Assembly (NCBI RefSeq): GCF_963921235.1
Contig: NC_086108.1
Location: forward strand, 310,001 to 374,000
Direction of reading: 5' to 3'
From: Mobula hypostoma
Taxonomy: Eukaryota
Length of the DNA: 64,000 nucleotides
This document shows positions 1 to 64,000 of the stretch, piece by piece. The translations under genes and the position numbers were made by a program. How positions within the stretch are numbered: position 1 is the stretch's first letter; each line of letters begins with the position of its first letter. The notes under the pieces are model-generated. The model made no database searches, was not told the DNA's origin, and worked only from the letters and a program-made list of their open reading frames with translations.

Positions 1-208
1 AGGAGATTGATAGGTTCTTGTTTAGTAAGGGGGGAGTCAAAGGTTATGGAGAGAAGGCTGGAGAAGGAAAATATCTCAGCCGTGATGGAATTCTGGAGCA
101 GGCTCGATGGGCTGAATGGCCTCATTTTGCTCCTGTGTTTTCTGGTCTTATGGCAAGAGGTCGATTTTCAAAGGAATAACTGACACCTCCTCTTTGCTTT
201 CCTATTAG

Positions 209-377
209 AGCTGACGAGACACGAAACAACCAGGCTACCTGGGTGGAACAGGTGGAAAAGTATGAAGACGAAAACATGGGGAACTTCAAAAGGATCTACC
301 CGAGCTCCACTTCAGAGAAATACGAGAAGTTCTTGGAAACGGTTGACTCCGAGGCTCGGGAAGAATATGTCAGGCAG
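209..377 (+). CDS. TTLL6: Internal exon of TTLL6/TTLL13-type tubulin polyglutamylase (C-terminal to the TTL domain)
   Basis: Pyrimidine tract plus TAG acceptor ending at 208. Translation ADETRNNQATWVEQVEKYEDENMGNFKRIYPSSTSEKYEKFLETVDSEAREEYVRQ matches the recalled TTLL6/13 motif YExxxxGxFxxIYP...EKYEKF...TVxSxAREEYxRQ. Donor is after 373 (GC) or 377 (GT). TTLL6 versus TTLL13 is not fully resolved. Confidence 0.8.
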
Positions 378-484
378 GTTTACACTGCCCCTCCCAGTCC
401 TGCCCCCTCCCTCCCTCCCTCTCCAGTGTCCCACAGCCACCCAGTGTCCCATCACCTGTCAAACGGTGAAAGGCCTCGAAAGAG

Positions 485-821
485 TGGATTTGGGAGATGC
501 TTCCTATGGAGGGAGCGTCTCGGACCAGGGAACACAGCCTCAGAACAGAGGCGGAGGAGTGTCCTCTTAGAAAGGAGGAGAGGAGGAATTTCTTTAGCCA
601 GAGAGTGGTGAATCCGTGGAATTTGCTCCACAGGTGGCTGTGGAGGCCAAGTCATTGGGTATATTTAAAGCAGATGCTGATAGATTCTTGATTGGTCAGG
701 GCATGAAGCGATAAGGGGAGAAGGGAGGAGATTGCAGCTGAGAGGGAAAATGGATCAGCCATGTTGAAATGGTAGAGCAGACTTGATGGGCCAAATGGCC
801 TAATTCTGATCTGCATCATAT
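485..821 (+). mobile_element. Older CR1 3' end (host of the young CR1)
   Basis: RRNFFSQRVVNPWN motif and CR1-type 3'UTR; the tail resumes (atggtctt) after 4554. A similar 3' end lies at 1-155. Confidence 0.75.
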
Positions 822-830
822 CAGTACTGT

Positions 831-1445
831 TTGAGTACTGTTGGGGGGGACAGCTTACCCGGGGGAAGCGACAGTGGCCCTGCCTCCGGCACAGAGTCTG
901 GCCCTGTAGCTCAGAAGGGTAGGGCAAGGAAGAGGAGGGCAGTTGTGATAGGGGACTCGATAGTAAGGGGGTCAGATAGGCGATTCTGTGGACGCAGTCC
1001 AGAGACTCGGATGGTAGTTTGCCTCCCTGGTGCCAGGGTCCGGGATATTTCTGATCGTGTCCAAGATATCCTGAAGTGGGAGGGTGAAGAGCCAGAGGTC
1101 CTGGTACATATAGGTACCAATGACATAGGTAGGAAAAGGGATGAGGTCCTGAAAGAAGAATATAGGGAGCTAGGAAGGGAGTTGAGAAAAAGGACCGCAA
1201 AGGTAGTAATCTCGGGATTACTGCCTGTGCCACGCGACAGTGAGAGTAGGAATGCGATGAGGTGGAGGATAAATGCGTGGCTGAGGGATTGGAGCAGGGG
1301 GCAGGGATTCAAGTTTTTGGATCATTGGGACCTCTTTTGGCGCAGGTGTGACCTGTACAAAAAGGACGGGTTACACTTAAATCCTCGGGGGACCAATATC
1401 CTGGCAGGGAGATTAGCGGGGGCTACTGAGGTGACTTTAAACTAG
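831..1445 (+). CDS. CR1 ORF1 C-terminal SGNH/GDSL esterase domain (partial)
   Basis: Motifs VIGDSIVRG, CLPGARV, HIGTND and DGLHLN; ends TTA AAC TAG. Confidence 0.9.
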   Translation: MSTVGGDSLPGGSDSGPASGTESGPVAQKGRARKRRAVVIGDSIVRGSDRRFCGRSPETRMVVCLPGARVRDISDRVQDILKWEGEEPEVLVHIGTNDIGRKRDEVLKEEYRELGRELRKRTAKVVISGLLPVPRDSESRNAMRWRINAWLRDWSRGQGFKFLDHWDLFWRRCDLYKKDGLHLNPRGTNILAGRLAGATEVTLN

Positions 1446-4400
1446 AATGGTTGGGGGGTGGGAATCAAATTAAAGCGGCTAGGTGTGAGGAGGTTAGTTC
1501 ACAACAGAGGGATGGGAACCAGTGCAGAGAGACAGAGGGGTGTAAAGTGAGCGTAGAAGCAAAAAGTACAAAGGGGAAAAGTAAAAGTGGCAGGCCGACA
1601 AATCCAGGGCAAGCATTAAAAAGGGCTAAGAGAGTTGTAAAAGAGTGCCTGAAGGCTTTATGTGTCAATGCAAGGAGCATTCGTAATAAGGTGGATGAAT
1701 TGAAAGTGCAGATTGTTATTAATGATTATGATATAGTTGGGATCACAGAGACATGGCTCCAGGGTGACCAGGGATGGGAGCTCAACGTTCAGGGATATTC
1801 AATATTCAGGAGGGATAGACACGAAGGAAGGGGAGGTGGGGTGGCGTTGCTGGTTAAAAAAGAGATTAACGCAATAGAAAGGAAGGACATAAGCCGGGAA
1901 GATGTGGAATCGATATGGGTAGAGCTGCGTAACACTAAGGGGCAGAAGACGCTGGTGGGAGTTGTGTACAGGCCACCTAACAGTAGTAGTGAGGTCGGAG
2001 ATGGTATTAAACAGGAAATTAGAAATGTGTGCAATAAAGGAACAGCAGTTATAATGGGTGACTTCAATCTACATGTAGACTGGGTGAACCAAATTGGTAA
2101 AGGTGCTGAGGAAGAGGATTTCTTGGAATGTATGCGGGATGGTTTTTTGAACCAACATGTCGAGGAACCGACTAGAGAGCAGGCTATTCTGGACTGGGTT
2201 TTGAGCAATGAGGAAGGGTTAATTAGCGATCTTGTCGTGAGAGGCCCCTTGGGTAAGAGTGACCATAATATGGTGGAATTCTTCATTAACATGGAGAGTG
2301 ACGTAGTTAATTCAGAAACAAAGGTTCTGAACTTAAAGAGGGGTAACTTTGAAGGTATGAGACATGAATTAGCTAAGATAGACTGGCAAATGACACTTCA
2401 AGGATTGACGGTGGATATGCAATGGCAGGCATTTAAAGGTTGCATGGATGAACTACAACAATTGTTCATCCCAGTTTGGCAAAAGAATAAATCAAGGAAG
2501 GTAGTGCACCCGTGGCTGACAAGAGAAATTAGGGATAGTATCAATTCCAAAGAAGTAGCATACAAATTAGCCAGAGAAAGTGGCTCACCTGAGGACTGGG
2601 AGAAATTCAGAGTTCAGCAGAGGAGGACAAAGGGCTTAATTAGGAAGGGGAAAAAAGATTATGAGAGAAAACTGGCAGAGAACATAAAAACGGACTGTAA
2701 AAGCTTTTATAGATATGTAAAAAGGAAAAGACTGATAAAGACAAATGTAGGTCCCCTGCAAACAGAAACAGGTGAATTGATTATGGGGAGCAAGGACATG
2801 GCAGACCAATTGAATAATTACTTTGGTTCTGTCTTCACTAAGGAGGACATAAATAATCTTCCAGAAATAGTAAGGGACAGAGGGTCCAGTGAGATGGAGG
2901 AACTGAGCGAAATACATGTTAGTAGGGAAGTGGTGTTAGGTAAATTGAAGGGATTGAAGGCAGATAAATCCCCAGGGCCAGATGGTCTGCATCCCAGAGT
3001 GCTTAAGGAAGTGGCCCAAGAAATAGTGGATGCATTAGTGATAATTTTTCAAAACTCGTTAGATTCTGGACTAGTTCCTGAGGATTGGAGGGTGGCTAAT
3101 GTAACCCCACTTTTTAAAAAAGGAGGGAGAGAGAAACCGGGGAATTATAGGCCGGTTAGCCTAACGTCGGTGGTGGGGAAACTGCTGGAGTCAGTTATCA
3201 AGGATGTGATAACAGCACATTTGGAAAGCGGTGAAATGATCGGACAAAGTCAGCATGGATTTGTGAAAGGAAAATCATGTCTGACGAATCTCATAGAATT
3301 TTTTGAGGATGTAACTAGTAGAGTGGATAGGGGAGAACCAGTGGATGTGGTATATTTGGATTTTCAAAAGGCTTTTGACAAGGTCCCACATAGGAGATTA
3401 GTGTGCAAACTTAAAGCACACGGTATTGGGGGTAAGGTATTGGTGTGGGTGGAGAATTGGTTAGCAGACAGGAAGCAAAGAGTGGGAATAAACGGGACCT
3501 TTTCAGAATGGCAGGCGGTGACTAGTGGGGTACCGCAAGGCTCAGTGCTGGGACCCCAGTTGTTTACAATATATATTAATGACTTGGATGAGGGAATTAA
3601 ATGCAGCATCTCCAAGTTTGCGGATGACACGAAGCTGGGTGGCAGTGTTAGCAGTGAGGAGGATGCTAAGAGGATGCAGGGTGACTTGGATAGGTTGGGT
3701 GAGTGGGCAAACTCATGGCAGATGCAATTTAATGTGGATAAATGTGAAGTTATCCACTTTGGTGGCAAAAATAGGAAAACAGATTATTATCTGAATGGTG
3801 GCCGATTAGGAAAAGGGGAGGTGCAACGAGACCTGGGTGTCATTATACACCAGTCATTGAAAGTGGGCATGCAGGTACAGCAGGCGGTGAAAAAGGCGAA
3901 CGGTATGCTGGCATTTATAGCGAGAGGATTCGAGTACAGGAGCAGGGAGGTACTACTGCAGTTGTACAAGGCCTTGGTGAGACCACACCTGGAGTATTGT
4001 GTGCAGTTTTGGTCCCCTAATCTGAGGAAAGACATCTTTGCCATAGAGGGAGTACAAAGAAGGTTCACCAGATTGATTCCTGGGATGGCAGGTCTTTCAT
4101 ATGAAGAAAGACTGGATGAACTGGGCTTGTACTCGTTGGAATTTAGAAGATTGAGGGGGGATCTGATTGAAACGTATAAGATCCTAAAGGGATTGGACAG
4201 GCTAGATGCGGGAAGATTGTTCCCGATGTTGGGGAGGTCTAGAACGAGGGGTCACAGTTTGAGGATAGAGGGGAAGCCTTTTAGGACCGAGGTTAGGAAA
4301 AACTTCTTCACACAGAGAGTGGTGAATCTGTGGAATTCTCTGCCACAGCAAACTGTTGAGGCCAGTTCATTAGCTATGTTTAAAAGGAAGTTAGATATGG

Positions 4401-4450
4401 CCCTTGTGGCTACAGGGGTCAGGGGGTATGGAGGGAAGGCTGGGTTCTGA
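1430..4450 (+). CDS. CR1 ORF2: AP-endonuclease plus reverse transcriptase, no AUG before the EN domain
   Basis: NARSI, TETW, YRPP, MGDFN and SDH (EN); KSPGPDG, YRPVSL, DFQKAFD, GVPQGSVLGP and FADD (RT). Frame opens at 1430 after TGA 1427-1429; first ATG at 2054. Confidence 0.95.
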   Translation, partial: GDFKLEWLGGGNQIKAARCEEVSSQQRDGNQCRETEGCKVSVEAKSTKGKSKSGRPTNPGQALKRAKRVVKECLKALCVNARSIRNKVDELKVQIVINDYDIVGITETWLQGDQGWELNVQGYSIFRRDRHEGRGGGVALLVKKEINAIERKDISREDVESIWVELRNTKGQKTLVGVVYRPPNSSSEVGDGIKQEIRNVCNKGTAVIMGDFNLHVDWVNQIGKGAEEEDFLECMRDGFLNQHVEEPTREQAILDWVLSNEEGLISDLVVRGPLGKSDHNMVEFFINMESDVVNSETKVLNLKRGNFEGMRHELAKIDWQMTLQGLTVDMQWQAFKGCMDELQQLFIPVWQKNKSRKVVHPWLTREIRDSINSKEVAYKLARESGSPEDWEKFRVQQRRTKGLIRKGKKDYERKLAENIKTDCKSFYRYVKRKRLIKTNVGPLQTETGELIMGSKDMADQLNNYFGSVFTKEDINNLPEIVRDRGSSEMEELSEIHVSREVVLGKLKGLKADKSPGPDGLHPRVLKEVAQEIVDALVIIFQNSLDSGLVPEDWRVANVTPLFKKGGREKPGNYRPVSLTSVVGKLLESVIKDVITAHLESGEMIGQSQHGFVKGKSCLTNLIEFFEDVTSRVDRGEPVDVVYLDFQKAFDKVPHRRLVCKLKAHGIGGKVLVWVENWLADRKQRVGINGTFSEWQAVTSGVPQGSVLGPQLFTIYINDLDEGIKCSISKFADDTKLGGSVSSEEDAKRMQGDLDRLGEWANSWQMQFNVDKCEVIHFGGKNRKTDYYLNGGRLGKGEVQRDLGVIIHQSLKVGMQVQQAVKKANGMLAFIARGFEYRSREVLLQLYKALVRPHLEYCVQFWSPNLRKDIFAIEGVQRRFTRLIPGMAGLSYEERLDELGLYSLEFRRLRGDLIETYKILKGLDRLDAGRLFPMLGRSRTRGHSLRIEGKPFRTEVRKNFFTQRVVNLWNSLPQQTVEASSLAMFKRKLDMALVATGVRGYGGKAGF
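1436..1445 (+). promoter_or_regulatory. Candidate -1 ribosomal frameshift slippery site U_UUA_AAC followed by UAG
   Basis: X_XXY_YYZ heptamer phased on the last two ORF1 codons; a -1 slip enters ORF2. Confidence 0.6.
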
Positions 4451-4659
4451 GTTGGATGATCAGCCATGATCATAATAAATGGCGGTGCAGGCTCGAAGGG
4501 CCGAATGGCCTACTCCTGCACCTATTTTCTATGTTTCTATGTTTCTATGTTTCTATATGGTCTTAAGCACATTCTCTACTACCCCTCTATAATCCCTCCC
4601 CAATCCTTTCACCCTCTTTCTAATCCCACACCACTTCCCCACTACCCACAACACAATTG

Positions 4660-5155
4660 TTCGCGTTCTGGTTGCCTCATGATTGGAAAGGTGCAGAGGA
4701 GGTTTACCAGGATGCTGCCCATGTCTTTATGGGAATGGGTGAACGAGTTAGGGCTTTTCTCTTTGGAGCGAAGGAGGGTGAGAGGTGACTTGATGAAGGA
4801 GATGAAAAAGGCATAGATCAAATGGGCAGTCAGAGACTTTTTCTCAGGTTGGAAGTGGCTAATGGGGAAGGGGGGCATCATTTTAAGGTAATTGGAGGAA
4901 AGTATAGGGGGGATGTCAGAGGTAAATTCTTCACACAGAGAATAGTGAGTGCATGGAACACCCTGCCAGGGTTGGTGGTAGAGGCAGATACATTAGGGAC
5001 ATTAAAGAGACTCTTAGATGGGCACATGGATGATAGAAGAATGGAGGGCTCTGTGGAAGGGAAAGGTTAAATTGCCCTTAAAGTAGGTTAAAGATTAGCA
5101 CCACATCGTGGGGTGAAGGGCCTGTGCCTGTACTGTGCTGTCAGGTTCTATGTTC
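4660..5155 (+). mobile_element. Degenerate CR1 3' fragment
   Basis: VQRRFTRMLP, LGLFSLERRR and FFTQRIVSAWN remnants. Confidence 0.75.
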
Positions 5156-5164
5156 TCTCCCTCC

Positions 5165-6255
5165 ACAGCTATATATTCTTACCATCATTAAGGACCCCCA
5201 CCACCCAGGACATGCCCTCTTCTCATTGCTACCATCAGGGAGGAGGTACAGGAGCCTGAAGACCCACAGTCAACGATTCAGGAACAGCTTCTTCCCCTGT
5301 GCCACCGGATTTCAGAATGGACATTGAGCCCAGGAACACCACCTCACTGTTTCTTGCAGTCTTTTTGCACTACTCATTCAGTTTAATTTTTAGTATGTTT
5401 CCTATTGCAACTTACAGTGTTTTTATGTCGCAAGTTTCACAACAACTTTCCCAATATATGTCAATGATGTGAAACCTGATTCTGATCAAGTGTGGTGATT
5501 CATCACTGGTGATACGGAACAGAATCAGAATTTGGTTCATATCACTGGCGTACGTGGTGAAACTTGTTGTTACGTGGTAGCAGTACAATGTAATACATAA
5601 TAATCAAAACTGTGAATTACTGTATGTATATATAACAGTTAAATTAATTAAGTAGTGTAAAAAGAGGGGGAGCAAAGTAGTGAGCTCGTGTCCATTCAGA
5701 AACCTGATGGCTGAGGGGAAAGAGCTGTTCCTGAATTGTTGCGTTTGTGCCTTCAGGCTCCTGTACCTCCCCCCTGATGGTTGCAGTGAGAAGAGGGCAT
5801 GCCCTGGGCGATGGGGGTCCTTGATGGTGGAGGCCATCTTTTTGAGGCATCGCTCCTTGAAGATGCCCTGGATGCTGGGGAGGTTAGTGCTCATGGTGGA
5901 GCTGACTGAGTTCACAACTTTCTGTGGCTCCTTTCGGTCCTGTGCAGTGCCCACTCCCCCACCATACCAGATGGTGATGCAGCCGATTAGAATGCTCTCC
6001 ATGGTATATCTGTAGAGATTTGCAAGTGTCTTTGTAGACCTACTAAATCACTTCAGCCTCCTCATGATACATAGCCGATGTTGTGCCTTCTTTGTAACTG
6101 CATCGATATCCTCAGAGATGTTGACACCCAGGAACATGAAATTGCTCACTCTCTCCACTTCTGATCCCTCTGTGAGGACTGATGTGTGTTCCCTCGTCTT
6201 ACCCTTTGAGGTCTGCAATCAGTTCTTTGGTCTGACTGACGTTGAGTGCAAGGTC
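5165..6255. mobile_element. Two Rex1/Babar-type LINE 3' fragments, tail to tail (+ about 5165-5485, - about 5520-6255)
   Basis: IKDPHHPGHALFSLLPSGRRYRSL...FRNSFFP on +; ESILIGCITIWYG...IKDPHRPGHALFS on -. Confidence 0.7.
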
Positions 6256-6464
6256 AGGTACACTTCCCATTCCTATGTCAAAGAGCACCCCACCCCCCTC
6301 ACTGTTAGACTGACGGGTGATTCTTGCCCCCGGTACTGCTCCCTCTGGAACAGCCGAGCGTGCTGTCCCTACTGGGCATAAGGTTGGAACATTGAAGGGG
6401 TGGGAGAGGGCATTGTTATTATTGGTACGATGGCTTGGTATTGAAAATCTCGATACCTCTCCAG

Positions 6465-6642
6465 GCAGATACGCAGGGAAATGCAGCAGAGGCAGGAGCA
6501 GAAGGAAATGCTCCTCAAAGAACTGGGGTTCCCTGAAGAGAACCTGCAAGAAGAGTCCCAGTTGCAGAAGAATCCCACCCTGTTGATCTTGGTGAAGCCA
6601 AAGTCACCAGAAGGACTGCAGACATCATCATCCTCCACTCCT
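6465..6642 (+). CDS. TTLL6: Next TTLL6-like exon (QIRREMQQRQEQKEMLLKELGFPEENLQEESQLQK...SSTP)
   Basis: Acceptor ctctccAG at 6463-6464 (or AG at 6467-6468); donor CCT|GTAAGA. Phase-compatible with the previous exon and resembles the TTLL6/13 RQ..ExxxKxEQ...QGES segment. Confidence 0.72.
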
Positions 6643-6789
6643 GTAAGAGTTTCTCTTGGTTTCTCTTGGTTGACGTGCTAAGTCGCCTTACGTGGGACTA
6701 ATGATTTAATCTACGAGATGTAGATGATTTCAGCTGAGTTGACATCTTGTAGATGATTTACAGCTCAGCTCAAAGCAACCTCTCAGCTA

Positions 6790-8640
6790 AGTCAAGATTG
6801 GGAATTAAATATCCAAGGATATCAGGTTATACGGTTTGATAGGCAGAAAGGCAAGGGAGGTGGGGTAGCGCTCTAAGGATGAGATCAGTGCGACAGTGAG
6901 AGACGATATAAGATCTAAGGAGCAGAATGTTGAGTCCACCTAGGTAGAGATTAGGAACAGTAAGGGAAAAAAAAATCATTGGTGGGAGTTGTCGATCAGC
7001 CACCAAATAATAACATTACTTGGTTACAGTGTCACAGGCAATAAACAGAAATATCTCAGGCATGTAAGAATGGAATAGCAGTTATCATGGGAGACTAACT
7101 TGCACATAGATTGGGTGAATCAAGTTGGTCGAGACAGTCTTGTGGAGGACTTCATAGAACGCATAAATGATGGCTTTCTTGAACAGCGTGTTACTTAACC
7201 TACAAGAGAATGTGTTGTCTTAGATCTGGTCCTGTGCAATGAGAAAGGTAAAATTAGTGATCTTGTAGTTAGGGATCCTCTTGGAAAGAGTGATCACAGT
7301 ATGACTGAGTTTCCCATACAAATGGAGGGTGCAAAAGTAGTCTGGGAACACAGGCTATATGGTGGGACTATTGAGGAGCAGTGGAAGACTTTCAAAGAGA
7401 TTTGTCACGGTGCTCAACAAAAGTATATTCCAGTTAAAAGCAAGGACAGTAAGGGTGGGGAGAGCCAGTCTTGGATAACTAAGGAAATTAAAGAAGGTGT
7501 TAAACTAAAAGCATGTGAATAGAAAGCCACCAAGAGGAGTGGGAAACTGGAAGACTGGAAAAATTTCAAAAAGCAACAAAGACCCATCAAGCAACTAATA
7601 AAGAAAGGGAATAAGGAAAGAAAATAAACTAAAATTCTCTGGATTGTGGGCAGGTTCTGGTGGATTAGAAGACAGCGAATGTCACGCCACTGTTCAAAAA
7701 ATGATGTAGGCAAAAGCAGGTAACTACAGGTCAGTTAGTTTAACATCTGTAGTTGGGAAAATGCTTGAAGCTATCATTAAAGAAGAGATAGCGAGACATC
7801 TGCCAAGAAATGGATCCATCAGGCAGATGCAGCATGGATTCAGCAAAGGCAGATCCTATTTGACAAACTTACAGGAGTTCTTTCAGGATATAACAAGTGC
7901 AGTGGATAGAGGGGAATAGATGGACATTATTTACTTGGATTTCTGGAAGGTGTTTGATAAGGTGCTGCATAAAAGACTTAGCCATAAGATAAGGATGCAA
8001 AGAGTTGGGGTGATGTATTAGCATGGATACAGGATTGGTTAATTGAAAGAAAGCAGAGTTGGGATACATGGGTGTTACTCTGGTTGGCAATCAGTGTGAG
8101 CGGTGGTGCCATATGGGTAGGTGCTGGGCCTGCAACTGTTCGCGATATATATTAACGATCTCGAAGAGGGAATCGAGTATAGTGCATCGCTTAAGTTTGC
8201 TGATGGTACCAAATTGAGTGGAAAAGTAAATTGTGCAGAAGATACAGAGAGATATGTATAGATAGGTTAAGTGAGTGGGCAAGGGTCTGGCAGATGGAGC
8301 ACAATGTTGGTAAATGCGAGGTCATCCACTTTGGAAGGAAAAATGGAAGAGCAGATTATTATTTAAACTGTAAAAATTTCCAGCATACTGCTATGCTGAG
8401 GGACTTGGGAGTACTTGTGCATGAATCACAAAAGGTTGGTTTGCAGGTGCAGCAGGCTATCATGAAAGCAAATGGAATACAGTATTGGCCTTCATTACGA
8501 GAGGGACTGAATTGAAGAGCAGGGAAGTTAAGCTGTAACTGTACAGGGTACTGGTGAGGCTGCACCTGGAGTACTACATGCAGTTCTGGTCTCCATACTT
8601 GAGGAAGGATTTACTGGCTTTGGAGGCAGTTTGATGGTCA
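6790..8640 (+). mobile_element. Old fragmented CR1 ORF2 (EN-RT)
   Basis: Remnants of GKGGGVAL, PLGKSDH, KFADGTK and GKCEVIHFG with many stops and frameshifts. Confidence 0.8.
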
Positions 8641-10094
8641 GGTTGGGATTGGTGCGGGGAGAGTAGAGGGCAGTGCATTCAGTGGAGGAGTGATGAAGTC
8701 GATGTCCCGTCGGCAATTCGAGGTGGGAAGATCCAGAGCAGGCAGAGAACCAGAGCGGGGAGTCGAAGGAGAGGAGGAGGTGAGTGAGGGTAATTTCAGA
8801 GATGTGAGAGCGGATCTTTGACACAGAGAGTGGTGGGTGCCTGCGGTGGTGGCCGAGATAGATACATTAGAGATTTTTAAGAGACGTTTAGATAGGCACT
8901 TGAATTTGAGGAAGGTGAGAGGATACGGACATTGTGTAGACAGGAGAGATGAGCTTAGTTAGCTATTTGATTACTAATTTAATTGGTCTGGCACAACATT
9001 GAGGGCTGAAGGGCCTGTTCCTGTACTATACTGCTGTATGTTCTATTAAAGGACTCCTGTCCTCAGCTGCAGGGATATCTTTGAATGAACGTCTGAGGGT
9101 CACGCCAGTGGGTCTTTTCACTGCTTTAGCCTTCAGCCGAAGCAGGGCTTTGGTTCGGAGGTTGGGAACGGGAGCTGGCTTTCAAGTTAGCAACCAAACC
9201 TGTTGGCAGATGTTTGCCCTGGCCAGACAGCTTGGTGTCAGCGTGAGCGAGAGAGAGAGAGAGGATTCCAGTCTTTCTGCATGTAAGGATGTAATGCTGA
9301 GGCTTTATAAGGCAGTAGTGAGGCCTCACCTGGAGTCTTGTGTGCATTTTTGGGCCCCTTATCTCAGAAAGGATGGACTGATATTGGATGTTTGAATAGG
9401 CAGTTCAGGCAATGCATCACCAAGTGATTAGATAGGGTGTCAAAGGTTAAAGGGAAAATGGGTTTGAGAGGGAAATGGATCAGCCATGATGAAACAGCAG
9501 AGCAGACTCGATAGACTGAAAGGCCTAACTCTGCTCCAATGTCTTAAGTTCTTCCGGTCTTTCATATGGAGACAGTCCTCCAGTCCGCTGAAGGAGTCTG
9601 TTAGTGAGCTGGACCTGGAGGTTCTGCATTAGTCGGAATGGACCATGGATGTTGTGTCCTAGCTGTCTACATGATGTGCAAGCCAGGGAAGTACAACACA
9701 GAGAGCAAGTTGTTGCCCACACAGCAGGCTAGCTCTCTCCATGCAGCTGATGAATGCAAAGGAATGGCAGAGATCGACAGTTTGGCATCAGCCCAAAGCG
9801 ACTGGTTTTAAGGCGTCAGTAACCCCACTAGGTGCCTTCTCCTGTCAGTAGAAACGGTTCCGCCAGTCTTAGTAGCTCAGCCAGACGTGAAGGCCAGGAG
9901 CTGGACTTGGTTGTCAGAAGCCTGCCCTGCCGTGCAATGTGATAATGTCTGCTCTATGCTGACTACAATTCTTTTTTTCCTGTACTGGTTTACGTATTAA
10001 TAAACAGCCAGTAGGTGGAGATTGTGTCTCTCTCAGCCTTTGGCAGTCCATCAGGGTCAAGCATATTTTGCTTCCAACCCACGACACACACACC

Positions 10095-10780
10095 AAGTGC
10101 TGGAGGAACTCAGCAGGTCAGGCAGCAACTCCGGTGAGGAATACAGTCGATGTTTCAAACCGAGACCCCCTCATCAGGACTGGAAAGGAACTGGGAAGAA
10201 GCCAGAATGAGACTGGGAGGTGGTGGGAGCGTGGAGGGAAGGAGTACAAGCTGGCAGGTGATAGGTGAGACCAGGTAAGGGGGAAGATGGATAAAGTAAG
10301 AAGCTGGAAGGGTTTAGGTCAAGGGTTCCCAATATCATAAAACCACAAGATATGGGAGCAGAATTAGGCCATTAGTCTGCTCTGCATTTCATCATGGCTG
10401 ATCCACTTTCCCTCTCAGCCCCAATCTCCTGCCTTCTCCCTTTATCCCTTCATGCCCTGACCGACCTCTGCCTTAAATATACAAAAATACTCGGCCTTTA
10501 CAGCTGACTGTGGCAATAAATACCACAGATTCACCACTTTCTTCTCATCTTCCTATTCATCTCTAAAAGGACACCTCGCTATTATGAGTTTGTCCTCTGG
10601 TCTTAGACTCCCTACCATAAGAAACATCCTCTCCACATTCACTCTGAGACCCCTTGCTTAATTGTACTGGTCCATGGCAAGTAAAAGGTTGGGAACCCCT
10701 GGTAGAGGTGGAAGAGTTAAAGGGCTGAAGGAGGAGGAATCTGATGGGAGAGGAGAGTGGACCATGGGAGAAAGGGAATT
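10095..10780 (-). mobile_element. Penelope-derived 3'/pLTR fragment interrupted by a CR1 3' end (about 10335-10655)
   Basis: Purine-rich pLTR-like sequence, hammerhead-like motif at 10144-10182, and a CR1 tail on the minus strand. Confidence 0.55.
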
Positions 10781-11194
10781 AGGAAGGTCTTCATTGAGTT
10801 CACAACATCCAATCTGCTCTGGTACCACATTTTTATGTGGGCTGTCCTGCTGAGACTCTGGACAATGTTGGCCCCTCCAGGACATTGATAGTTGGGTCTT
10901 AAACAACTGTTGGGTCATTGAATATCAGGGGTAAGCAGTTAGATGCCCTCTTGCTGGAGATATCATTACCTGGTGTACTGGTGGCATGATAACTTGGCTT
11001 CCTGGTGTCTGGCTATAACACTGAAGAGTCCCAAGCCTACCGTCTCCCCTGTACCACTGGGACCTTTCTTACCTGTCTGCTGTAGTAGTGAAATCTGCCC
11101 CAAAACCTTGTAAATTATAATTCTTTGAGGACAAAGAAATCTGGCTGTGGGAAACAAGCTTTGATTGTGTAAAGCTTTTCATTGATGGCACGAA

Positions 11195-11580
11195 CTTTCC
11201 AACTACCGGTAATTTTTCCCCTCCTGCTTCCAATTCCCCATTCTGGCCTCTTTTCCACATCTCCGTATCACCTCCCCTGGTACCCCTCCTCCTTCCCTTT
11301 CTCCTGTGGTCCACTGTCCTCTCCTATCAGATTCCCCCTTCTCCAGCCCTTTTACCTTTTCCACCTACCAGCTTCTTACTTCATCCCGCTCCCCCACCCA
11401 CCTAGCTGCACACATAATCTTCCAGCCTGTCCTCCTTCCCTTCTCCCCACCTTTTTTATTCTGGCTTCTTCCCCCTTCCCTTTCCAGTCCTGATACTCTT
11501 GGCCCGGAAACGTCAACTGTTTATTCATTTCCATAGATGCTGACTGACTTGTTAAGTTCCTCCAGTATTTTGTGTGTAGA
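11195..11580 (+). mobile_element. Penelope-derived pLTR fragment
   Basis: Pyrimidine-rich tract ending in a degenerate hammerhead ccagtcctgat...gaaacgtcaactg, similar to 31310-31706. Confidence 0.55.
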
Positions 11581-12817
11581 ATTCCATTTGCCTTTGCCAG
11601 TATCTACATTACTCACAGCTAACGTTCTGTGACCACCCCCCCCCAGCTCTCCCTGTACAGTAACATTCTGTGATGTCTCTCTCTCTCTCTCTCTCTGTTT
11701 AAAGGATATTTTACTTTCTTACTCCTTTCACCATCATCTTTATGTGTCATGCCGTATGATGTGGGCAATCATGGTCTTTGGCACTGTGGGCAATGGCAAA
11801 CCTCTTCTGGGCCAGTGTCTTTACAAGACGGGTGACCCTAGCCATTATCAATACTCTTCAGAGACTGTCTGCCTGGCATCAGTGGTCGTATAACCAGGAC
11901 TTGTGATATGCAGCGGCTGTTCGTACAACCAACCACCACCTGCTTCCGTGGTTTCATGTGACGCTGATCGGGAGGGCTAAGCAGGTGCTATTCCTTGCCC
12001 AAGGGTGACCTGCAGACTAGTGGAGGGAAGGATCACCTTACACCTCCTTTGGTAGAGATGTATCCCCACCCCACCACCCAGCTACACCTTTAACCACACA
12101 TTATAGTCCAGCTCCCCTGTGGTGTTTACTCTTCAGGGAAATATCTAAAATAACTCGCACAAAATGCTGGAGGAACTCAGTAGGCCAGGCTACAGTGAAT
12201 TCTAAATCACAACTGTCTATGTTAAAAAGAAATTACTTCATTGCCCCTCTGACCCAGGCCTAGGCTGATTCCAGACTGAACAAGAGGCCTGAGCGGAAAT
12301 CCAGGAACTGGAATCTCAGTAGCCAAAGTGAAGAGATTTATGGCAACTTAAGAATTATCCTCAATCTCTTTCCTCCAGTTATTGACCCTCCTGCCGCTGA
12401 AAGCAGTTTCTCTTGACCCACCCTCCATTATTTGATTGCCTCTAATAAATCTGCCTTTATCACCTGTCTCAAAGGGCAGTAGCACTGGGGCTTCTCACAT
12501 CTCACCACATTAAATGGTCCCCTCTCCCTGGGCCAGCTGCTCACTGACCTGTTCCGGTATCAGGAATGGCATTATTAGTGTCATGTTATTCTATAATATC
12601 ATGGAAATAACTCTTTGACTACATCGTGTTCTTGTCACTGGTGCCATTGTCAAGGATTCTTCTGCACGCCTCTCTGAGTCTTTGAGGCGAAACTGAGTGG
12701 TATTCTGAGCGTCACAAGTTCAGGAAGTTCATCTGACACTGGCTGCCAAGATTGTTTTTTACTGAGTGTTTTAAAATGCCAGCTGTTGTCAAAGTTTTTT
12801 TCTTCTGTATTCTTCAG

Positions 12818-13276
12818 ACCAGCCAAGTGCTAGGAATTGTCTCCAGCCCAAGCCAGCGAGCAGGCAGCTGGGAGGAGAAGAACGTGGGCCACAGCTGCGA
12901 ATTGTCTCCAGGCAGAGCAGATGTTGAGCCAGAGCTGGTTTCTGAACAGAAGGCCGATGGCACAGAACACTGCTCGCTGCTCCAGATCCAATCCCAAGCA
13001 GAGCAGAAAGAACCAGGCCAGAAGCAGGAGCAGACAGAGGTTCCATCGGAGATCCCTGCTGAAGCACAAGAGGGAAATGCTGTGAGTGAGGCAGTGAACC
13101 AACCGGAGGCCAATGGTCCGAAGTTCCAACAGCAGGCCCAAGTCTTGGATAAACAAGAGGCCGAAGACGGGGATCAGCAGCAGCTTCAAGATCTGGTGCC
13201 ACTGGAGCCCCAAGCTCTGAAAGAGGCCAAAGACCTGGTGCAGCAGGAGGCGGGAGATGAATACCCACCTCTACTG
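12818..13276 (+). CDS. Probable TTLL6-like tail exon, E/Q-rich low complexity (TSQVLG...EYPPLL)
   Basis: Strong acceptor ttttttcttctgtattcttcAG; 153 open codons; phase 0 at both ends; donor CTG|GTAATG; non-repeat sequence amid repeats. Confidence 0.62.
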
Positions 13277-13835
13277 GTAATGTTGCAGCTCTAACAAAAC
13301 CCTAGTTAGACTACGCTTGGGAGTATTGTGTTCAGTTCCAGTCACCTCATTACAGGAAGGATGTGGAAGCTTTAGGTAAGGTGCAGAGGAGATTTACCAG
13401 AATGCTGCCTGAACTGGAGGGCATGTCTCGTGAGGATAGGTTTAGCCAGCTGAGGCTTTTCTCTTTGGAGCAAAGAAGGATGAGGGGTGACTTGATGGAA
13501 GTGTATAAGACAGATCAATTGGACAGCCAGAGTTTTCTTCCCAGGCAGAAATGGCAAATGCCAGGAAGCATAATTTCAAGGCGATAGGAGGGAAATATCG
13601 AGGGAATGATAGAAGCAGAGAGTAGTGGGTGCATGGAACACCCTGTCACGGGTAGTGCTAAAGGCAGATACATTAGGGGCATTCAGAAAATGCTCAGGTG
13701 GGCACATGATGATGGAAAAATAGAGGGTTAAGTAGGAGGGAAGGGTTAGATTGACCTTAAAGTAGGTTAAAAGTTGATAGAACATCGTGGGTGAAAAGGA
13801 ATGCACTGTGCTGTGGTGTTCGATGATCTATGTTC
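13276..13835 (+). mobile_element. CR1 3' fragment starting exactly at the exon donor
   Basis: gtaatgttgcagctct...gagtattgtgttcag..., KVQRRFTRMLP, LFSLEQRRMRGDL. Confidence 0.75.
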
Positions 13836-14949
13836 TCGATCACACATAGGCAAGTTGAGAATTTGAATTGACCAAGGCCTGTGTCAACAGAAAGCCCAAG
13901 TCATAGTCACAGAGCTATCGGTCCCTTTGCCCTAATACCAACCACGATTACAGGGACTTGAGGACCTGAGTTATAGGAAAAGGCTGAACTGTTTGGGACT
14001 TCATTCCCCAGGGTGTAGGAGGTGGAGGGGAGACTTGATTGAGATATACAAAATGATGAGAAGTATCCATAGTGTAAAGGCAGGCAGGCTTTTCCCACTG
14101 AGGTTGGGTGGCACTGACTGGAGGTCGTAGGTTAAGGGTGAAAGGTGAGTGTTCAGGGGGAACCTGAGGGGAATCTTCTTCACTCAGAGTGTGGAATGAG
14201 CTGCCAGCGGAAGTGGTAAATTGTGGTTAGATTGCAATATTGAAGAGAAGTTTGGATGGGTCCATAGATGGGAGGGTAGGGATGGCTACAGTCCAGGTGC
14301 TGGACGACAGGACTCGACAGATTAATAAATTGGCACGGCCTGGATGTGCTGAAAGGCCTATTTATCAACTAAATGACTCTTTGGCTGCTAATCTGTACTC
14401 AAATACTCTACCATTGAGCTTATAAAATTCATTTTAAAATGACAAAATTTTAGAAAATACTAGAAACTGGAGCAGACTTCATGCATTTTTTTGGCCTCTG
14501 TAAAACCATAAGACATAGGAGCAGAATTAGGCCATTTGGCCCATTGAGTCTGCTCTGCCATTCCATCATGGCTGATGTACTATCTCTCTCAACCCTGTTC
14601 TCCTGCCTTCTCCCCATATCATTTGACGCCCTGACTAATCAAGAACCTGCCAACCTTCGGTTTAAATATACCCAATGACCTGGCCTCCGCAGCCGTCTTG
14701 TGGTAACAAATTTCACAGATTCACCACCCAATGACTGGATGCATTATGACCCTTATAGGATCCCATGCATTGACAGGCTCTCTCAGGGTTAAGACAGGGT
14801 TCAGTTCCTGAGAACGGTCTGTAAGATAGAAATGAACAGAAATAATGCACGCGACAGGGTCACGGGAAGAACTACGACAGGGGAGCGAACAGGTGTGGAA
14901 AGAGCAGCTGCCAGCCCGTCTCACTGACCCAGTGAGAGGCCGAATTAAA

Positions 14950-15765
14950 TTTGATTGAATTGAATATTATTTCTTACATCCTTCACATACACGAGGAGTA
15001 AAAATCTTTATGTTACATCTCCGTCTGAATGTGCAATGTGTAAATTGTAGTAATTTGTAATAAATAGTATGTCCAGTAAGTTATACAACAGTACAGTCAA
15101 TACAGTTGTGTCAGCGTGAATTAATCAGTCTGATGGCCTGCTGGAAGAAGCTGTCCTGGAGCCTGTTGGTCCTGGCTTTAATGCTGCGGTACCATTTCCC
15201 GGATGGTAGCAACTGGAACAGTTTGTGGTTGGGGTGACTTGGGTCCCCAATGATCCTGCAGGCCCTTTGTACACACCTGTCCTTGTAAATGTCCTGAATC
15301 ATGGGAAGTTCACAACTACAGATGTGCTGGGCTGTCCACACCACTCTCTGCAGAGTCTTGCGATTGAGGGAGGTACAGTTCCCATACCAGGCACTGATGC
15401 AGCCAGTCAGGATGCTCTCAGTTGTGCCCCTGTAGAAAGTTCTTAGGATCTGGGGACTCATGCCGAATTTCTTCAGCCGTCTGAGGTGAAAGGGGCGCTG
15501 CTGTGCTTTTTTCACCACACAGCTGATATGTACAGACCACGTGAGATCCTCGGTGACGTGTATACCGAGGAACTTGAAGCTGTTCACCCTCTCAACCCCA
15601 GATCCATTGATGTCAATTGATGTCTCCATTCCTCCTGTAGTCCACAACCAGCTCCTTTGTTTTTGCGACATTGAGGGAGAGGTTGTTTTCTTGACACCAC
15701 TGTGTCAGGGTGATGACCACTTCTGTGTGGGCTGCCTTGTTATTGTTTGAGATCAGGCCAGTCAG
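14950..15765 (-). mobile_element. Rex1/Babar LINE 3' portion
   Basis: ORF 15111-15671: FKFLGIHVTEDLTW...KKAQQR...ESILTGCISAWYGNC...HPNHKLFQLLPSGK. Confidence 0.85.
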
Positions 15766-16129
15766 TGTATAGAGAGTCTGTTCAGTGGTCCCATCACTGC
15801 TCGGCCTGAACCAGCCCCCTGATTGTAGTGGCTTGGCTGGATCGAGAATGCAGTGTGGGGAGCGAACACCAACTTACAGAACCACTAACGCCATCTGGGC
15901 ACAGGCCTTTGACAGCAGCTCACCAGAGTCCTCCATCCTGGGAGTCTTTCAACCTGTTCCCAGGTGTGGCCCATCTTCTTGGCAGATCCTTCCTCTCCCA
16001 GGGATGGAGCTTCCGTTGGGGTTTCTGCAGCTCTGGGTTTTTAACTCCATGCCCAGGTGAGGGGGTGGTGGGAGTGAAAGCAGTTGGGAAAGCTCCATTC
16101 CCACAAGGTAGAAGATTCCTGCGGCGTCG

Positions 16130-17090
16130 GAGAGTCATAGAAAAATACGGCAGAGAAACAGGCCCTTCAGCCCATCTAGTCCATGCCCAGCCATTTTAAA
16201 CCGGCTATTCCCATCGACCTGCACCGGGACCATTGCCATCCATATCCCCTACCATCCATGTACCTATCCAAACTTCTCTTAAACGTGGAAACCGAGCTCG
16301 CACGCACCACTTATGCTGGCAGCTTGTTCCAAACTCTCCCCACCCTCTGAGTGAAAAAGTTTCCCCTTATGTTTCCAGGTGGCAAATGCAGTTACTGCTT
16401 TGCCCATCCTGAAAGAAACTGTCCGAGTTTTGAACAGATACTAATGGGTTCCTTGCAATTATTTCCCAAGAACATTAAACTGATCCAACACCGTGCCTTT
16501 TCTTTAAAATATCTCAGTCAGGTTAGACTGAAATGTCTAGACAGAGCAGACGTGGAGAGGATGTTTTTGAAAGTGGGAGAGTGGAGTACCAGACAGTGCA
16601 GCCTCAGAAATGAGGTTCGTCACTTTAGAATAGAGATGGGGAAGAATTTCTTCAGCCAGAGGGTGGTGAATCTGGAATTCATCGCCACAGGCGGCTGTGG
16701 AGGCCAAGTCACTGGGGATATTTAAAACCAGAGTTTGATAGGCTCTTGATTAGTCAGGGCATCAAAGGTTATGGCGAGAAGGCAGGAGAATGTGGTTGAG
16801 GTTATAAATCAGCCATGATGGAAGAAGGACGTCCCTTTAGAACGGAGATGAGGAGGAATTTCTTTAGCCAGAGGGTGGTGAATCTGTGGAATTCATTGCC
16901 ACAGACGGCTGTGGAGGCCAAGTCGTTGGGTGTACTTAAAATGAAGGTTAAGAGGCTCTTGATTAGTAAGGGTGTCAGAGGTTACGGGGAGAAGGCAGAA
17001 GGCTGGGGTTGAGATGGACAATAAATCAGCCATAAAGGAATGGTGGAGCAGACTCGGAGGGCCAAGTGGCCTAATTCTGTTGCTAAGATT
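16130..17090. mobile_element. Cluster of CR1 3' ends (- about 16130-16375; two tandem + copies about 16530-16815 and 16820-17090)
   Basis: Repeated RNFFSQRVVNLWNSLP and CR1 3'UTR. Confidence 0.7.
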
Positions 17091-17189
17091 TATTACGAAT
17101 AAGTTATGAGGTCAGCACAACATTGTGGGCTGAATGGCCTGCAACATTCTGTGTTCTAAACCTTTAATCTATATTTCTGTTTTCTTCAG

Positions 17190-17619
17190 AATACCCAGTC
17201 GGAGATCTTCGAGGAGCTTGACCAGAAGAGCACAGTTGTTGGGGAGGAAACCGAACCAGCGGATGCGTGCAGCACGCTGCCGGCCGAAAGCACAGAGCAG
17301 AATGGGAGCTCGAGGCAATTCCTCCCTGAGGTCCAGAGTCAGCCCAGGAGCCAAGGTGGCCTCGAGGCCCAGGCGTTCCCCCAGGGAGGGCAAAAGGCCG
17401 CTAGAGAGACGCTGAGCGCAACGGGCAACCCGCATGCCACCGCGAAGGCCATCAAGAAGTTGTCTAAGGTCCTGAAACGCAACCGCAGCCAAGTGGGCCT
17501 GGCAAGCAATGTGAATTGTTCCGGACAGACTGATGCTGCAGGGCACGTTAGTGTCACTGAGGAGATTTCAAATGCACCTCGGGATCAGCGTGATTCCTGT
17601 TGCAACTGCTGGGGTTACA
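17190..17619 (+). CDS. Probable TTLL6-like tail exon (NTQSEIFEELDQK...DSCCNCWGY)
   Basis: Acceptor tttctgttttcttcAG; open frame entered in phase 0; donor ACA|GTAAGT leaves phase 1. Confidence 0.62.
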
Positions 17620-17779
17620 GTAAGTGGAATACAACCTTTTAGCCTTCTAAACTCGAAATCTGGGTTTCCTCACTTGCAGGGACTCCACAGTTTGTGTTCT
17701 CAGTATTACTTGTTTAGTCTTTGTATTTGCACAGTTCGTCTTCTCTTGCCCATTGGTTGCTTGTCAGCAATTGTGTGTA

Positions 17780-18150
17780 CAATGCCTCTAAAAAAGCATT
17801 CATTCCCTTTGGAGGTTTTCATGTTTTGTTGTTTTACAACACTGAATCATAGTGGATTTAATTTGGCTGTTTTGACACTGATCAACAGAGAAGACCGCTT
17901 TTGTGACCAAGTGAAAACAGATCTCTACAAAGTGCTCTAAATTAATTACAATTATTAAACACAAAACAATTGACTACCTAAGTATTTTTCCCCTTCAAGT
18001 CACTATTTAATAGATGCATCTTTGGCAGCAATTATAGCCTTGAGTCTGTGTGGACAGGTCTCCATCAGCTTTGCACATCTGGACACTGCAATTTTTCCCC
18101 TTCTCCTTCCTTATTTACAAAACTGTTCAAACTCTGCTGGATTTGCATGA
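17780..18150 (+). mobile_element. Tc1-like transposon left-end fragment
   Basis: TA-caatgcctctaaaaaagcattc..., similar to the Tc1 end at 61530-61840. Confidence 0.55.
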
Positions 18151-18159
18151 GGATTCCGT

Positions 18160-18430
18160 GGGGCAACACCGTAGCGTAGTGGTTAGCGCAATACTTTACA
18201 GTACTGGCGACCCCAGTTCAATTTCAGCCGTTGCCTGTAGAGAATTTGTATGTTCTCCCCATGACCGCGAGGGTTTCCTCCGGGTGCTCTGGTTTCCTCC
18301 CACAGCCCAAAGACCTACCAGTTGGTAGGTTGATTGGTGGTTGTAAAACTGTCCTGTGATTGGGCTGGGATTAAATCAGGGGATTGCTGTGGCACAGCGG
18401 AAGGGTTTACTCCACACTGTATGTTAATAA
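18160..18430 (+). mobile_element. tRNA-derived SINE (V-SINE/HE1-like)
   Basis: A-box tagcgtagtgg, B-box-like gttcaattt, central gggtttcctccgggtgctctggtttcctcccac; a partial copy lies at about 22400-22590. Confidence 0.65.
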
Positions 18431-18744
18431 CATCAAATAAATTAATTAATTAACTCAAAACATGAGGTTCCTCACTTTTAGGGACTCTGCAGTTGGTGTT
18501 CTCGGTACTATTTATTTATTTGTCTGGGTTTTTTTGCACGTTGGTTGCTTGTCAGTCTTTGTGTGTGGATTTTCATTGATTCTGCTGCAGTTCGTTGTCC
18601 TACTGTGAATGCCCGCAAGAAAGTTCATCTCAGGGTAGTATATGGTGGCGTATATGTACTTCATAAATAGACTTACTTTGAACTTTGAACCTCGAAGTAA
18701 GGGAAACATAACCTTCAGATCACATTCAGAGTATTGTCAGCTGT

Positions 18745-20043
18745 GGAAGCTCCTGCCAAAATTCGGTTGCCCCCCACATGCCTAACCAACATCATCCGTC
18801 AGTTCCCCAAAGGCATGGAAGGCCGCATCAACATGTGTGGTGAGTTGTCAAACCCATTTTCCATCAGCAACGGCGTAAAACAGGGTTGTGTTCCGGCTCC
18901 TACTCTGTTTGGACCATTCTTCGCTGCTGTTCTTTAGGATGCCACATCAGACCTGAAGTCAGGGGTCTTCCTACAAACGAGTGCTGATGGCGGGCTCCTC
19001 AACCTCGCAAGATTGAGAGCAAAATCAAAAGGCAGGGGCATGGTGGCGCATGAGCTACAGTTTGCTAATGACTGTGCACTGGTTGCCCACTCTCTCGAAG
19101 ACTTACAGGAGATCACCAGTGCAACCAAAAGCTTCGGACTGACAATCAGCCTGAAAACGGAAGTTTTGTACCAACCAGCTCCTGGCTGAAGCTATGAAGA
19201 ACCAACTGAACTCCTTGATGACACTTGTCTCAATGCTCTCAACAAGTTTTGCTACCTGGGCGGCATAATCACATCCTCAGCTTCTCTGGATGTAGAGACT
19301 GAGTCAAGAACCAGAAAAGCCTGCTTTGTCTTCGGTCAGCTGAAAGATCGAGTTTGGTCACAGAACATCAGGTTGGCCACCAAGTGCAAGGTACACAGGG
19401 CCGTTGCCATATCAACCTTGTTATACGGATGTGAGACGTGGTGCCCATGTCAGAGACACTTACGCCAGCTTGACCAACTGCAGCAGCGTCACCTACGTTC
19501 TCTGATGAAGATCACCCGGCGAGACAAGGTCTCCAATACCGAGGTCCTCTCTCGAGCCGGAATGCCAGCAGTTTCAACCTTGGTGATGTCAGCCCAACTG
19601 CACTGGGCAGGACATGTTGTCAGAATGCCTGACGGAAGACTGCCCAAGGACATCTTGTACGGCCAACTGTCCAGTAGTACCCAAAAACGAGGAGGCCAGC
19701 GACTACGGTACAAGGAAGTTCTGCACAGGAGCCTCAAGAAAGCTGACATTGGCCCATCAACATGGGAGGATCTGGCTCAAGATCGCTCACAGTGGAGGGA
19801 CGCCATCAGGAAAGGTGTGGACGCTGCTGAGAACAAGCTCAACGAGGCAACAGAGGAAAGGCACAGGAAGCACCACAACAGAGCTCCTGCCCCTGCTGCC
19901 CCTCCAGGCCTCACCTGCCAAGCATGTGGCAAGCAGTGCCCGTCAAGGATCGGCCTGTACAGTCACTCCAGGATGCACATATCAAACCCCACTAACTGAC
20001 TGAAAGGAACCGTCATCATCCTACGGGATGGATAGCCAGAGAG
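18745..20043 (+). mobile_element. 5'-truncated RTE-clade LINE with 12-bp TSD
   Basis: GVKQGCVPAPTLF, LLYGCETW, WAGHVVRMPDGRLPK and C-terminal CxxC..SRIGLYSH. TSD ATTGTCAGCTGT at 18733-18744 and 20044-20055. Confidence 0.9.
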
Positions 20044-20119
20044 ATTGTCAGCTGTTCTCAAGGTTCAAGATTCAAGTTCATTTATACGTGTGCAGTACAG
20101 TGCAAAAGTCTATATATAT

Positions 20120-20122
<3 letters not shown>

Positions 20123-20157
<35 letters not shown>
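20123..20157. repeat. (GA)n microsatellite
   Basis: Read directly from the sequence. Confidence 0.95.
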
Positions 20158-20162
<5 letters not shown>

Positions 20163-21549
20163 GCAAGCTAGGGTGCCTAAGAGTCTGGCCATTCTCCTCT
20201 GACCTCTCTCATTAACAAAGTGTTTTCACCCACAGAACTGCTGCTCACGGGATGTTTTTCAGTTTTTCACAACATTGTCTATAAACTCTAGAGACTGTTG
20301 TGCTTGAAAATCCCCAGGAGATCAGCAGTTTCTGAAATACTCAAACCACCCCGTATGGCACCAACCATCATTCCACGGTCAAAGTCACTTAGATCACGTT
20401 TCTTCCCCCATTCTGATGCTTGGACTGAGCAACAACTGAACCTCTTGACCATGTCTGCATGCTTTCATGCACTGAGCTGCTGCCACATGATTGGCTGGTT
20501 CGATATTTGCATTTACGAGCCGGTGTACCGAATAAAGTGGCTAATAAACCCTGTGTAGGCACATTTTTTTAAAATTCTGAATGTGTGCTAGATTTTATTA
20601 CAGCCTTGTGGGCTGAGTAAAACTAAATTATTAGTTGTTGAATTAAGTGTTTCAGGAAACAATTAAGTGCCCAACGCGTCACCAGCACCAGACTGCCAGC
20701 CATCAAGATGTATTCCAAGTACAGTAATTATCAAAGTATGCTTACCGTGCACAGCCTCGAGGCTCATCTTCTTGCAGGCAGTCACAAAACAAAGAAATGT
20801 CAGAGAACCCACTTAAAGAAAGCAACCCACGAAACAAGACCATCAGACGTGCAAAGTCACGCCAACAACAGAAATAACAAATGAGTAACGCTCAGAACAT
20901 CGAACATCAGAACACAGGATCCCCAGAAGTGGGTCCACACCCACGAGCCACCGGGGGGTGAGTGAAGCCGGTCCAGGAGCTTACCCACCATCAAGGGCCA
21001 GTAACGTCAGGGAGGATCCCACCCACCCTGCTCACGGACTGTTTGTCTCTCTCCCATCGGGGAGGAGGCCGCATAGCGTCCACGCCTGGACCAGCAGACT
21101 CAGAAACAGTGACTAACCCGCACCCTCAACCACCACTACCTGATCATTTCCTGTCAGAGTCACCTTCTGTACAGACACTCAGTGATTCAGGAACAGTCTC
21201 TCCCCCGTCATCAGATTTCTGAATGGACATTGAACCTCTGAACACTAACTCACTATTTTCTTTTTGTCTTTCTGCACGACTTATTTAATTGTTTAATTTT
21301 TTTATATATTTATTGTCATTCACAGTTTTTTATTTTCTATTGCAAGGTACTGCTGCCACACAATGACAAATTTCATGGGATATACTGATGGTATTAAAGC
21401 TGATTGTGATTTTGAGACACTCCTGTGCCTAGAGTCACTTTATGCACATACAATCAATCCATGTATATAAGCTATCTTATGTATTTATATTTATTGTGTT
21501 TTTATTATTATTATTATTGTGTTCTTTATCTTATGGAGTTTCTTAGTAG

Positions 21550-21985
21550 TGAGTTAAGCATCAATTTGTCGAACTTCTAGTTTTCTTCTTCACCATTCCC
21601 CATTCTCATTTCTCTCTCTCACCTTATCTCCTTACCTGCCCATCACCTCCCTCAGGTGCTCCTCTCCCTTCCCTTTCTTCCACGGCCTTCTGTCCTCTCC
21701 TATCAGATTCCCCCTTCCCCAGCACTTCCACCAATCGACCTCCCAGCTCTTTACTTCACCCCACCCCCTCTTCCGGTCTCACCTATCACCTACCACCTCG
21801 TACTTCTTCCTCTCCTCCCCCACCCTCAACGTCTTCTCCCTTCCTTTCCAGTCCTGATGAAGGGTCTCAGCCTAAAGCGTCGACTGTTTACACTTTTCCG
21901 TAAATGCTGCCTGACCTGCTGAGTTTTTCTGGCACTTTGTGTGTGTTGCCTTGGATTTCCAGCATCTGCAGATTTTCTTCTGTTT
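21550..21985 (+). mobile_element. Penelope-derived pLTR fragment
   Basis: Pyrimidine tract and degenerate hammerhead ccagtcctgatgaagggtctcagcctaaagcgtcgactg at about 21848-21886. Confidence 0.6.
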
Positions 21986-22100
21986 GGCTTGGTGTGTTTT
22001 ATTTATCTCCTGCATCCCATCCAGAGTTACGATTATTTCGTTCTCCTTGACACTTGGGTACTGAAAATGACACTAAACAACCTTGAATATTTTTCGATAG

Positions 22101-22348
22101 CTAAAGTATTCAGTTCATACCCCAGACAGGATCTGCTGCATGAGCTGGTTACGGGACAGTGCCGTGGAACGCGACTGCAGGAACCCGCCCGAGCACCAGT
22201 AGAATCGAGTTGCCGAGAGGTTTCCCAACGCGTCTGCCTATCCCGAGAGGGTGACCGAGGACAGGAGCAGAGGGAAGCTGTGCGTGTCCTCCGAGCCCCC
22301 AGCTTCGCACCTCGGTGGCTCTACCTGTTCCACAAAACACAGGATTAG
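22101..22348 (+). CDS. Probable last coding exon of the TTLL6-like gene (T-KVFSSYPRQDLL...LFHKTQD*)
   Basis: Acceptor atttttcgatAG. The only frame open across the exon is the one needing phase 1, matching the previous donor. TAG at 22346-22348; further donor CAG|GTAAAA at 22375/22376. Confidence 0.55.
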
Positions 22349-22693
22349 ACAAAGGGACCTCAACAGTCATGGCAGGTAAAAAAACAACGGTGAACGCCAG
22401 GAGTTTTCTCTGGGGTTTCCTCTGGGCGCTCCGGTTTCCTCCCACCGTCCAAAGACGTACCGGTCAGTAGTTTAATTGGTCATTGTAAATTGCCCCGTGA
22501 TTAGGCTGGGGTTAAATCGGGAGATTGCTGGGCGGTGAGGCTCGAAGGGCCGGAAGGGTCAATTCTGTGCCGTCTCTCAATCAATGAATCAATCAACCTA
22601 ACCCTCCCCTCCCGCACAGCCTGCCATTTTCCATCATCCGTCAGCCTATCCAAGTGTCTGTAAAGCACCGCAGTCAGCGTAATGCCTTCAGTG

Positions 22694-23285
22694 CCACCAG
22701 GTTCAGGAACAGTTATTACCCCTCAACCATCAGGAAGGAGGTACAGGAGCCTCAGGACCCACACCACCAGGGTCAGGAACAGTTATTACCCCTCAACCAT
22801 CAGAAAGGAGGTACAGGAGCCTCAGGACCCACACCACCAGGGTCAGGAACAGTTATTACCCCTCAACCATCAGGAAGGAGGTACAGGAGCCTCAGGACCC
22901 ACACCACCAGGGTCAGGAACAGTTATTACCCCTCAACCATCAGGAAGGAGGTACAGGAGCCTCAGGACCCACACCACCAGGGTCAGGAACAGTTATTACC
23001 CCTCAACCATCAGGAAGGAGGTACAGGAGCCTCAGGACCCACACCACCAGGGTCAGGAACAGTTATTACCCCTCAACCATCAGGAAGGAGGTACAGGAGC
23101 CTCAGGACCCACACCACCAGGGTCAGGAACAGTTATTACCCCTCAACCATCAGGAAGGAGGTACAGGAGCCTCAGGACCCACACCACCAGGGTCAGGAAC
23201 AGTTATTACCCCTCAACCATCAGGAAGGAGGTACAGGAGCCTCAGGACCCACACCACCAGGGTCAGGAACAGTTATTACCCCTCA
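22694..23285 (+). repeat. 70-bp tandem array (about 8.4 copies) derived from a Rex1/Babar 3' end
   Basis: caggaaggag recurs every 70 bp (22731 to 23221); the unit encodes PSGRRYRSLRTHTTRVRNSYYPSTIR. Confidence 0.95.
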
Positions 23286-24272
23286 GCCAGGGGTGCACTG
23301 CTGCCGGTTCTCACCAGAGTGCCACTCCGGCACCTCTGTAAAAAATGTCAAAATATACAAGCGGGGAATTTAACAGCGGCCGCTATAGTTGATTGGAAAG
23401 AGGCTCTTTTTATCTTTGTGTTGATAGGAAAAAGAGTAGTGAGCAATGAACGAGATGAAGTACATTTCCAAACCTCCCAAATGGTTGCTGTTCTCCCCGT
23501 TAACATTTCTCACTTACAAAATGCAATATTTTCTATTCGTACAGATACAATTATAATTTCTGTAAAGATTCAAGCTTCTTTCACTTTTTATATACTTAAA
23601 GACTAAACAGGATCTGTATTGGTCTAACCATGCAATACCCGATGTGTGAGGATATTGTGAGTATCCACACACACAGGTACACTTCCTGTCCAACCATTTC
23701 TGTGAGAGAAACGGTACGAGGCAGAGTTGCCAACCTACCGCTTTTGATACCAATATTCACCAATATTCGTGGCTTTACCAATCGTTCATCAGACGTTCTT
23801 GTTTCATACGTGATTACTTGGTTCCAATTTAGGTGGCTGAAAGTGTAAAAAACTTACTTGCTTTATTTCTGTTATTTTGATACCTGCTTAGGAACACTGC
23901 TCAGCACTGCGGGCCCTGCTGTCTGCTCTGACTGAGCCGTAGAAGAAAGGCTACATCTGTGGTGCTCACCAATACAAAGGTAAATTTTTCTCACTAACAA
24001 CCCTATGGCTTCTAAGCAAACAATGTTACTTTACTTGATTGATAATTATATTTTATGATAATTAGTGTGTACAACCATGCAATACTTTGTCATATTATTA
24101 AATTAAGTATGATATGTTTTATTGTACCAGTTATACACTGAAGTGTAGTGATAGGCTATAATCTTGTTCATGTCGTAACTATCACTATATTTCTGTGGAG
24201 CTGGGGAATTCATGTATTTCTTTCAGCTTGGTTCAGTGCCTGACATTATAAGAAGCCCTGTTCACATATATA

Positions 24273-24689
24273 TGTCACACCCAATTTGTGTACCTGCTCA
24301 AGGCGAGTGAAGAGGACGGACGAGTGCGGGAGCGGTCGGCGGTTCCGGGACGGCGGATACCGGAATTCGACGGTTCGAAGGTTGTTGGAGTTTCGGAGGT
24401 CGTTACGTGGACGGATCGGGGAGGTGTGAGCTCCAACGACTTAATTTGGTGCACAAAACTGACAAATTTACTGAGTGGCACCTTTGTTTTTTTTGTGTCC
24501 ACTAACCACACCACCAAAAAGAGTTATAAAGTGTAACTTAACTGTACATTGTGTATTGTCTGATATTTTACAGTGTGGGCTTGTATCAGGGTGCATTACG
24601 TAGCGTCTACGCAAACGTGAGTACACAGTTTGGTAGGGCCTACGGCAGTTCCCCTAGATGGACGTGAGTTGATCGAGCCGAGCGTTACA
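24273..24689. mobile_element. Probable solo LTR
   Basis: TGTCAC...GTTACA termini, CpG-rich, in TA-rich flanks (tata/tatc, imperfect TSD). Confidence 0.5.
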
Positions 24690-25277
24690 TATCTATCTAG
24701 CTAGGGTGCCTGAGACTTTTGCACACAGCGCTGTATTTGTCAACATGGAGCGGAGAGCGAGCTTGTAAATCTGGCAGGAGCAAAGAATGTTGGGAATGGC
24801 GAGGGTGGAGCACCGCGGGAGGGGTGTGGGACAGGTGGCAGGGGAGGAGTGCCAGTGCACCTGTATAGCGTGGTTGCAGACACACCCAGCCCTGAGACAC
24901 CAGGCAAGGCCATTTGATTCCAAACAACTGGTTTATTGATCATTACAGATGTCTCTCTGGTGCTTCCCACTCACTGCCTCTCCCTTCCCCTATTCCCAAC
25001 CATGATTCCCCCTCTCCCAGTCCACAATAGAGACCCACATCAGAATCAGGTTGATCATCACTAACATACATAATGAAATTTGTATTTTTTTTGCAGCAGT
25101 ACAGTGTAATCCATAAAATCACTACAGCACTGTGCAAAAGTCTTTGGCACACTATTTCTATATATGGTTGTGTGTGTGTGTCTGTCCCTAAGAATTTGGC
25201 ACAGTACTGTACATACTTTGATAGAAAATTTTTCAAAGTTCCAAGTTGAAAGTAAACTTTCACTTTTCATCTTGCAG

Positions 25278-25545
25278 GTGGTAACAGTCCACAGTGGCAA
25301 TGATCTGCAGAAAAACCGCTTCAGCCGTTTCTAGGCGATTCAACGCCTCTACAGTGCACTGATGCCCCTGTCCACTTACGCTCCAGCCTCTTCCGTCTTG
25401 GACATGATACGACGCCGCTTAGATTTGAGAAGAAATCATTTTATAACTTACTAATCTACTGAGTGGAAATTTTAGTCCTTAACTTCCTACTTTTTGTAAA
25501 TGTATCTCTTTCCAAAACGTATTAAATATATTTAAAACTTGCATA
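25278..25545 (+). other. Candidate terminal (3'UTR) exon of the TTLL6-like gene
   Basis: Acceptor cttttcatcttgcAG ending at 25277; ATTAAA at 25521-25526 followed by T/GT-rich sequence. The 3' end is approximate. Confidence 0.35.
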
Positions 25546-25649
25546 CTACTGTAATGTTGCATCAGTTCTTTTGTCTCCCCAGTAGATAACGTGTTGATGA
25601 TATTTTACCTGTATGGTTGAGGGAGGGAGAGATAGCGGTGGGAACATTG

Positions 25650-27285
25650 ACACATAGAAACAAAGAAAATCTATAGCACAATACAGGCCCTTTGGCCCAC
25701 AAAGCTGTGCCGAACATGTCCCTACCTTAGAAATTACCTCGGGTTACCCATAGCCCTCTATTTTTCTAAGCTCCATGTTCCTACCCAGGAGTCTCTTAAG
25801 AGACCGTTTTGTTTCCGCCTCCACCACCACCGCCAGCAGCCCATTCCATGCACTCACCACTCTCTGCATGGAAAAACTTACCCCTGACATCTCCTCTGTA
25901 CCTACTTCCAAGCACCTTAAAACTATGCCCTCTCATGCTAGCCAGTTCAGCCCTGGGGAAAAGCCTCTGACTATGCACACAATCAATGCTTCTGATTATC
26001 TTGTACACCTCTATCAGCCACCTCTCATCCTCTGTCGCTCCAAGGAGATAGGGCTGAATTCACTCAATCTATTCTCACAAGGCATGCCCTCCAATCCAGG
26101 CAACCTCCTTGTAAATCTCCTCTGCACCCTTTCTACAGTTTCCACATCCTTCTATAGTGAGGTGACCAGAATTGAGTGCAGTACTCCAAGTGGGGTCTGA
26201 CCAGGGTCCTAAGGAGCTGCAACATTACCTCTCGGCTCTTAAATTCAATCCCACGATTGACGAAGGCCAATGCACTGTATGCCTTCTTAACCACAGAGTC
26301 AACCTGCGTAGCAGCTTTGAGTGTCCTATGGACTCAGACCCCAAGACCCCTCTGATCCTCCACACCACCAAGAGTCATCATTAATACTATATTCTGCCAA
26401 CATATTTGACCCACCAAAATGAACCACCTCACACTTATCTGGGTTGAACGCCATCTGCCGTTTCTCAGCCCAGTTTTGCATCCTATCAATGTCCCACTGT
26501 AACCTCTGACAGCCATCCACACTGTCCACAACACACCCAACCTTTGTGTCATCAGCAAATTTACTAACCCACCCCTCCACTTCCTCATCCAGGTCATTTA
26601 TAAAAATCACAAAGAGTAGGGGTCCCAGAACAGATCCCTGAGGCACACCACTGGTCGCCGGCCTTCATGCAGAATATGACCTGTCTACAACCAGTCTTTG
26701 CCTTCTGTGGGCAAGCCAGTTCTAGATCCACAAAGCAACGTCCCCTTGGATCCCATGTCTCCTTACTTTCTCAATAAGCCTTGCATGGGATATCTTATCA
26801 AATGGCTTGCTAAAATCCATGTACACTACATCTACTGCTCCACCTTCTTCAATGTGCTTAGTCACATCCTCAAAAAATTCAGTCAGTATGTAGGGCACGC
26901 CTGCCTTTGACAAAGCCGTGCTGACTATTTCTAATCATATTATGCCTCTCCAAATGTTCACAAATCCTGCCTCTCAGGATCTTCTCCATCAACTTACCAA
27001 CCACTGAAGTAAGACTCACTGACTTATAATTTCCTGGGCTATCTCTACTCCCTTTCTTGAATAAGGGAACAACATCCGCTACTCTCCAATCCTCCGGAGT
27101 CTCTCCTGTCCTCATTGATGATGCTTGCTTCCCACAGTAGCCTGGGGTACATCCCGTCTGGTCCCGGTGACTTATTCAACTTGATGCTTTCCTAAAGCTC
27201 CAGCACATCCTCTTCCTTAATATCTACATGCTCAAGCTTTTCAGTCCACTACAAGTCATCCCTACAATCACCAAGATCCTTTTCC
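25650..27285 (-). mobile_element. CR1 ORF2 3' portion, degenerate
   Basis: PEDWRVADVVPLFKKG, MDFSKPFD, PQGSVLGP and FADD on the minus strand; tail near 25655. Confidence 0.9.
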
Positions 27286-27544
27286 GCCAAGACTATATGG
27301 TCAGTAAAGAAACGAAAAAAAATCAAGGGCCCAATCTTATTAAACAAAATTGGAACTCACCGACAAGTCGATCGTTCAACTGCGACTTCCCCCGATCGTC
27401 GCTGCCCTTCGGACTCTCGTTCCACGTCCGGCGGTCTCCCAACATGTGTAAATGTAATCTAAGGGAGGGGGGTGTTGTCCCTGATGATGGAGACTGGTTC
27501 CCTGTCACATCGCTCTGTGTAGTTTTTTCTGGATATCCGTTCTG

Positions 27545-28598
27545 ACACGTGATGTCTGGCGCCGAGAGGAAAACTTCCAGGAGCTAACCTGGCAGGGGAG
27601 AGACGGTGATGAAGAGCTAAGATCAAGCGTTCTTTACCGGAACGCTCTGATCGCCGGTGGTCATTTCAGCACACAGAGAGCATTGGCAGGGGAGCGGCCT
27701 TGGGCTGACACGGGGTGGAGGGTGGAGGGCATTGGCTCCGAAATCTGGCCCTTTCCCCCTGTGCAGCGGCGATGGAGGGAAGGATGGCTGGAGAGACGAA
27801 CGCATCAGAGAAGAGGAAGGCCGGAGAGACCAGCGCTTCGATTCGTGGGGCTGGGGTCAAGAAGACGGTCAGACTGACCGTTCGAGATTTGAAAGAAGGC
27901 AACGGTTTCAGTAGGGAGACCTTCATTCGCAAGGTGCTACCGGATTGCCGTGGCTTCAAGGTGGACGGTCTTTACAGCGTCCAGGATTTCGCCGGTTACT
28001 ACGACGTCACCTTCGGGCATGCCCCAGGGTGGCAGAAGTTACGTGACTGCTTCAGTGAGAAGGGGAGCGAGGCGCCGCTGTCGCTACTAAAAGCGCAGCC
28101 CCTCTACGCCGACGTAACGCAGCAAGAGAGAACGGTTCTGCTACAAATGTTCAACCCCTATGTACCAGTCGTTGGCATCCTCACATTCCCAGCGCGATAT
28201 GTGGAGAGCGTGGGCAAGTGTGAGAACGCCAACGACAGTCTGGGAGTATGGACAAGTAAAAGGCAGGTCAGGGTGAAGCTGAGGGTGGACACCAGCGGCT
28301 GTGTCATCCATCCATCCTCAGTGTTCGCAATAGTAGGGAACCGGGGCTTCCTGGTTTATGCCGGGCACCCAAGGTGTGCCGGAACTGCGGTAAGGCGGGG
28401 CACATTGCAGCCCAGTGTAAGCCTGTGGTGTGCAGAAACTGCAAGGTGCAGGGACACGGAGGCCAAGTCCTGCCACCTCTGCGGGCAGGCGGAGCGCCTG
28501 TACAGGGCCTGACCGAAACGGGCGGGCTCCTACGCACAGGTGGCCGGGAGAGATGATAACATCGGAAAGGCCCGGGATGAGGAAGAGGCACAAAGATC
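27545..28598 (+). mobile_element. Tx1-like LINE 5' region with ORF1 (zinc knuckles, frameshifted); continues at 37236
   Basis: GVKKTVRLTV, MFNPYVP, GVWTSKRQV, GNRGFLVYAG, CRNCGKAGHIAAQC, SYAQVAG. Confidence 0.75.
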
Positions 28599-30224
28599 TT
28601 TCTTTCTTTTTAAATCTTTTTATTGAATTAGTACACAAAGAGTAAAACATATAGCAACCAATACATTGTTAGGATATAAATATAAAAGTAATATTAATAC
28701 AAAAGCAAACAATACAAACAACGTATGTTAATTATAGAATAACAGGGTAATATAATTGCATACTAATTTTTCATATATACCAATAGAACAAAAAATCCCA
28801 GAAAACCTACCTTGCAACTAACCTAACAAAGCAAAGCAACGGGCTAACTAGGTATATACTGGACTTTAAACAATTAAACAATCGCGTCCACAAACCCGAC
28901 AGATAAAATCCACGAAGGGAATGTATACATGGTCAGAGAGAAAAATATAGTTACATTAAATGAAAATATTGAATAAATGATCTCCAGGTCTGTTCAAATT
29001 TAACTGAAGTATCATAAAGATTACTTATGATTTTTTTTCCAAATTTAGACACAGTATCGTTTGAGAGAACCAAAAAAAACGTAGTTGGGGCATTAATCTC
29101 CTTCCAATGTTGTAGACTACATCTTTTCGCCATTAAAGTAAGAAATGCAATCATTGTACGCGCTGAGGGAGGTAAATTATTAGAAGTTTTGGGTAATCCA
29201 AAGATAGCAGTAATAGGATGGGGAGAAATATCACTATTCAGAACCATTGAGATAATATTAAAAATGTCTTTCCAAAAAGTTTCCAGAGTAGGACAAGACC
29301 AAAACATGTGGGTCAAGGAGGCTATCTCCCCATGACATCTATCGCAAAGAGGGTTAATATGAGGGTAATAACGAGCTGATTTATCTTTAGAGATATGTGC
29401 TCTATGGACAACTTTAAATTTAATTAAAGGGTGTTTGGAACAGATAGAGGAAGTATTAACAAGTTGTAAAATATAGGTCCAATCCTCAGCCGGGATAGTA
29501 AGACCCAATTCCCTTTCCCAGTCAGTCCTAATCTTGTCGAATGGAGCTTTCCTAAATTTCATGATAGTATTATAAATAGTAACCGTTACACCTTTCTGAA
29601 ACGGGTTAAGGTTGATGATAGCGTCTAAAATATTTATGGGAGGTGGGGGTAAGGCCGGAAAGGAAGAGAGTATGGCATTTAGAAAATTTCTAACTTGCAA
29701 ATATCGAAAAAAATGTGTTCTTGGTAAATTGTATTTATTAGATAACTGTTCAAAAGATATAAGGGAGCCATCTGAAAATGTCAGAAAACCGTGATATACC
29801 ATTAGTCTTCCAAATTTGAAAGGCACGGTCCGTAGAGGAGGGGAGAAAAATATATTGCCAATAATAGGAATCGCTAGCACAAATTGATTAAGGTCAAAAA
29901 ATTTTCGGAATTGAAGCCAGATACGTAAGGTATGTTTAACTATCGGGTTGCAAACCTGCTTATACCGTTTCAAATCGGAGGGAAGAGAAGATCCTAATAC
30001 AGAGCCAAGTGCATAGCCTTGAACAGAATGTAATTCCAATACTACCCATTTAAGAATGGATAATGTATCTTGGTCAAGTAACCAAAATTTCATGTGTCGA
30101 ATATTAATTGCCCAGTAATAAAATCTAAGGTTAGGTAATGCCAAGCCTTCATCTCTCTTAGCTTTCTGTAGATGTATTCTACCCAACCTCGGGTTTTTAT
30201 TTTGCCAAATAAATGAAGATTTTA

Positions 30225-31709
30225 TCTGTCCCCCACTTTTCCTTCACTACATCGACGACTGCATTGGCGCTGCTTCCTGCACGCATGCAGAACTCGTTGA
30301 CTTTATTAACTTTGCCTCCAACTTTCACCCTGCCCTCAAGTTTACCTGGTCCATTTCCGACACCTCCCTCCCCTTTCTAGATCTTTCTGTCTCTGTCTCT
30401 GGAGACAGCTTATCCACTGATGTCTACTATAAGCCTACTGACTCTCAAAGCTATCTGGACTATTCCTCTTCTCACCCTGTCTCTTGCAAAAACGCCATCC
30501 CCTTCTCGCAATTCCTCCGTCTCCACCGCATCTGCTCTCAGGATGAGGCTTTTCATTCTAGGACGAGGGAGATGTCTTCATTTTTTAAAGAAAGGGGCTT
30601 CCCTTCCTCCACTATCAACTCTGCTCTTAAACGCATCTCCCCCATTTCACGTACATCTGCTCTCACTCCATCCTCCCACCACCCCACTAGGAATAGGGTT
30701 CCCCTGGTCCTCACCTACCACCCCACCAGCCTCCGGGTCCAACATATTATTCTCCGTAACTTCCGCCACCTCCAACGGGATCCCACCACTAAGCACATCT
30801 TTCCCTCCCCCCCCCTCTGCATTCCGCAGGGATCGCTCCCTACACAACTCCCTTGTCCATTCGTCCCCCCCATCCCTCCCCACTGATCTCCCTCCTGGCA
30901 CTTATCCGTGTAAGCGGAACAAGTGCTATACATGCCCTTACACTTCCTCCCTTACCACCATTCAGGGCCCCAAACAGTCCTTCCAGGTGAGGCGTCACTT
31001 CACCTGTGGGTCGACTGGGATGATATACTGTGTCCGGTGCTCCCGATGTGGCCTTTTATATATTGGTGAGACCCGACGCAGACTGGGAGACCGCTTTGCT
31101 GAACATCTGCGCTCTGTCCGCCAGGGAGGGCGGGATCTCCCAGTGGCCACATGTTTTGGTTCCGCATCCCATTCCCATTCTGACATGTCTATCCACGGCC
31201 TCCTCTGCTGTGGGGATGAGACCACACTCGGGTTGGAGGAGCAGCACCTTGTATTCCGTCTGGGTAGCCTCCAATCTGATGGCATGAACATCGACTTCTC
31301 TAGCTTCTGCTAGGGCCCCACCTCCCCCTCGTACCCCATCTGTTACTCATTTTTATGCACACATTCTTTCTCTCACTCTCCTTTTTCTCCCTCTGTCCCT
31401 CTGAATATACCTCTTGCCCATCCTCTGGGTCACCCCCCCCCCCTGTCTTTCTTCCCGGACCTCCTGTCCCATGATCCTCTCGTATCCCCTTTTGCCTATC
31501 ACCTGTCCAGCTCTCGGCTCTATCCATCCCCCTCCTGTCTTCTCCTATCATTTTGGATCTCCCCCTCCCCATCCAGCTTTCAAATCCCTTACTCACTCTT
31601 CCTTCAGTTAGTCCTGACGAAGGGTCTCGGCCTGAAACGTCGACTGCGCCTCTTCCTATAGATGCTGCTTGGCCTGCTACGTTCACCAGCAACTTTGATG
31701 TATGTTGGT
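30225..31709 (+). mobile_element. Penelope-like element: RT C-terminus, GIY-YIG endonuclease and pLTR
   Basis: YIDD, LPFLD, FFKERGFP and IYCVRCSRCGLLYIGETRRRLGDRFAEH; imperfect TSD tgaaga(ga)tttta at 30214-30224 / 31710-31722. Confidence 0.9.
31609..31646 (+). ncRNA. Minimal type-I hammerhead ribozyme in a Penelope pLTR
   Basis: UAGUC-CUGACGA-aggguсucggccu-GAAA-CG-UC^-GACUG. Helix I is UAGUC/GACUG; palindromic ACGU replaces helix III. Confidence 0.7.
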
Positions 31710-32654
31710 TGAAGAGATTTTAGAGTCTACTTTATCAAAAAAGGATTTTGGAACAAAAATTGGTAATGCCTGAAATATACATAAACATTTTGGCAGAATA
31801 AACATCTTAACAGCATTAATGCGACCAGTCAAAGTTAAATAAAGTGGAGACCATTTAACGGAAAGTTGTGTGATATTGTCAATTGAGGGTAAATAATCAG
31901 CCTTAAATAAAGCCTTATGTTTACAGGTAATTTTAATCCCAAGATATGAAAAATGATTATTAACCAATCTAAACAGCAGGTTCTGATATAAGGGAACTTG
32001 CTTATTAATAGGGAAAAATTCACTCTTATTAAGATTTAATTTGTATCCTGAAAAAAGACTAAATTGGGCTAATAAATCTAGAGCTGCTGGGATAGATTTT
32101 TGAGGATTGGAAATATATCATCAGCATAAAGTGATACTTTATGAGACTTTAACCCACGAGTTATATCAATAATGTTAGGAGATTCTCGAATAGCAATTGC
32201 TAGTGGTTCTAATGCTATATCAGATACAAAGGGCTAAGAGGACACCCTTGTCTGGTACCTCGAAATAGAGGGGAAAAAGGTGAGTTTTCAGTATTATTAT
32301 GAACTGATGCCATAGCTGTGTACATACATCTATTGATGCTTCTGGACACATCCTCAGTGATGTTCCTGGAATCATCGGGAGTTTTGGGTCTTTCAACATC
32401 ATACAACCTCCTCCAGGTGACCCAGCCGGGGCTGATCAGACCCCAGCCTGTGTCCAGATGACTAGCTACTTATGACTCCATGGCTCCCCTCTTTTGAGCC
32501 ACAGCCATCCTGAGGCCCTCTCTGCCACATCGGTGGTACTGCGGATGGCTCTCCTCTTCCTCTTTTTTCCCCAACAATATCGCAGCCACCACCCTGCGAC
32601 CTGACATTGTCCTAGTGTCTGAGTCGACTAAGCAAGTGGTGCTGCTGGAGCTGC

Positions 32655-35580
32655 AGGGAACATAAAAACTAACTGTAAAAGCTTTTAAAGATATGTAAAA
32701 AGGAAAAGACTGGTAAAGACAAATGTAGGTCCCCTACAGACAGAAACAGGTGAATTGATTATGGGGAGTAAGGACATGGCAGACCAATTGAATAATTACT
32801 TTGGTTCTGTCTTCACTAAGGAGGACATAAATAATCTTCCAGAAATAGTAGGGAACAGAGGGTCCAGTGAGATGGAAGAACTGAGTGAAATACATGTTAG
32901 TAGGGAAGTGGTGTTAGGTAAATTGAAGGGATTGAAGGCAGATAAATCCCCAGGGCCAGATGGTCTGCATCCTAGAGTGCTTAAGGAAGTAGCCCAAGAA
33001 ATAGTGGATGCATTAGTGATAATTTTTCAAAACTCGTTAAATTCTGGACTAGTTCCTGAGGATTGGAGGGTGGCTAATGTAACCCCACTTTTTAAAAAAG
33101 GAGGGAGAGAGAAACCGGGGAATTATAGACCGGTTAGCCTAACGTCGGTGGTGGGGAAACTGCTGGAGTCAGTTATCAAAGATGTGATAACAGCACATTT
33201 GGAAAGCGGTTAAAACATTGGACAAAGTCAGCATGGATTTGTGAAAGGAAAATCATGTCTGACGAATCTCATAGAATTTTTTGAGGATGTAACTAGTAGA
33301 GTGGATAGGGGAGAACCAGTGGATGTGGTATATTTGGATTTTCAAAAGGCTTTTGACAAGGTCCCACACAGGAGATTAGTGTGCAAACTTAAAGCACACA
33401 GTATTGGGGGTAAGGTATTGATGTGGATGGAGAATTGGTTAGCAGACAGGAAGCAAAGAGTGGGAATAAACGGGACCTTTTCAGAATGGCAGGCGGTGAC
33501 TAGTGGGGTACCGCAAGGCTCAGTGCTGGGACCCCAGTTGTTTACAATATATATTAATGACTTGGATGAGGGAATTAAATGCAGCATCTCCAAGTTTGCG
33601 GATGACACGAAGCTGGGTGGCAGTGTTAGCTGTGAGGAGGATGCTAAGAGGATGCAGAGTGACTTGGATAGGTTGGGTGAGTGGGCAAATTCATGGCAGA
33701 TGCAATTTAATGTGGATAAGTGTGAAGTTATCCACTTTGGTGGCAGAAATAGGAAAACAGATTATTATCTGAATGGTGGCGGATTAGGAAAAGGGGAGGT
33801 GCAACGAGATCTGGGTGTCATTATACACCAGTCATTGAAAGTGGGCATGCAGGTACAGCAGGCGGTGAAAAAGGCGAATGGTATGCTGGCATTTATAGCG
33901 AGAGGATTCGAGTACAGGAGCAGGGAGGTACTACTGCAGTTGTACAAGGCCTTGGTGAGACCACACCTGGAGTATTGTGTGCAGTTTTGGTCCCCTAATC
34001 TGAGGAAAGACATCCTTGCCATAGAGGGAGTACAAAGAAGGTTCACCAGATTGATTCCTGGGATGGCAGGACTTTCATATGAAGAAAGACTGGATGAACT
34101 GAGCTTGTACTTGTTGGAATTTAGAAGATTGAGGGGCGATCTGATTGAAACGTATAAAATCCTAAAGGGATTGGGCAGGCTAGATGCAGGAAGATTGTTC
34201 CCGATGTTGGGGAAGTCCAGAACGAGGGGTCACAGTTTGAGGATAAAGGGGAAGCCTTTTAGAAACATAGAAACATAGAAACATAGAAAACAGGTGCAGG
34301 AGTAGGCCATTCGGCCCTTCGAGCCTGCACCGCCATTTATTATGATCATGGCTGATCATCCAACTGAGAACCCCGCCCCAGCCTTCCCTCCATACCCCCT
34401 GACCCCTGTAGCCACAAGGGCCATATCTAACTCCCTCTTAAACATAGCCAATGAACTGGCCTCAACAGTTTCCTGTGGCAGAGAATTCCACAGATTCACC
34501 ACTCTCTGTGTGAAGAAGTTTTTCCTAATCTTGGTCCTAAATGGCTTCCCCTCTATCCTCAAACTGTGACCCCTCGTTCTGGACTTCCCCAACATCGGGA
34601 ACAATCTTCCTGCATCTAGCCTGTCCAATCCCTTTAGGATCTTATACGTTTCAATCAGATCCCCCCTCAATCTTCTAAATTCCAACGAGTACAAGCCCAG
34701 TTCATCCAGTCTTTCTTCATATGAAAGTCCTGCCATCCCAGGAATCAATCTGGTGAACCTTCTTTGTACTCCCTCTATGACAAAGATGTCTTTCCTCAGA
34801 TTAGGGGACCAAAACTGCACACAATACTCCAGGTGTGGTCTCACCAAGGCCTTGTACAACTGCAGTAGTACCTCCCTGCTCCTGTACTCGAATCCTCTCA
34901 CTATAAATGCCAGCATACCATTCGCCTTTTTCACCGCCTGCTGTACCTGCATGCCCACTTTCAATGACTGGTGTATAATGATACCCAGGTCTTGTTGCAC
35001 CTCCCCTTTTCCTAATCGGCCACCATTCAGATAATAATCTGTTTTCCTATTTTTGCCACCAAAGTGGATAACTTCACATTTATCCACATTAAATTGCATC
35101 TGCCATGAGTTTGCCCACTCACCCAACCTATCCAAGTCACTCTGCATCCTCTTAGCATCCTCCTCACTGCTAACACTGCCACCCAGCTTCGTGTCATCCG
35201 CAAACTTGGAGATGCTGCATTTAATTCCCTCATCCAAGTCATTAATATATATTGTAAACAACTGGGGTCCCAGCACTGAGCCTTGCGGTACCCCACTAGT
35301 CACCGCAGGACCGAGATTAGGAAAAACTTCTTCACACAGAGAGTGGTGAATCTGTGGAATTCTCTGCCACAGGAAACAGTTGAGGCCAGTTCATTGGCTA
35401 TATTTAAGAGGGAGTTAGATATGGCCCTTGTGGCTACGGGGATCAGGGGGTATGGAGGGAAGGCTGGGGCGGGGTTCTGAGTTGGATGATCAGCCATGAT
35501 CATAATAAATGGCGGTGCAGGCTCGAAGGGCCGAATGGCCTACTTCTGCACCTATTTTCTATGTTTCTATGTTTCTATGT
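32655..35580 (+). mobile_element. CR1 (same young subfamily as 822-4554), split at 34262/35307 by an inverted copy
   Basis: Closely similar to 2680-4554; premature TAA at 33211-33213; resumes aggaccgag at 35307; TTCTATGT tail ends at about 35580. Confidence 0.92.
34263..35306 (-). mobile_element. 5'-truncated CR1 inserted in reverse orientation into the preceding CR1
   Basis: ORF 34356-35303 (GVPQGSVLGP, FADD); inverted tail (agaaacat)n at 34261-34290; candidate TSD AG. Confidence 0.92.
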
Positions 35581-38159
35581 TTGCTCTCTCCCTCGATGCC
35601 CAAAATGCTGAAGGCTGTAACTAAAGAATGGGCTACGAATCCCCTACAACCAACCTCCACTGGGAGACACCTCGCTCTCCATCCAGCCTGCTGACAGTTG
35701 CTGACCAGTCCTGCGTACTTGGAGAGCTTCCTTTCAAAGGCCTATCTAAGCTATCTTCCCATGGGACTGTCAGCTCCAGCAGCACCACTTGCTTAGTCGA
35801 CTCAGACACTAGGACAATGTCAGGTCGCAGGGTGGTGGCTGCGATATTGTTGGGGAACTTCAGCTGCCCTTCGAGGTCCACCAACAGCTGCCAGTCCCTA
35901 GCAGAGGTCAGAATGCCTGCAGATGGAGAATGGTATAACAATTTAATCCAGGTTATACATTTCAGGCTGAAATTAAACATTTCAAGCACCTTAAATAAGT
36001 AGGGCCATTCAGCCCTGTCAAAGGCTTTTTCAGCGTCTAGGGAAATGACGCATTCAGGATCGGTTTGTGACGGGGTATAGACAATATTTAGAAGTGTACG
36101 AATATTATAAAAAGAATAGCGATTCTTAATAAAACCCGTTTGATCTTCCGAAATAATATAAAGAAGTGCTTTTTTCTAGTCTATTTGCTAATAATTTAGA
36201 AAAAGTCTTGGAGTCAACATTTAACAAGGATATTGGTCTATAAGATGCACATTGAGCAGGGTCTTTATCCTTCTTTAATATTAAAGAGATCAATGCTCTA
36301 TAAAAGGATTCTGGTAGTTTACCAACTTTTAATGAGGCCTCCAGAACCCTGGATAACCAGGGGACTAATGAGGGTGCAAAAGATTTAAAACATTCTACGA
36401 TAAACCCGTCAAGGCCAGGAGCTATCTCCGAGTTCATATAGAAAATAGCATTCTTAATCTCATCAGTAGTGAAGGAAGTTTCTAACATAGAACATATATC
36501 GTGTGATATCTTAGGGAAGTCTAGGTTATCTAAAAAGTCACACATATGTTTAGAATCTCATGGAGATTCTGCTTAATATAAAGAGGAATAAAAATCAAAG
36601 AAGGATTGATTAATCTCAGCTTGATCAAACGTCAGTTGATCTTTTTGATTATAAATCTGATTAACTTGAAGTTTAATAGAATTAGTCTTCAACTGATTAG
36701 CCAACAGTTTACCAACTTTGTCACTATGTATATAAAATTCACTTCTTGTCTTCGTGAATTGGTTTGCAATAGAGGACGAAGGTAATGAACTGTGTTCCAT
36801 TTGAAGTTCAGTTCTTTGTTTATACAGCTTCTCAGAAGGAGCTGTAGCATATTTCTTATCTATTTCCTTAATCTTGTCCACAAGAGCAAGCTCTTCCTTC
36901 TTCAACCTTTTCCTCAAAGCAGCAGCGTACGAAATAATCTGGCCACAAACATAAGCTTTGAAGGAATCCCAAAGGGTGTTCACGGATATATCCTCTGTAC
37001 TGTTAATTGTGAAAAAAAGATCAATTTGTTCATTCATGAAGTTAACAAAATCCAAGTCCTGAAGAAACAGCGAATTAAAACGCCATTGTCTATTGTTATG
37101 AGCATTGGCCAATAATTTAATAGAAAGCTCAAGTGGAGCATGGTCCAAAATGGTTATAGAGTCATATTCACATTTAACTACTGAAGAAATAAGACGAGAG
37201 TCAATAAAAATAATCAATTCTTGAGTAAAAGTGATGAAGAGGCACAAAGATCAGCTGCTTCACCACCATTCAGGTTACATCCCAGCTGGAACATTACCTT
37301 CCTCTTCTCAGGACTCCAAACACATTCTGGCCAACCATTGCCCAATGGATCTCTGCTCAAAGGGGCCCCTACTCAGGACTTTCTCCACCTGGAACGAGAG
37401 GACAGGGCTGCACTCCACCGTAGCAGAACATTCAGATAGAGCATCAAAGTCAGAGTCCAGTCCACTGTCTCACACACACAAGTACATGTATGAACACAGG
37501 TGCAATGAAACGCTTGCTGCAGCATCACAGACACGTGGCATCAGATGAGCTGTATTCACCAGAAAAACATCAATCATACAGTTTTTTTTACAAGGAAGCA
37601 CAACTAGAATAAAATAAAGCTCAGACTGAGAGCAAAGTGCTCATAGTGATTAGGGTTTTAACCAGTTGGGTCAATAACTGAATATTTTAAGGAAAGTAGT
37701 TGTTCTTGAACCTGGTGGTGGGAGATTTAGGAGCTAAGAGGGAAGATGACTAAAGTATATAAAACTGTGGGACATAGAGATAGGGTGGTGTTGGTATTGG
37801 CATTAACTTCTGCAAAGGTAGATGTCAAGTCTTCACTTAGAACAGCAGTTCCCAACCTGGGGTCCATGGACCTCTCAATGGGAAGCCTCCATAGCATAAG
37901 AAAGGTTGGGAGCCCCTGACTTAGAACAGTACACATCTCCTGCCTCCACACAATGGCAATGTCTTCAGTTTCTCGTTGGACCAATCCTTCCCCCTGTGGA
38001 GCTCTCAGTATTTGTTGTAAGCCACCCTCTCTTCGGTTCAGCCTACTCTGTATGCTCCTCTACCTCCCTGGATTTTGATTTGGGAATTGCTTCTTTTCTT
38101 GGTTTATACTCATTCTCGCTGCTCCTTCAATCACTCGCACACCTTCAAGTAACTCCCTG

Positions 38160-39738
38160 GCCTTTAGCATTATCATGGAAAAGCATAGAATCAGACAGCA
38201 CAGGAACATTTTTAATTGGGGAAGGGCAAATTATGAGGCTATAAGACTAGAACTTGCAGGTGTGAATTGGGATGATGTTTTTGCAGGGAAATGTACTATG
38301 GACATGTGGTCGATGTTTAGAGATCTCTTGCAGGATGTTAGGGATAAATTTGTCCCGGTGAGGAAGATAAAGAACAGTAGGGTGAAGGAACCATGGGTGA
38401 CAAGTGAGGTGGAAAATCTAGTCAGGTGGAAGAAGGCAGCATACATGAGGTTTAGGAAGCAAGAATCAGATGGGTCTATTGAGGAATATAGAGAAGCAAG
38501 AAAGGAGCTTAAGAAGGGTCTGAGAAGAGCAAGAAGGGGGCATGAGAAAGTCTTGGTGAGTAGGGTAAAGGAAACCCCCAAGGCATTCTTCAATTATGTG
38601 AAGAAAAAAAGGATGACAGGAGTGAAGGTAGGACCGATTAGAGATAAAGGTGGGAAGATGTGCCTGCAGGCTGTGGAAGCGAGTGAGGTCCTCAATGAAT
38701 ACTTCTCTTCGGTATTCACCAATGAGAGGGAACTTGATGATGGTGAAGACAATATGAGTGAGGTTGATGTTCTGGAGCATGTTGATATTAAGGGAGAGGA
38801 GGTGTTAGAGTTGTTAAAATACATTAGGATGGATAAGTCCCCGGGGACGGAATATTCCCCAGGCTGCTCCACGAGGCGAGGGAGGAGATTGCTGAGCCTC
38901 TGGCTAGGATCTTTATGTCCTCGTTGTCCACGGGAATGGTACCGGAGGATTGGAGGGAAGCGAATGCTGTTCCCTTGTTCAAAAAAGGTAGTACGGATAG
39001 TCCGGGTAATTATAGACCAGTGAGCCTTATGTTTATGGTGGGAAAGCTGTTGGAAAAGATTCTTAAAGAGAGCATATATGGGCATTTAGAGAATCATGGT
39101 CTGATCGGGGGCAATCAGCATGGCTTTGTGAAGGGCAGATCGTGTCTAACAAGCCTGATAGAGTTCTTTGAGGAGGTGACCAGGCATATAGATGAGGGTA
39201 GTAAAGTGGATGTGATCTATATGGATTTTAGTAAGGCATTTGACAAGGTTCCACAGAGTAGGCTTATTCAGAAAGTCAGAAGGCATGGGATCGAGGGAAA
39301 TTTGGCCAGGTGGATTCAGAATTGGCTTGCCTGCAGAAGGCAGAGGGTGGTGGTGGAGGGAGTATATTCAGATTGGAGGGTTGTGACTAGTGGTGTCCCA
39401 CAAGGACCTGTTCTGGGACCTCTACTTTTCGTGATTTTTATTAACGACCTGGATGTGGGGGTAGAGGGGTGGGTTGGCAAGTTTGCAGATGACACAAAGG
39501 TTGGTGGTGTTGTAGATAGTGTAGAGGATTGTCGAAGATTTCAGAGAGACATTGATAGGATGCAGAAGTGGGCTGAGAAGTGGCAAATGGAGTTCAACCC
39601 GGAGAAGTGTGAGGTGGTACACTTTGGAAGGACAAACTCCAAGGCAGAGTACAAAGTAAATGGCAGGATACTTGGTAGTGTGGAGGAGCAGAGGGATCTG
39701 GGGGTACATGTCCACAGATCCCTGAAAGTTGTCTCACA
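38160..39738 (+). mobile_element. CR1 ORF2 middle portion (different subfamily), 3' end missing
   Basis: ORFs 38175-39023 and 38915-39790 with MDFSKAFD, GVPQGPVLGP and FADD. Confidence 0.9.
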
Positions 39739-40200
39739 GGGGGAGGGGGAGAGCCAAAATGATAGGAGAAGACAGGAGGGGGATGGATGAAGCCAAGAGC
39801 TGGACAGTTGATTGGCAAAAGGGATATGAGAGGATCATGGGACAGAAGGCCCAGGGAGAAGGAAAGGTGGGGGGACCCAGAGGATGGGCAAGGAGTATAG
39901 TCAGAGGGACAGAGGGAGAAAAAGGATAGAGAGAAAAAGAATGTGTGTATATAAATAAATAACGGATGGGGTACGAGGTGGAGGTGGGGCATTAGCGGAA
40001 GTTTGAGAAGTTAATGTTCATGCCATCAGGTTGGAGGCTACCCAGACGGAATATCAGGTGTTGTTCCTCCAACCTGAGTGTGGCTTCATCTTTACAGTAG
40101 AGGAGGCCGTGGATAGACATATCAGAATGGGAATGGGATGTGGAATTAAAATGTGTGGCCACTGGGAGATCCTGCTTTCTCTGGCGGAAAGAGCGTAGGT
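39739..40200 (-). mobile_element. Penelope fragment
   Basis: DLPVATHFNSTSHSHSDM...RLEEQHLIFRLGSLQPDGMN. Confidence 0.85.
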
Positions 40201-40204
40201 ACTC

Positions 40205-41960
40205 CCTCCACACTGTGCTGCACCGGGCAGGAAGTTCTCGGACAGCCTCGCACTGCTGAGAGACACCATTGCCTACGTGCAGGTCAGCGGGGTGAACGCC
40301 AGTCTGATCAGCTTGGACCAGGAGAAAACCTTTGACAGGATATCGCACACGTACATGGCGGACGTGCTCTCCAAAATGGGATTTGGGGAGGGAATCCGGA
40401 AGTGGATCAGACTGCTCTACACAGACATCCGTAGTGCAGTCGAGGTCAACGGGCGGGAAACAGACAGCTTCCCCATCAGGGCTGTCCCCTCTCCCCTGTC
40501 TTGTTCATGTGCTGCATAGAACCCTTTGCGGAAGCCATCAGGAGGGATGAGGGCATAAGAGGGGTGACGCTACCAGGCAGTGGAGGGACCCAAGTGAAAA
40601 CTTCCCTGTACATGGACGACGAAATCGTCTTCTGCTCTGATCCGAGGTCAGTTCGCAGGTTGATTGGCATCTGCGAACAGTTCGAGCAAGCTTCAGGGGC
40701 CAGGGTCAACCGCACGAAGAGCGAAGCCATGCTCTTCGGCAACTGGCCCGACCGATCTAGTGTCCCCTTCACCATCAGGTCTGATCATGTGAAGGTGTTG
40801 GGGATCTGGCTCGGAGGGGCCGAGGCGTACAACAAGAACCGGCAGGAGCGGACTGCCAAGGTGAAACAGAAACTGGGACTATGGGGAGGGCGCTCCCTGT
40901 CGATAACGGGCAAGAACCTCGTCATCAGGTGTGAGGTGCTCTCAGGGCTGCTGTACTTGGCGCAGGTGGGGCCCGTCCCCTGCTCCTACAGCTCGGAAAT
41001 CACCCGAGCCGTCTTCAGATTCGTCTGGGGATGCAGGATGGAGCGAGTTAGACGGACCGTCATCCACAAGTCCCTGGACAATGGGGAGGGAGGGGGGGAA
41101 ACGTCCTCAATGTCGCCCTCACCCTGATGGCCAGCTTCGCGAGTGGCTGCATCAGGCTGTGCGTGGATCCCAGATACGTGGGCACTAAGTACCACTACCT
41201 GTTGCCCTGGCTACGAAGGATGTGCCCGGCCCCGCTCCCGCGCAACACCCCTGCCAGCTGCTCGTTACCTCCATACCTGTCCTTCGTAGAAAAATTCTTC
41301 AAGGCCAACGCATTTGTCCACAAGGCAAAAAATTAGACACTGGTCGGCACGTACTGTCCTGCAGGAACTGCAGGAGAAGGACGTGACGGACACAGTCAGG
41401 TGGTTCCCTCAGCAGACTGTCCAGTATATTTGGCAAATTGCCTCATCGCCACACCTCACCAACAGGCACAAAGACCTCGCCTGGCTGCCGGTGAGAGGGG
41501 CCCTCCCAGTCAGATCGCTCCTGTACGCCCGGAACGGCGCCTCCACACCCCGTTGCCCACGGGAGGACTGTGATGGGCTGCAGTCGCTGGCTCACCTTGT
41601 GGGTTCGCGAAGAAGGTGTGCTGGAGAATGGAAGGGACGGACGGTGTTAACATTCATGCCCAGCAGCTGCGTTACCGAGGACACCGTCATCTACGGGCTG
41701 TTCCCGGGGACACACACGGAGACAAACATCCGGTGCTGCTGGCAGGTCGTCAATTCGGTGAAAGACGCTCTTTGGTCGGCCCGAAACTTGCTAGTCTACC
41801 AGCACATGGAGATGTCGGTGACGGAAGGCTGCCGACTGGCTCACTCTCGCCTGCAGGAGTACGTGCCGAGGGACGCACTCAAGCTTGGTGCGGCCACCGC
41901 GAAGGCCCGGTGGGGAAGGAGCACAGTTTAAGGTTCGTCACCCGCGGGAGTGGGAGTGGG
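40205..41960 (+). mobile_element. Tx1-like ORF2 (RT to C-terminus), frameshifted
   Basis: SLDQEKTFDRISHTY, LYMDD, FEQASGARVN, VKVLGIW, VRGALPVR, VNSVKDALWSARN. Confidence 0.88.
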
Positions 41961-41964
41961 TTTT

Positions 41965-42812
41965 TTCCAAAAACTAGCTGAAACTAACCCTAACTCTCAT
42001 CTGAGCACAGCACAAGGTTCCACAGTCTTTTGGTCCAACTGAGATGAGCTCGGGCCCAGAGAACTCGCCGGCGTTTCTGCATAGAGTTGTTGTATGGCTT
42101 CCTCCTTGTGTAATACAGTTTCAACTTGCATTTCTGGATGCAGCAACGGACTGTGTTGAGTGACAATAGTTTTCCAAAGTACTACCGAGCCCAGTGGCTA
42201 TAATTGTCACAGTAGCGTGACGGTTTCTTAGGCAGTGCTGTCTGAAGGCTCAAAGATCACACGCATTCAACAGTGGTTTCCAACCTTGCCCTTTACTCAC
42301 TGAGATGTCTCTGAATCTTTTCACAATATTATGTACTGTAGATATTGAAAGACCTAAATTCTCTGCAATCTTGCATTGAGAAATGTTCCTTTTGAACTGA
42401 CTAACAATTCTGTCACGAATTTTGGTACAAAGGGGTGAGCCACGACCCATCCTTGCTTGCAAAGACTGAGCCTTTGATGGACGCTACTTTTATACCCAGT
42501 CATGATACTTCACCTGCTACCAATTAGCCTGCTCAATGTGGAGTCTTCCAAACCGGTGTTACTTGAATATTCTGTGCACTTTTCAATCTTATTTTAACTC
42601 TGTCCCAACTTCTGTTGAGTGTGTTGCAGCCATCAAATTCTAAATTTGTGTATATTTACAAAATACAATTAAGTTGGTCAATAAAACTATTGAAAATCTT
42701 TTCTTTGTACTTTTGTCAGTTAAGTAAAGGTTCACGTGAATTAACATATCACAGATTTTTGTTTTATTGCATTTTGGAAAATATCCCAACTTTTCTGGAA
42801 ATGGGGTTTGTA
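41965..42812 (-). mobile_element. Tc1/mariner left end and transposase N-terminus
   Basis: On the minus strand TA-caaaccccatttccagaaaagttggga; HTH MGRGSPLCTKIRDRIVSQFKRNISQCKIAENLGLSISTVHNIVKRF. Confidence 0.75.
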
Positions 42813-42869
42813 CATCTGCTGAATACTCATGTCACTCTACAGGTACGCAGCGGAGATAATCCTAACACA

Positions 42870-44280
42870 CTGTGTCGCTGCTCGGTACAGACACTGCTCT
42901 GCGTCAGACAGGAAGTCTCTACAACGGGCAGTCAAAGCTGCCCAACACGTCACCGGTACCAGCCTACCCACCATCAAGGACACACAGTATATACAGAAAG
43001 GTGCCAGGAAAGGACCAGTGATATCGTGAAGGATCCCACCCACCCTGCTCATGGACTGTTTGTCCCACTCCCATCAAGGAGGCTGCATAGTCTCATCACC
43101 AGGATCATCAGACTCAAACACGGTTACTTTCCCCAAGCAGTAAGGCTGATCAACATGTCCACCCACTAACCCACCCCTCCACACTCCCAACCACCATTCT
43201 TTATCATTTCCTATCAAATCACCTTGTGTACAGACACTCCTGTGCCCAGCGTCACTTTATGGACATACAATCAATCTATGGATATAAACTATTTATATTT
43301 ATTGTATTTTGTTACTATTGTGTGCTTTATCCTATAGTGTTTTTTTGTGCTACATCGGATCTGGAGTAAGAATTATTTTGTTCTTTGCACTTGTGTACTA
43401 GAAATGACATTAAATAATTTTAAATCTTGAATCTTTAACCTGCACTCTCTTGTTTTAGACACCCCCACCAAGGCAAAAAGATTTGTATTGGTTCCAGCTC
43501 TATCAGGTCATCCCTCAGCCTCTTCCACTCCAGGGAAAACAAACCCAGCCTTCCCAATCTCTCCTTATAGCTCTAATGCTCCAACTCATGGAATATGCCG
43601 GCAATTTCCTCTGCACTCTCTCCAGTGCAATAACATCCTTCCAGGAATGTACAGGCTACACCACCTCTGATTTGTAAAGTTGTCAAAGCTCTTGTACTCT
43701 ATGCGATGACTGATGAAGGCAGGCATCCCATGTGCCTTCTCCACCACCTTATAACCACTGAGCCCTCAAACCCCACGTTGTCACCGTCTCGCTATATAAC
43801 GGCTTGGTACGGCAACTGCTCTGCCCACGACCGCACCAAACTGCAGAGGGTTGTGGACACATCTCAGGACTACACTCCTACACTCTCCTCTGTGGACTTT
43901 GACTACATTTCTCACTGCCTCAGTAAAGCAGCCAGCACTATCAAAGAGCCCACCTACCCAGGACATTGGCTCTTCTCCCCCTCTCCCATCGGGCAGGAGA
44001 TACAAGAGCCTGAAAGCCTGTCCCAAAAGGTTCAAAGACAGCTTCCATTCCACTCTCAAACAGACGATAAGGTGGACTCTTGGCCTCACAATCCACCACA
44101 TTATGATCTTCTACTTCATTGTTTACCTGCAGTGCATTTTTTTGGCAGCTTTATTCTGCATTGCTATAGTTTCTGGTTCAGTGCAATGTGTAATGATCTG
44201 ATCTGTATGGACACCGTGCAAGATAAGTTTTTGACTGTATCTCGGCATATGTGACAAGAATAAACCAATTCCAGTACCAG
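42870..44280 (+). mobile_element. Two Rex1/Babar 3' fragments flanking a small minus-strand CR1 piece
   Basis: KDPTHPAHGLFVPLPS; ITAWYGNCSAHDRTKLQRVV, PSGRRYKSL. Confidence 0.65.
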
Positions 44281-44466
44281 TACCGTCAGAAGCAATCCCA
44301 ATCATTGCTCACAGTTACAACAGTGCGTGGTGTCAAATCCCAAGGTGGCACCTGAACCAAGTTACACATCGAGACAGCATGTTCAGATGAGTGTTGAAGG
44401 GGATCTGTGGAAACTGCTTGCCATCTGATCTGCTTCCTGATAACCTCTTACTAGGCAAGTACTTAC

Positions 44467-44582
44467 TGTGAAAAGGCTGAGGCGTCACTTCAAGTGCTTG
44501 TGGACAGAACCGGGGTCCCGGAGACTTGAGAGATGTCGGCTGCCAGTTCCCGGTGACTTATGTTTGAAGTGGAAGGAAAGGA
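44467..44582 (-). pseudogene. AGAP2: 3' part of an AGAP2-like linker exon with frameshift and nonsense codon, truncated by a CR1
   Basis: Reads SFPSTSNISHRELAADISQVSGTP-[frameshift]-(G)SVHKHLK*RLSLFT|GTAAGT, resembling AGAP2 SLPSSPNVGHREL...STPGSLHRAAKRRTSLFA. TGA stands in place of Arg; a CR1 tail abuts at 44583. Confidence 0.72.
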
Positions 44583-45431
44583 TAGAACATAGAACGTAGA
44601 ATAGTACAGCACAGTACAGGCCCTTCAGCCCACAATGTTGTGCCGACCCTCAAACCCTGCCTCCCATATAAGCCCCCACCTTAAATTCCTCCATATACCT
44701 GTCTAGTAGTCTCTTAAACTTCACTAGTGTATCTGCCTCCACCACTGACTCAGGCAATGCATTCCACGCACCAACTACTCTCTGAGTGAAAAACCTTCCT
44801 CTAATATCCCCCTTGAACTTCACACCCCTTACCTTAAAGCCATGTCCTCTTGTATTGAGCAGTGGTGCCCTGGGGAAGAGGGGCTGGCTATCCACTCTAT
44901 CTATTCCTCTTATTATCTTGTACACCTCTATCATGTCCCCGCTCATCCTCCTTCTCTCCAAAGAGTAAAGCCCCAGCTCCCTTAATCTCTGATCATAATG
45001 CATACTCTCTAAACCAGGCAGCATCCTGGTAAATCTCCTCTGTACCCTTTCCAATGCTTCCACATCCTTCCTATAGTGAGGCGACCAGAACGGGACACAG
45101 TACTCCAAGTGTGGCCTAACCAGGGTTTTATAGAGCTGCACCATTACATCGCGACTCTTAAACTCTATCCCCCGACTTATGAAAGCTAACACCCCATAAG
45201 CTTTCTTAATTATCCTATCCATCTGTGAGGCAACTTTCAGGGATCTGTGGACATGTACCCCCAGATCCCTCTGCTCCTCCACACTACCAAGTATCCTGCC
45301 ATTTACTTTTACTCTGCCTTGGAGTTTGTCCTTCCAAAGTGTACCACCTCACACTTCTCCGGGTTGAACTCCATCTGCCACTTCTCAGCCCACTTCTGCA
45401 TCCTATCAATGTCTCTCTGCAATCTTTGACA
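44583..45431 (-). mobile_element. 5'-truncated CR1 abutting the AGAP2-like exon
   Basis: ORF 44650-45282 with LVRPHLEYC and FFTQRVVGAWN; tail at 44583-44600. Confidence 0.9.
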
Positions 45432-45673
45432 ATGTTGCTCCTCCACCATGAGAGTGGCCTCATTGTGGCAAAAGAGGATGCCATTATCTAGTATGCCCGA
45501 ATGGGAATGGGAATGGGTACTTACTTTAGAAATTAACCTTAGCTCTCTATTTTTCTAAGCTCCATATACCTGCCTAGGAATCTCATAAAAGAGCCTATCA
45601 CATCTGCCTCCACCCCTGTTGCTGGCAGCCCATTCCATCACTGTGTAAAAAACATACCCTTGATTTACCTCTG

Positions 45674-45905
45674 TGTGGCGCGTGACCAAGTGGTTAGGGC
45701 GTTGGACTAGCGATCTGAAGGTCATGGGTTTGAGCCTCGGCCGAGGCAGCGTGTGTGTCCTTGAGCAAGGCACTTAACCACACAATGCTGAGAATGGGTA
45801 TCGGCAAAAAAGTGCTGGGGGTTAACCTCGCGATAGACTGGCGTCCTATCCGGGGCGGGCTGGGGTTAGTCTCATACTCTCAGTTGCTCTCTGCCACAAG
45901 GCTTG
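45674..45905 (+). mobile_element. tRNA-derived SINE
   Basis: A-box tgaccaagtgg, B-box-like ggtttgagcc, then gtgtccttgagcaaggcacttaacc. Confidence 0.6.
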
Positions 45906-45929
45906 TGACAGATTTTAATCTAATCTCCT

Positions 45930-48420
45930 TCCATATAACCATAACAGCACAGAAACAGGCCATCTCGGCCCTTCTAGTCCATGCCAAACTCACCTAGTCC
46001 CACCAACCTGCATTCAGCCCATAACCCTCCATTCCTATCCTGTCCATATATCTATCCAATTTAACTTTAAATGACAACATCGAACCTGCCTTAACCACTT
46101 CTGCTGGAAGCTCGTTCCACACAGCTACCACTCTCTGAGTAAAGAAGTTCCCCCTCATGTTACCCCTAAACTTTTGTCCTTCAACTCTCAACTCATGTCC
46201 TCTTGTTTCAATCTCCCCCATTCTCAATGGAAAAAGCCTATCCACGTCAACTCTATCAATCCCCCTCATAATTTTAAACACCTCTATCAAGTCCCCCCTC
46301 AACCTTCTACACTCCAAAGAATAAAGACCTAACTTGTTCAATCTTTCTCTGTAACTTAGGAGATGAAACCCAGGCAACATTTTAGTAAACCTCCTCTGTT
46401 CTCTCAATTTTATTGACATCTTTTCTATAATTCGGTGACCAGAACTGTACACAATACAATGTCTTATACAAATTCAACATTACATCCCAACTCCTATACT
46501 CAATGCTCTGATTTATAAAGGCCAGCATACCAAAAGCTTTCTTCACCACCCTATCCACCCTATTCCTAGATCCTGCTGTTCTACAGCATTCTTCAATGCC
46601 CCACCATTTACCATGTATGTCCTATTTTGATTAGTTCTACCAAAATGTAGCACCTCACATTTTTCAGCATTAAACTCCATCTGCCATCTTTCAGCCCACT
46701 CTTCTAACTGGCCTAAATCTCTCTGCAAACTTTGAAAACCTACTTCATCATCCACAACACCACCTATCTTAGTATCATCTGCATACTTACTAATCCAATT
46801 TATCACCCCATCATCCAGATCATTAATATATATGACAAACAACACTGGACCCAGTACAGATCCCTGAGGCACACCGCTACACACCGTCCTCCAATCTGAC
46901 ACACAGTTATCCACCACTACTCTCTGGCGTCTCCCATCTAGCCACTGCTGAATCCATTTTACTACTTCGATATTAATGCCTAACCATTGAACCTTCCTAA
47001 CTAACCTTCCATGTGGACCCCTGTCAAAGGCTTTACTGAAGTCCGTATAGACAATATCCACCACTTTACCCTTGTCAACTTTCTTAGTAACCTCTTCAAA
47101 AAATTCAGTAAGATTTGTCAAACCTGACCTTCCACACAGCAATCCATGTTGACGGTTCCTAATCAGACCCTGTCTATCCAGATAATTAAATATACCTCTC
47201 TAAGAATACTTTCCATCAATTTACCCACCACTGACGTCAAACTCACTGACGTAAACCTAGCATAATTGCTAGGTTTACACTTAGAACCCTTTTTAAACAA
47301 TGGAACCACATGAGCCAATCCTCCAGCACCATTCCAAGCACCGTAAAACTGTGCCCTCTCGTCTTAGCCATTTCAGCCCTGGGAAAAAGCCTCTGACTAT
47401 CCAGAAGATCAATGCCTCTCATCATCTTATACACCTCTATCAGGTCACCTCTCATTCTCCGCCGCTCCAAGGAGAAAAGACCGAGTTCACTCAGCATGAT
47501 CCCCAATCCAGGTACATCCTTGTAAATCTCCTCTGCACCCTTTCTATGGTTTCCACATCCTTCCTATAGCGAGGCGACCAGAACTGAGCAGAGTACTCCA
47601 AGTGGGGTCTGACCAGGGTCCTATATACCTGCAACATTACCCCTTGGCTCTAAACTCAATCCCACGGTTGATGAAGGTCAATACACTGTATGCTTTCATA
47701 ACCACAGAGCCAACCTGCACAGCAGCTTTGAGCATCCTATGGACTTGGACCCCAAGATCCCTCTGATCCCCCACACTGTCAAGAGTCTTTTTCTTCATTA
47801 ATCTTTTTATTAATTAAAAAAAAGCATAAATACAATCAAGAGGAGAATTCATTCAAATATATATATCAGTCACAATATAATCCAAGATTAAGAAAGACAT
47901 TGTCAAAATCATAGATATTGTTAAACTAGTATAAAATATATAGTAAAAAAATGAAAATAACAATTCTCTTAGCAGTTTATGGAGAGAAAGGAAAAAACAT
48001 TGGGTTTTAAATGAAAAGGAAAAGAAAACCCACTACACTAAACAAAACAAAACAAAAAAAAAGGACTGGGCATTCCATTTTGAGGATACGATCAAAAAAG
48101 AAAGAAAGAAAGACTTTCTGATCAAATCTAAAACTTTGAAATAAAGACTGAAAGATTAATAAACAATTAAATGAAAATATTGGATAAAAGGTCGCCATAT
48201 TGCTAAGAGCCTGACCATTCATACTATATTCAGTCATCATATTTGACCGACCAAAATGAACCACCTCTCACTTATCTACGTTGAACTTCATCTGTCACTT
48301 CTCAGCCCAGTTTTGCATCCTATCAATGTCCCGCTATTCACACTGTCCACAACCCTGCCAATCATTGTGTCATCCGCAAATTTACTAACCTATACCTCCA
48401 CTTCCTCATCCAGGTCAATT
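45930..48420 (-). mobile_element. Two adjacent CR1 fragments; the second is interrupted by an L1 3' end (about 47788-48200)
   Basis: YADD/FADD RT motifs; A-rich L1 tail with diverged TSD tgtcaagagtct / tgctaagagcct. Confidence 0.8.
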
Positions 48421-49078
48421 GGTGGCCACCAAGAGGTCCTGTTGTCTTCTGCTGGATGGACTGTAGGTGCTCGTCGAAGTGGTCTCCCAATCTGGGCCGG
48501 GTCTCACAGGTGAAATGTCGCCTCACCTGGAAGGACTGTTTGGGCCCCGAATGGTAGTGAGGGAGGAGATCCAGGGGCAGGTGTGGCACTTCAACTGGTG
48601 GCCACCAATTTTAATTCTATTTCCCATTCCCATTCCAACATGTCGGTCCATGGCCTTCTCTACTGCCGCTATGAGGCCACACTCGGGTTGGAGGAACAAC
48701 TCCTTATTCCGTCTGGGTAGCCTCAAACCTGATGGCATCAACATCAATTTCTCCTGCTTCTGGTAATGACCCCCCCACTTCACTATTCCCCATTCCCATT
48801 TTGCTCCCTCACCTTATCTCCTTACCTGCCCATCACCTCCCTCTGGTGCTCTTCCCCCTTCCCTTTCTTCCATGGCCTTCTGTCCTCTCCTATCAGATTC
48901 CCCCTTCTCCAGCCCTTTATCTCTTTCATCAATTTCTCAGATCTTTACCTCACCACTCCCCATCTCATGGTTTCACCTATCACCAACAACCTTGTACATC
49001 TTCCCCCGCCTTCTTAATCTGATCTCATCTTTTTTTTTCTAGTCCTGATGAAGCATCTTGGCCTAAAACGACAACTGC
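48420..49078. mobile_element. Penelope fragment with an inverted 5' piece
   Basis: GPKQSFQVRRHFTCE on - (48420-48590) joined to LFRLGSLKPDGIN and a pLTR on +. Confidence 0.7.
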
Positions 49079-49300
49079 CTGGTTCAAGCTGACAGGAAGG
49101 TGACAGTAACTCAAATCACCTCACGTTACAACAGTGGTGTGCAGAAGAGCATCTCTAAACACACATGTCGAACCTTGAAGTGGATGGTGAAGAATACCAT
49201 TTTCACAATACCAGTAATATTATTGAAAAAAAAATAATGTTTACTTGCAGTCTATGCAGAAGTAAACATCATGATACTTGCAGCTGCCTAAATTGACATA

Positions 49301-50128
49301 CAGTGGTAGGAAATCGTTTGGGCACCCCTGGTCAAAATTTCTGTTACTGTGAATAGTTAAGTGAGTAGAAGATGAACTGATCTTCAAAAATCATAAAGTT
49401 GAAGATGACACATTCTTTTCAATGTTTTGAGCAAGATTAGTGTATTATTTTGGTTTTGTACAATTTTAGAGTGAAAAAAAAGGAAAGGAGCACCATTGAA
49501 AAGTTTAGGCACCCCAAAAGATTTGAACTCTCAGATAACTTTTACCAAGGTTTCAGACCTTAATTAGCTTGTTAGGGTTATGGCTTGTTCACAGTCATCA
49601 TTAGGAAAGGCCAGGTGATGGAAATTACAAAGCTTTATAAATACCCTGACTCCTCAAACCTTGTCCCAACAATCAGCAGCCATGGGCTCCTCTAAGCAGC
49701 TGCCTAGCACTCTGAAAATTAAAATAAATGATGCCCACAAAGCAGGAGAAAGCTATAAGATGATAACAAAGCATTTTCAGATAGCCATTTCCTCAGTTCA
49801 TAACGTAATTAAGAAGTGGATGTTAGCAGGAACGGTGGAGGTCAAGTTGAGGTCTGTAAGACCAAGAAAACTTTCCAAGAGAGTTACTTGTAGGATTGCT
49901 AGAAAGGCAAATCAAAACCCCTATTTGACTGCAAAAGACCTTCAGGAAGATTTAGCAGACTCTGGAGTGGTGGTGCACTGTTCTACTGTGCAGCGACTCT
50001 GAACAAATATGACCTTCATGGAAGAGTCATCAGAAGAAAACCTTTCCTGCATCCTCACCACAACTTTCAGCATCAGAAGTTTGAAAAGGAACGTCTAAGC
50101 AAGCCTGCTGCATTGTGGAAACAAGTCA
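49301..50128 (+). mobile_element. Tc1-like transposon, left end and transposase N-terminus (truncated)
   Basis: TA-CAGTGG...gtttgggcacccc with an internal direct repeat near 49501; MGSSKQLPSTLKIKINDAHKAGESYKMITKHF...SSVHNVIKKW. Confidence 0.85.
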
Positions 50129-50635
50129 ACGGTAGAATTGAGTTTTCTTCAGTTGGCAATTCTCCTAGCAGTGCCAGGATTTGTTTTTCTCAATGACTAT
50201 TTCTATATTTTAAAGATTCTTTGCTTCCTGCAAGGGAGGAGGTGTGAGGTTATTTGACTAACCATTGGTGGTAAGGTAATTTAGATTAGGAATCAATTAA
50301 AGCCAATTGTATGGACAACTGTCAACTTTCCCTTTTTTTTGCCTTGGAGAACAATGTAGAGTGATTTCTTTTTTTAAATCCTAACTTGCCCAAAGAGGTG
50401 AATATTAATGTACTGGGATCATGAATGTCATTCTGTGTCGTTTTCTTTACTGTGTATATTGGAACAAAAAGTCTGTCGTTCATAACTGTTTCATTAAATA
50501 AATCACAAGACCCACCCCAACTGAAATTTGTGGCCACTGATTATAATCAATGATGGGAAGGTTCAAATAATGAAATGCTTCAAATATTTGGGATAGCTTC
50601 ATTTTATCAGATTGCGTGTTTTAATTAGTTTTAAT

Positions 50636-50750
50636 CAGTGGCTGATGTCATCACAGTGGCTGATGACATCACAGTGGCTAATGACATCACAGTGGCTGAT
50701 GACATCACAGTGGCTGATGACATCACAGTGGCTGATGACATCACAGTGGC
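50636..50750. repeat. 18-bp minisatellite (CAGTGGCTGATGACATCA) x about 6.4
   Basis: Read directly from the sequence. Confidence 0.95.
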
Positions 50751-50963
50751 TTTAAATCAGAAACCATGAGAAATATTTTGGTATTGATATCAGATAAGAA
50801 GCACAAACTGTTGTGTCTCAGTCTTCAGCTAGGAAATGCTGGAGAGCTAAAGAGGTGATAACTCCCGAACAAATGGGGATGGGATGGAACAGATGCTTGC
50901 TCAGGCAGGATGAAGAGGAAAGATCTCAGGTAATTCCAAACTTGTCAGCAAGTGTTCAGTGTA

Positions 50964-52820
50964 CATAATATCGAAAAGGATACTAAAAGCTTTTTCAAGT
51001 ATATAAAGAGTAAAAGACAGGTGAGAGTAGATATAGAACTGATAGAAAATGATACTGGAGAAATTGTAATGGGAGATGAGGAGATGGCAGAGGAACTGAA
51101 CAAGTATTTTGCATCAGTCTTCACTGAGGAAGACAGCAGTATACCGGACACTCAAGGGTGGCAGGGAAGAGAAGTGTGCGCGGTCACAATTACGATAGAG
51201 AAAGTACTCAGGAAGCTGAATAGGCTAAAGGTCAATAAATCTCCTGGACCAGATGAAATGCACCCTCGTGTTCTGAAGGAAGTAGCTGTGGAGATTGCGG
51301 AGGCATTAGCGATGATCTTCAAAAGTCGATAGATTCTGGCATGGTTCCGGAGGACTGGAAGATTGCAAATGTCACTCCGCTATTTAAGAAGGGGGCAAGG
51401 AAGCAAAAAGGAAATTATAGACCTGTTAGCTTGACGTCGGTGGTTGGGAAGTTGTTGGAGTCGATTGTCAAGGATGAGGTTACGGAGTACCTGGAGGCAT
51501 ATGACAAGATAGGCAGAACTCAGCATGGATTCCTTAAAGGAAAATCCTGCCTGACAAACCTATTACAATTTTTTGAGGAAATTACAAGTAGGTTAGACAA
51601 GGGAGATGCAGTGGATGTTGTATATTTGGATTTTCAGAAGGCCTTTGACAAGGTGCCACACATGAGGCTGCTTAACAAGATAAGAGCCCATGGAATTACA
51701 GGAAAGTTACATATGTGGATAGAGTGTTGGCTGATTGGCAGGAAACAGAGAGTGGGAATAAAGGGATCCTATTCTGGTTGGCTGCCAGTTACCAGTGGTG
51801 TTCCACAGGGATCAGTGTTGGGGCCGCTTCTTTTTACATTGTACATCAATGATTTGGATTATGGAATAGAGGGCTTTGTGGCTAAGTTTGCTGACGATAC
51901 GAAGATAGGTGGAGGGGCCGGTAGTGCTGAGGAAATGGAGAATCTGCAGAGAGACTTGGATAGATTGGAAGAATGGGCAGAGAAGTGGCAAATGAAGTAC
52001 AATGTTGGAAAGTGTATGGTTATGCACTTTGGCAGAAAAAATAAACGGGCAGACTATTATTTAAATGGGGAAAGAATTCAAAGTTCTGAGATGCAACGGG
52101 ACTTGGGAGTCCTCGTACAGGATTCCCTTAAAGTTAACCTCCAGGTTGAGTCAGTAGTGAAGAAGGCGAATGCAATGTTGGCATTCATTTCTAGAGGAAT
52201 AGAGTATAGGAGCAGAGATGTGATGTTGAGGCTCTATAAGGCGCTGGTGAGACTTCACTTGGAGTACTGTGGGCAGTTTTGGTCTCCTTATTTAAGAAAG
52301 GATGTGCTGACGTTGGAGAGGGTACAGAGAAGATTCACTAGAATGATTCCGGGAATGAGAGGGTTAACGTATGAGGAACGTTTGTCCGCTCTTGGACTGT
52401 ATTCCTTGGAGTTTAGAAGAATGAGAGGAGACCTCATAGAAACATTTCGAATGTTGAAAGGCATGGACAGAGTGGATGTGGCAAAGTTGTTTCCCATGAT
52501 GGGGGAGTCTAGTACGAGAGGGCATGACTTCAGGATTGAAGGGCGCCCTTTCAGAACAGAAATGCAAAAAAAATTTTTTAGTCAGAGGGTGGTGAATCTA
52601 TGGAATTTGTTGCCACGGGCAGCAGTGGAGGCCAAGTCATTGGGTGTCTTTAAGGCAGAGATTGATAGGTATCTGAGTAGCCAGGGCATCAAAGGTTATG
52701 GTGAGAAGGCGGGGGAGTGGGACTAAATAGGATAAAATGGATCAGCTCATGATAAAATGGCGGAGCAGACTCCATGGGCCGAATGGCCTACTTCTGCTCC
52801 TTTGTCTTATGGTCTTATGG
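50964..52820 (+). mobile_element. 5'-truncated CR1, RT largely open with one frameshift near 51320
   Basis: ORFs 50952-51332 and 51341-52726; (TCTTATGG)n tail. Confidence 0.92.
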
Positions 52821-53556
52821 TACAGGTGGCCCCCGTTTTTCGAATGTTCACTTTACGACACCTCGCTGTTACGAAAGACCTACATTAGTTACCTGTTTTC
52901 ACTGATAAGAAAGTGTTTTCACTGTTACAAAAAAATACAGTGCGCACCCCGAGCAGCGAGAGTAGTGAAAATAGAGTTCAGCGTTTGTTGTGAAGCGAGC
53001 CGTTATAGTGGCAGCACGCACCCCGAGCAGTGAAAAGCGAAATAGTGTTCAGCGTTTGTTGTGAAGCGAGCCGTTATAGAGGCAGCGTGCACCCTGAGCT
53101 GCAAGAGTGGTGAAAAGCCAAGCTTCTTCCCCGGGAACTACACTCAGTATCTCAGCATTAAGCTGCCATAGCTTTGAACTGCGTGAGATTTTCGCTACAA
53201 TTGACAATGCTGCAATGATTGCAGAAAAGTATGACTTTAACTTTGAAAGGGCACGTAGGTTCAGGACAGGTTTGCAGGATGTTTTGAGTGCTTACAAAGA
53301 ACTGTATGATAGAAAGACGTGTGAACCTTCCAGCGTGCTGGCTGTCTTCTTGACTCTGCTAAGTGAAACTACGCTGTACATCAGTGGTCCCCAACCTCTG
53401 GGCCGCGGACCGGTACCGATCAGCGAAGCATGCAGGGGTGCAGCAGTAGCCGGAACGCACCCAGAAAAAAGCCGAAATAAACAAGCTAATTAGGTGCCGC
53501 CCAGCACGTAAATGTCAGCCCAGATCAGAGACGATGCAATCAGCACCTAATTAATT

Positions 53557-54165
53557 AACACACATAAAAGTTGCTGGTGAATGCAGCAGGCCAGGCAGCA
53601 TCTATAGGAAGAGGTACAGTCGACGTTTCGGGCCGAGACCCTTCGTCAGGACAAACTGTAGGAAGAGCTAGTAAGAGATTTGAAAGCGGGAGGGGGGAGG
53701 GGAGATCCGAAATGATAGGAGACGACAGGAGGGGGAAGGATGGAGCCAAGAGGTGGACAGCTGATTGGCAAAAGGGATATGAGAGGGTCATGGGACAGGA
53801 GACCAAGGGAGAAAGAAAGGGGAAGGGGGGAAGCCCAGAGGATGGGCAATAATGGATGGGGTACAAGGGGGAGGTGGGGCATTAACAGAAGTTAGAGAAG
53901 TCAATGTTCATGCCATCAGGTTGGAAGCTACCCAGACGGAGTATAAGGTGTTGTTCCTCCAACCTGAGTGTGGCTTCATCTTTACAGTCGAGGAGGCCAT
54001 GGATAGACATATCGGAATGGGAATGGGATGTGGAATTAAAATGTGTGGCCACTGGGAGATCCTGCTTTCTCTGGCGGAACAATCTCCCAGTCTGCATCGG
54101 GTCTTGCCAATATATAGAAGGCCACATCGGGAGCACCGGACTCAGTATATCACCCCAGCCGAATG
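53557..54165 (-). mobile_element. Penelope 3' fragment with pLTR
   Basis: DLPVATHFNS...RLEEQHLILRLGSFQPDGMNIDFS; similar to 31020-31706. Confidence 0.88.
53617..53652 (-). ncRNA. Minimal hammerhead ribozyme
   Basis: Minus strand reads GUC-CUGACGA-aGGGUCucGGCCC-GAAA-CG-UC^GACUG. Confidence 0.7.
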
Positions 54166-56059
54166 TGCTGGGTGCGTCCTGGCTACCGCTGCACCACTGC
54201 ATGCTTCGCGGATCTCATTCTCCGCCGCTCCAAGGAGGAAAGACCGAGTTCACTCGGCATGATCCCTAATCCAGCAACAGCCTTGTAAATCTCCTCTGCA
54301 CCCTTTCTATAGTTTCCACATCCTTCCTCCAGTGAGGTGACCAGAACTGAGCAGAGTACTCCAAGTCGGGTCTGACCAGGGTCCTATATAGCTGTAACAT
54401 TACCTCTCGGCTCTTCAACAGAGTTTACCAGTAATCAAGCCTGATCTGGCTTGATACCCGAATCTGCGGACAGTTCTGGATCAGTGTGTGCACACACTTG
54501 GCTGGTGGAGGGTGTCTGCAGCACAGCCTTCCTCTTCTAAGCTGTTTGGTTTCCCTGCTTTCTCTCAGGCTTCAGATTTCCTGTCATGGCCACAGAACTA
54601 ACCAGCGTTCAGCAACAGTCTGCACTCTGCAGACCGCTGAAGACCGGAATCTGCTAACAGAGTTCCTCAGTTCGAGGAACCAGAAGTAAAAGCTGAAGCT
54701 GCCTGTGTTCATTTGGGTGCCCGGGTTACAGATGGTCCCAATCTGGGTCAACAGTGAACTCACCCTCCCTGAGAAATAGAAATTTCCACATCTTAGCTAG
54801 CCCTACAACGATTATAATTCAATAAAAACTACAACTTCCATTTAGACAGAGCCTGCATTGTCCCAAGAGAGCCTGTAAAAAGTGTGAGACCCAGTCACAT
54901 CAAGAACCATTAAGATGATCAAAGGTAGGGGTTCTGAGGAGGGTTTTAATGGAAGTGGAGAGGCTGAGAGGTGTGAGGAAGGGCATCTCACCTGCCAGTG
55001 GCCGAGTGAGAGGAATCATGAGATGGGGAACAAAAGGGATCAGAGGTGTCAGCTAACTTTCCGATCTAGGAAAGGGACAGCACAGGAAAGGATGAGAAGG
55101 GATGAGAATTTTAAAACCGAGGTACTGCTAGGCTGGTAGGACAGCAGGCCGGTGTGACAGGGTTCCGTGCAAGTTAGGGGACATCAGCATTATTGAAAAG
55201 TGACGTGTTGGCTGTGAAACGCTCTCACAATTCCCAAGGCTATGAAACTCATGCGAGCAAAGTGCTAAATAAATAACGCTGCAATTGCTGGAATGTGAAA
55301 CTAAACACAACTCATCCAGCAAGCAAGTTCTTCCAGTATTTCTGCTTCTTTCCTTTCATTCCCCCCCCCCCCCAATTGGGAAGGTGCAAGAGGTCGGCCC
55401 ATTCAAACAACACTTCGTGTAATATTCAACTGCCCTCAATCATCTTCGTGAAGTTTGGGTTTTACAAAGCATCCCGTCTCATTTTGTACACTTACAGACT
55501 GAACGCTTTGCCCTGGTGTGGGATACCCCTTTACATCCTTTGTGAGCAGAGACTATGTTCAGTAAGAATTAAATAGGAGGCCGTCACTGGTCACAGATAC
55601 TGCTCTGTTTTCACCAGAGTGAGGTAAGACATCACTCCAATAGAACCAACCTGCCTCCAAAGCATTGTGCAAAGTAGGCAGATTAGAAGGAAAAGCACTG
55701 ATTACAAGCCCCACAGACAGCGAAGAGTCCCAGATGTTATAACTGGTCAGTGCCGATACGATCAGCAAAAGGAATACTGTGACTGCAGAAAACATCTATT
55801 CCTGGTTATTACCCACTGACCATTATGGGGCTGAAATTCAATCAGGGATGAATGTAACACCATTCACAGCCAAACAATGTCATAAATTCACAGTGAAGTA
55901 TTACCACTAGTAGAATCACTTGCAACATGAACAGAAACTATTTAGTTCACTGAGCCTGTAGTGGTCTTACTGAGGCCCCTCCATTTGAATTGTGGCACAG
56001 TGGACAACATTCCTCGGGTCAAATTCAAAGCCCCTCCAGAGCCTTGACTTGCACAAATC

Positions 56060-57260
56060 AAAAACGCAAGAGATTGTGCTGGAAATCTCGAGTAACAGAT
56101 ACAAAATGCTGGAGGAACTCAGCAGGTCAGGTAGCATTTATGGAAAGGATAAAACAGTCAGTGTTTCTGGCTGAGACACTTCCACAGGACTGGAAAGGAA
56201 GGGGGAAAAGCCAGGATAAAAATACGGGGGAGGGAAAGGAGGACAAGCTCGACGGTGATAGGTAAAGCCAGATGAGGGGGAAGGTAGGTGAGTGTGGAGG
56301 GTGGAGGGAGCATGAAGTCAGAAGCTGGGAGCTGATAGGTGGAACAAGTAAAGGCATGAAGAAGGAGAAATCTGATAGGAGAGGAGAGTGGACATTGGGA
56401 GAAAGGGAAGAAGGAGGAGTATCAGAGGGAGGTGATAGTCGAGTGAGAACGGAAGGGGTAAGAGAGAGCTAGAGTCGGCAATGGAAGAGGGAAGGGGAGA
56501 GAAGATACAGAAATCAATGTGCATGCCATCAAGGTGAAGGCCACCCAGACGGAATATGAGGCGTTGCTCCTCCAACCCGAGAGTAGCCCCATCGTTGCAG
56601 TAGAAGAGGCCATGGACCAACATGTCGGAATGGGAATAGGTTTTGGAATTAAATGGTTGGCCACTGGGAAATCCTGCTTGTTACAAACGGAGCAAAGATG
56701 CTCGACACAGTGTACCTCAATCTACGTTGGATTTCACCGATGTAGAGGAGGCCACATCAGGAGTACCGGAAATAGTAGATTTCCAGACTGCAGCTAGTGC
56801 TGCCTCACCTAAAAGAACTGCTTAGGGCTCTGAATGGTGGTGAGTGTGGTGAACCATGTATATATGTTGTAACTGGGTTACCTGTCTGGACAGGCCCCTC
56901 TGCTGACTGCTCCTGTGGCTCCTCCCACACACCCCGGAATAAAGGTGATTGGGTCACTGCTCCTCCCTCAGTCCGGGGCAGATACCCAGCATGGACGTTG
57001 GGCCATTTACTGTCAATAAAAGCCTTTCAGTATTTACTCTACTTCCAGTCGTTTGGAGTAATTGATAGTGCATCAGTGAGGGAAGGTGAATGGGCACCTT
57101 TTGTCACATGCAGGGATATGTGCCAGAAGGGAGGTTAGTGAGGAGGGTCAAATGGACAAGATAATCACAGTGAGAGGAATCTCTGTGGAAAGCGGAGAGC
57201 AGGGGAGTGGGGTGGGGGGTGGGGGGGAGCGTTAAGATGGGTTTGGATGGTGGAATCAAG
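56060..57260 (-). mobile_element. Old Penelope fragment
   Basis: LGLEEQRLIFRLGGLHLDGMHIDF, LPSGTYPC; degenerate pLTR. Confidence 0.7.
56845..57075 (+). mobile_element. Solo LTR (231 bp) with 5-bp TSD
   Basis: TG...CA termini; internal AATAAA; TSD GTGAG at 56840-56844 and 57076-57080. Confidence 0.8.
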
Positions 57261-57625
57261 GCTAATGATCTGCTGAGGGTGGAGGTCCAAATAAGACATT
57301 GCACCAGACTCTGTCTGCACATTCAGATCCTGTCACAAGTAAAGGGTCAGGGGAGTTCTCCAGTGTCCTGGGACCAATACTCACCACTAAAATATACAAT
57401 TTGGTCTGCGTTACACCGCTGTTTGAGAGAGCCTGCTGTGTGAAAACTGGTTCCTATGTTTCCCACATTAGAAAGATTCTCAATTCCGATATATCTCCTT
57501 ATTGGCGAAATACAGTTTTGTCCTGGAAGGAATGTGAAAGGATCGGTTTTACATTTATCCTTCCTCCATATTATTCGGACAAACTGCAAAGGGCAAACAC
57601 TGAGTGCCAGACACAAAGCCATTAC

Positions 57626-57759
57626 CTTCATTAAACACTCGATCCACATTGAGTCCATACGTCGTACAGGTCTCATAATACATGCAGCGTTTCAAGTCAA
57701 CGCAGAGTTTACGTTCCCGACATCATCAATGACTCGCGGATTGGTGGCACTGATTGCAT
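57626..57759 (-). pseudogene. AGAP2: AGAP-family (AGAP2-like) GTPase-like-domain exon with a 1-nt deletion
   Basis: Acceptor ctccctcacttgcAG and donor GAAG|GTAATG. Reads [13 protein letters not shown][frameshift][31 protein letters not shown], matching the AGAP motif PRVIDD.RAR.L..D.KRC.YYETCATYGLNV.RVF. Length 134 nt is not a multiple of 3, and the entry frame hits TGA. Confidence 0.85.
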
Positions 57760-57899
57760 CTGCAAGTGAGGGAGGCAAGGCTTTTAGATGTCAAATGACA
57801 GACATTGAGAACTGTTCCATGACTAATGCCCTGGATGCTAATAAACTTACTCATATTTCAAAGAAAACAAACCCCAGTTCATATTATTAGATTTTCGTA

Positions 57900-59260
57900 G
57901 AGAAATGATCGGAAATGATGCAAGGAGAGAGAATTCTGGGAAGGAGAAGGAAGCCATCCACCATCTTAAAATGTAATACTTCTCCAGTAACGTTTCAAAA
58001 AAAAGGAAAAGCAAACATTAAAACTGTAACTAAATTGCATTCAAAAGGAAAAATATTAAACGTGAGATTTACAAAATCACTAACAAAAAAGAGTACTATC
58101 ATTTAAGAATGTGAAAAGTACCTACACTCACAAAATCAGGGCAAGAACCCTCAGAATATAAAAATCTAAATCTGTAAGCTAAATATTAACTTTATTTTGA
58201 AAAAATGGAAATGAAAAACAGATTAAAAAAAAGGAAAACAGTGCGTTAATTAGTCCTCAGCAGAGGAAGACAATTTGTCGAGAAAACTTTGAGCTTCGCC
58301 CGGAGTTTTAAACAAACGACGAGAATTGTCTGGCATAACAACTCTCAAACAGGTTGGGAACAGCAACGCTAATTTATAGCCCTGGCAATAAAGTTCTGAC
58401 ATCTGTGGTTTAAAAGCCATCCGTTTTTTCAATACTTCCTGGCTGAAATCCTCAACAATATGAAATTTAAAAGTTTGAAACTCGATCATGCCTTTCCGCC
58501 GAGCAGCTGGTATCACTTGTTCCTTAACATGTACATAATGAAAACGAATAATGGCGGGCCTCGGTTTAAATTGTTTAGCCAGTTTAGCACGTAAAGCTAA
58601 CAATGGGGGTTACAATGCGCGGTCTAACAATGGGGGTTCCTCCAATATATCTGGACCAAACACATCCACTAACAATTTAGAAAAGTACTTAGTAGGATCT
58701 CCCGTCGCAACATCTTCAGGAAAACTGATTATTTGCAGTTTCTGTCGTCGAGAGCGATTTTCAAGATCGATAATCTTTGCTTTATAACACTCCAACTGCT
58801 GAGTTACCGAAGTTAAATTTTTTACAAGAGATTCAATTCTTCAATCCCTTTTGCGGCCATCTTCGTCTAGTTCCGGGATTCTAATTGGTTGTTGATCAAT
58901 TTCGCGTCTGAATGATTTAACGTCATCTTGAATTGTCTTTAAAACTTCTTCAAACACAGTGAATCTTTGGTTAAATGTATTCTCTAGAAGTTTCTTCATT
59001 ATTTCAACAGTTAATGGAGTCTCCTTCGATGTTTCAGGATCGCCATCTTTTTTTCCGTTCCCACCGGAGCCTTTTCCGCTTTTAACTTCTCGTGCTCTGG
59101 AATGCATTTTCAATCAGTAAAAATCGAAGTTCAAAGATATATTTGTCGTATAAATCCTTTAGTGTAGGTATAGATAAAGTAAATAAGGGTGGTTACCTGT
59201 AAAAAAGATGAAGGGAATGGAGCGACACCAAAGTATAGCTCACTCCATGAGCGCCCCTGG
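57900..59260 (-). mobile_element. L1 5' end: 5'UTR, frameshifted ORF1 and T-rich spacer; ORF2 absent
   Basis: DLENRSRRQKLQIISFPE, PPLLDRA, KPRPAIIRFH, EDFSQEV and LFPTCLRV are L1 ORF1 motifs. Confidence 0.8.
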
Positions 59261-60502
59261 AAAGTCGGACACTAATAAACTTGAAGTTAATTTCAATAAT
59301 AAGGAATTTGAAATTAGTATGCACCTGAGAACAAATCAAATTTGATTATTTCCAGAGATAACTTAGTGCGACACACATAATACAGAAGGGTGGTAATGTG
59401 TCATCATGCTGAATGCCTGTTGCAGACTGACCTTGTACTTCTAAATCTTTCACGGCATTGAAATGAATACAGGCAAAGGCCCTGGTTAAATGTGCCTTCT
59501 TCCCCAACCTTCCTTTATTAACTTCTGCCTGGAGATTTGAGATGAAGATTTTTTTGATCAGAATGGGTTGATTACCTCTGTAGCAGAATGCAAGGTGACC
59601 TAACTGAAATGTATAAATACAAATGAGCTCCTCGGCACGGGTGCTGAAAGGCTGTTCTACTTGTCTCGAATGTCTGCCTCAGTATTGGGGAATTGGCCAT
59701 TTAGTGCTGAGAAGAGGAATGTCTTCAGTCCGAGCTGTGGAACTGTGCCCAGAGAGAAAGGGAGGCAGAGTTATTGTGTAAATTCAAAGCCAAGGGAAAT
59801 ACTGATTTTTGGGCTATCAGGGAGTCCAGGAAATGGAGCAAAGGCAGGGGATCTGCCATGATCTTATTGAATGTCAGAGCAGACACAAAGGACTGAAAGA
59901 CCTCCTCCTACTTCCATCTTTTATGCTTGTATCTCCTAACCTGAATTCATTCTTTTCCAATACCTGTTGTGTTGAACTCTTTACCTCCCTCAACATTTCT
60001 TTCTCTTCTCCACCAGTTTTCACGCTCTTAAAATTTGCAACAACCTCACCACAGAATTTTCCATCTTCCTTGGCTTGCTAATGTCTTTAGAGAGCAAGAC
60101 TCTTCTGGGTAGGGAGGTACACGCGTAATTTGGAATTCCTTTGAAAATAGCTACTGGGGGGCCGGGGGGGGGGGGGTGGTGGCTGTAGGATCCCGGAGAG
60201 ATGCTCAAGGTATGGAGCCTTAGGCCTCATCCATTCCACAAAAAGTAGGAGTAGCCAGTCAGCCCTTTGAGTTACTCCACCAGTCAATATGATCACAGCG
60301 GATCATTAAGATTCAGGAGAGCCACGAGAGACTGCTGATCCTGGAATCTGGAGCAACAAACAACCTGCTGGAATAACTCAGTGGGTACAACAGCATCTGT
60401 GGGAGGAAAGGAATTGTCAATGTTTCGGGCCAAACTCTTTTATCGGGACCTTTTCCAGATTCTGAATCATGTTCCTGTTTCCTCCTTATGTTCTTCGCTT
60501 CC

Positions 60503-61609
60503 TTTAACCCCAAGAACTATACAGTGCCTGTAAAAAGTCTTTATCCCTCTCGCAAGTTCTCCTGTTTTTTAACATTGAAACACAGTTGATTTAATTTAAC
60601 CCCAAGAACTATACAGTGCCTGTAAAAAGTCTTTATCCCTCTCGCAAGTTCTCCTGTTTTTTAACATTGAAACACAGTTGATTTAATTTAACCCCAAGAA
60701 CTATACAGTGCCTGTAAAAAGTCTTTATCCCTCTCGCAAGTTCTCCTGTTTTTTAACATTGAAACACAGTTGATTTAATTTAACCCCAAGAACTATACAG
60801 TGCCTGTAAAAAGTCTTTATCCCTCTCGCAAGTTCTCCTGTTTTTTAACATTGAAACGCAGTTGATTTAATTTAACCCCAAGAACTATACAGTGCCTGTA
60901 AAAAGTCTTTATCCCTCTCGCAAGTTCTCCTGTTTTTTAACATTGAAACGCAGTTGATTTAATTTAACCCCAAGAACTATACAGTGCCTGTAAAAAGTCT
61001 TTATCCCTCTCGCAAGTTCTCCTGTTTTTTAACATTGAAACACAGTTGATTTAATTTAACCCCAAGAACTATACAGTGCCTGTACAAAGTCTTTATCCCT
61101 CTCGCAAGTTCTCCTGTTTTTTAACATTGAAACACAGTTGATTTAATTTAACCCCAAGAACTATACAGTGCCTGTAAAAAGTCTTTATCCCTCTTGCAAG
61201 TTCTCCTGTTTTTTAACATTGAAACACAGTTGATTTAATTTAACCCCAAGAACTATACAGTGCCTGTAAAAAGTCTTTATCCCTCTCGCAAGTTCTCCTG
61301 TTTTTTAACATTGAAACACAGTTGATTTAATTTAACCCCAAGAACTATACAGTGCCTGTAAAAAGTCTTTATCCCTCTCGCAAGTTCTCCTGTTTTTTAA
61401 CATTGAAACACAGTTGATTTAATTTAACCCCAAGAACTATACAGTGCCTGTACAAAGTCTTTATCCCTCTCGCAAGTTCTCCTGTTTTTTAACATTGAAA
61501 CACAGTTGATTTAATTTAACCCCAAGAACTATACAGTGCCTGTACAAAGTCTTTATCTCTCTTGCAAGTTCTCCTGTTTTATAACATTGAAACACAGTTG
61601 ATTTAATTT
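60503..61609 (+). repeat. 92-bp tandem array (12 copies) spanning a Tc1 left end
   Basis: aaccccaag recurs every 92 bp (60506 to 61518); each unit contains TA-CAGTGCCTGTAAAAAGT; the last unit runs into Tc1 sequence. Confidence 0.95.
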
Positions 61610-62047
61610 GGTTTTATTGACACTGATCAATAGAAAAAGACTCTTTCATGTCAGTGAAAACAGATCTCTACAAAGTGATCTACATTAATTACAAATATGA
61701 AACACAGAATAATTGATTACATAAGTATTCACCCCCTTTAATATGACACACCAAATCATCACTAGTGCAGCCAATTGGTTAAATGGAGATCACCTGTGTG
61801 CGAACAAGGTGTTTCAATTGATTGTAGTGAAAATATGCCTGTAAACATGAGGAAATCTGCAGATGCTGGAAATTCAAGCAACACACATCAAAGTTGCATG
61901 TGAACATAGCAGGCCAGGCAGCATCTCTAGGAAGAGGTACAGTCGACGTTTTGGCCCGAAACATCGACTGTACCTCTTCCTAGAGTTGCCTGGCCTGCTG
62001 CGTTCACCAGCAAAAATACACCTGTGTCTGGAAGGTCCAACTGATGA
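61530..62047 (+). mobile_element. Tc1-like left-end fragment interrupted by a Penelope-derived palindromic insert (61843-62012)
   Basis: Internal aagtattcaccccc repeat and similarity to 17780-18000; the insert is flanked by aaaatatgcctgt / aaaatacacctgt. Confidence 0.65.
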
Positions 62048-62071
62048 GCTGATTGTGGAGCTCACTGGAAA

Positions 62072-63280
62072 ATGGCGCAGAGAGAGAACATCAAGGAAAG
62101 AGCCAAGCTGTTGAGGGAAGTTTTTGGCGAGAGTGGAAGTGAACTAGAGATGGAGGTCGGTGGGAAAGAGGAACGGAATGGAAAGAGGAAAAAAAGAAAG
62201 CAGAGGTACGGGATATCAAACTCTGAGGAGTCAGCGGATGATCAAAGCAGGACAGCAGAACAATGGAAAGAAGATGAGATTAAAGCAATTATAAAACTAA
62301 GCCAAGACGGGGCGTCTTTTGGTGATTGGAACCCGATTTGTTTGACGAAGATGCTCAACAAAATTATAGGGGAGATTAAAAGAGCAAAGAATTTACGAAA
62401 TGGATGGCTATTAGTGATTTGTCGGGATAGTGCTCAGCAAGGCAAAGTGATAAGACTAAGTAAAATAGACAGCAAAGAAGTACAATGCTCAATACTTGAC
62501 AATAGAAAGTGGACTAGAGGAGTTATTTCGGGAATACCAACAAGAGTTACTATGGATGAGATTAAACAGAACATAAAAGGAGCAAAAATTATTGAAGCCA
62601 AACGTTTAAAAGTTACAAGAAATGGGAAGAAGTGTGATAGTTTATCAGTAATGATTAACTTTGATGAAGAGAGATTGCTGACTAACGTTCACTTAGGGTA
62701 TATGTGTTATGTGGTTAGAACATATATACCACCGCCTTTAAGATGCTATGAATATCAGAAATTCGGGCACATTGTGGCGGTCTGCAGAGGAAAACAAAGA
62801 TGTGGGAGATGCGCTGGAGAAGATGAATATGGGAAAGGTGAAGCGGGAGCTGGGCTGAAATGCTGCAATTGTGGCGAGGAACACAGCACAGTTTATCGAG
62901 GGTGCATTTATAGCAGGAAGGCGGCTGAGATACAATATGTAAAAGTAACTCAAGGAATCAGTTACGCAGAGGCAGTGAAAGAATTTACTGAGAAAAAGGC
63001 TGTCAAGCAAACAAATACAGGGAATAATAAACTGGTGAATTGTGAGGGTTCTAATATGAAAAATAAGGATACACTATTAATGAGTAGAAAGGATTTCGTA
63101 CTTTTTGTGGTGGATGCATTTAATTGTTCAGCACAAACAAGCAAAAGAACTGAAAAAAATAAAATTATAGTCAAGTCTGCAGAAAAGTATCTTGGTATTA
63201 AAGGGATTAGGTGGGAAGAAATCAAAGAAACGCTGAACGGAGGATCCAACGGTTCACAGGCAGGGGAGATGGAATCTTAA
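62072..63280 (+). CDS. ORF1 (gag-like, partly degenerate zinc knuckles) of a Nimb/I-group LINE
   Basis: LRNGWLLVIC, RGVISGIP, SLSVMINF, YIPPPLRCYEYQKFGH...C, CCNCGEEH...GC and ISYAEAVK; followed by TAATG and an IANGQEFKKY ORF2 remnant. Confidence 0.78.
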   Translation: MAQRENIKERAKLLREVFGESGSELEMEVGGKEERNGKRKKRKQRYGISNSEESADDQSRTAEQWKEDEIKAIIKLSQDGASFGDWNPICLTKMLNKIIGEIKRAKNLRNGWLLVICRDSAQQGKVIRLSKIDSKEVQCSILDNRKWTRGVISGIPTRVTMDEIKQNIKGAKIIEAKRLKVTRNGKKCDSLSVMINFDEERLLTNVHLGYMCYVVRTYIPPPLRCYEYQKFGHIVAVCRGKQRCGRCAGEDEYGKGEAGAGLKCCNCGEEHSTVYRGCIYSRKAAEIQYVKVTQGISYAEAVKEFTEKKAVKQTNTGNNKLVNCEGSNMKNKDTLLMSRKDFVLFVVDAFNCSAQTSKRTEKNKIIVKSAEKYLGIKGIRWEEIKETLNGGSNGSQAGEMES

Positions 63281-63329
63281 TGGCAGCATATTTATCGCAA
63301 ATGGTCAAGAATTTAAGAAATATGACCAG

Positions 63330-64000
63330 GAAGCAGAATTACCTAATAAGATTACTGTCTTACGGTATGAGTATAATTCTATAACGTCCAAGAGTGTCTC
63401 AAAACTACTGACACAAGTCAGACAGAGATATTTTCAGCTTGGTGAAAAGCCCCATAAATTATTAGCCCGTCAGTTAAGACAGATGCAGGCCTCCAGGGCC
63501 ATACATCGTATAAAGGCGAAGATGGCTTTTAATGGACGGACCCGGAAAAAAATTAATAAGTGTTTTGCGGAGTTCTATGCTAATGTTTACTAATCACAAG
63601 GCGGTCCAGACATTGAAACTATGGATGCAGTTTTTGATAATCTGAATCTGCCCACACTGTCAACAGATTCAGTAAGTACACTTGATGCTGATATAAGCCT
63701 AGATGAGATCAAGAAGGTCATCTCTTCCCTCCCCAATGATAAGGCAGCAGGTCCTGATGGTTCTAGCATGGAATTCTTCAAAGTATTTGGTTCAAAATTG
63801 TCACCTCTGCTCTTACAAATGTTGAATCACTCTAGGATAGCTTCCAGATTGCCACTCACTTTATGTAAAGCCAATGTTTCTCTGATTCCAAAACCAGGCC
63901 GTGATCCCGAGGTGGTTTCATCATATCGCTCCATTACGCTGCTGCCCATTGAAACCAAAATTCTTGGGAAAGTCCTGGCCAATAGGTTAAAAGAATGTAT
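63330..64000 (+). mobile_element. L1-clade ORF2 fragment (degenerate, runs off the window)
   Basis: GEKPHKLLARQL, KAAGPDG, SLIPKPGRDP, YRSITLLPIETKILGKVLANRL. Confidence 0.8.

What the first reader, a model, noticed from the sequence alone, without database searches (positions are those of the whole stretch)
1427..2056. CR1 LINE ORF2 appears to be expressed by retrovirus-style -1 programmed ribosomal frameshifting at U_UUA_AAC
Seen: ORF1 ends ACT TTA AAC TAG (stop at 1443-1445). ORF2 is in the -1 frame and opens only at 1430 (TGA at 1427-1429), so the overlap is 16 nt, and the X_XXY_YYZ heptamer T_TTA_AAC (1436-1442) sits in it, phased on ORF1 codons. ORF2's first AUG is at 2054, past the endonuclease motifs NARS, TETW and YRPP. 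The AUG at 1447 is out of frame and closes after 8 codons. A G-rich run GGTTGGGGGGTGGG starts about 6 nt downstream. Established: UUUAAAC is the coronavirus slippery sequence; downstream structures, including G-quadruplexes, can stimulate -1 slips; mammalian L1 ORF2 uses termination-reinitiation instead. Inference: this CR1 makes an esterase-EN-RT fusion protein analogous to Gag-Pol. I cannot check whether this has already been reported for CR1.
Basis: partly seen in the sequence, partly recalled or inferred. Interest (0 to 1): 0.82.

Follow-up and report, generated by a model that had tools for sequence, protein, structure and literature searches.

The report
Conserved frameshift signal in CR1 LINEs
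A CR1-type jumping gene in a ray genome carries, exactly where its first gene stops, a seven-letter 'slippery' signal that related elements from rays to bird-like lineages keep unchanged, which suggests that its copying enzyme is made by the ribosome slipping back one letter, as in retroviruses.

Summary
ORF1 ends ACT TTA AAC TAG. ORF2 (1006 codons, EN+RT) is open only from 1430, in the -1 frame. Its first in-frame ATG is at 2054, inside EN. The window copy (827-4556) is a very young, 5'-truncated copy; full-length copies elsewhere have a 311-aa esterase ORF1.

The junction is conserved. T_TTA_AAC plus an adjacent stop (TAG or TAA), with ORF2 in -1, occurs in five CR1 families of this genome (104 of 116 copies intact) and in 6 of 6 bird/reptile-like CR1 contigs from metagenomes. 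Across seven lineages the longest invariant run is TTTAAACTA, followed by GGGGG exactly 10 nt after the heptamer. Six different codons before it all end in T. Of 120 ORF1 homologues from rays to birds, 87 end in Leu-Asn. In a remoter clade 13 of 29 end in Gly-Asn, mostly preceded by Gln, which fits G_GGA_AAC.

No stable downstream helix exists, and a G-quadruplex is not consistently possible. Some sister lineages have an in-frame AUG at the stop (UAAUG), so termination-reinitiation is not excluded.

Best reading: programmed -1 frameshifting (about 0.65). I found no report of it for CR1.

The parts
827..4556 (+). 5'-truncated, very young copy of a CR1-type LINE (family A)
   Evidence: window 827-3100 aligns with full-length copy L001 at 99.9% identity (2 mismatches in 2274 nt), starting 318 nt into ORF1. 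The 3' end carries the octamer array; at least 1341 candidate copies of the junction in the genome; 40 of 40 scored are 100% identical over 301 nt.
827..1445 (+). Remnant of ORF1 (SGNH/GDSL esterase domain), lacking its start codon; the frame is open from 810
   Evidence: Intact ORF1 is 311 aa (L001:711-1643). Pfam Lipase_GDSL_2 E=3e-16, residues 146-294.
1436..1442 (+). Slippery heptamer T_TTA_AAC, phased on ORF1 codons
   Evidence: for phase; invariant in families A-E and in 6 of 6 metagenome CR1 loci that reach the ORF1 end.
1443..1445 (+). ORF1 stop codon TAG, directly after the heptamer
   Evidence: The stop is adjacent in all lineages: TAG in A, B and the metagenome loci; TAA in C, D and E.
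1446..1452 (+). Spacer of 7 nt between the stop and the conserved G-run; variable in sequence, constant in length
   Evidence: columns +10 to +16 vary among 7 lineages, and GGGGG always starts at +17.
1453..1462 (+).
   Evidence: GGGGG is invariant at offsets +17 to +21 in 7 of 7 lineages. Family D has the same spacing. The Gly codons there are always GGG.
1430..4450 (+). ORF2 in the -1 frame, 1006 codons; EN at about 1706-2266, RT at about 3125-3778; no in-frame ATG before 2054
   Evidence: Exo_endo_phos E=3e-12, residues 93-279; RVT_1 E=1.1e-33, residues 566-783.
1506..1518 (+). Second, degenerate copy of the G-run motif (GAGGGATGGGAAC), at the point where family A switches from B-like to E-like sequence
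   Evidence: A aligns with B up to about 1504, and from here on with the family E linker (…QGDGNKCRETEGCK…).
4527..4550 (+). 3' terminal octamer repeat (TTCTATGT)x3, a CR1-type tail instead of poly(A)
   Evidence: Compare the CR1 octamer TTCTGTGA in the abstract of PMC2612034 (search listing).

Best explanation
The finding is the ORF1/ORF2 junction of a CR1-type LINE whose ORF1 encodes an esterase. In full-length copies of this family, a fraction of the ribosomes translating ORF1 most likely slip back one nucleotide on U_UUA_AAC. At that moment the ORF1 stop codon lies directly 3' of the heptamer and a conserved G-run lies 7 nt beyond the stop. The ribosomes then continue in the -1 frame (…TLN-LEWLGGGNQ…) and make an ORF1p-EN-RT fusion of about 1313 aa. 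Most ribosomes terminate and make the 311-aa ORF1p. This would set a fixed low ORF2:ORF1 ratio and deliver EN-RT into ORF1p assemblies, as Gag-Pol does in retroviruses. Shown here: the anatomy; the conservation of the heptamer, the adjacent stop, the -1 phase and the G-run position from ray CR1 families to bird/reptile-like CR1s; and conservation at the nucleotide level rather than the protein level. Inferred: that slippage happens, its efficiency, the fusion product, and the role of the G-run and of the stop. The window copy itself is 5'-truncated and inert.
For: (1) Phase and anatomy. (2) Within the genome, five families (A-E) differ in ORF1 tail, linker or both. All have NNT TTA AAC TAR with EN in the -1 frame. 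The heptamer plus stop is intact in 104 of 116 copies: A 42/46, B 20/23, C 26/29, D 14/16, E 2/2. The 30 loci are left out because they were chosen by identity. (3) Outside the genome, 6 of 6 metagenome contigs with a bird/reptile-like ORF1 end (…LIERALN*) have [GT]CT TTA AAC TAG. In L120, L121 and L123 the -1 frame runs open from the heptamer into EN. (4) In an anchored 7-lineage alignment, 18 of 85 columns are invariant. The longest invariant run is TTTAAACTA. The 45 columns upstream hold only 2 invariant columns. (5) Nucleotide-level constraint: the codon before the heptamer is ACT, AGT, GGT, GCT, TCT or GAT, that is six codons for five amino acids, all ending in T. Leu is always TTA, although TTA is 5 of 28 Leu codons in the family A ORF1 and 2 of 47 in the metagenome ORF1 pieces. 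The position X=U is needed for re-pairing of the P-site tRNA in tandem slippage. In a termination complex it would lie outside the P and E sites (inference). (6) Proteins: 87 of 120 ORF1 homologues (rays, skates, sharks, coelacanth, frogs, turtles, squamates, birds) end in LN, and 84 of those 87 have a residue at -3 with an NNU codon. In a remoter clade 13 of 29 end in GN, with -3 = Q10, K1, V1, A1; all 13 can end in G and 11 cannot end in U. This is what G_GGA_AAC would require (Fisher 1.9e-10, not corrected for relatedness). (7) The -1 frame opens only 1-5 codons before the heptamer in 10 of 12 representative copies, and stays open for about 57-90 codons to EN in unalignable linkers. Families A and B have no in-frame AUG there. 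(8) GGGGG starts exactly 10 nt after the heptamer (7 nt after the stop) in all lineages, while the spacer sequence varies. (9) Weak support: contigs of 4 runs laid at 80% likeness or more show 40 listed variant rows at 1331-1429 and 1476-1575, and none at 1430-1475; 8 rows were not shown.
Against: No measurement of frameshifting exists. No stable stem-loop or pseudoknot follows the site: z-scores are -0.15 to +1.6 for 78-148 nt in A, B and C. A two-layer G4 is predicted in only 3 of 7 lineages. So the usual stimulator is missing, and the role of the G-run is a guess. The stop codon is always adjacent, which a plain slip site does not need and a termination-coupled mechanism does. Several sister lineages have an in-frame AUG before EN: family E as UAAUG, L121/L123 as UAGACAUG, L124 as UAGGUAUG, D at about codon 16, L120 at index 22, C at index 38. 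These could be restart codons. The -1-frame peptide FKL is fixed by the same letters, so heptamer conservation could in part reflect coding in the -1 frame. Families within one genome exchange modules near this junction (A looks like a B/E chimera), so they are not fully independent. The GN clade was seen only as protein; no DNA was found. Protein clusters are related, so the P values overstate independence.
Confidence: 0.65

Rival explanations
1. Termination-coupled reinitiation. Ribosomes finish ORF1 at the UAG/UAA. A fraction stays on the RNA and restarts in the -1 frame within a few nucleotides, at an AUG where there is one and at a non-AUG codon elsewhere, as proposed for human L1. The G-run 7 nt past the stop would hold or stall the post-termination ribosome. 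ORF2p would be a separate protein.
For: The stop is adjacent to the conserved block in every lineage. Family E has UAAUG, the stop-start overlap shown for SART1, whose restart depends on a downstream RNA element (PMC3708506 and PMC3894237, passages). L121, L123 and L124 have an in-frame AUG 2 nt after the stop. That makes about 3 independent lineages of about 10, more than the roughly 5% per lineage expected by chance (my estimate). Many of the G-runs contain UGGGA, which I recall, from no call, as the core of the calicivirus TURBS motif.
Against: No in-frame AUG or shared near-cognate codon lies near the stop in A, B, C, D, L119/L122 or L120. The AUG next to the stop sits in the +1 frame in A and in the 0 frame in L119/L122. 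Reinitiation does not explain invariance of UUUAAAC, of the rare Leu codon TTA, or of the wobble T of six different preceding codons. It also does not explain the switch of the -3 residue class between the LN and GN clades. No stable downstream structure exists.
Confidence: 0.25
2. Independent internal initiation of ORF2 (IRES-like entry, leaky scanning or a non-AUG start somewhere in the linker). The heptamer would be kept only because both proteins need those residues (ORF1p C-terminal Leu-Asn) or by shared ancestry.
For: ORF2 translation in two-ORF non-LTR elements is described as unresolved (PMC3894237, passage). In-frame AUGs occur at varying linker positions in C, D and L120. The C-terminal LN could be a protein motif.
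Against: The -1 frame is open all the way back to the heptamer in linkers that cannot be aligned with each other (A, B, C, D, bird-like). This is unnecessary if translation started further down. My estimate is about 0.05 per lineage for 60-70 codons without a stop. Codon-level invariance (TTA, AAC, NNT) is not explained by a protein motif. The AUG positions are not conserved, and A and B have none.
Confidence: 0.07
3. Chance or neutral relic: the heptamer at the stop has no function.
For: TTTAAAC occurs 13 times on the two strands of the 64-kb window. The window copy is dead.
Against: The heptamer is invariant in phase and place across lineages whose ORF1 tails are 31-45% identical, while the flanks vary. 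87 of 120 homologues end in LN.
Confidence: 0.03

Closest known systems
Coronavirus/arterivirus ORF1a/1b -1 programmed frameshift (U_UUA_AAC; arterivirus G_UUA_AAC). Heptamers recalled; PMC8499926 seen as search listing only.
   Same: Identical slippery heptamer in the same phasing. The downstream ORF encodes the polymerase in the -1 frame.
   Different: Those sites are followed after about 5-7 nt by a stable pseudoknot, and the 0-frame stop is not adjacent. Here no stable fold is predicted, the stop is adjacent, and a G-run follows at a fixed distance. The host here is a cellular LINE, not an RNA virus.
Retroviral and LTR-retrotransposon Gag-Pol -1 frameshifting (for example ALV gag-pol; PMC11835228 passages)
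   Same: Same logic: an abundant structural or RNA-binding first protein and a rare fusion that carries the reverse transcriptase, with the ratio set by slippage.
   Different: The element class differs (non-LTR, target-primed reverse transcription). ORF1p is an esterase/coiled-coil protein, not Gag. There is no protease to release Pol.
Luteovirus/dianthovirus -1 frameshift sites with the 0-frame stop directly after the heptamer (BYDV GGGUUUU-UAG, RCNMV). Recalled from memory, not from a call.
   Same: Slippery heptamer immediately followed by the stop codon of the upstream ORF.
   Different: Those sites use an adjacent bulged stem-loop and long-distance base pairing. Nothing comparable is predicted here.
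SART1 (Bombyx) UAAUG termination-reinitiation and human L1 unconventional ORF2 translation (PMC3708506 and PMC3894237 passages; PMC5009743 passages)
   Same: Bicistronic LINE RNA, with ORF2 expression coupled to the end of ORF1. Family E of this genome even has UAAUG.
   Different: The window's family has no AUG in the ORF2 frame before EN. A phased slippery heptamer is conserved, which those systems neither have nor need.
Dictyostelium TRE5-A/TRE3-A non-LTR elements, said to require a -1 frameshift for ORF2 (PMC5911963 passage)
   Same: A non-LTR retrotransposon with overlapping ORFs and ORF2 in the -1 frame.
   Different: A different clade and host. I saw no description of a conserved heptamer there. 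Here the signal is traced across vertebrate CR1 lineages.

Membership tests
CR1-type LINE (non-LTR retrotransposon) | ORF2 with an APE-type endonuclease followed by a reverse transcriptase | tested here: met
   Exo_endo_phos E=3e-12 (residues 93-279) and RVT_1 E=1.1e-33 (residues 566-783).
CR1-type LINE (non-LTR retrotransposon) | ORF1 of the esterase (SGNH) class with an N-terminal Cys motif and a coiled coil, as described for CR1-like/L2 elements | tested here: met
   Lipase_GDSL_2 E=3e-16. Homologues occur in birds, turtles, an alligator, squamates, frogs, a coelacanth, sharks and rays. The class description comes from PMC3905857 passages.
CR1-type LINE (non-LTR retrotransposon) | 3' end with a short octamer repeat instead of poly(A) | tested here: met
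   (TTCTATGT)x3 at 4527-4550.
CR1-type LINE (non-LTR retrotransposon) | RT groups with the CR1 clade, as opposed to L2 or Rex1, in a phylogeny | not tested
   No reference RT set with clade labels was at hand. CR1 versus L2 therefore rests on the ORF1 relatives and the tail only.
Canonical eukaryotic -1 programmed ribosomal frameshift signal | X_XXY_YYZ heptamer phased on the upstream ORF | tested here: met
   T_TTA_AAC at 1436-1442.
Canonical eukaryotic -1 programmed ribosomal frameshift signal | Downstream ORF in the -1 frame, open from the heptamer, without its own start | tested here: met
   Families A and B have no in-frame ATG before EN. Other lineages do have one.
Canonical eukaryotic -1 programmed ribosomal frameshift signal | Stable stem-loop or pseudoknot 5-9 nt downstream | tested here: not met
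   9 folds, z from -0.15 to +1.61; no Rfam frameshift element (best E 0.72, unrelated). Only a conserved G-run is present.
Canonical eukaryotic -1 programmed ribosomal frameshift signal | Heptamer and phase conserved among diverged relatives | tested here: met
Canonical eukaryotic -1 programmed ribosomal frameshift signal | Measured frameshift product | not testable with these tools
   Needs a reporter assay, ribosome profiling or mass spectrometry.
G-quadruplex frameshift stimulator | Four G-tracts able to form an intramolecular quadruplex at the right distance, conserved | tested here: not met
   a two-layer G4 is in the predicted fold of A, C and L124, but not of B, L120, L121 or L122.
Termination-reinitiation (SART1/calicivirus type) | Restart AUG overlapping or within a few nt of the stop, in the downstream frame | tested here: not met
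   Not met in the window's family A (the ATG at 1447 is in the wrong frame), nor in B, C, D, L119/L122 or L120. Met in E (UAAUG) and in L121, L123 and L124.
Termination-reinitiation (SART1/calicivirus type) | Tethering motif complementary to 18S rRNA, or a required downstream structure | not tested
   No rRNA complementarity analysis was done. No stable downstream structure is predicted.

The most novel reading that the evidence does not exclude
Vertebrate CR1 LINEs, the dominant transposons of birds, reptiles and cartilaginous fish, have used a compact recoding cassette since before rays and amniotes split. The cassette is U_UUA_AAC, an adjacent stop, a 7-nt spacer and a G5 run. It makes an ORF1p-EN-RT fusion by -1 ribosomal frameshifting. 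A remoter clade has swapped the slip site for G_GGA_AAC while adjusting the preceding codon. The stimulator is not a helix or pseudoknot but an unstructured G-run acting with the stop codon, for example by contact with the ribosome or slow termination. That would be a new kind of eukaryotic -1 stimulator.
Probability: 0.5. Interest if true: 0.85.

Novelty: new variant of a known kind. Interest (0 to 1): 0.75.

Why it matters
How ORF2 is translated from bicistronic LINE RNA is an acknowledged open question. The 2013 review PMC3894237 (passages) calls it 'interesting and important', and it never mentions frameshifting. The large recoding review PMC5009743 lists only HeT-A, TART and L1 for non-LTR elements (passages).

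A conserved, phased slip site at the ORF1 stop gives a concrete hypothesis for the whole CR1 group, testable with one construct. It would extend Gag-Pol-style ratio control to LINEs. It predicts an ORF1p-ORF2p fusion that changes how CR1 particles and cis-preference are pictured. It also offers a frameshift site without a conventional RNA structure.

In practice, annotation pipelines could join CR1 ORF1 and ORF2 at this site instead of calling ORF2 start-less or 'frameshifted'.

Tried and rejected
- RNA evidence: no RNA holder is listed for the stretch, so nothing can be said about expression.
- The four runs laid were contigs of uncertain kind. They show no joint or indel at the junction, but they cannot show RNA-level correction either.
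- Rfam: 2 weak, unrelated matches (best E 0.72).
- Conventional stimulatory structure: 9 folds of A, B and C downstream regions give z from -0.15 to +1.61. Rejected.
- G-quadruplex as a general stimulator: predicted in 3 of 7 lineages. Rejected as a general explanation.
- Family B at first seemed to refute the idea, because the two copies first seen have TGA ten codons after the slip site. In 22 copies the site reads CGA 13, CAA 2 and TGA 7, which is CpG decay of an open frame.
- DNA for the 'GN' clade: none in genome contigs (48 pattern matches, 0 confirmed) or in viral contigs (21 matches, 0 confirmed). The own genome holds no such family: best identity 40%, and the 8 places fetched were all family C.
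- The first alignment for the metagenome scan was too diverse and gave an error before any scan.
- Earlier findings of this scan: nothing to show.
- Literature: nine accepted full-text searches found no paper proposing -1 frameshifting for CR1. Two searches were rejected for term format.
- Kapitonov & Jurka 2003 is not held. Haas 1997/2001 and Kajikawa 1997 were not looked up, because I assumed these subscription papers are not in the library. An older statement in them cannot be excluded.
- P0036, an annotated stingray protein that reads …REG-FKLNLQ… into EN, is a gene model of one copy. It is no evidence of frameshifting.
Full report
**1. What is there**

The window holds, at 827-4556 on the + strand, a copy of a LINE. 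ORF2 (1430-4450, 1006 codons) has an APE-type endonuclease and a reverse transcriptase. The upstream frame (open 810-1445) is the C-terminal part of an SGNH/GDSL esterase ORF1. The element ends in (TTCTATGT)x3 at 4527-4550.

- ORF1 reads …ACT TTA AAC TAG, with TAG at 1443-1445.
- The -1 frame has TGA at 1427-1429 and is then open.
- T_TTA_AAC (1436-1442) is phased on ORF1 codons.
- The first in-frame ATG of ORF2 is at 2054, inside EN.
- The ATG at 1447 is in the +1 frame and opens 8 codons.
- GGTTGGGGGGTGGG lies at 1449-1462.

TTTAAAC as such is common, with 13 occurrences on the two strands of the window. The case therefore rests on phase, position and conservation.

**2. The copy and its family**

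The window lies in a 3.48-Gb genome. The 301-nt junction has at least 1341 candidate matches there, and 40 of 40 scored are 100% identical. Of the 30 loci fetched:
- 13 have an ORF1 of 311 codons from its ATG.
- 28 have ORF2 open to the end of the locus.
- All 30 lack an in-frame ATG before EN.

The intact ORF1p has an N-terminal Cys motif, a coiled-coil-like stretch and the esterase domain. The window copy matches a full-length copy only from 827, at 99.9% identity, which is 318 nt into ORF1. It is therefore a very young but 5'-truncated, inert copy. The closest named ORF1 protein is from a devil ray (99%), so the host is a ray.

**3. Conservation inside the genome**

A Pfam esterase search of the genome gave 29,326 candidates, of which 150 were scored. 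Follow-up searches gave five families.

| Family | ORF1 end | Notes |
|---|---|---|
| A (the window's) | …GTG ACT TTA AAC TAG | Subfamilies at 90-98.5% identity, with an in-frame 27-nt indel in the linker |
| B | …GAG AGT TTA AAC TAG | ORF1 tail 84-87% identical to A up to about window 1504, then unalignable; by eye EN about half identical to A |
| C | …GAG GGT TTA AAC TAA | |
| D | …AGG GCT TTA AAC TAA | |
| E | …GAA GAT TTA AAC TAA | ORF2 linker like A |

Family B first looked like a refutation, because two copies have TGA ten codons into the -1 frame. In 22 copies that site is CGA 13, CAA 2 and TGA 7, which is CpG decay.

Heptamer plus stop is intact in 104 of 116 copies: A 42/46, B 20/23, C 26/29, D 14/16, E 2/2. 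The 30 loci are left out because they were chosen by identity. In every family EN lies in the -1 frame. That frame runs open from the heptamer to EN in the better-kept copies.

**4. Conservation outside the genome**

The 311-aa ORF1p finds 168 relatives, of which 120 are listed. They come from rays, skates, sharks, a coelacanth, frogs, turtles, squamates, an alligator and birds, down to about 30% identity. 87 of the 120 end in Leu-Asn. Of the 93 whose last 45 residues hold the DGLHL-like motif, 84 end in LN.

A scan of metagenome contigs with C-terminal pieces gave 8 loci. Six reach the ORF1 end, with bird/reptile-like tails (…LIERALN*). All six read [GT]CT TTA AAC TAG. In L120, L121 and L123 the -1 frame is open from the heptamer into EN (QLKCIYTNARSM…). 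L122 has one stop there, L119 is cut off, and L124 is decayed.

In a gap-free alignment of seven lineages anchored on the heptamer:
- 18 of 85 columns are invariant.
- The longest invariant run is TTTAAACTA.
- The next is GGGGG at +17 to +21.
- The 45 columns upstream hold 2 invariant columns.

**5. The constraint is on nucleotides**

- The codon before the heptamer is ACT, AGT, GGT, GCT, TCT or GAT. The amino acid varies, but the third letter is always T.
- Leu is always TTA. TTA is 5 of 28 Leu codons in the family A ORF1 and 2 of 47 in the metagenome pieces.
- The two Gly codons in the G-run are always GGG.
- Among the 87 LN-ending proteins, the residue at -3 is G25, A22, T11, S10, C6, Y5, D3, E3, F1, I1. 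So 84 of 87 can end in U. E, K, Q, M and W make up 20% of these proteins overall.
- A search with a remoter ORF1 (P0118) gave 29 proteins. 13 of them end in Gly-Asn, with -3 = Q10, K1, V1, A1. All 13 can end in G and 11 cannot end in U.

This switch is what U_UUA_AAC versus G_GGA_AAC would require. Fisher gives 1.9e-10, but the proteins are related and it may reflect a single historical switch. No DNA of that clade could be fetched.

The X position matters for P-site re-pairing in tandem slippage. It would lie outside the P and E sites of a terminating ribosome (inference from the standard model). This is the observation that best separates frameshifting from reinitiation.

**6. What follows the site**

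The stop codon is adjacent in all lineages. GGGGG starts 10 nt after the heptamer, which is 7 nt after the stop, in all of them, while the spacer sequence differs.

No stable helix is predicted downstream. Nine folds of 78-148 nt in A, B and C give z from -0.15 to +1.61. Rfam finds nothing. With quadruplexes allowed, a two-layer G4 appears in A, C and L124 but not in B, L120, L121 or L122.

One possibility is that the shift happens while the stop codon occupies the A site. That would make the spacer a canonical 7 nt. This is speculation.

**7. Evidence pointing the other way**

In-frame AUGs before EN exist in sister lineages:
- Family E: UAAUG.
- L121 and L123: UAGACAUG.
- L124: UAGGUAUG.
- Family D: about codon 16.
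- L120: index 22.
- Family C: index 38.

UAAUG is the SART1 stop-start overlap, where restart depends on a downstream RNA element (PMC3708506 and PMC3894237, passages). So termination-reinitiation may operate in some lineages, or be the real mechanism in all, with an AUG dispensable as in human L1.

Against that rival:
- The AUG near the stop sits in three different frames in different lineages, and is absent in B, C, D and L120.
- Reinitiation does not explain the invariance of the heptamer or of the X position.

Families in one genome also exchange modules at this junction. A equals B up to about 1504 and resembles E from a second, degenerate G-run at 1506-1518. They are therefore not fully independent witnesses. 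The metagenome lineages are independent.

**8. Weak or neutral data**

Contigs of four runs from four coded organisms were laid at 80% likeness or more. They list 40 variant rows at 1331-1429 and 1476-1575 and none at 1430-1475, with 8 rows not shown. They show no joint or indel at the junction.

**9. Literature**

Nine accepted full-text searches found no paper that proposes -1 frameshifting for CR1.
- The recoding review PMC5009743 (passages) mentions only HeT-A, TART and L1 among non-LTR elements.
- PMC5911963 (passage) says Dictyostelium TRE5-A and TRE3-A require a -1 frameshift for ORF2.
- PMC3894237 (passages) calls ORF2 initiation an open question and never mentions frameshifting.
- Kapitonov & Jurka 2003 is not held.
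- I did not look up Haas 1997/2001 or Kajikawa 1997, assuming these subscription papers are not in the library. Prior mention there cannot be excluded.

**10. Verdict**

Termination-coupled restart is at about 0.25.
- The G4 detail is not supported.
- The window copy itself is inert.
- What deserves follow-up is the conserved cassette: heptamer, adjacent stop, 7-nt spacer and G-run.

Noticed in passing
window 1428-1520; L052, L145: Family A looks like a recombinant. Its ORF1 tail and junction match family B (84-87%) up to about 1504. From a second, degenerate G-run (1506-1518) onward its linker matches family E (…QGDGNKCRETEGCK…). A and E thus share ORF2 with different ORF1s, and A and B share ORF1 with different ORF2s. 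The conserved junction may be a hotspot for module exchange.
   Followed up: partly
L145, L146 (family E): The ORF1 stop and an in-frame ORF2 AUG overlap as UAAUG, the SART1-type stop-start arrangement. It sits directly after the same slippery heptamer.
   Followed up: partly
proteins P0118, P0123-P0140: A remoter esterase-ORF1 clade from unnamed ENA/Logan contigs ends in Q-G-N rather than x-L-N, which fits G_GGA_AAC. No DNA could be fetched.
   Followed up: partly
window 560-826: The 3' end of another, older CR1-like element (72-76% identity to 4232-4384 of the main copy) lies directly upstream. The young copy starts right behind it.
   Followed up: partly
window 32653-35582: A 94-97% identical family A copy (element positions 2675-4552) is split at 34262/35307 by a second family A fragment in the opposite orientation (34260-35306, element positions 3515-4555). 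This is a nested insertion or an inversion.
   Followed up: no
window 7631-8609, 26403-27098, 38933-39627, 46283-47153, 50984-52819: RT fragments of other CR1-like families, 64-69% identical to the main copy. None of them reaches an ORF1/ORF2 junction.
   Followed up: no
L001 300-620: The 5' UTR of full-length family A copies holds a direct repeat of a unit of about 175 nt (…CTCCAACGGCTTTCTGAGAGGCGGGACTGCGCAGGCG…TTTAAAAGG…). It is reminiscent of monomeric LINE promoters.
   Followed up: no
proteins P0021, P0026, P0068, P0069: ORF1 relatives carry misleading names: 'SGNH/GDSL hydrolase [Pseudomonas aeruginosa]' (60% identity to the ray ORF1, likely host DNA in a bacterial record), '40S ribosomal protein S24 isoform X2' and 'transmembrane protein 204 isoforms' (LINE pieces inside gene models).
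   Followed up: no
protein P0036: An annotated stingray protein reads …ASREG-FKLNLQ… straight from ORF1 into the -1 frame and EN. It is a single-copy in-frame fusion or a corrected gene model.
   Followed up: no
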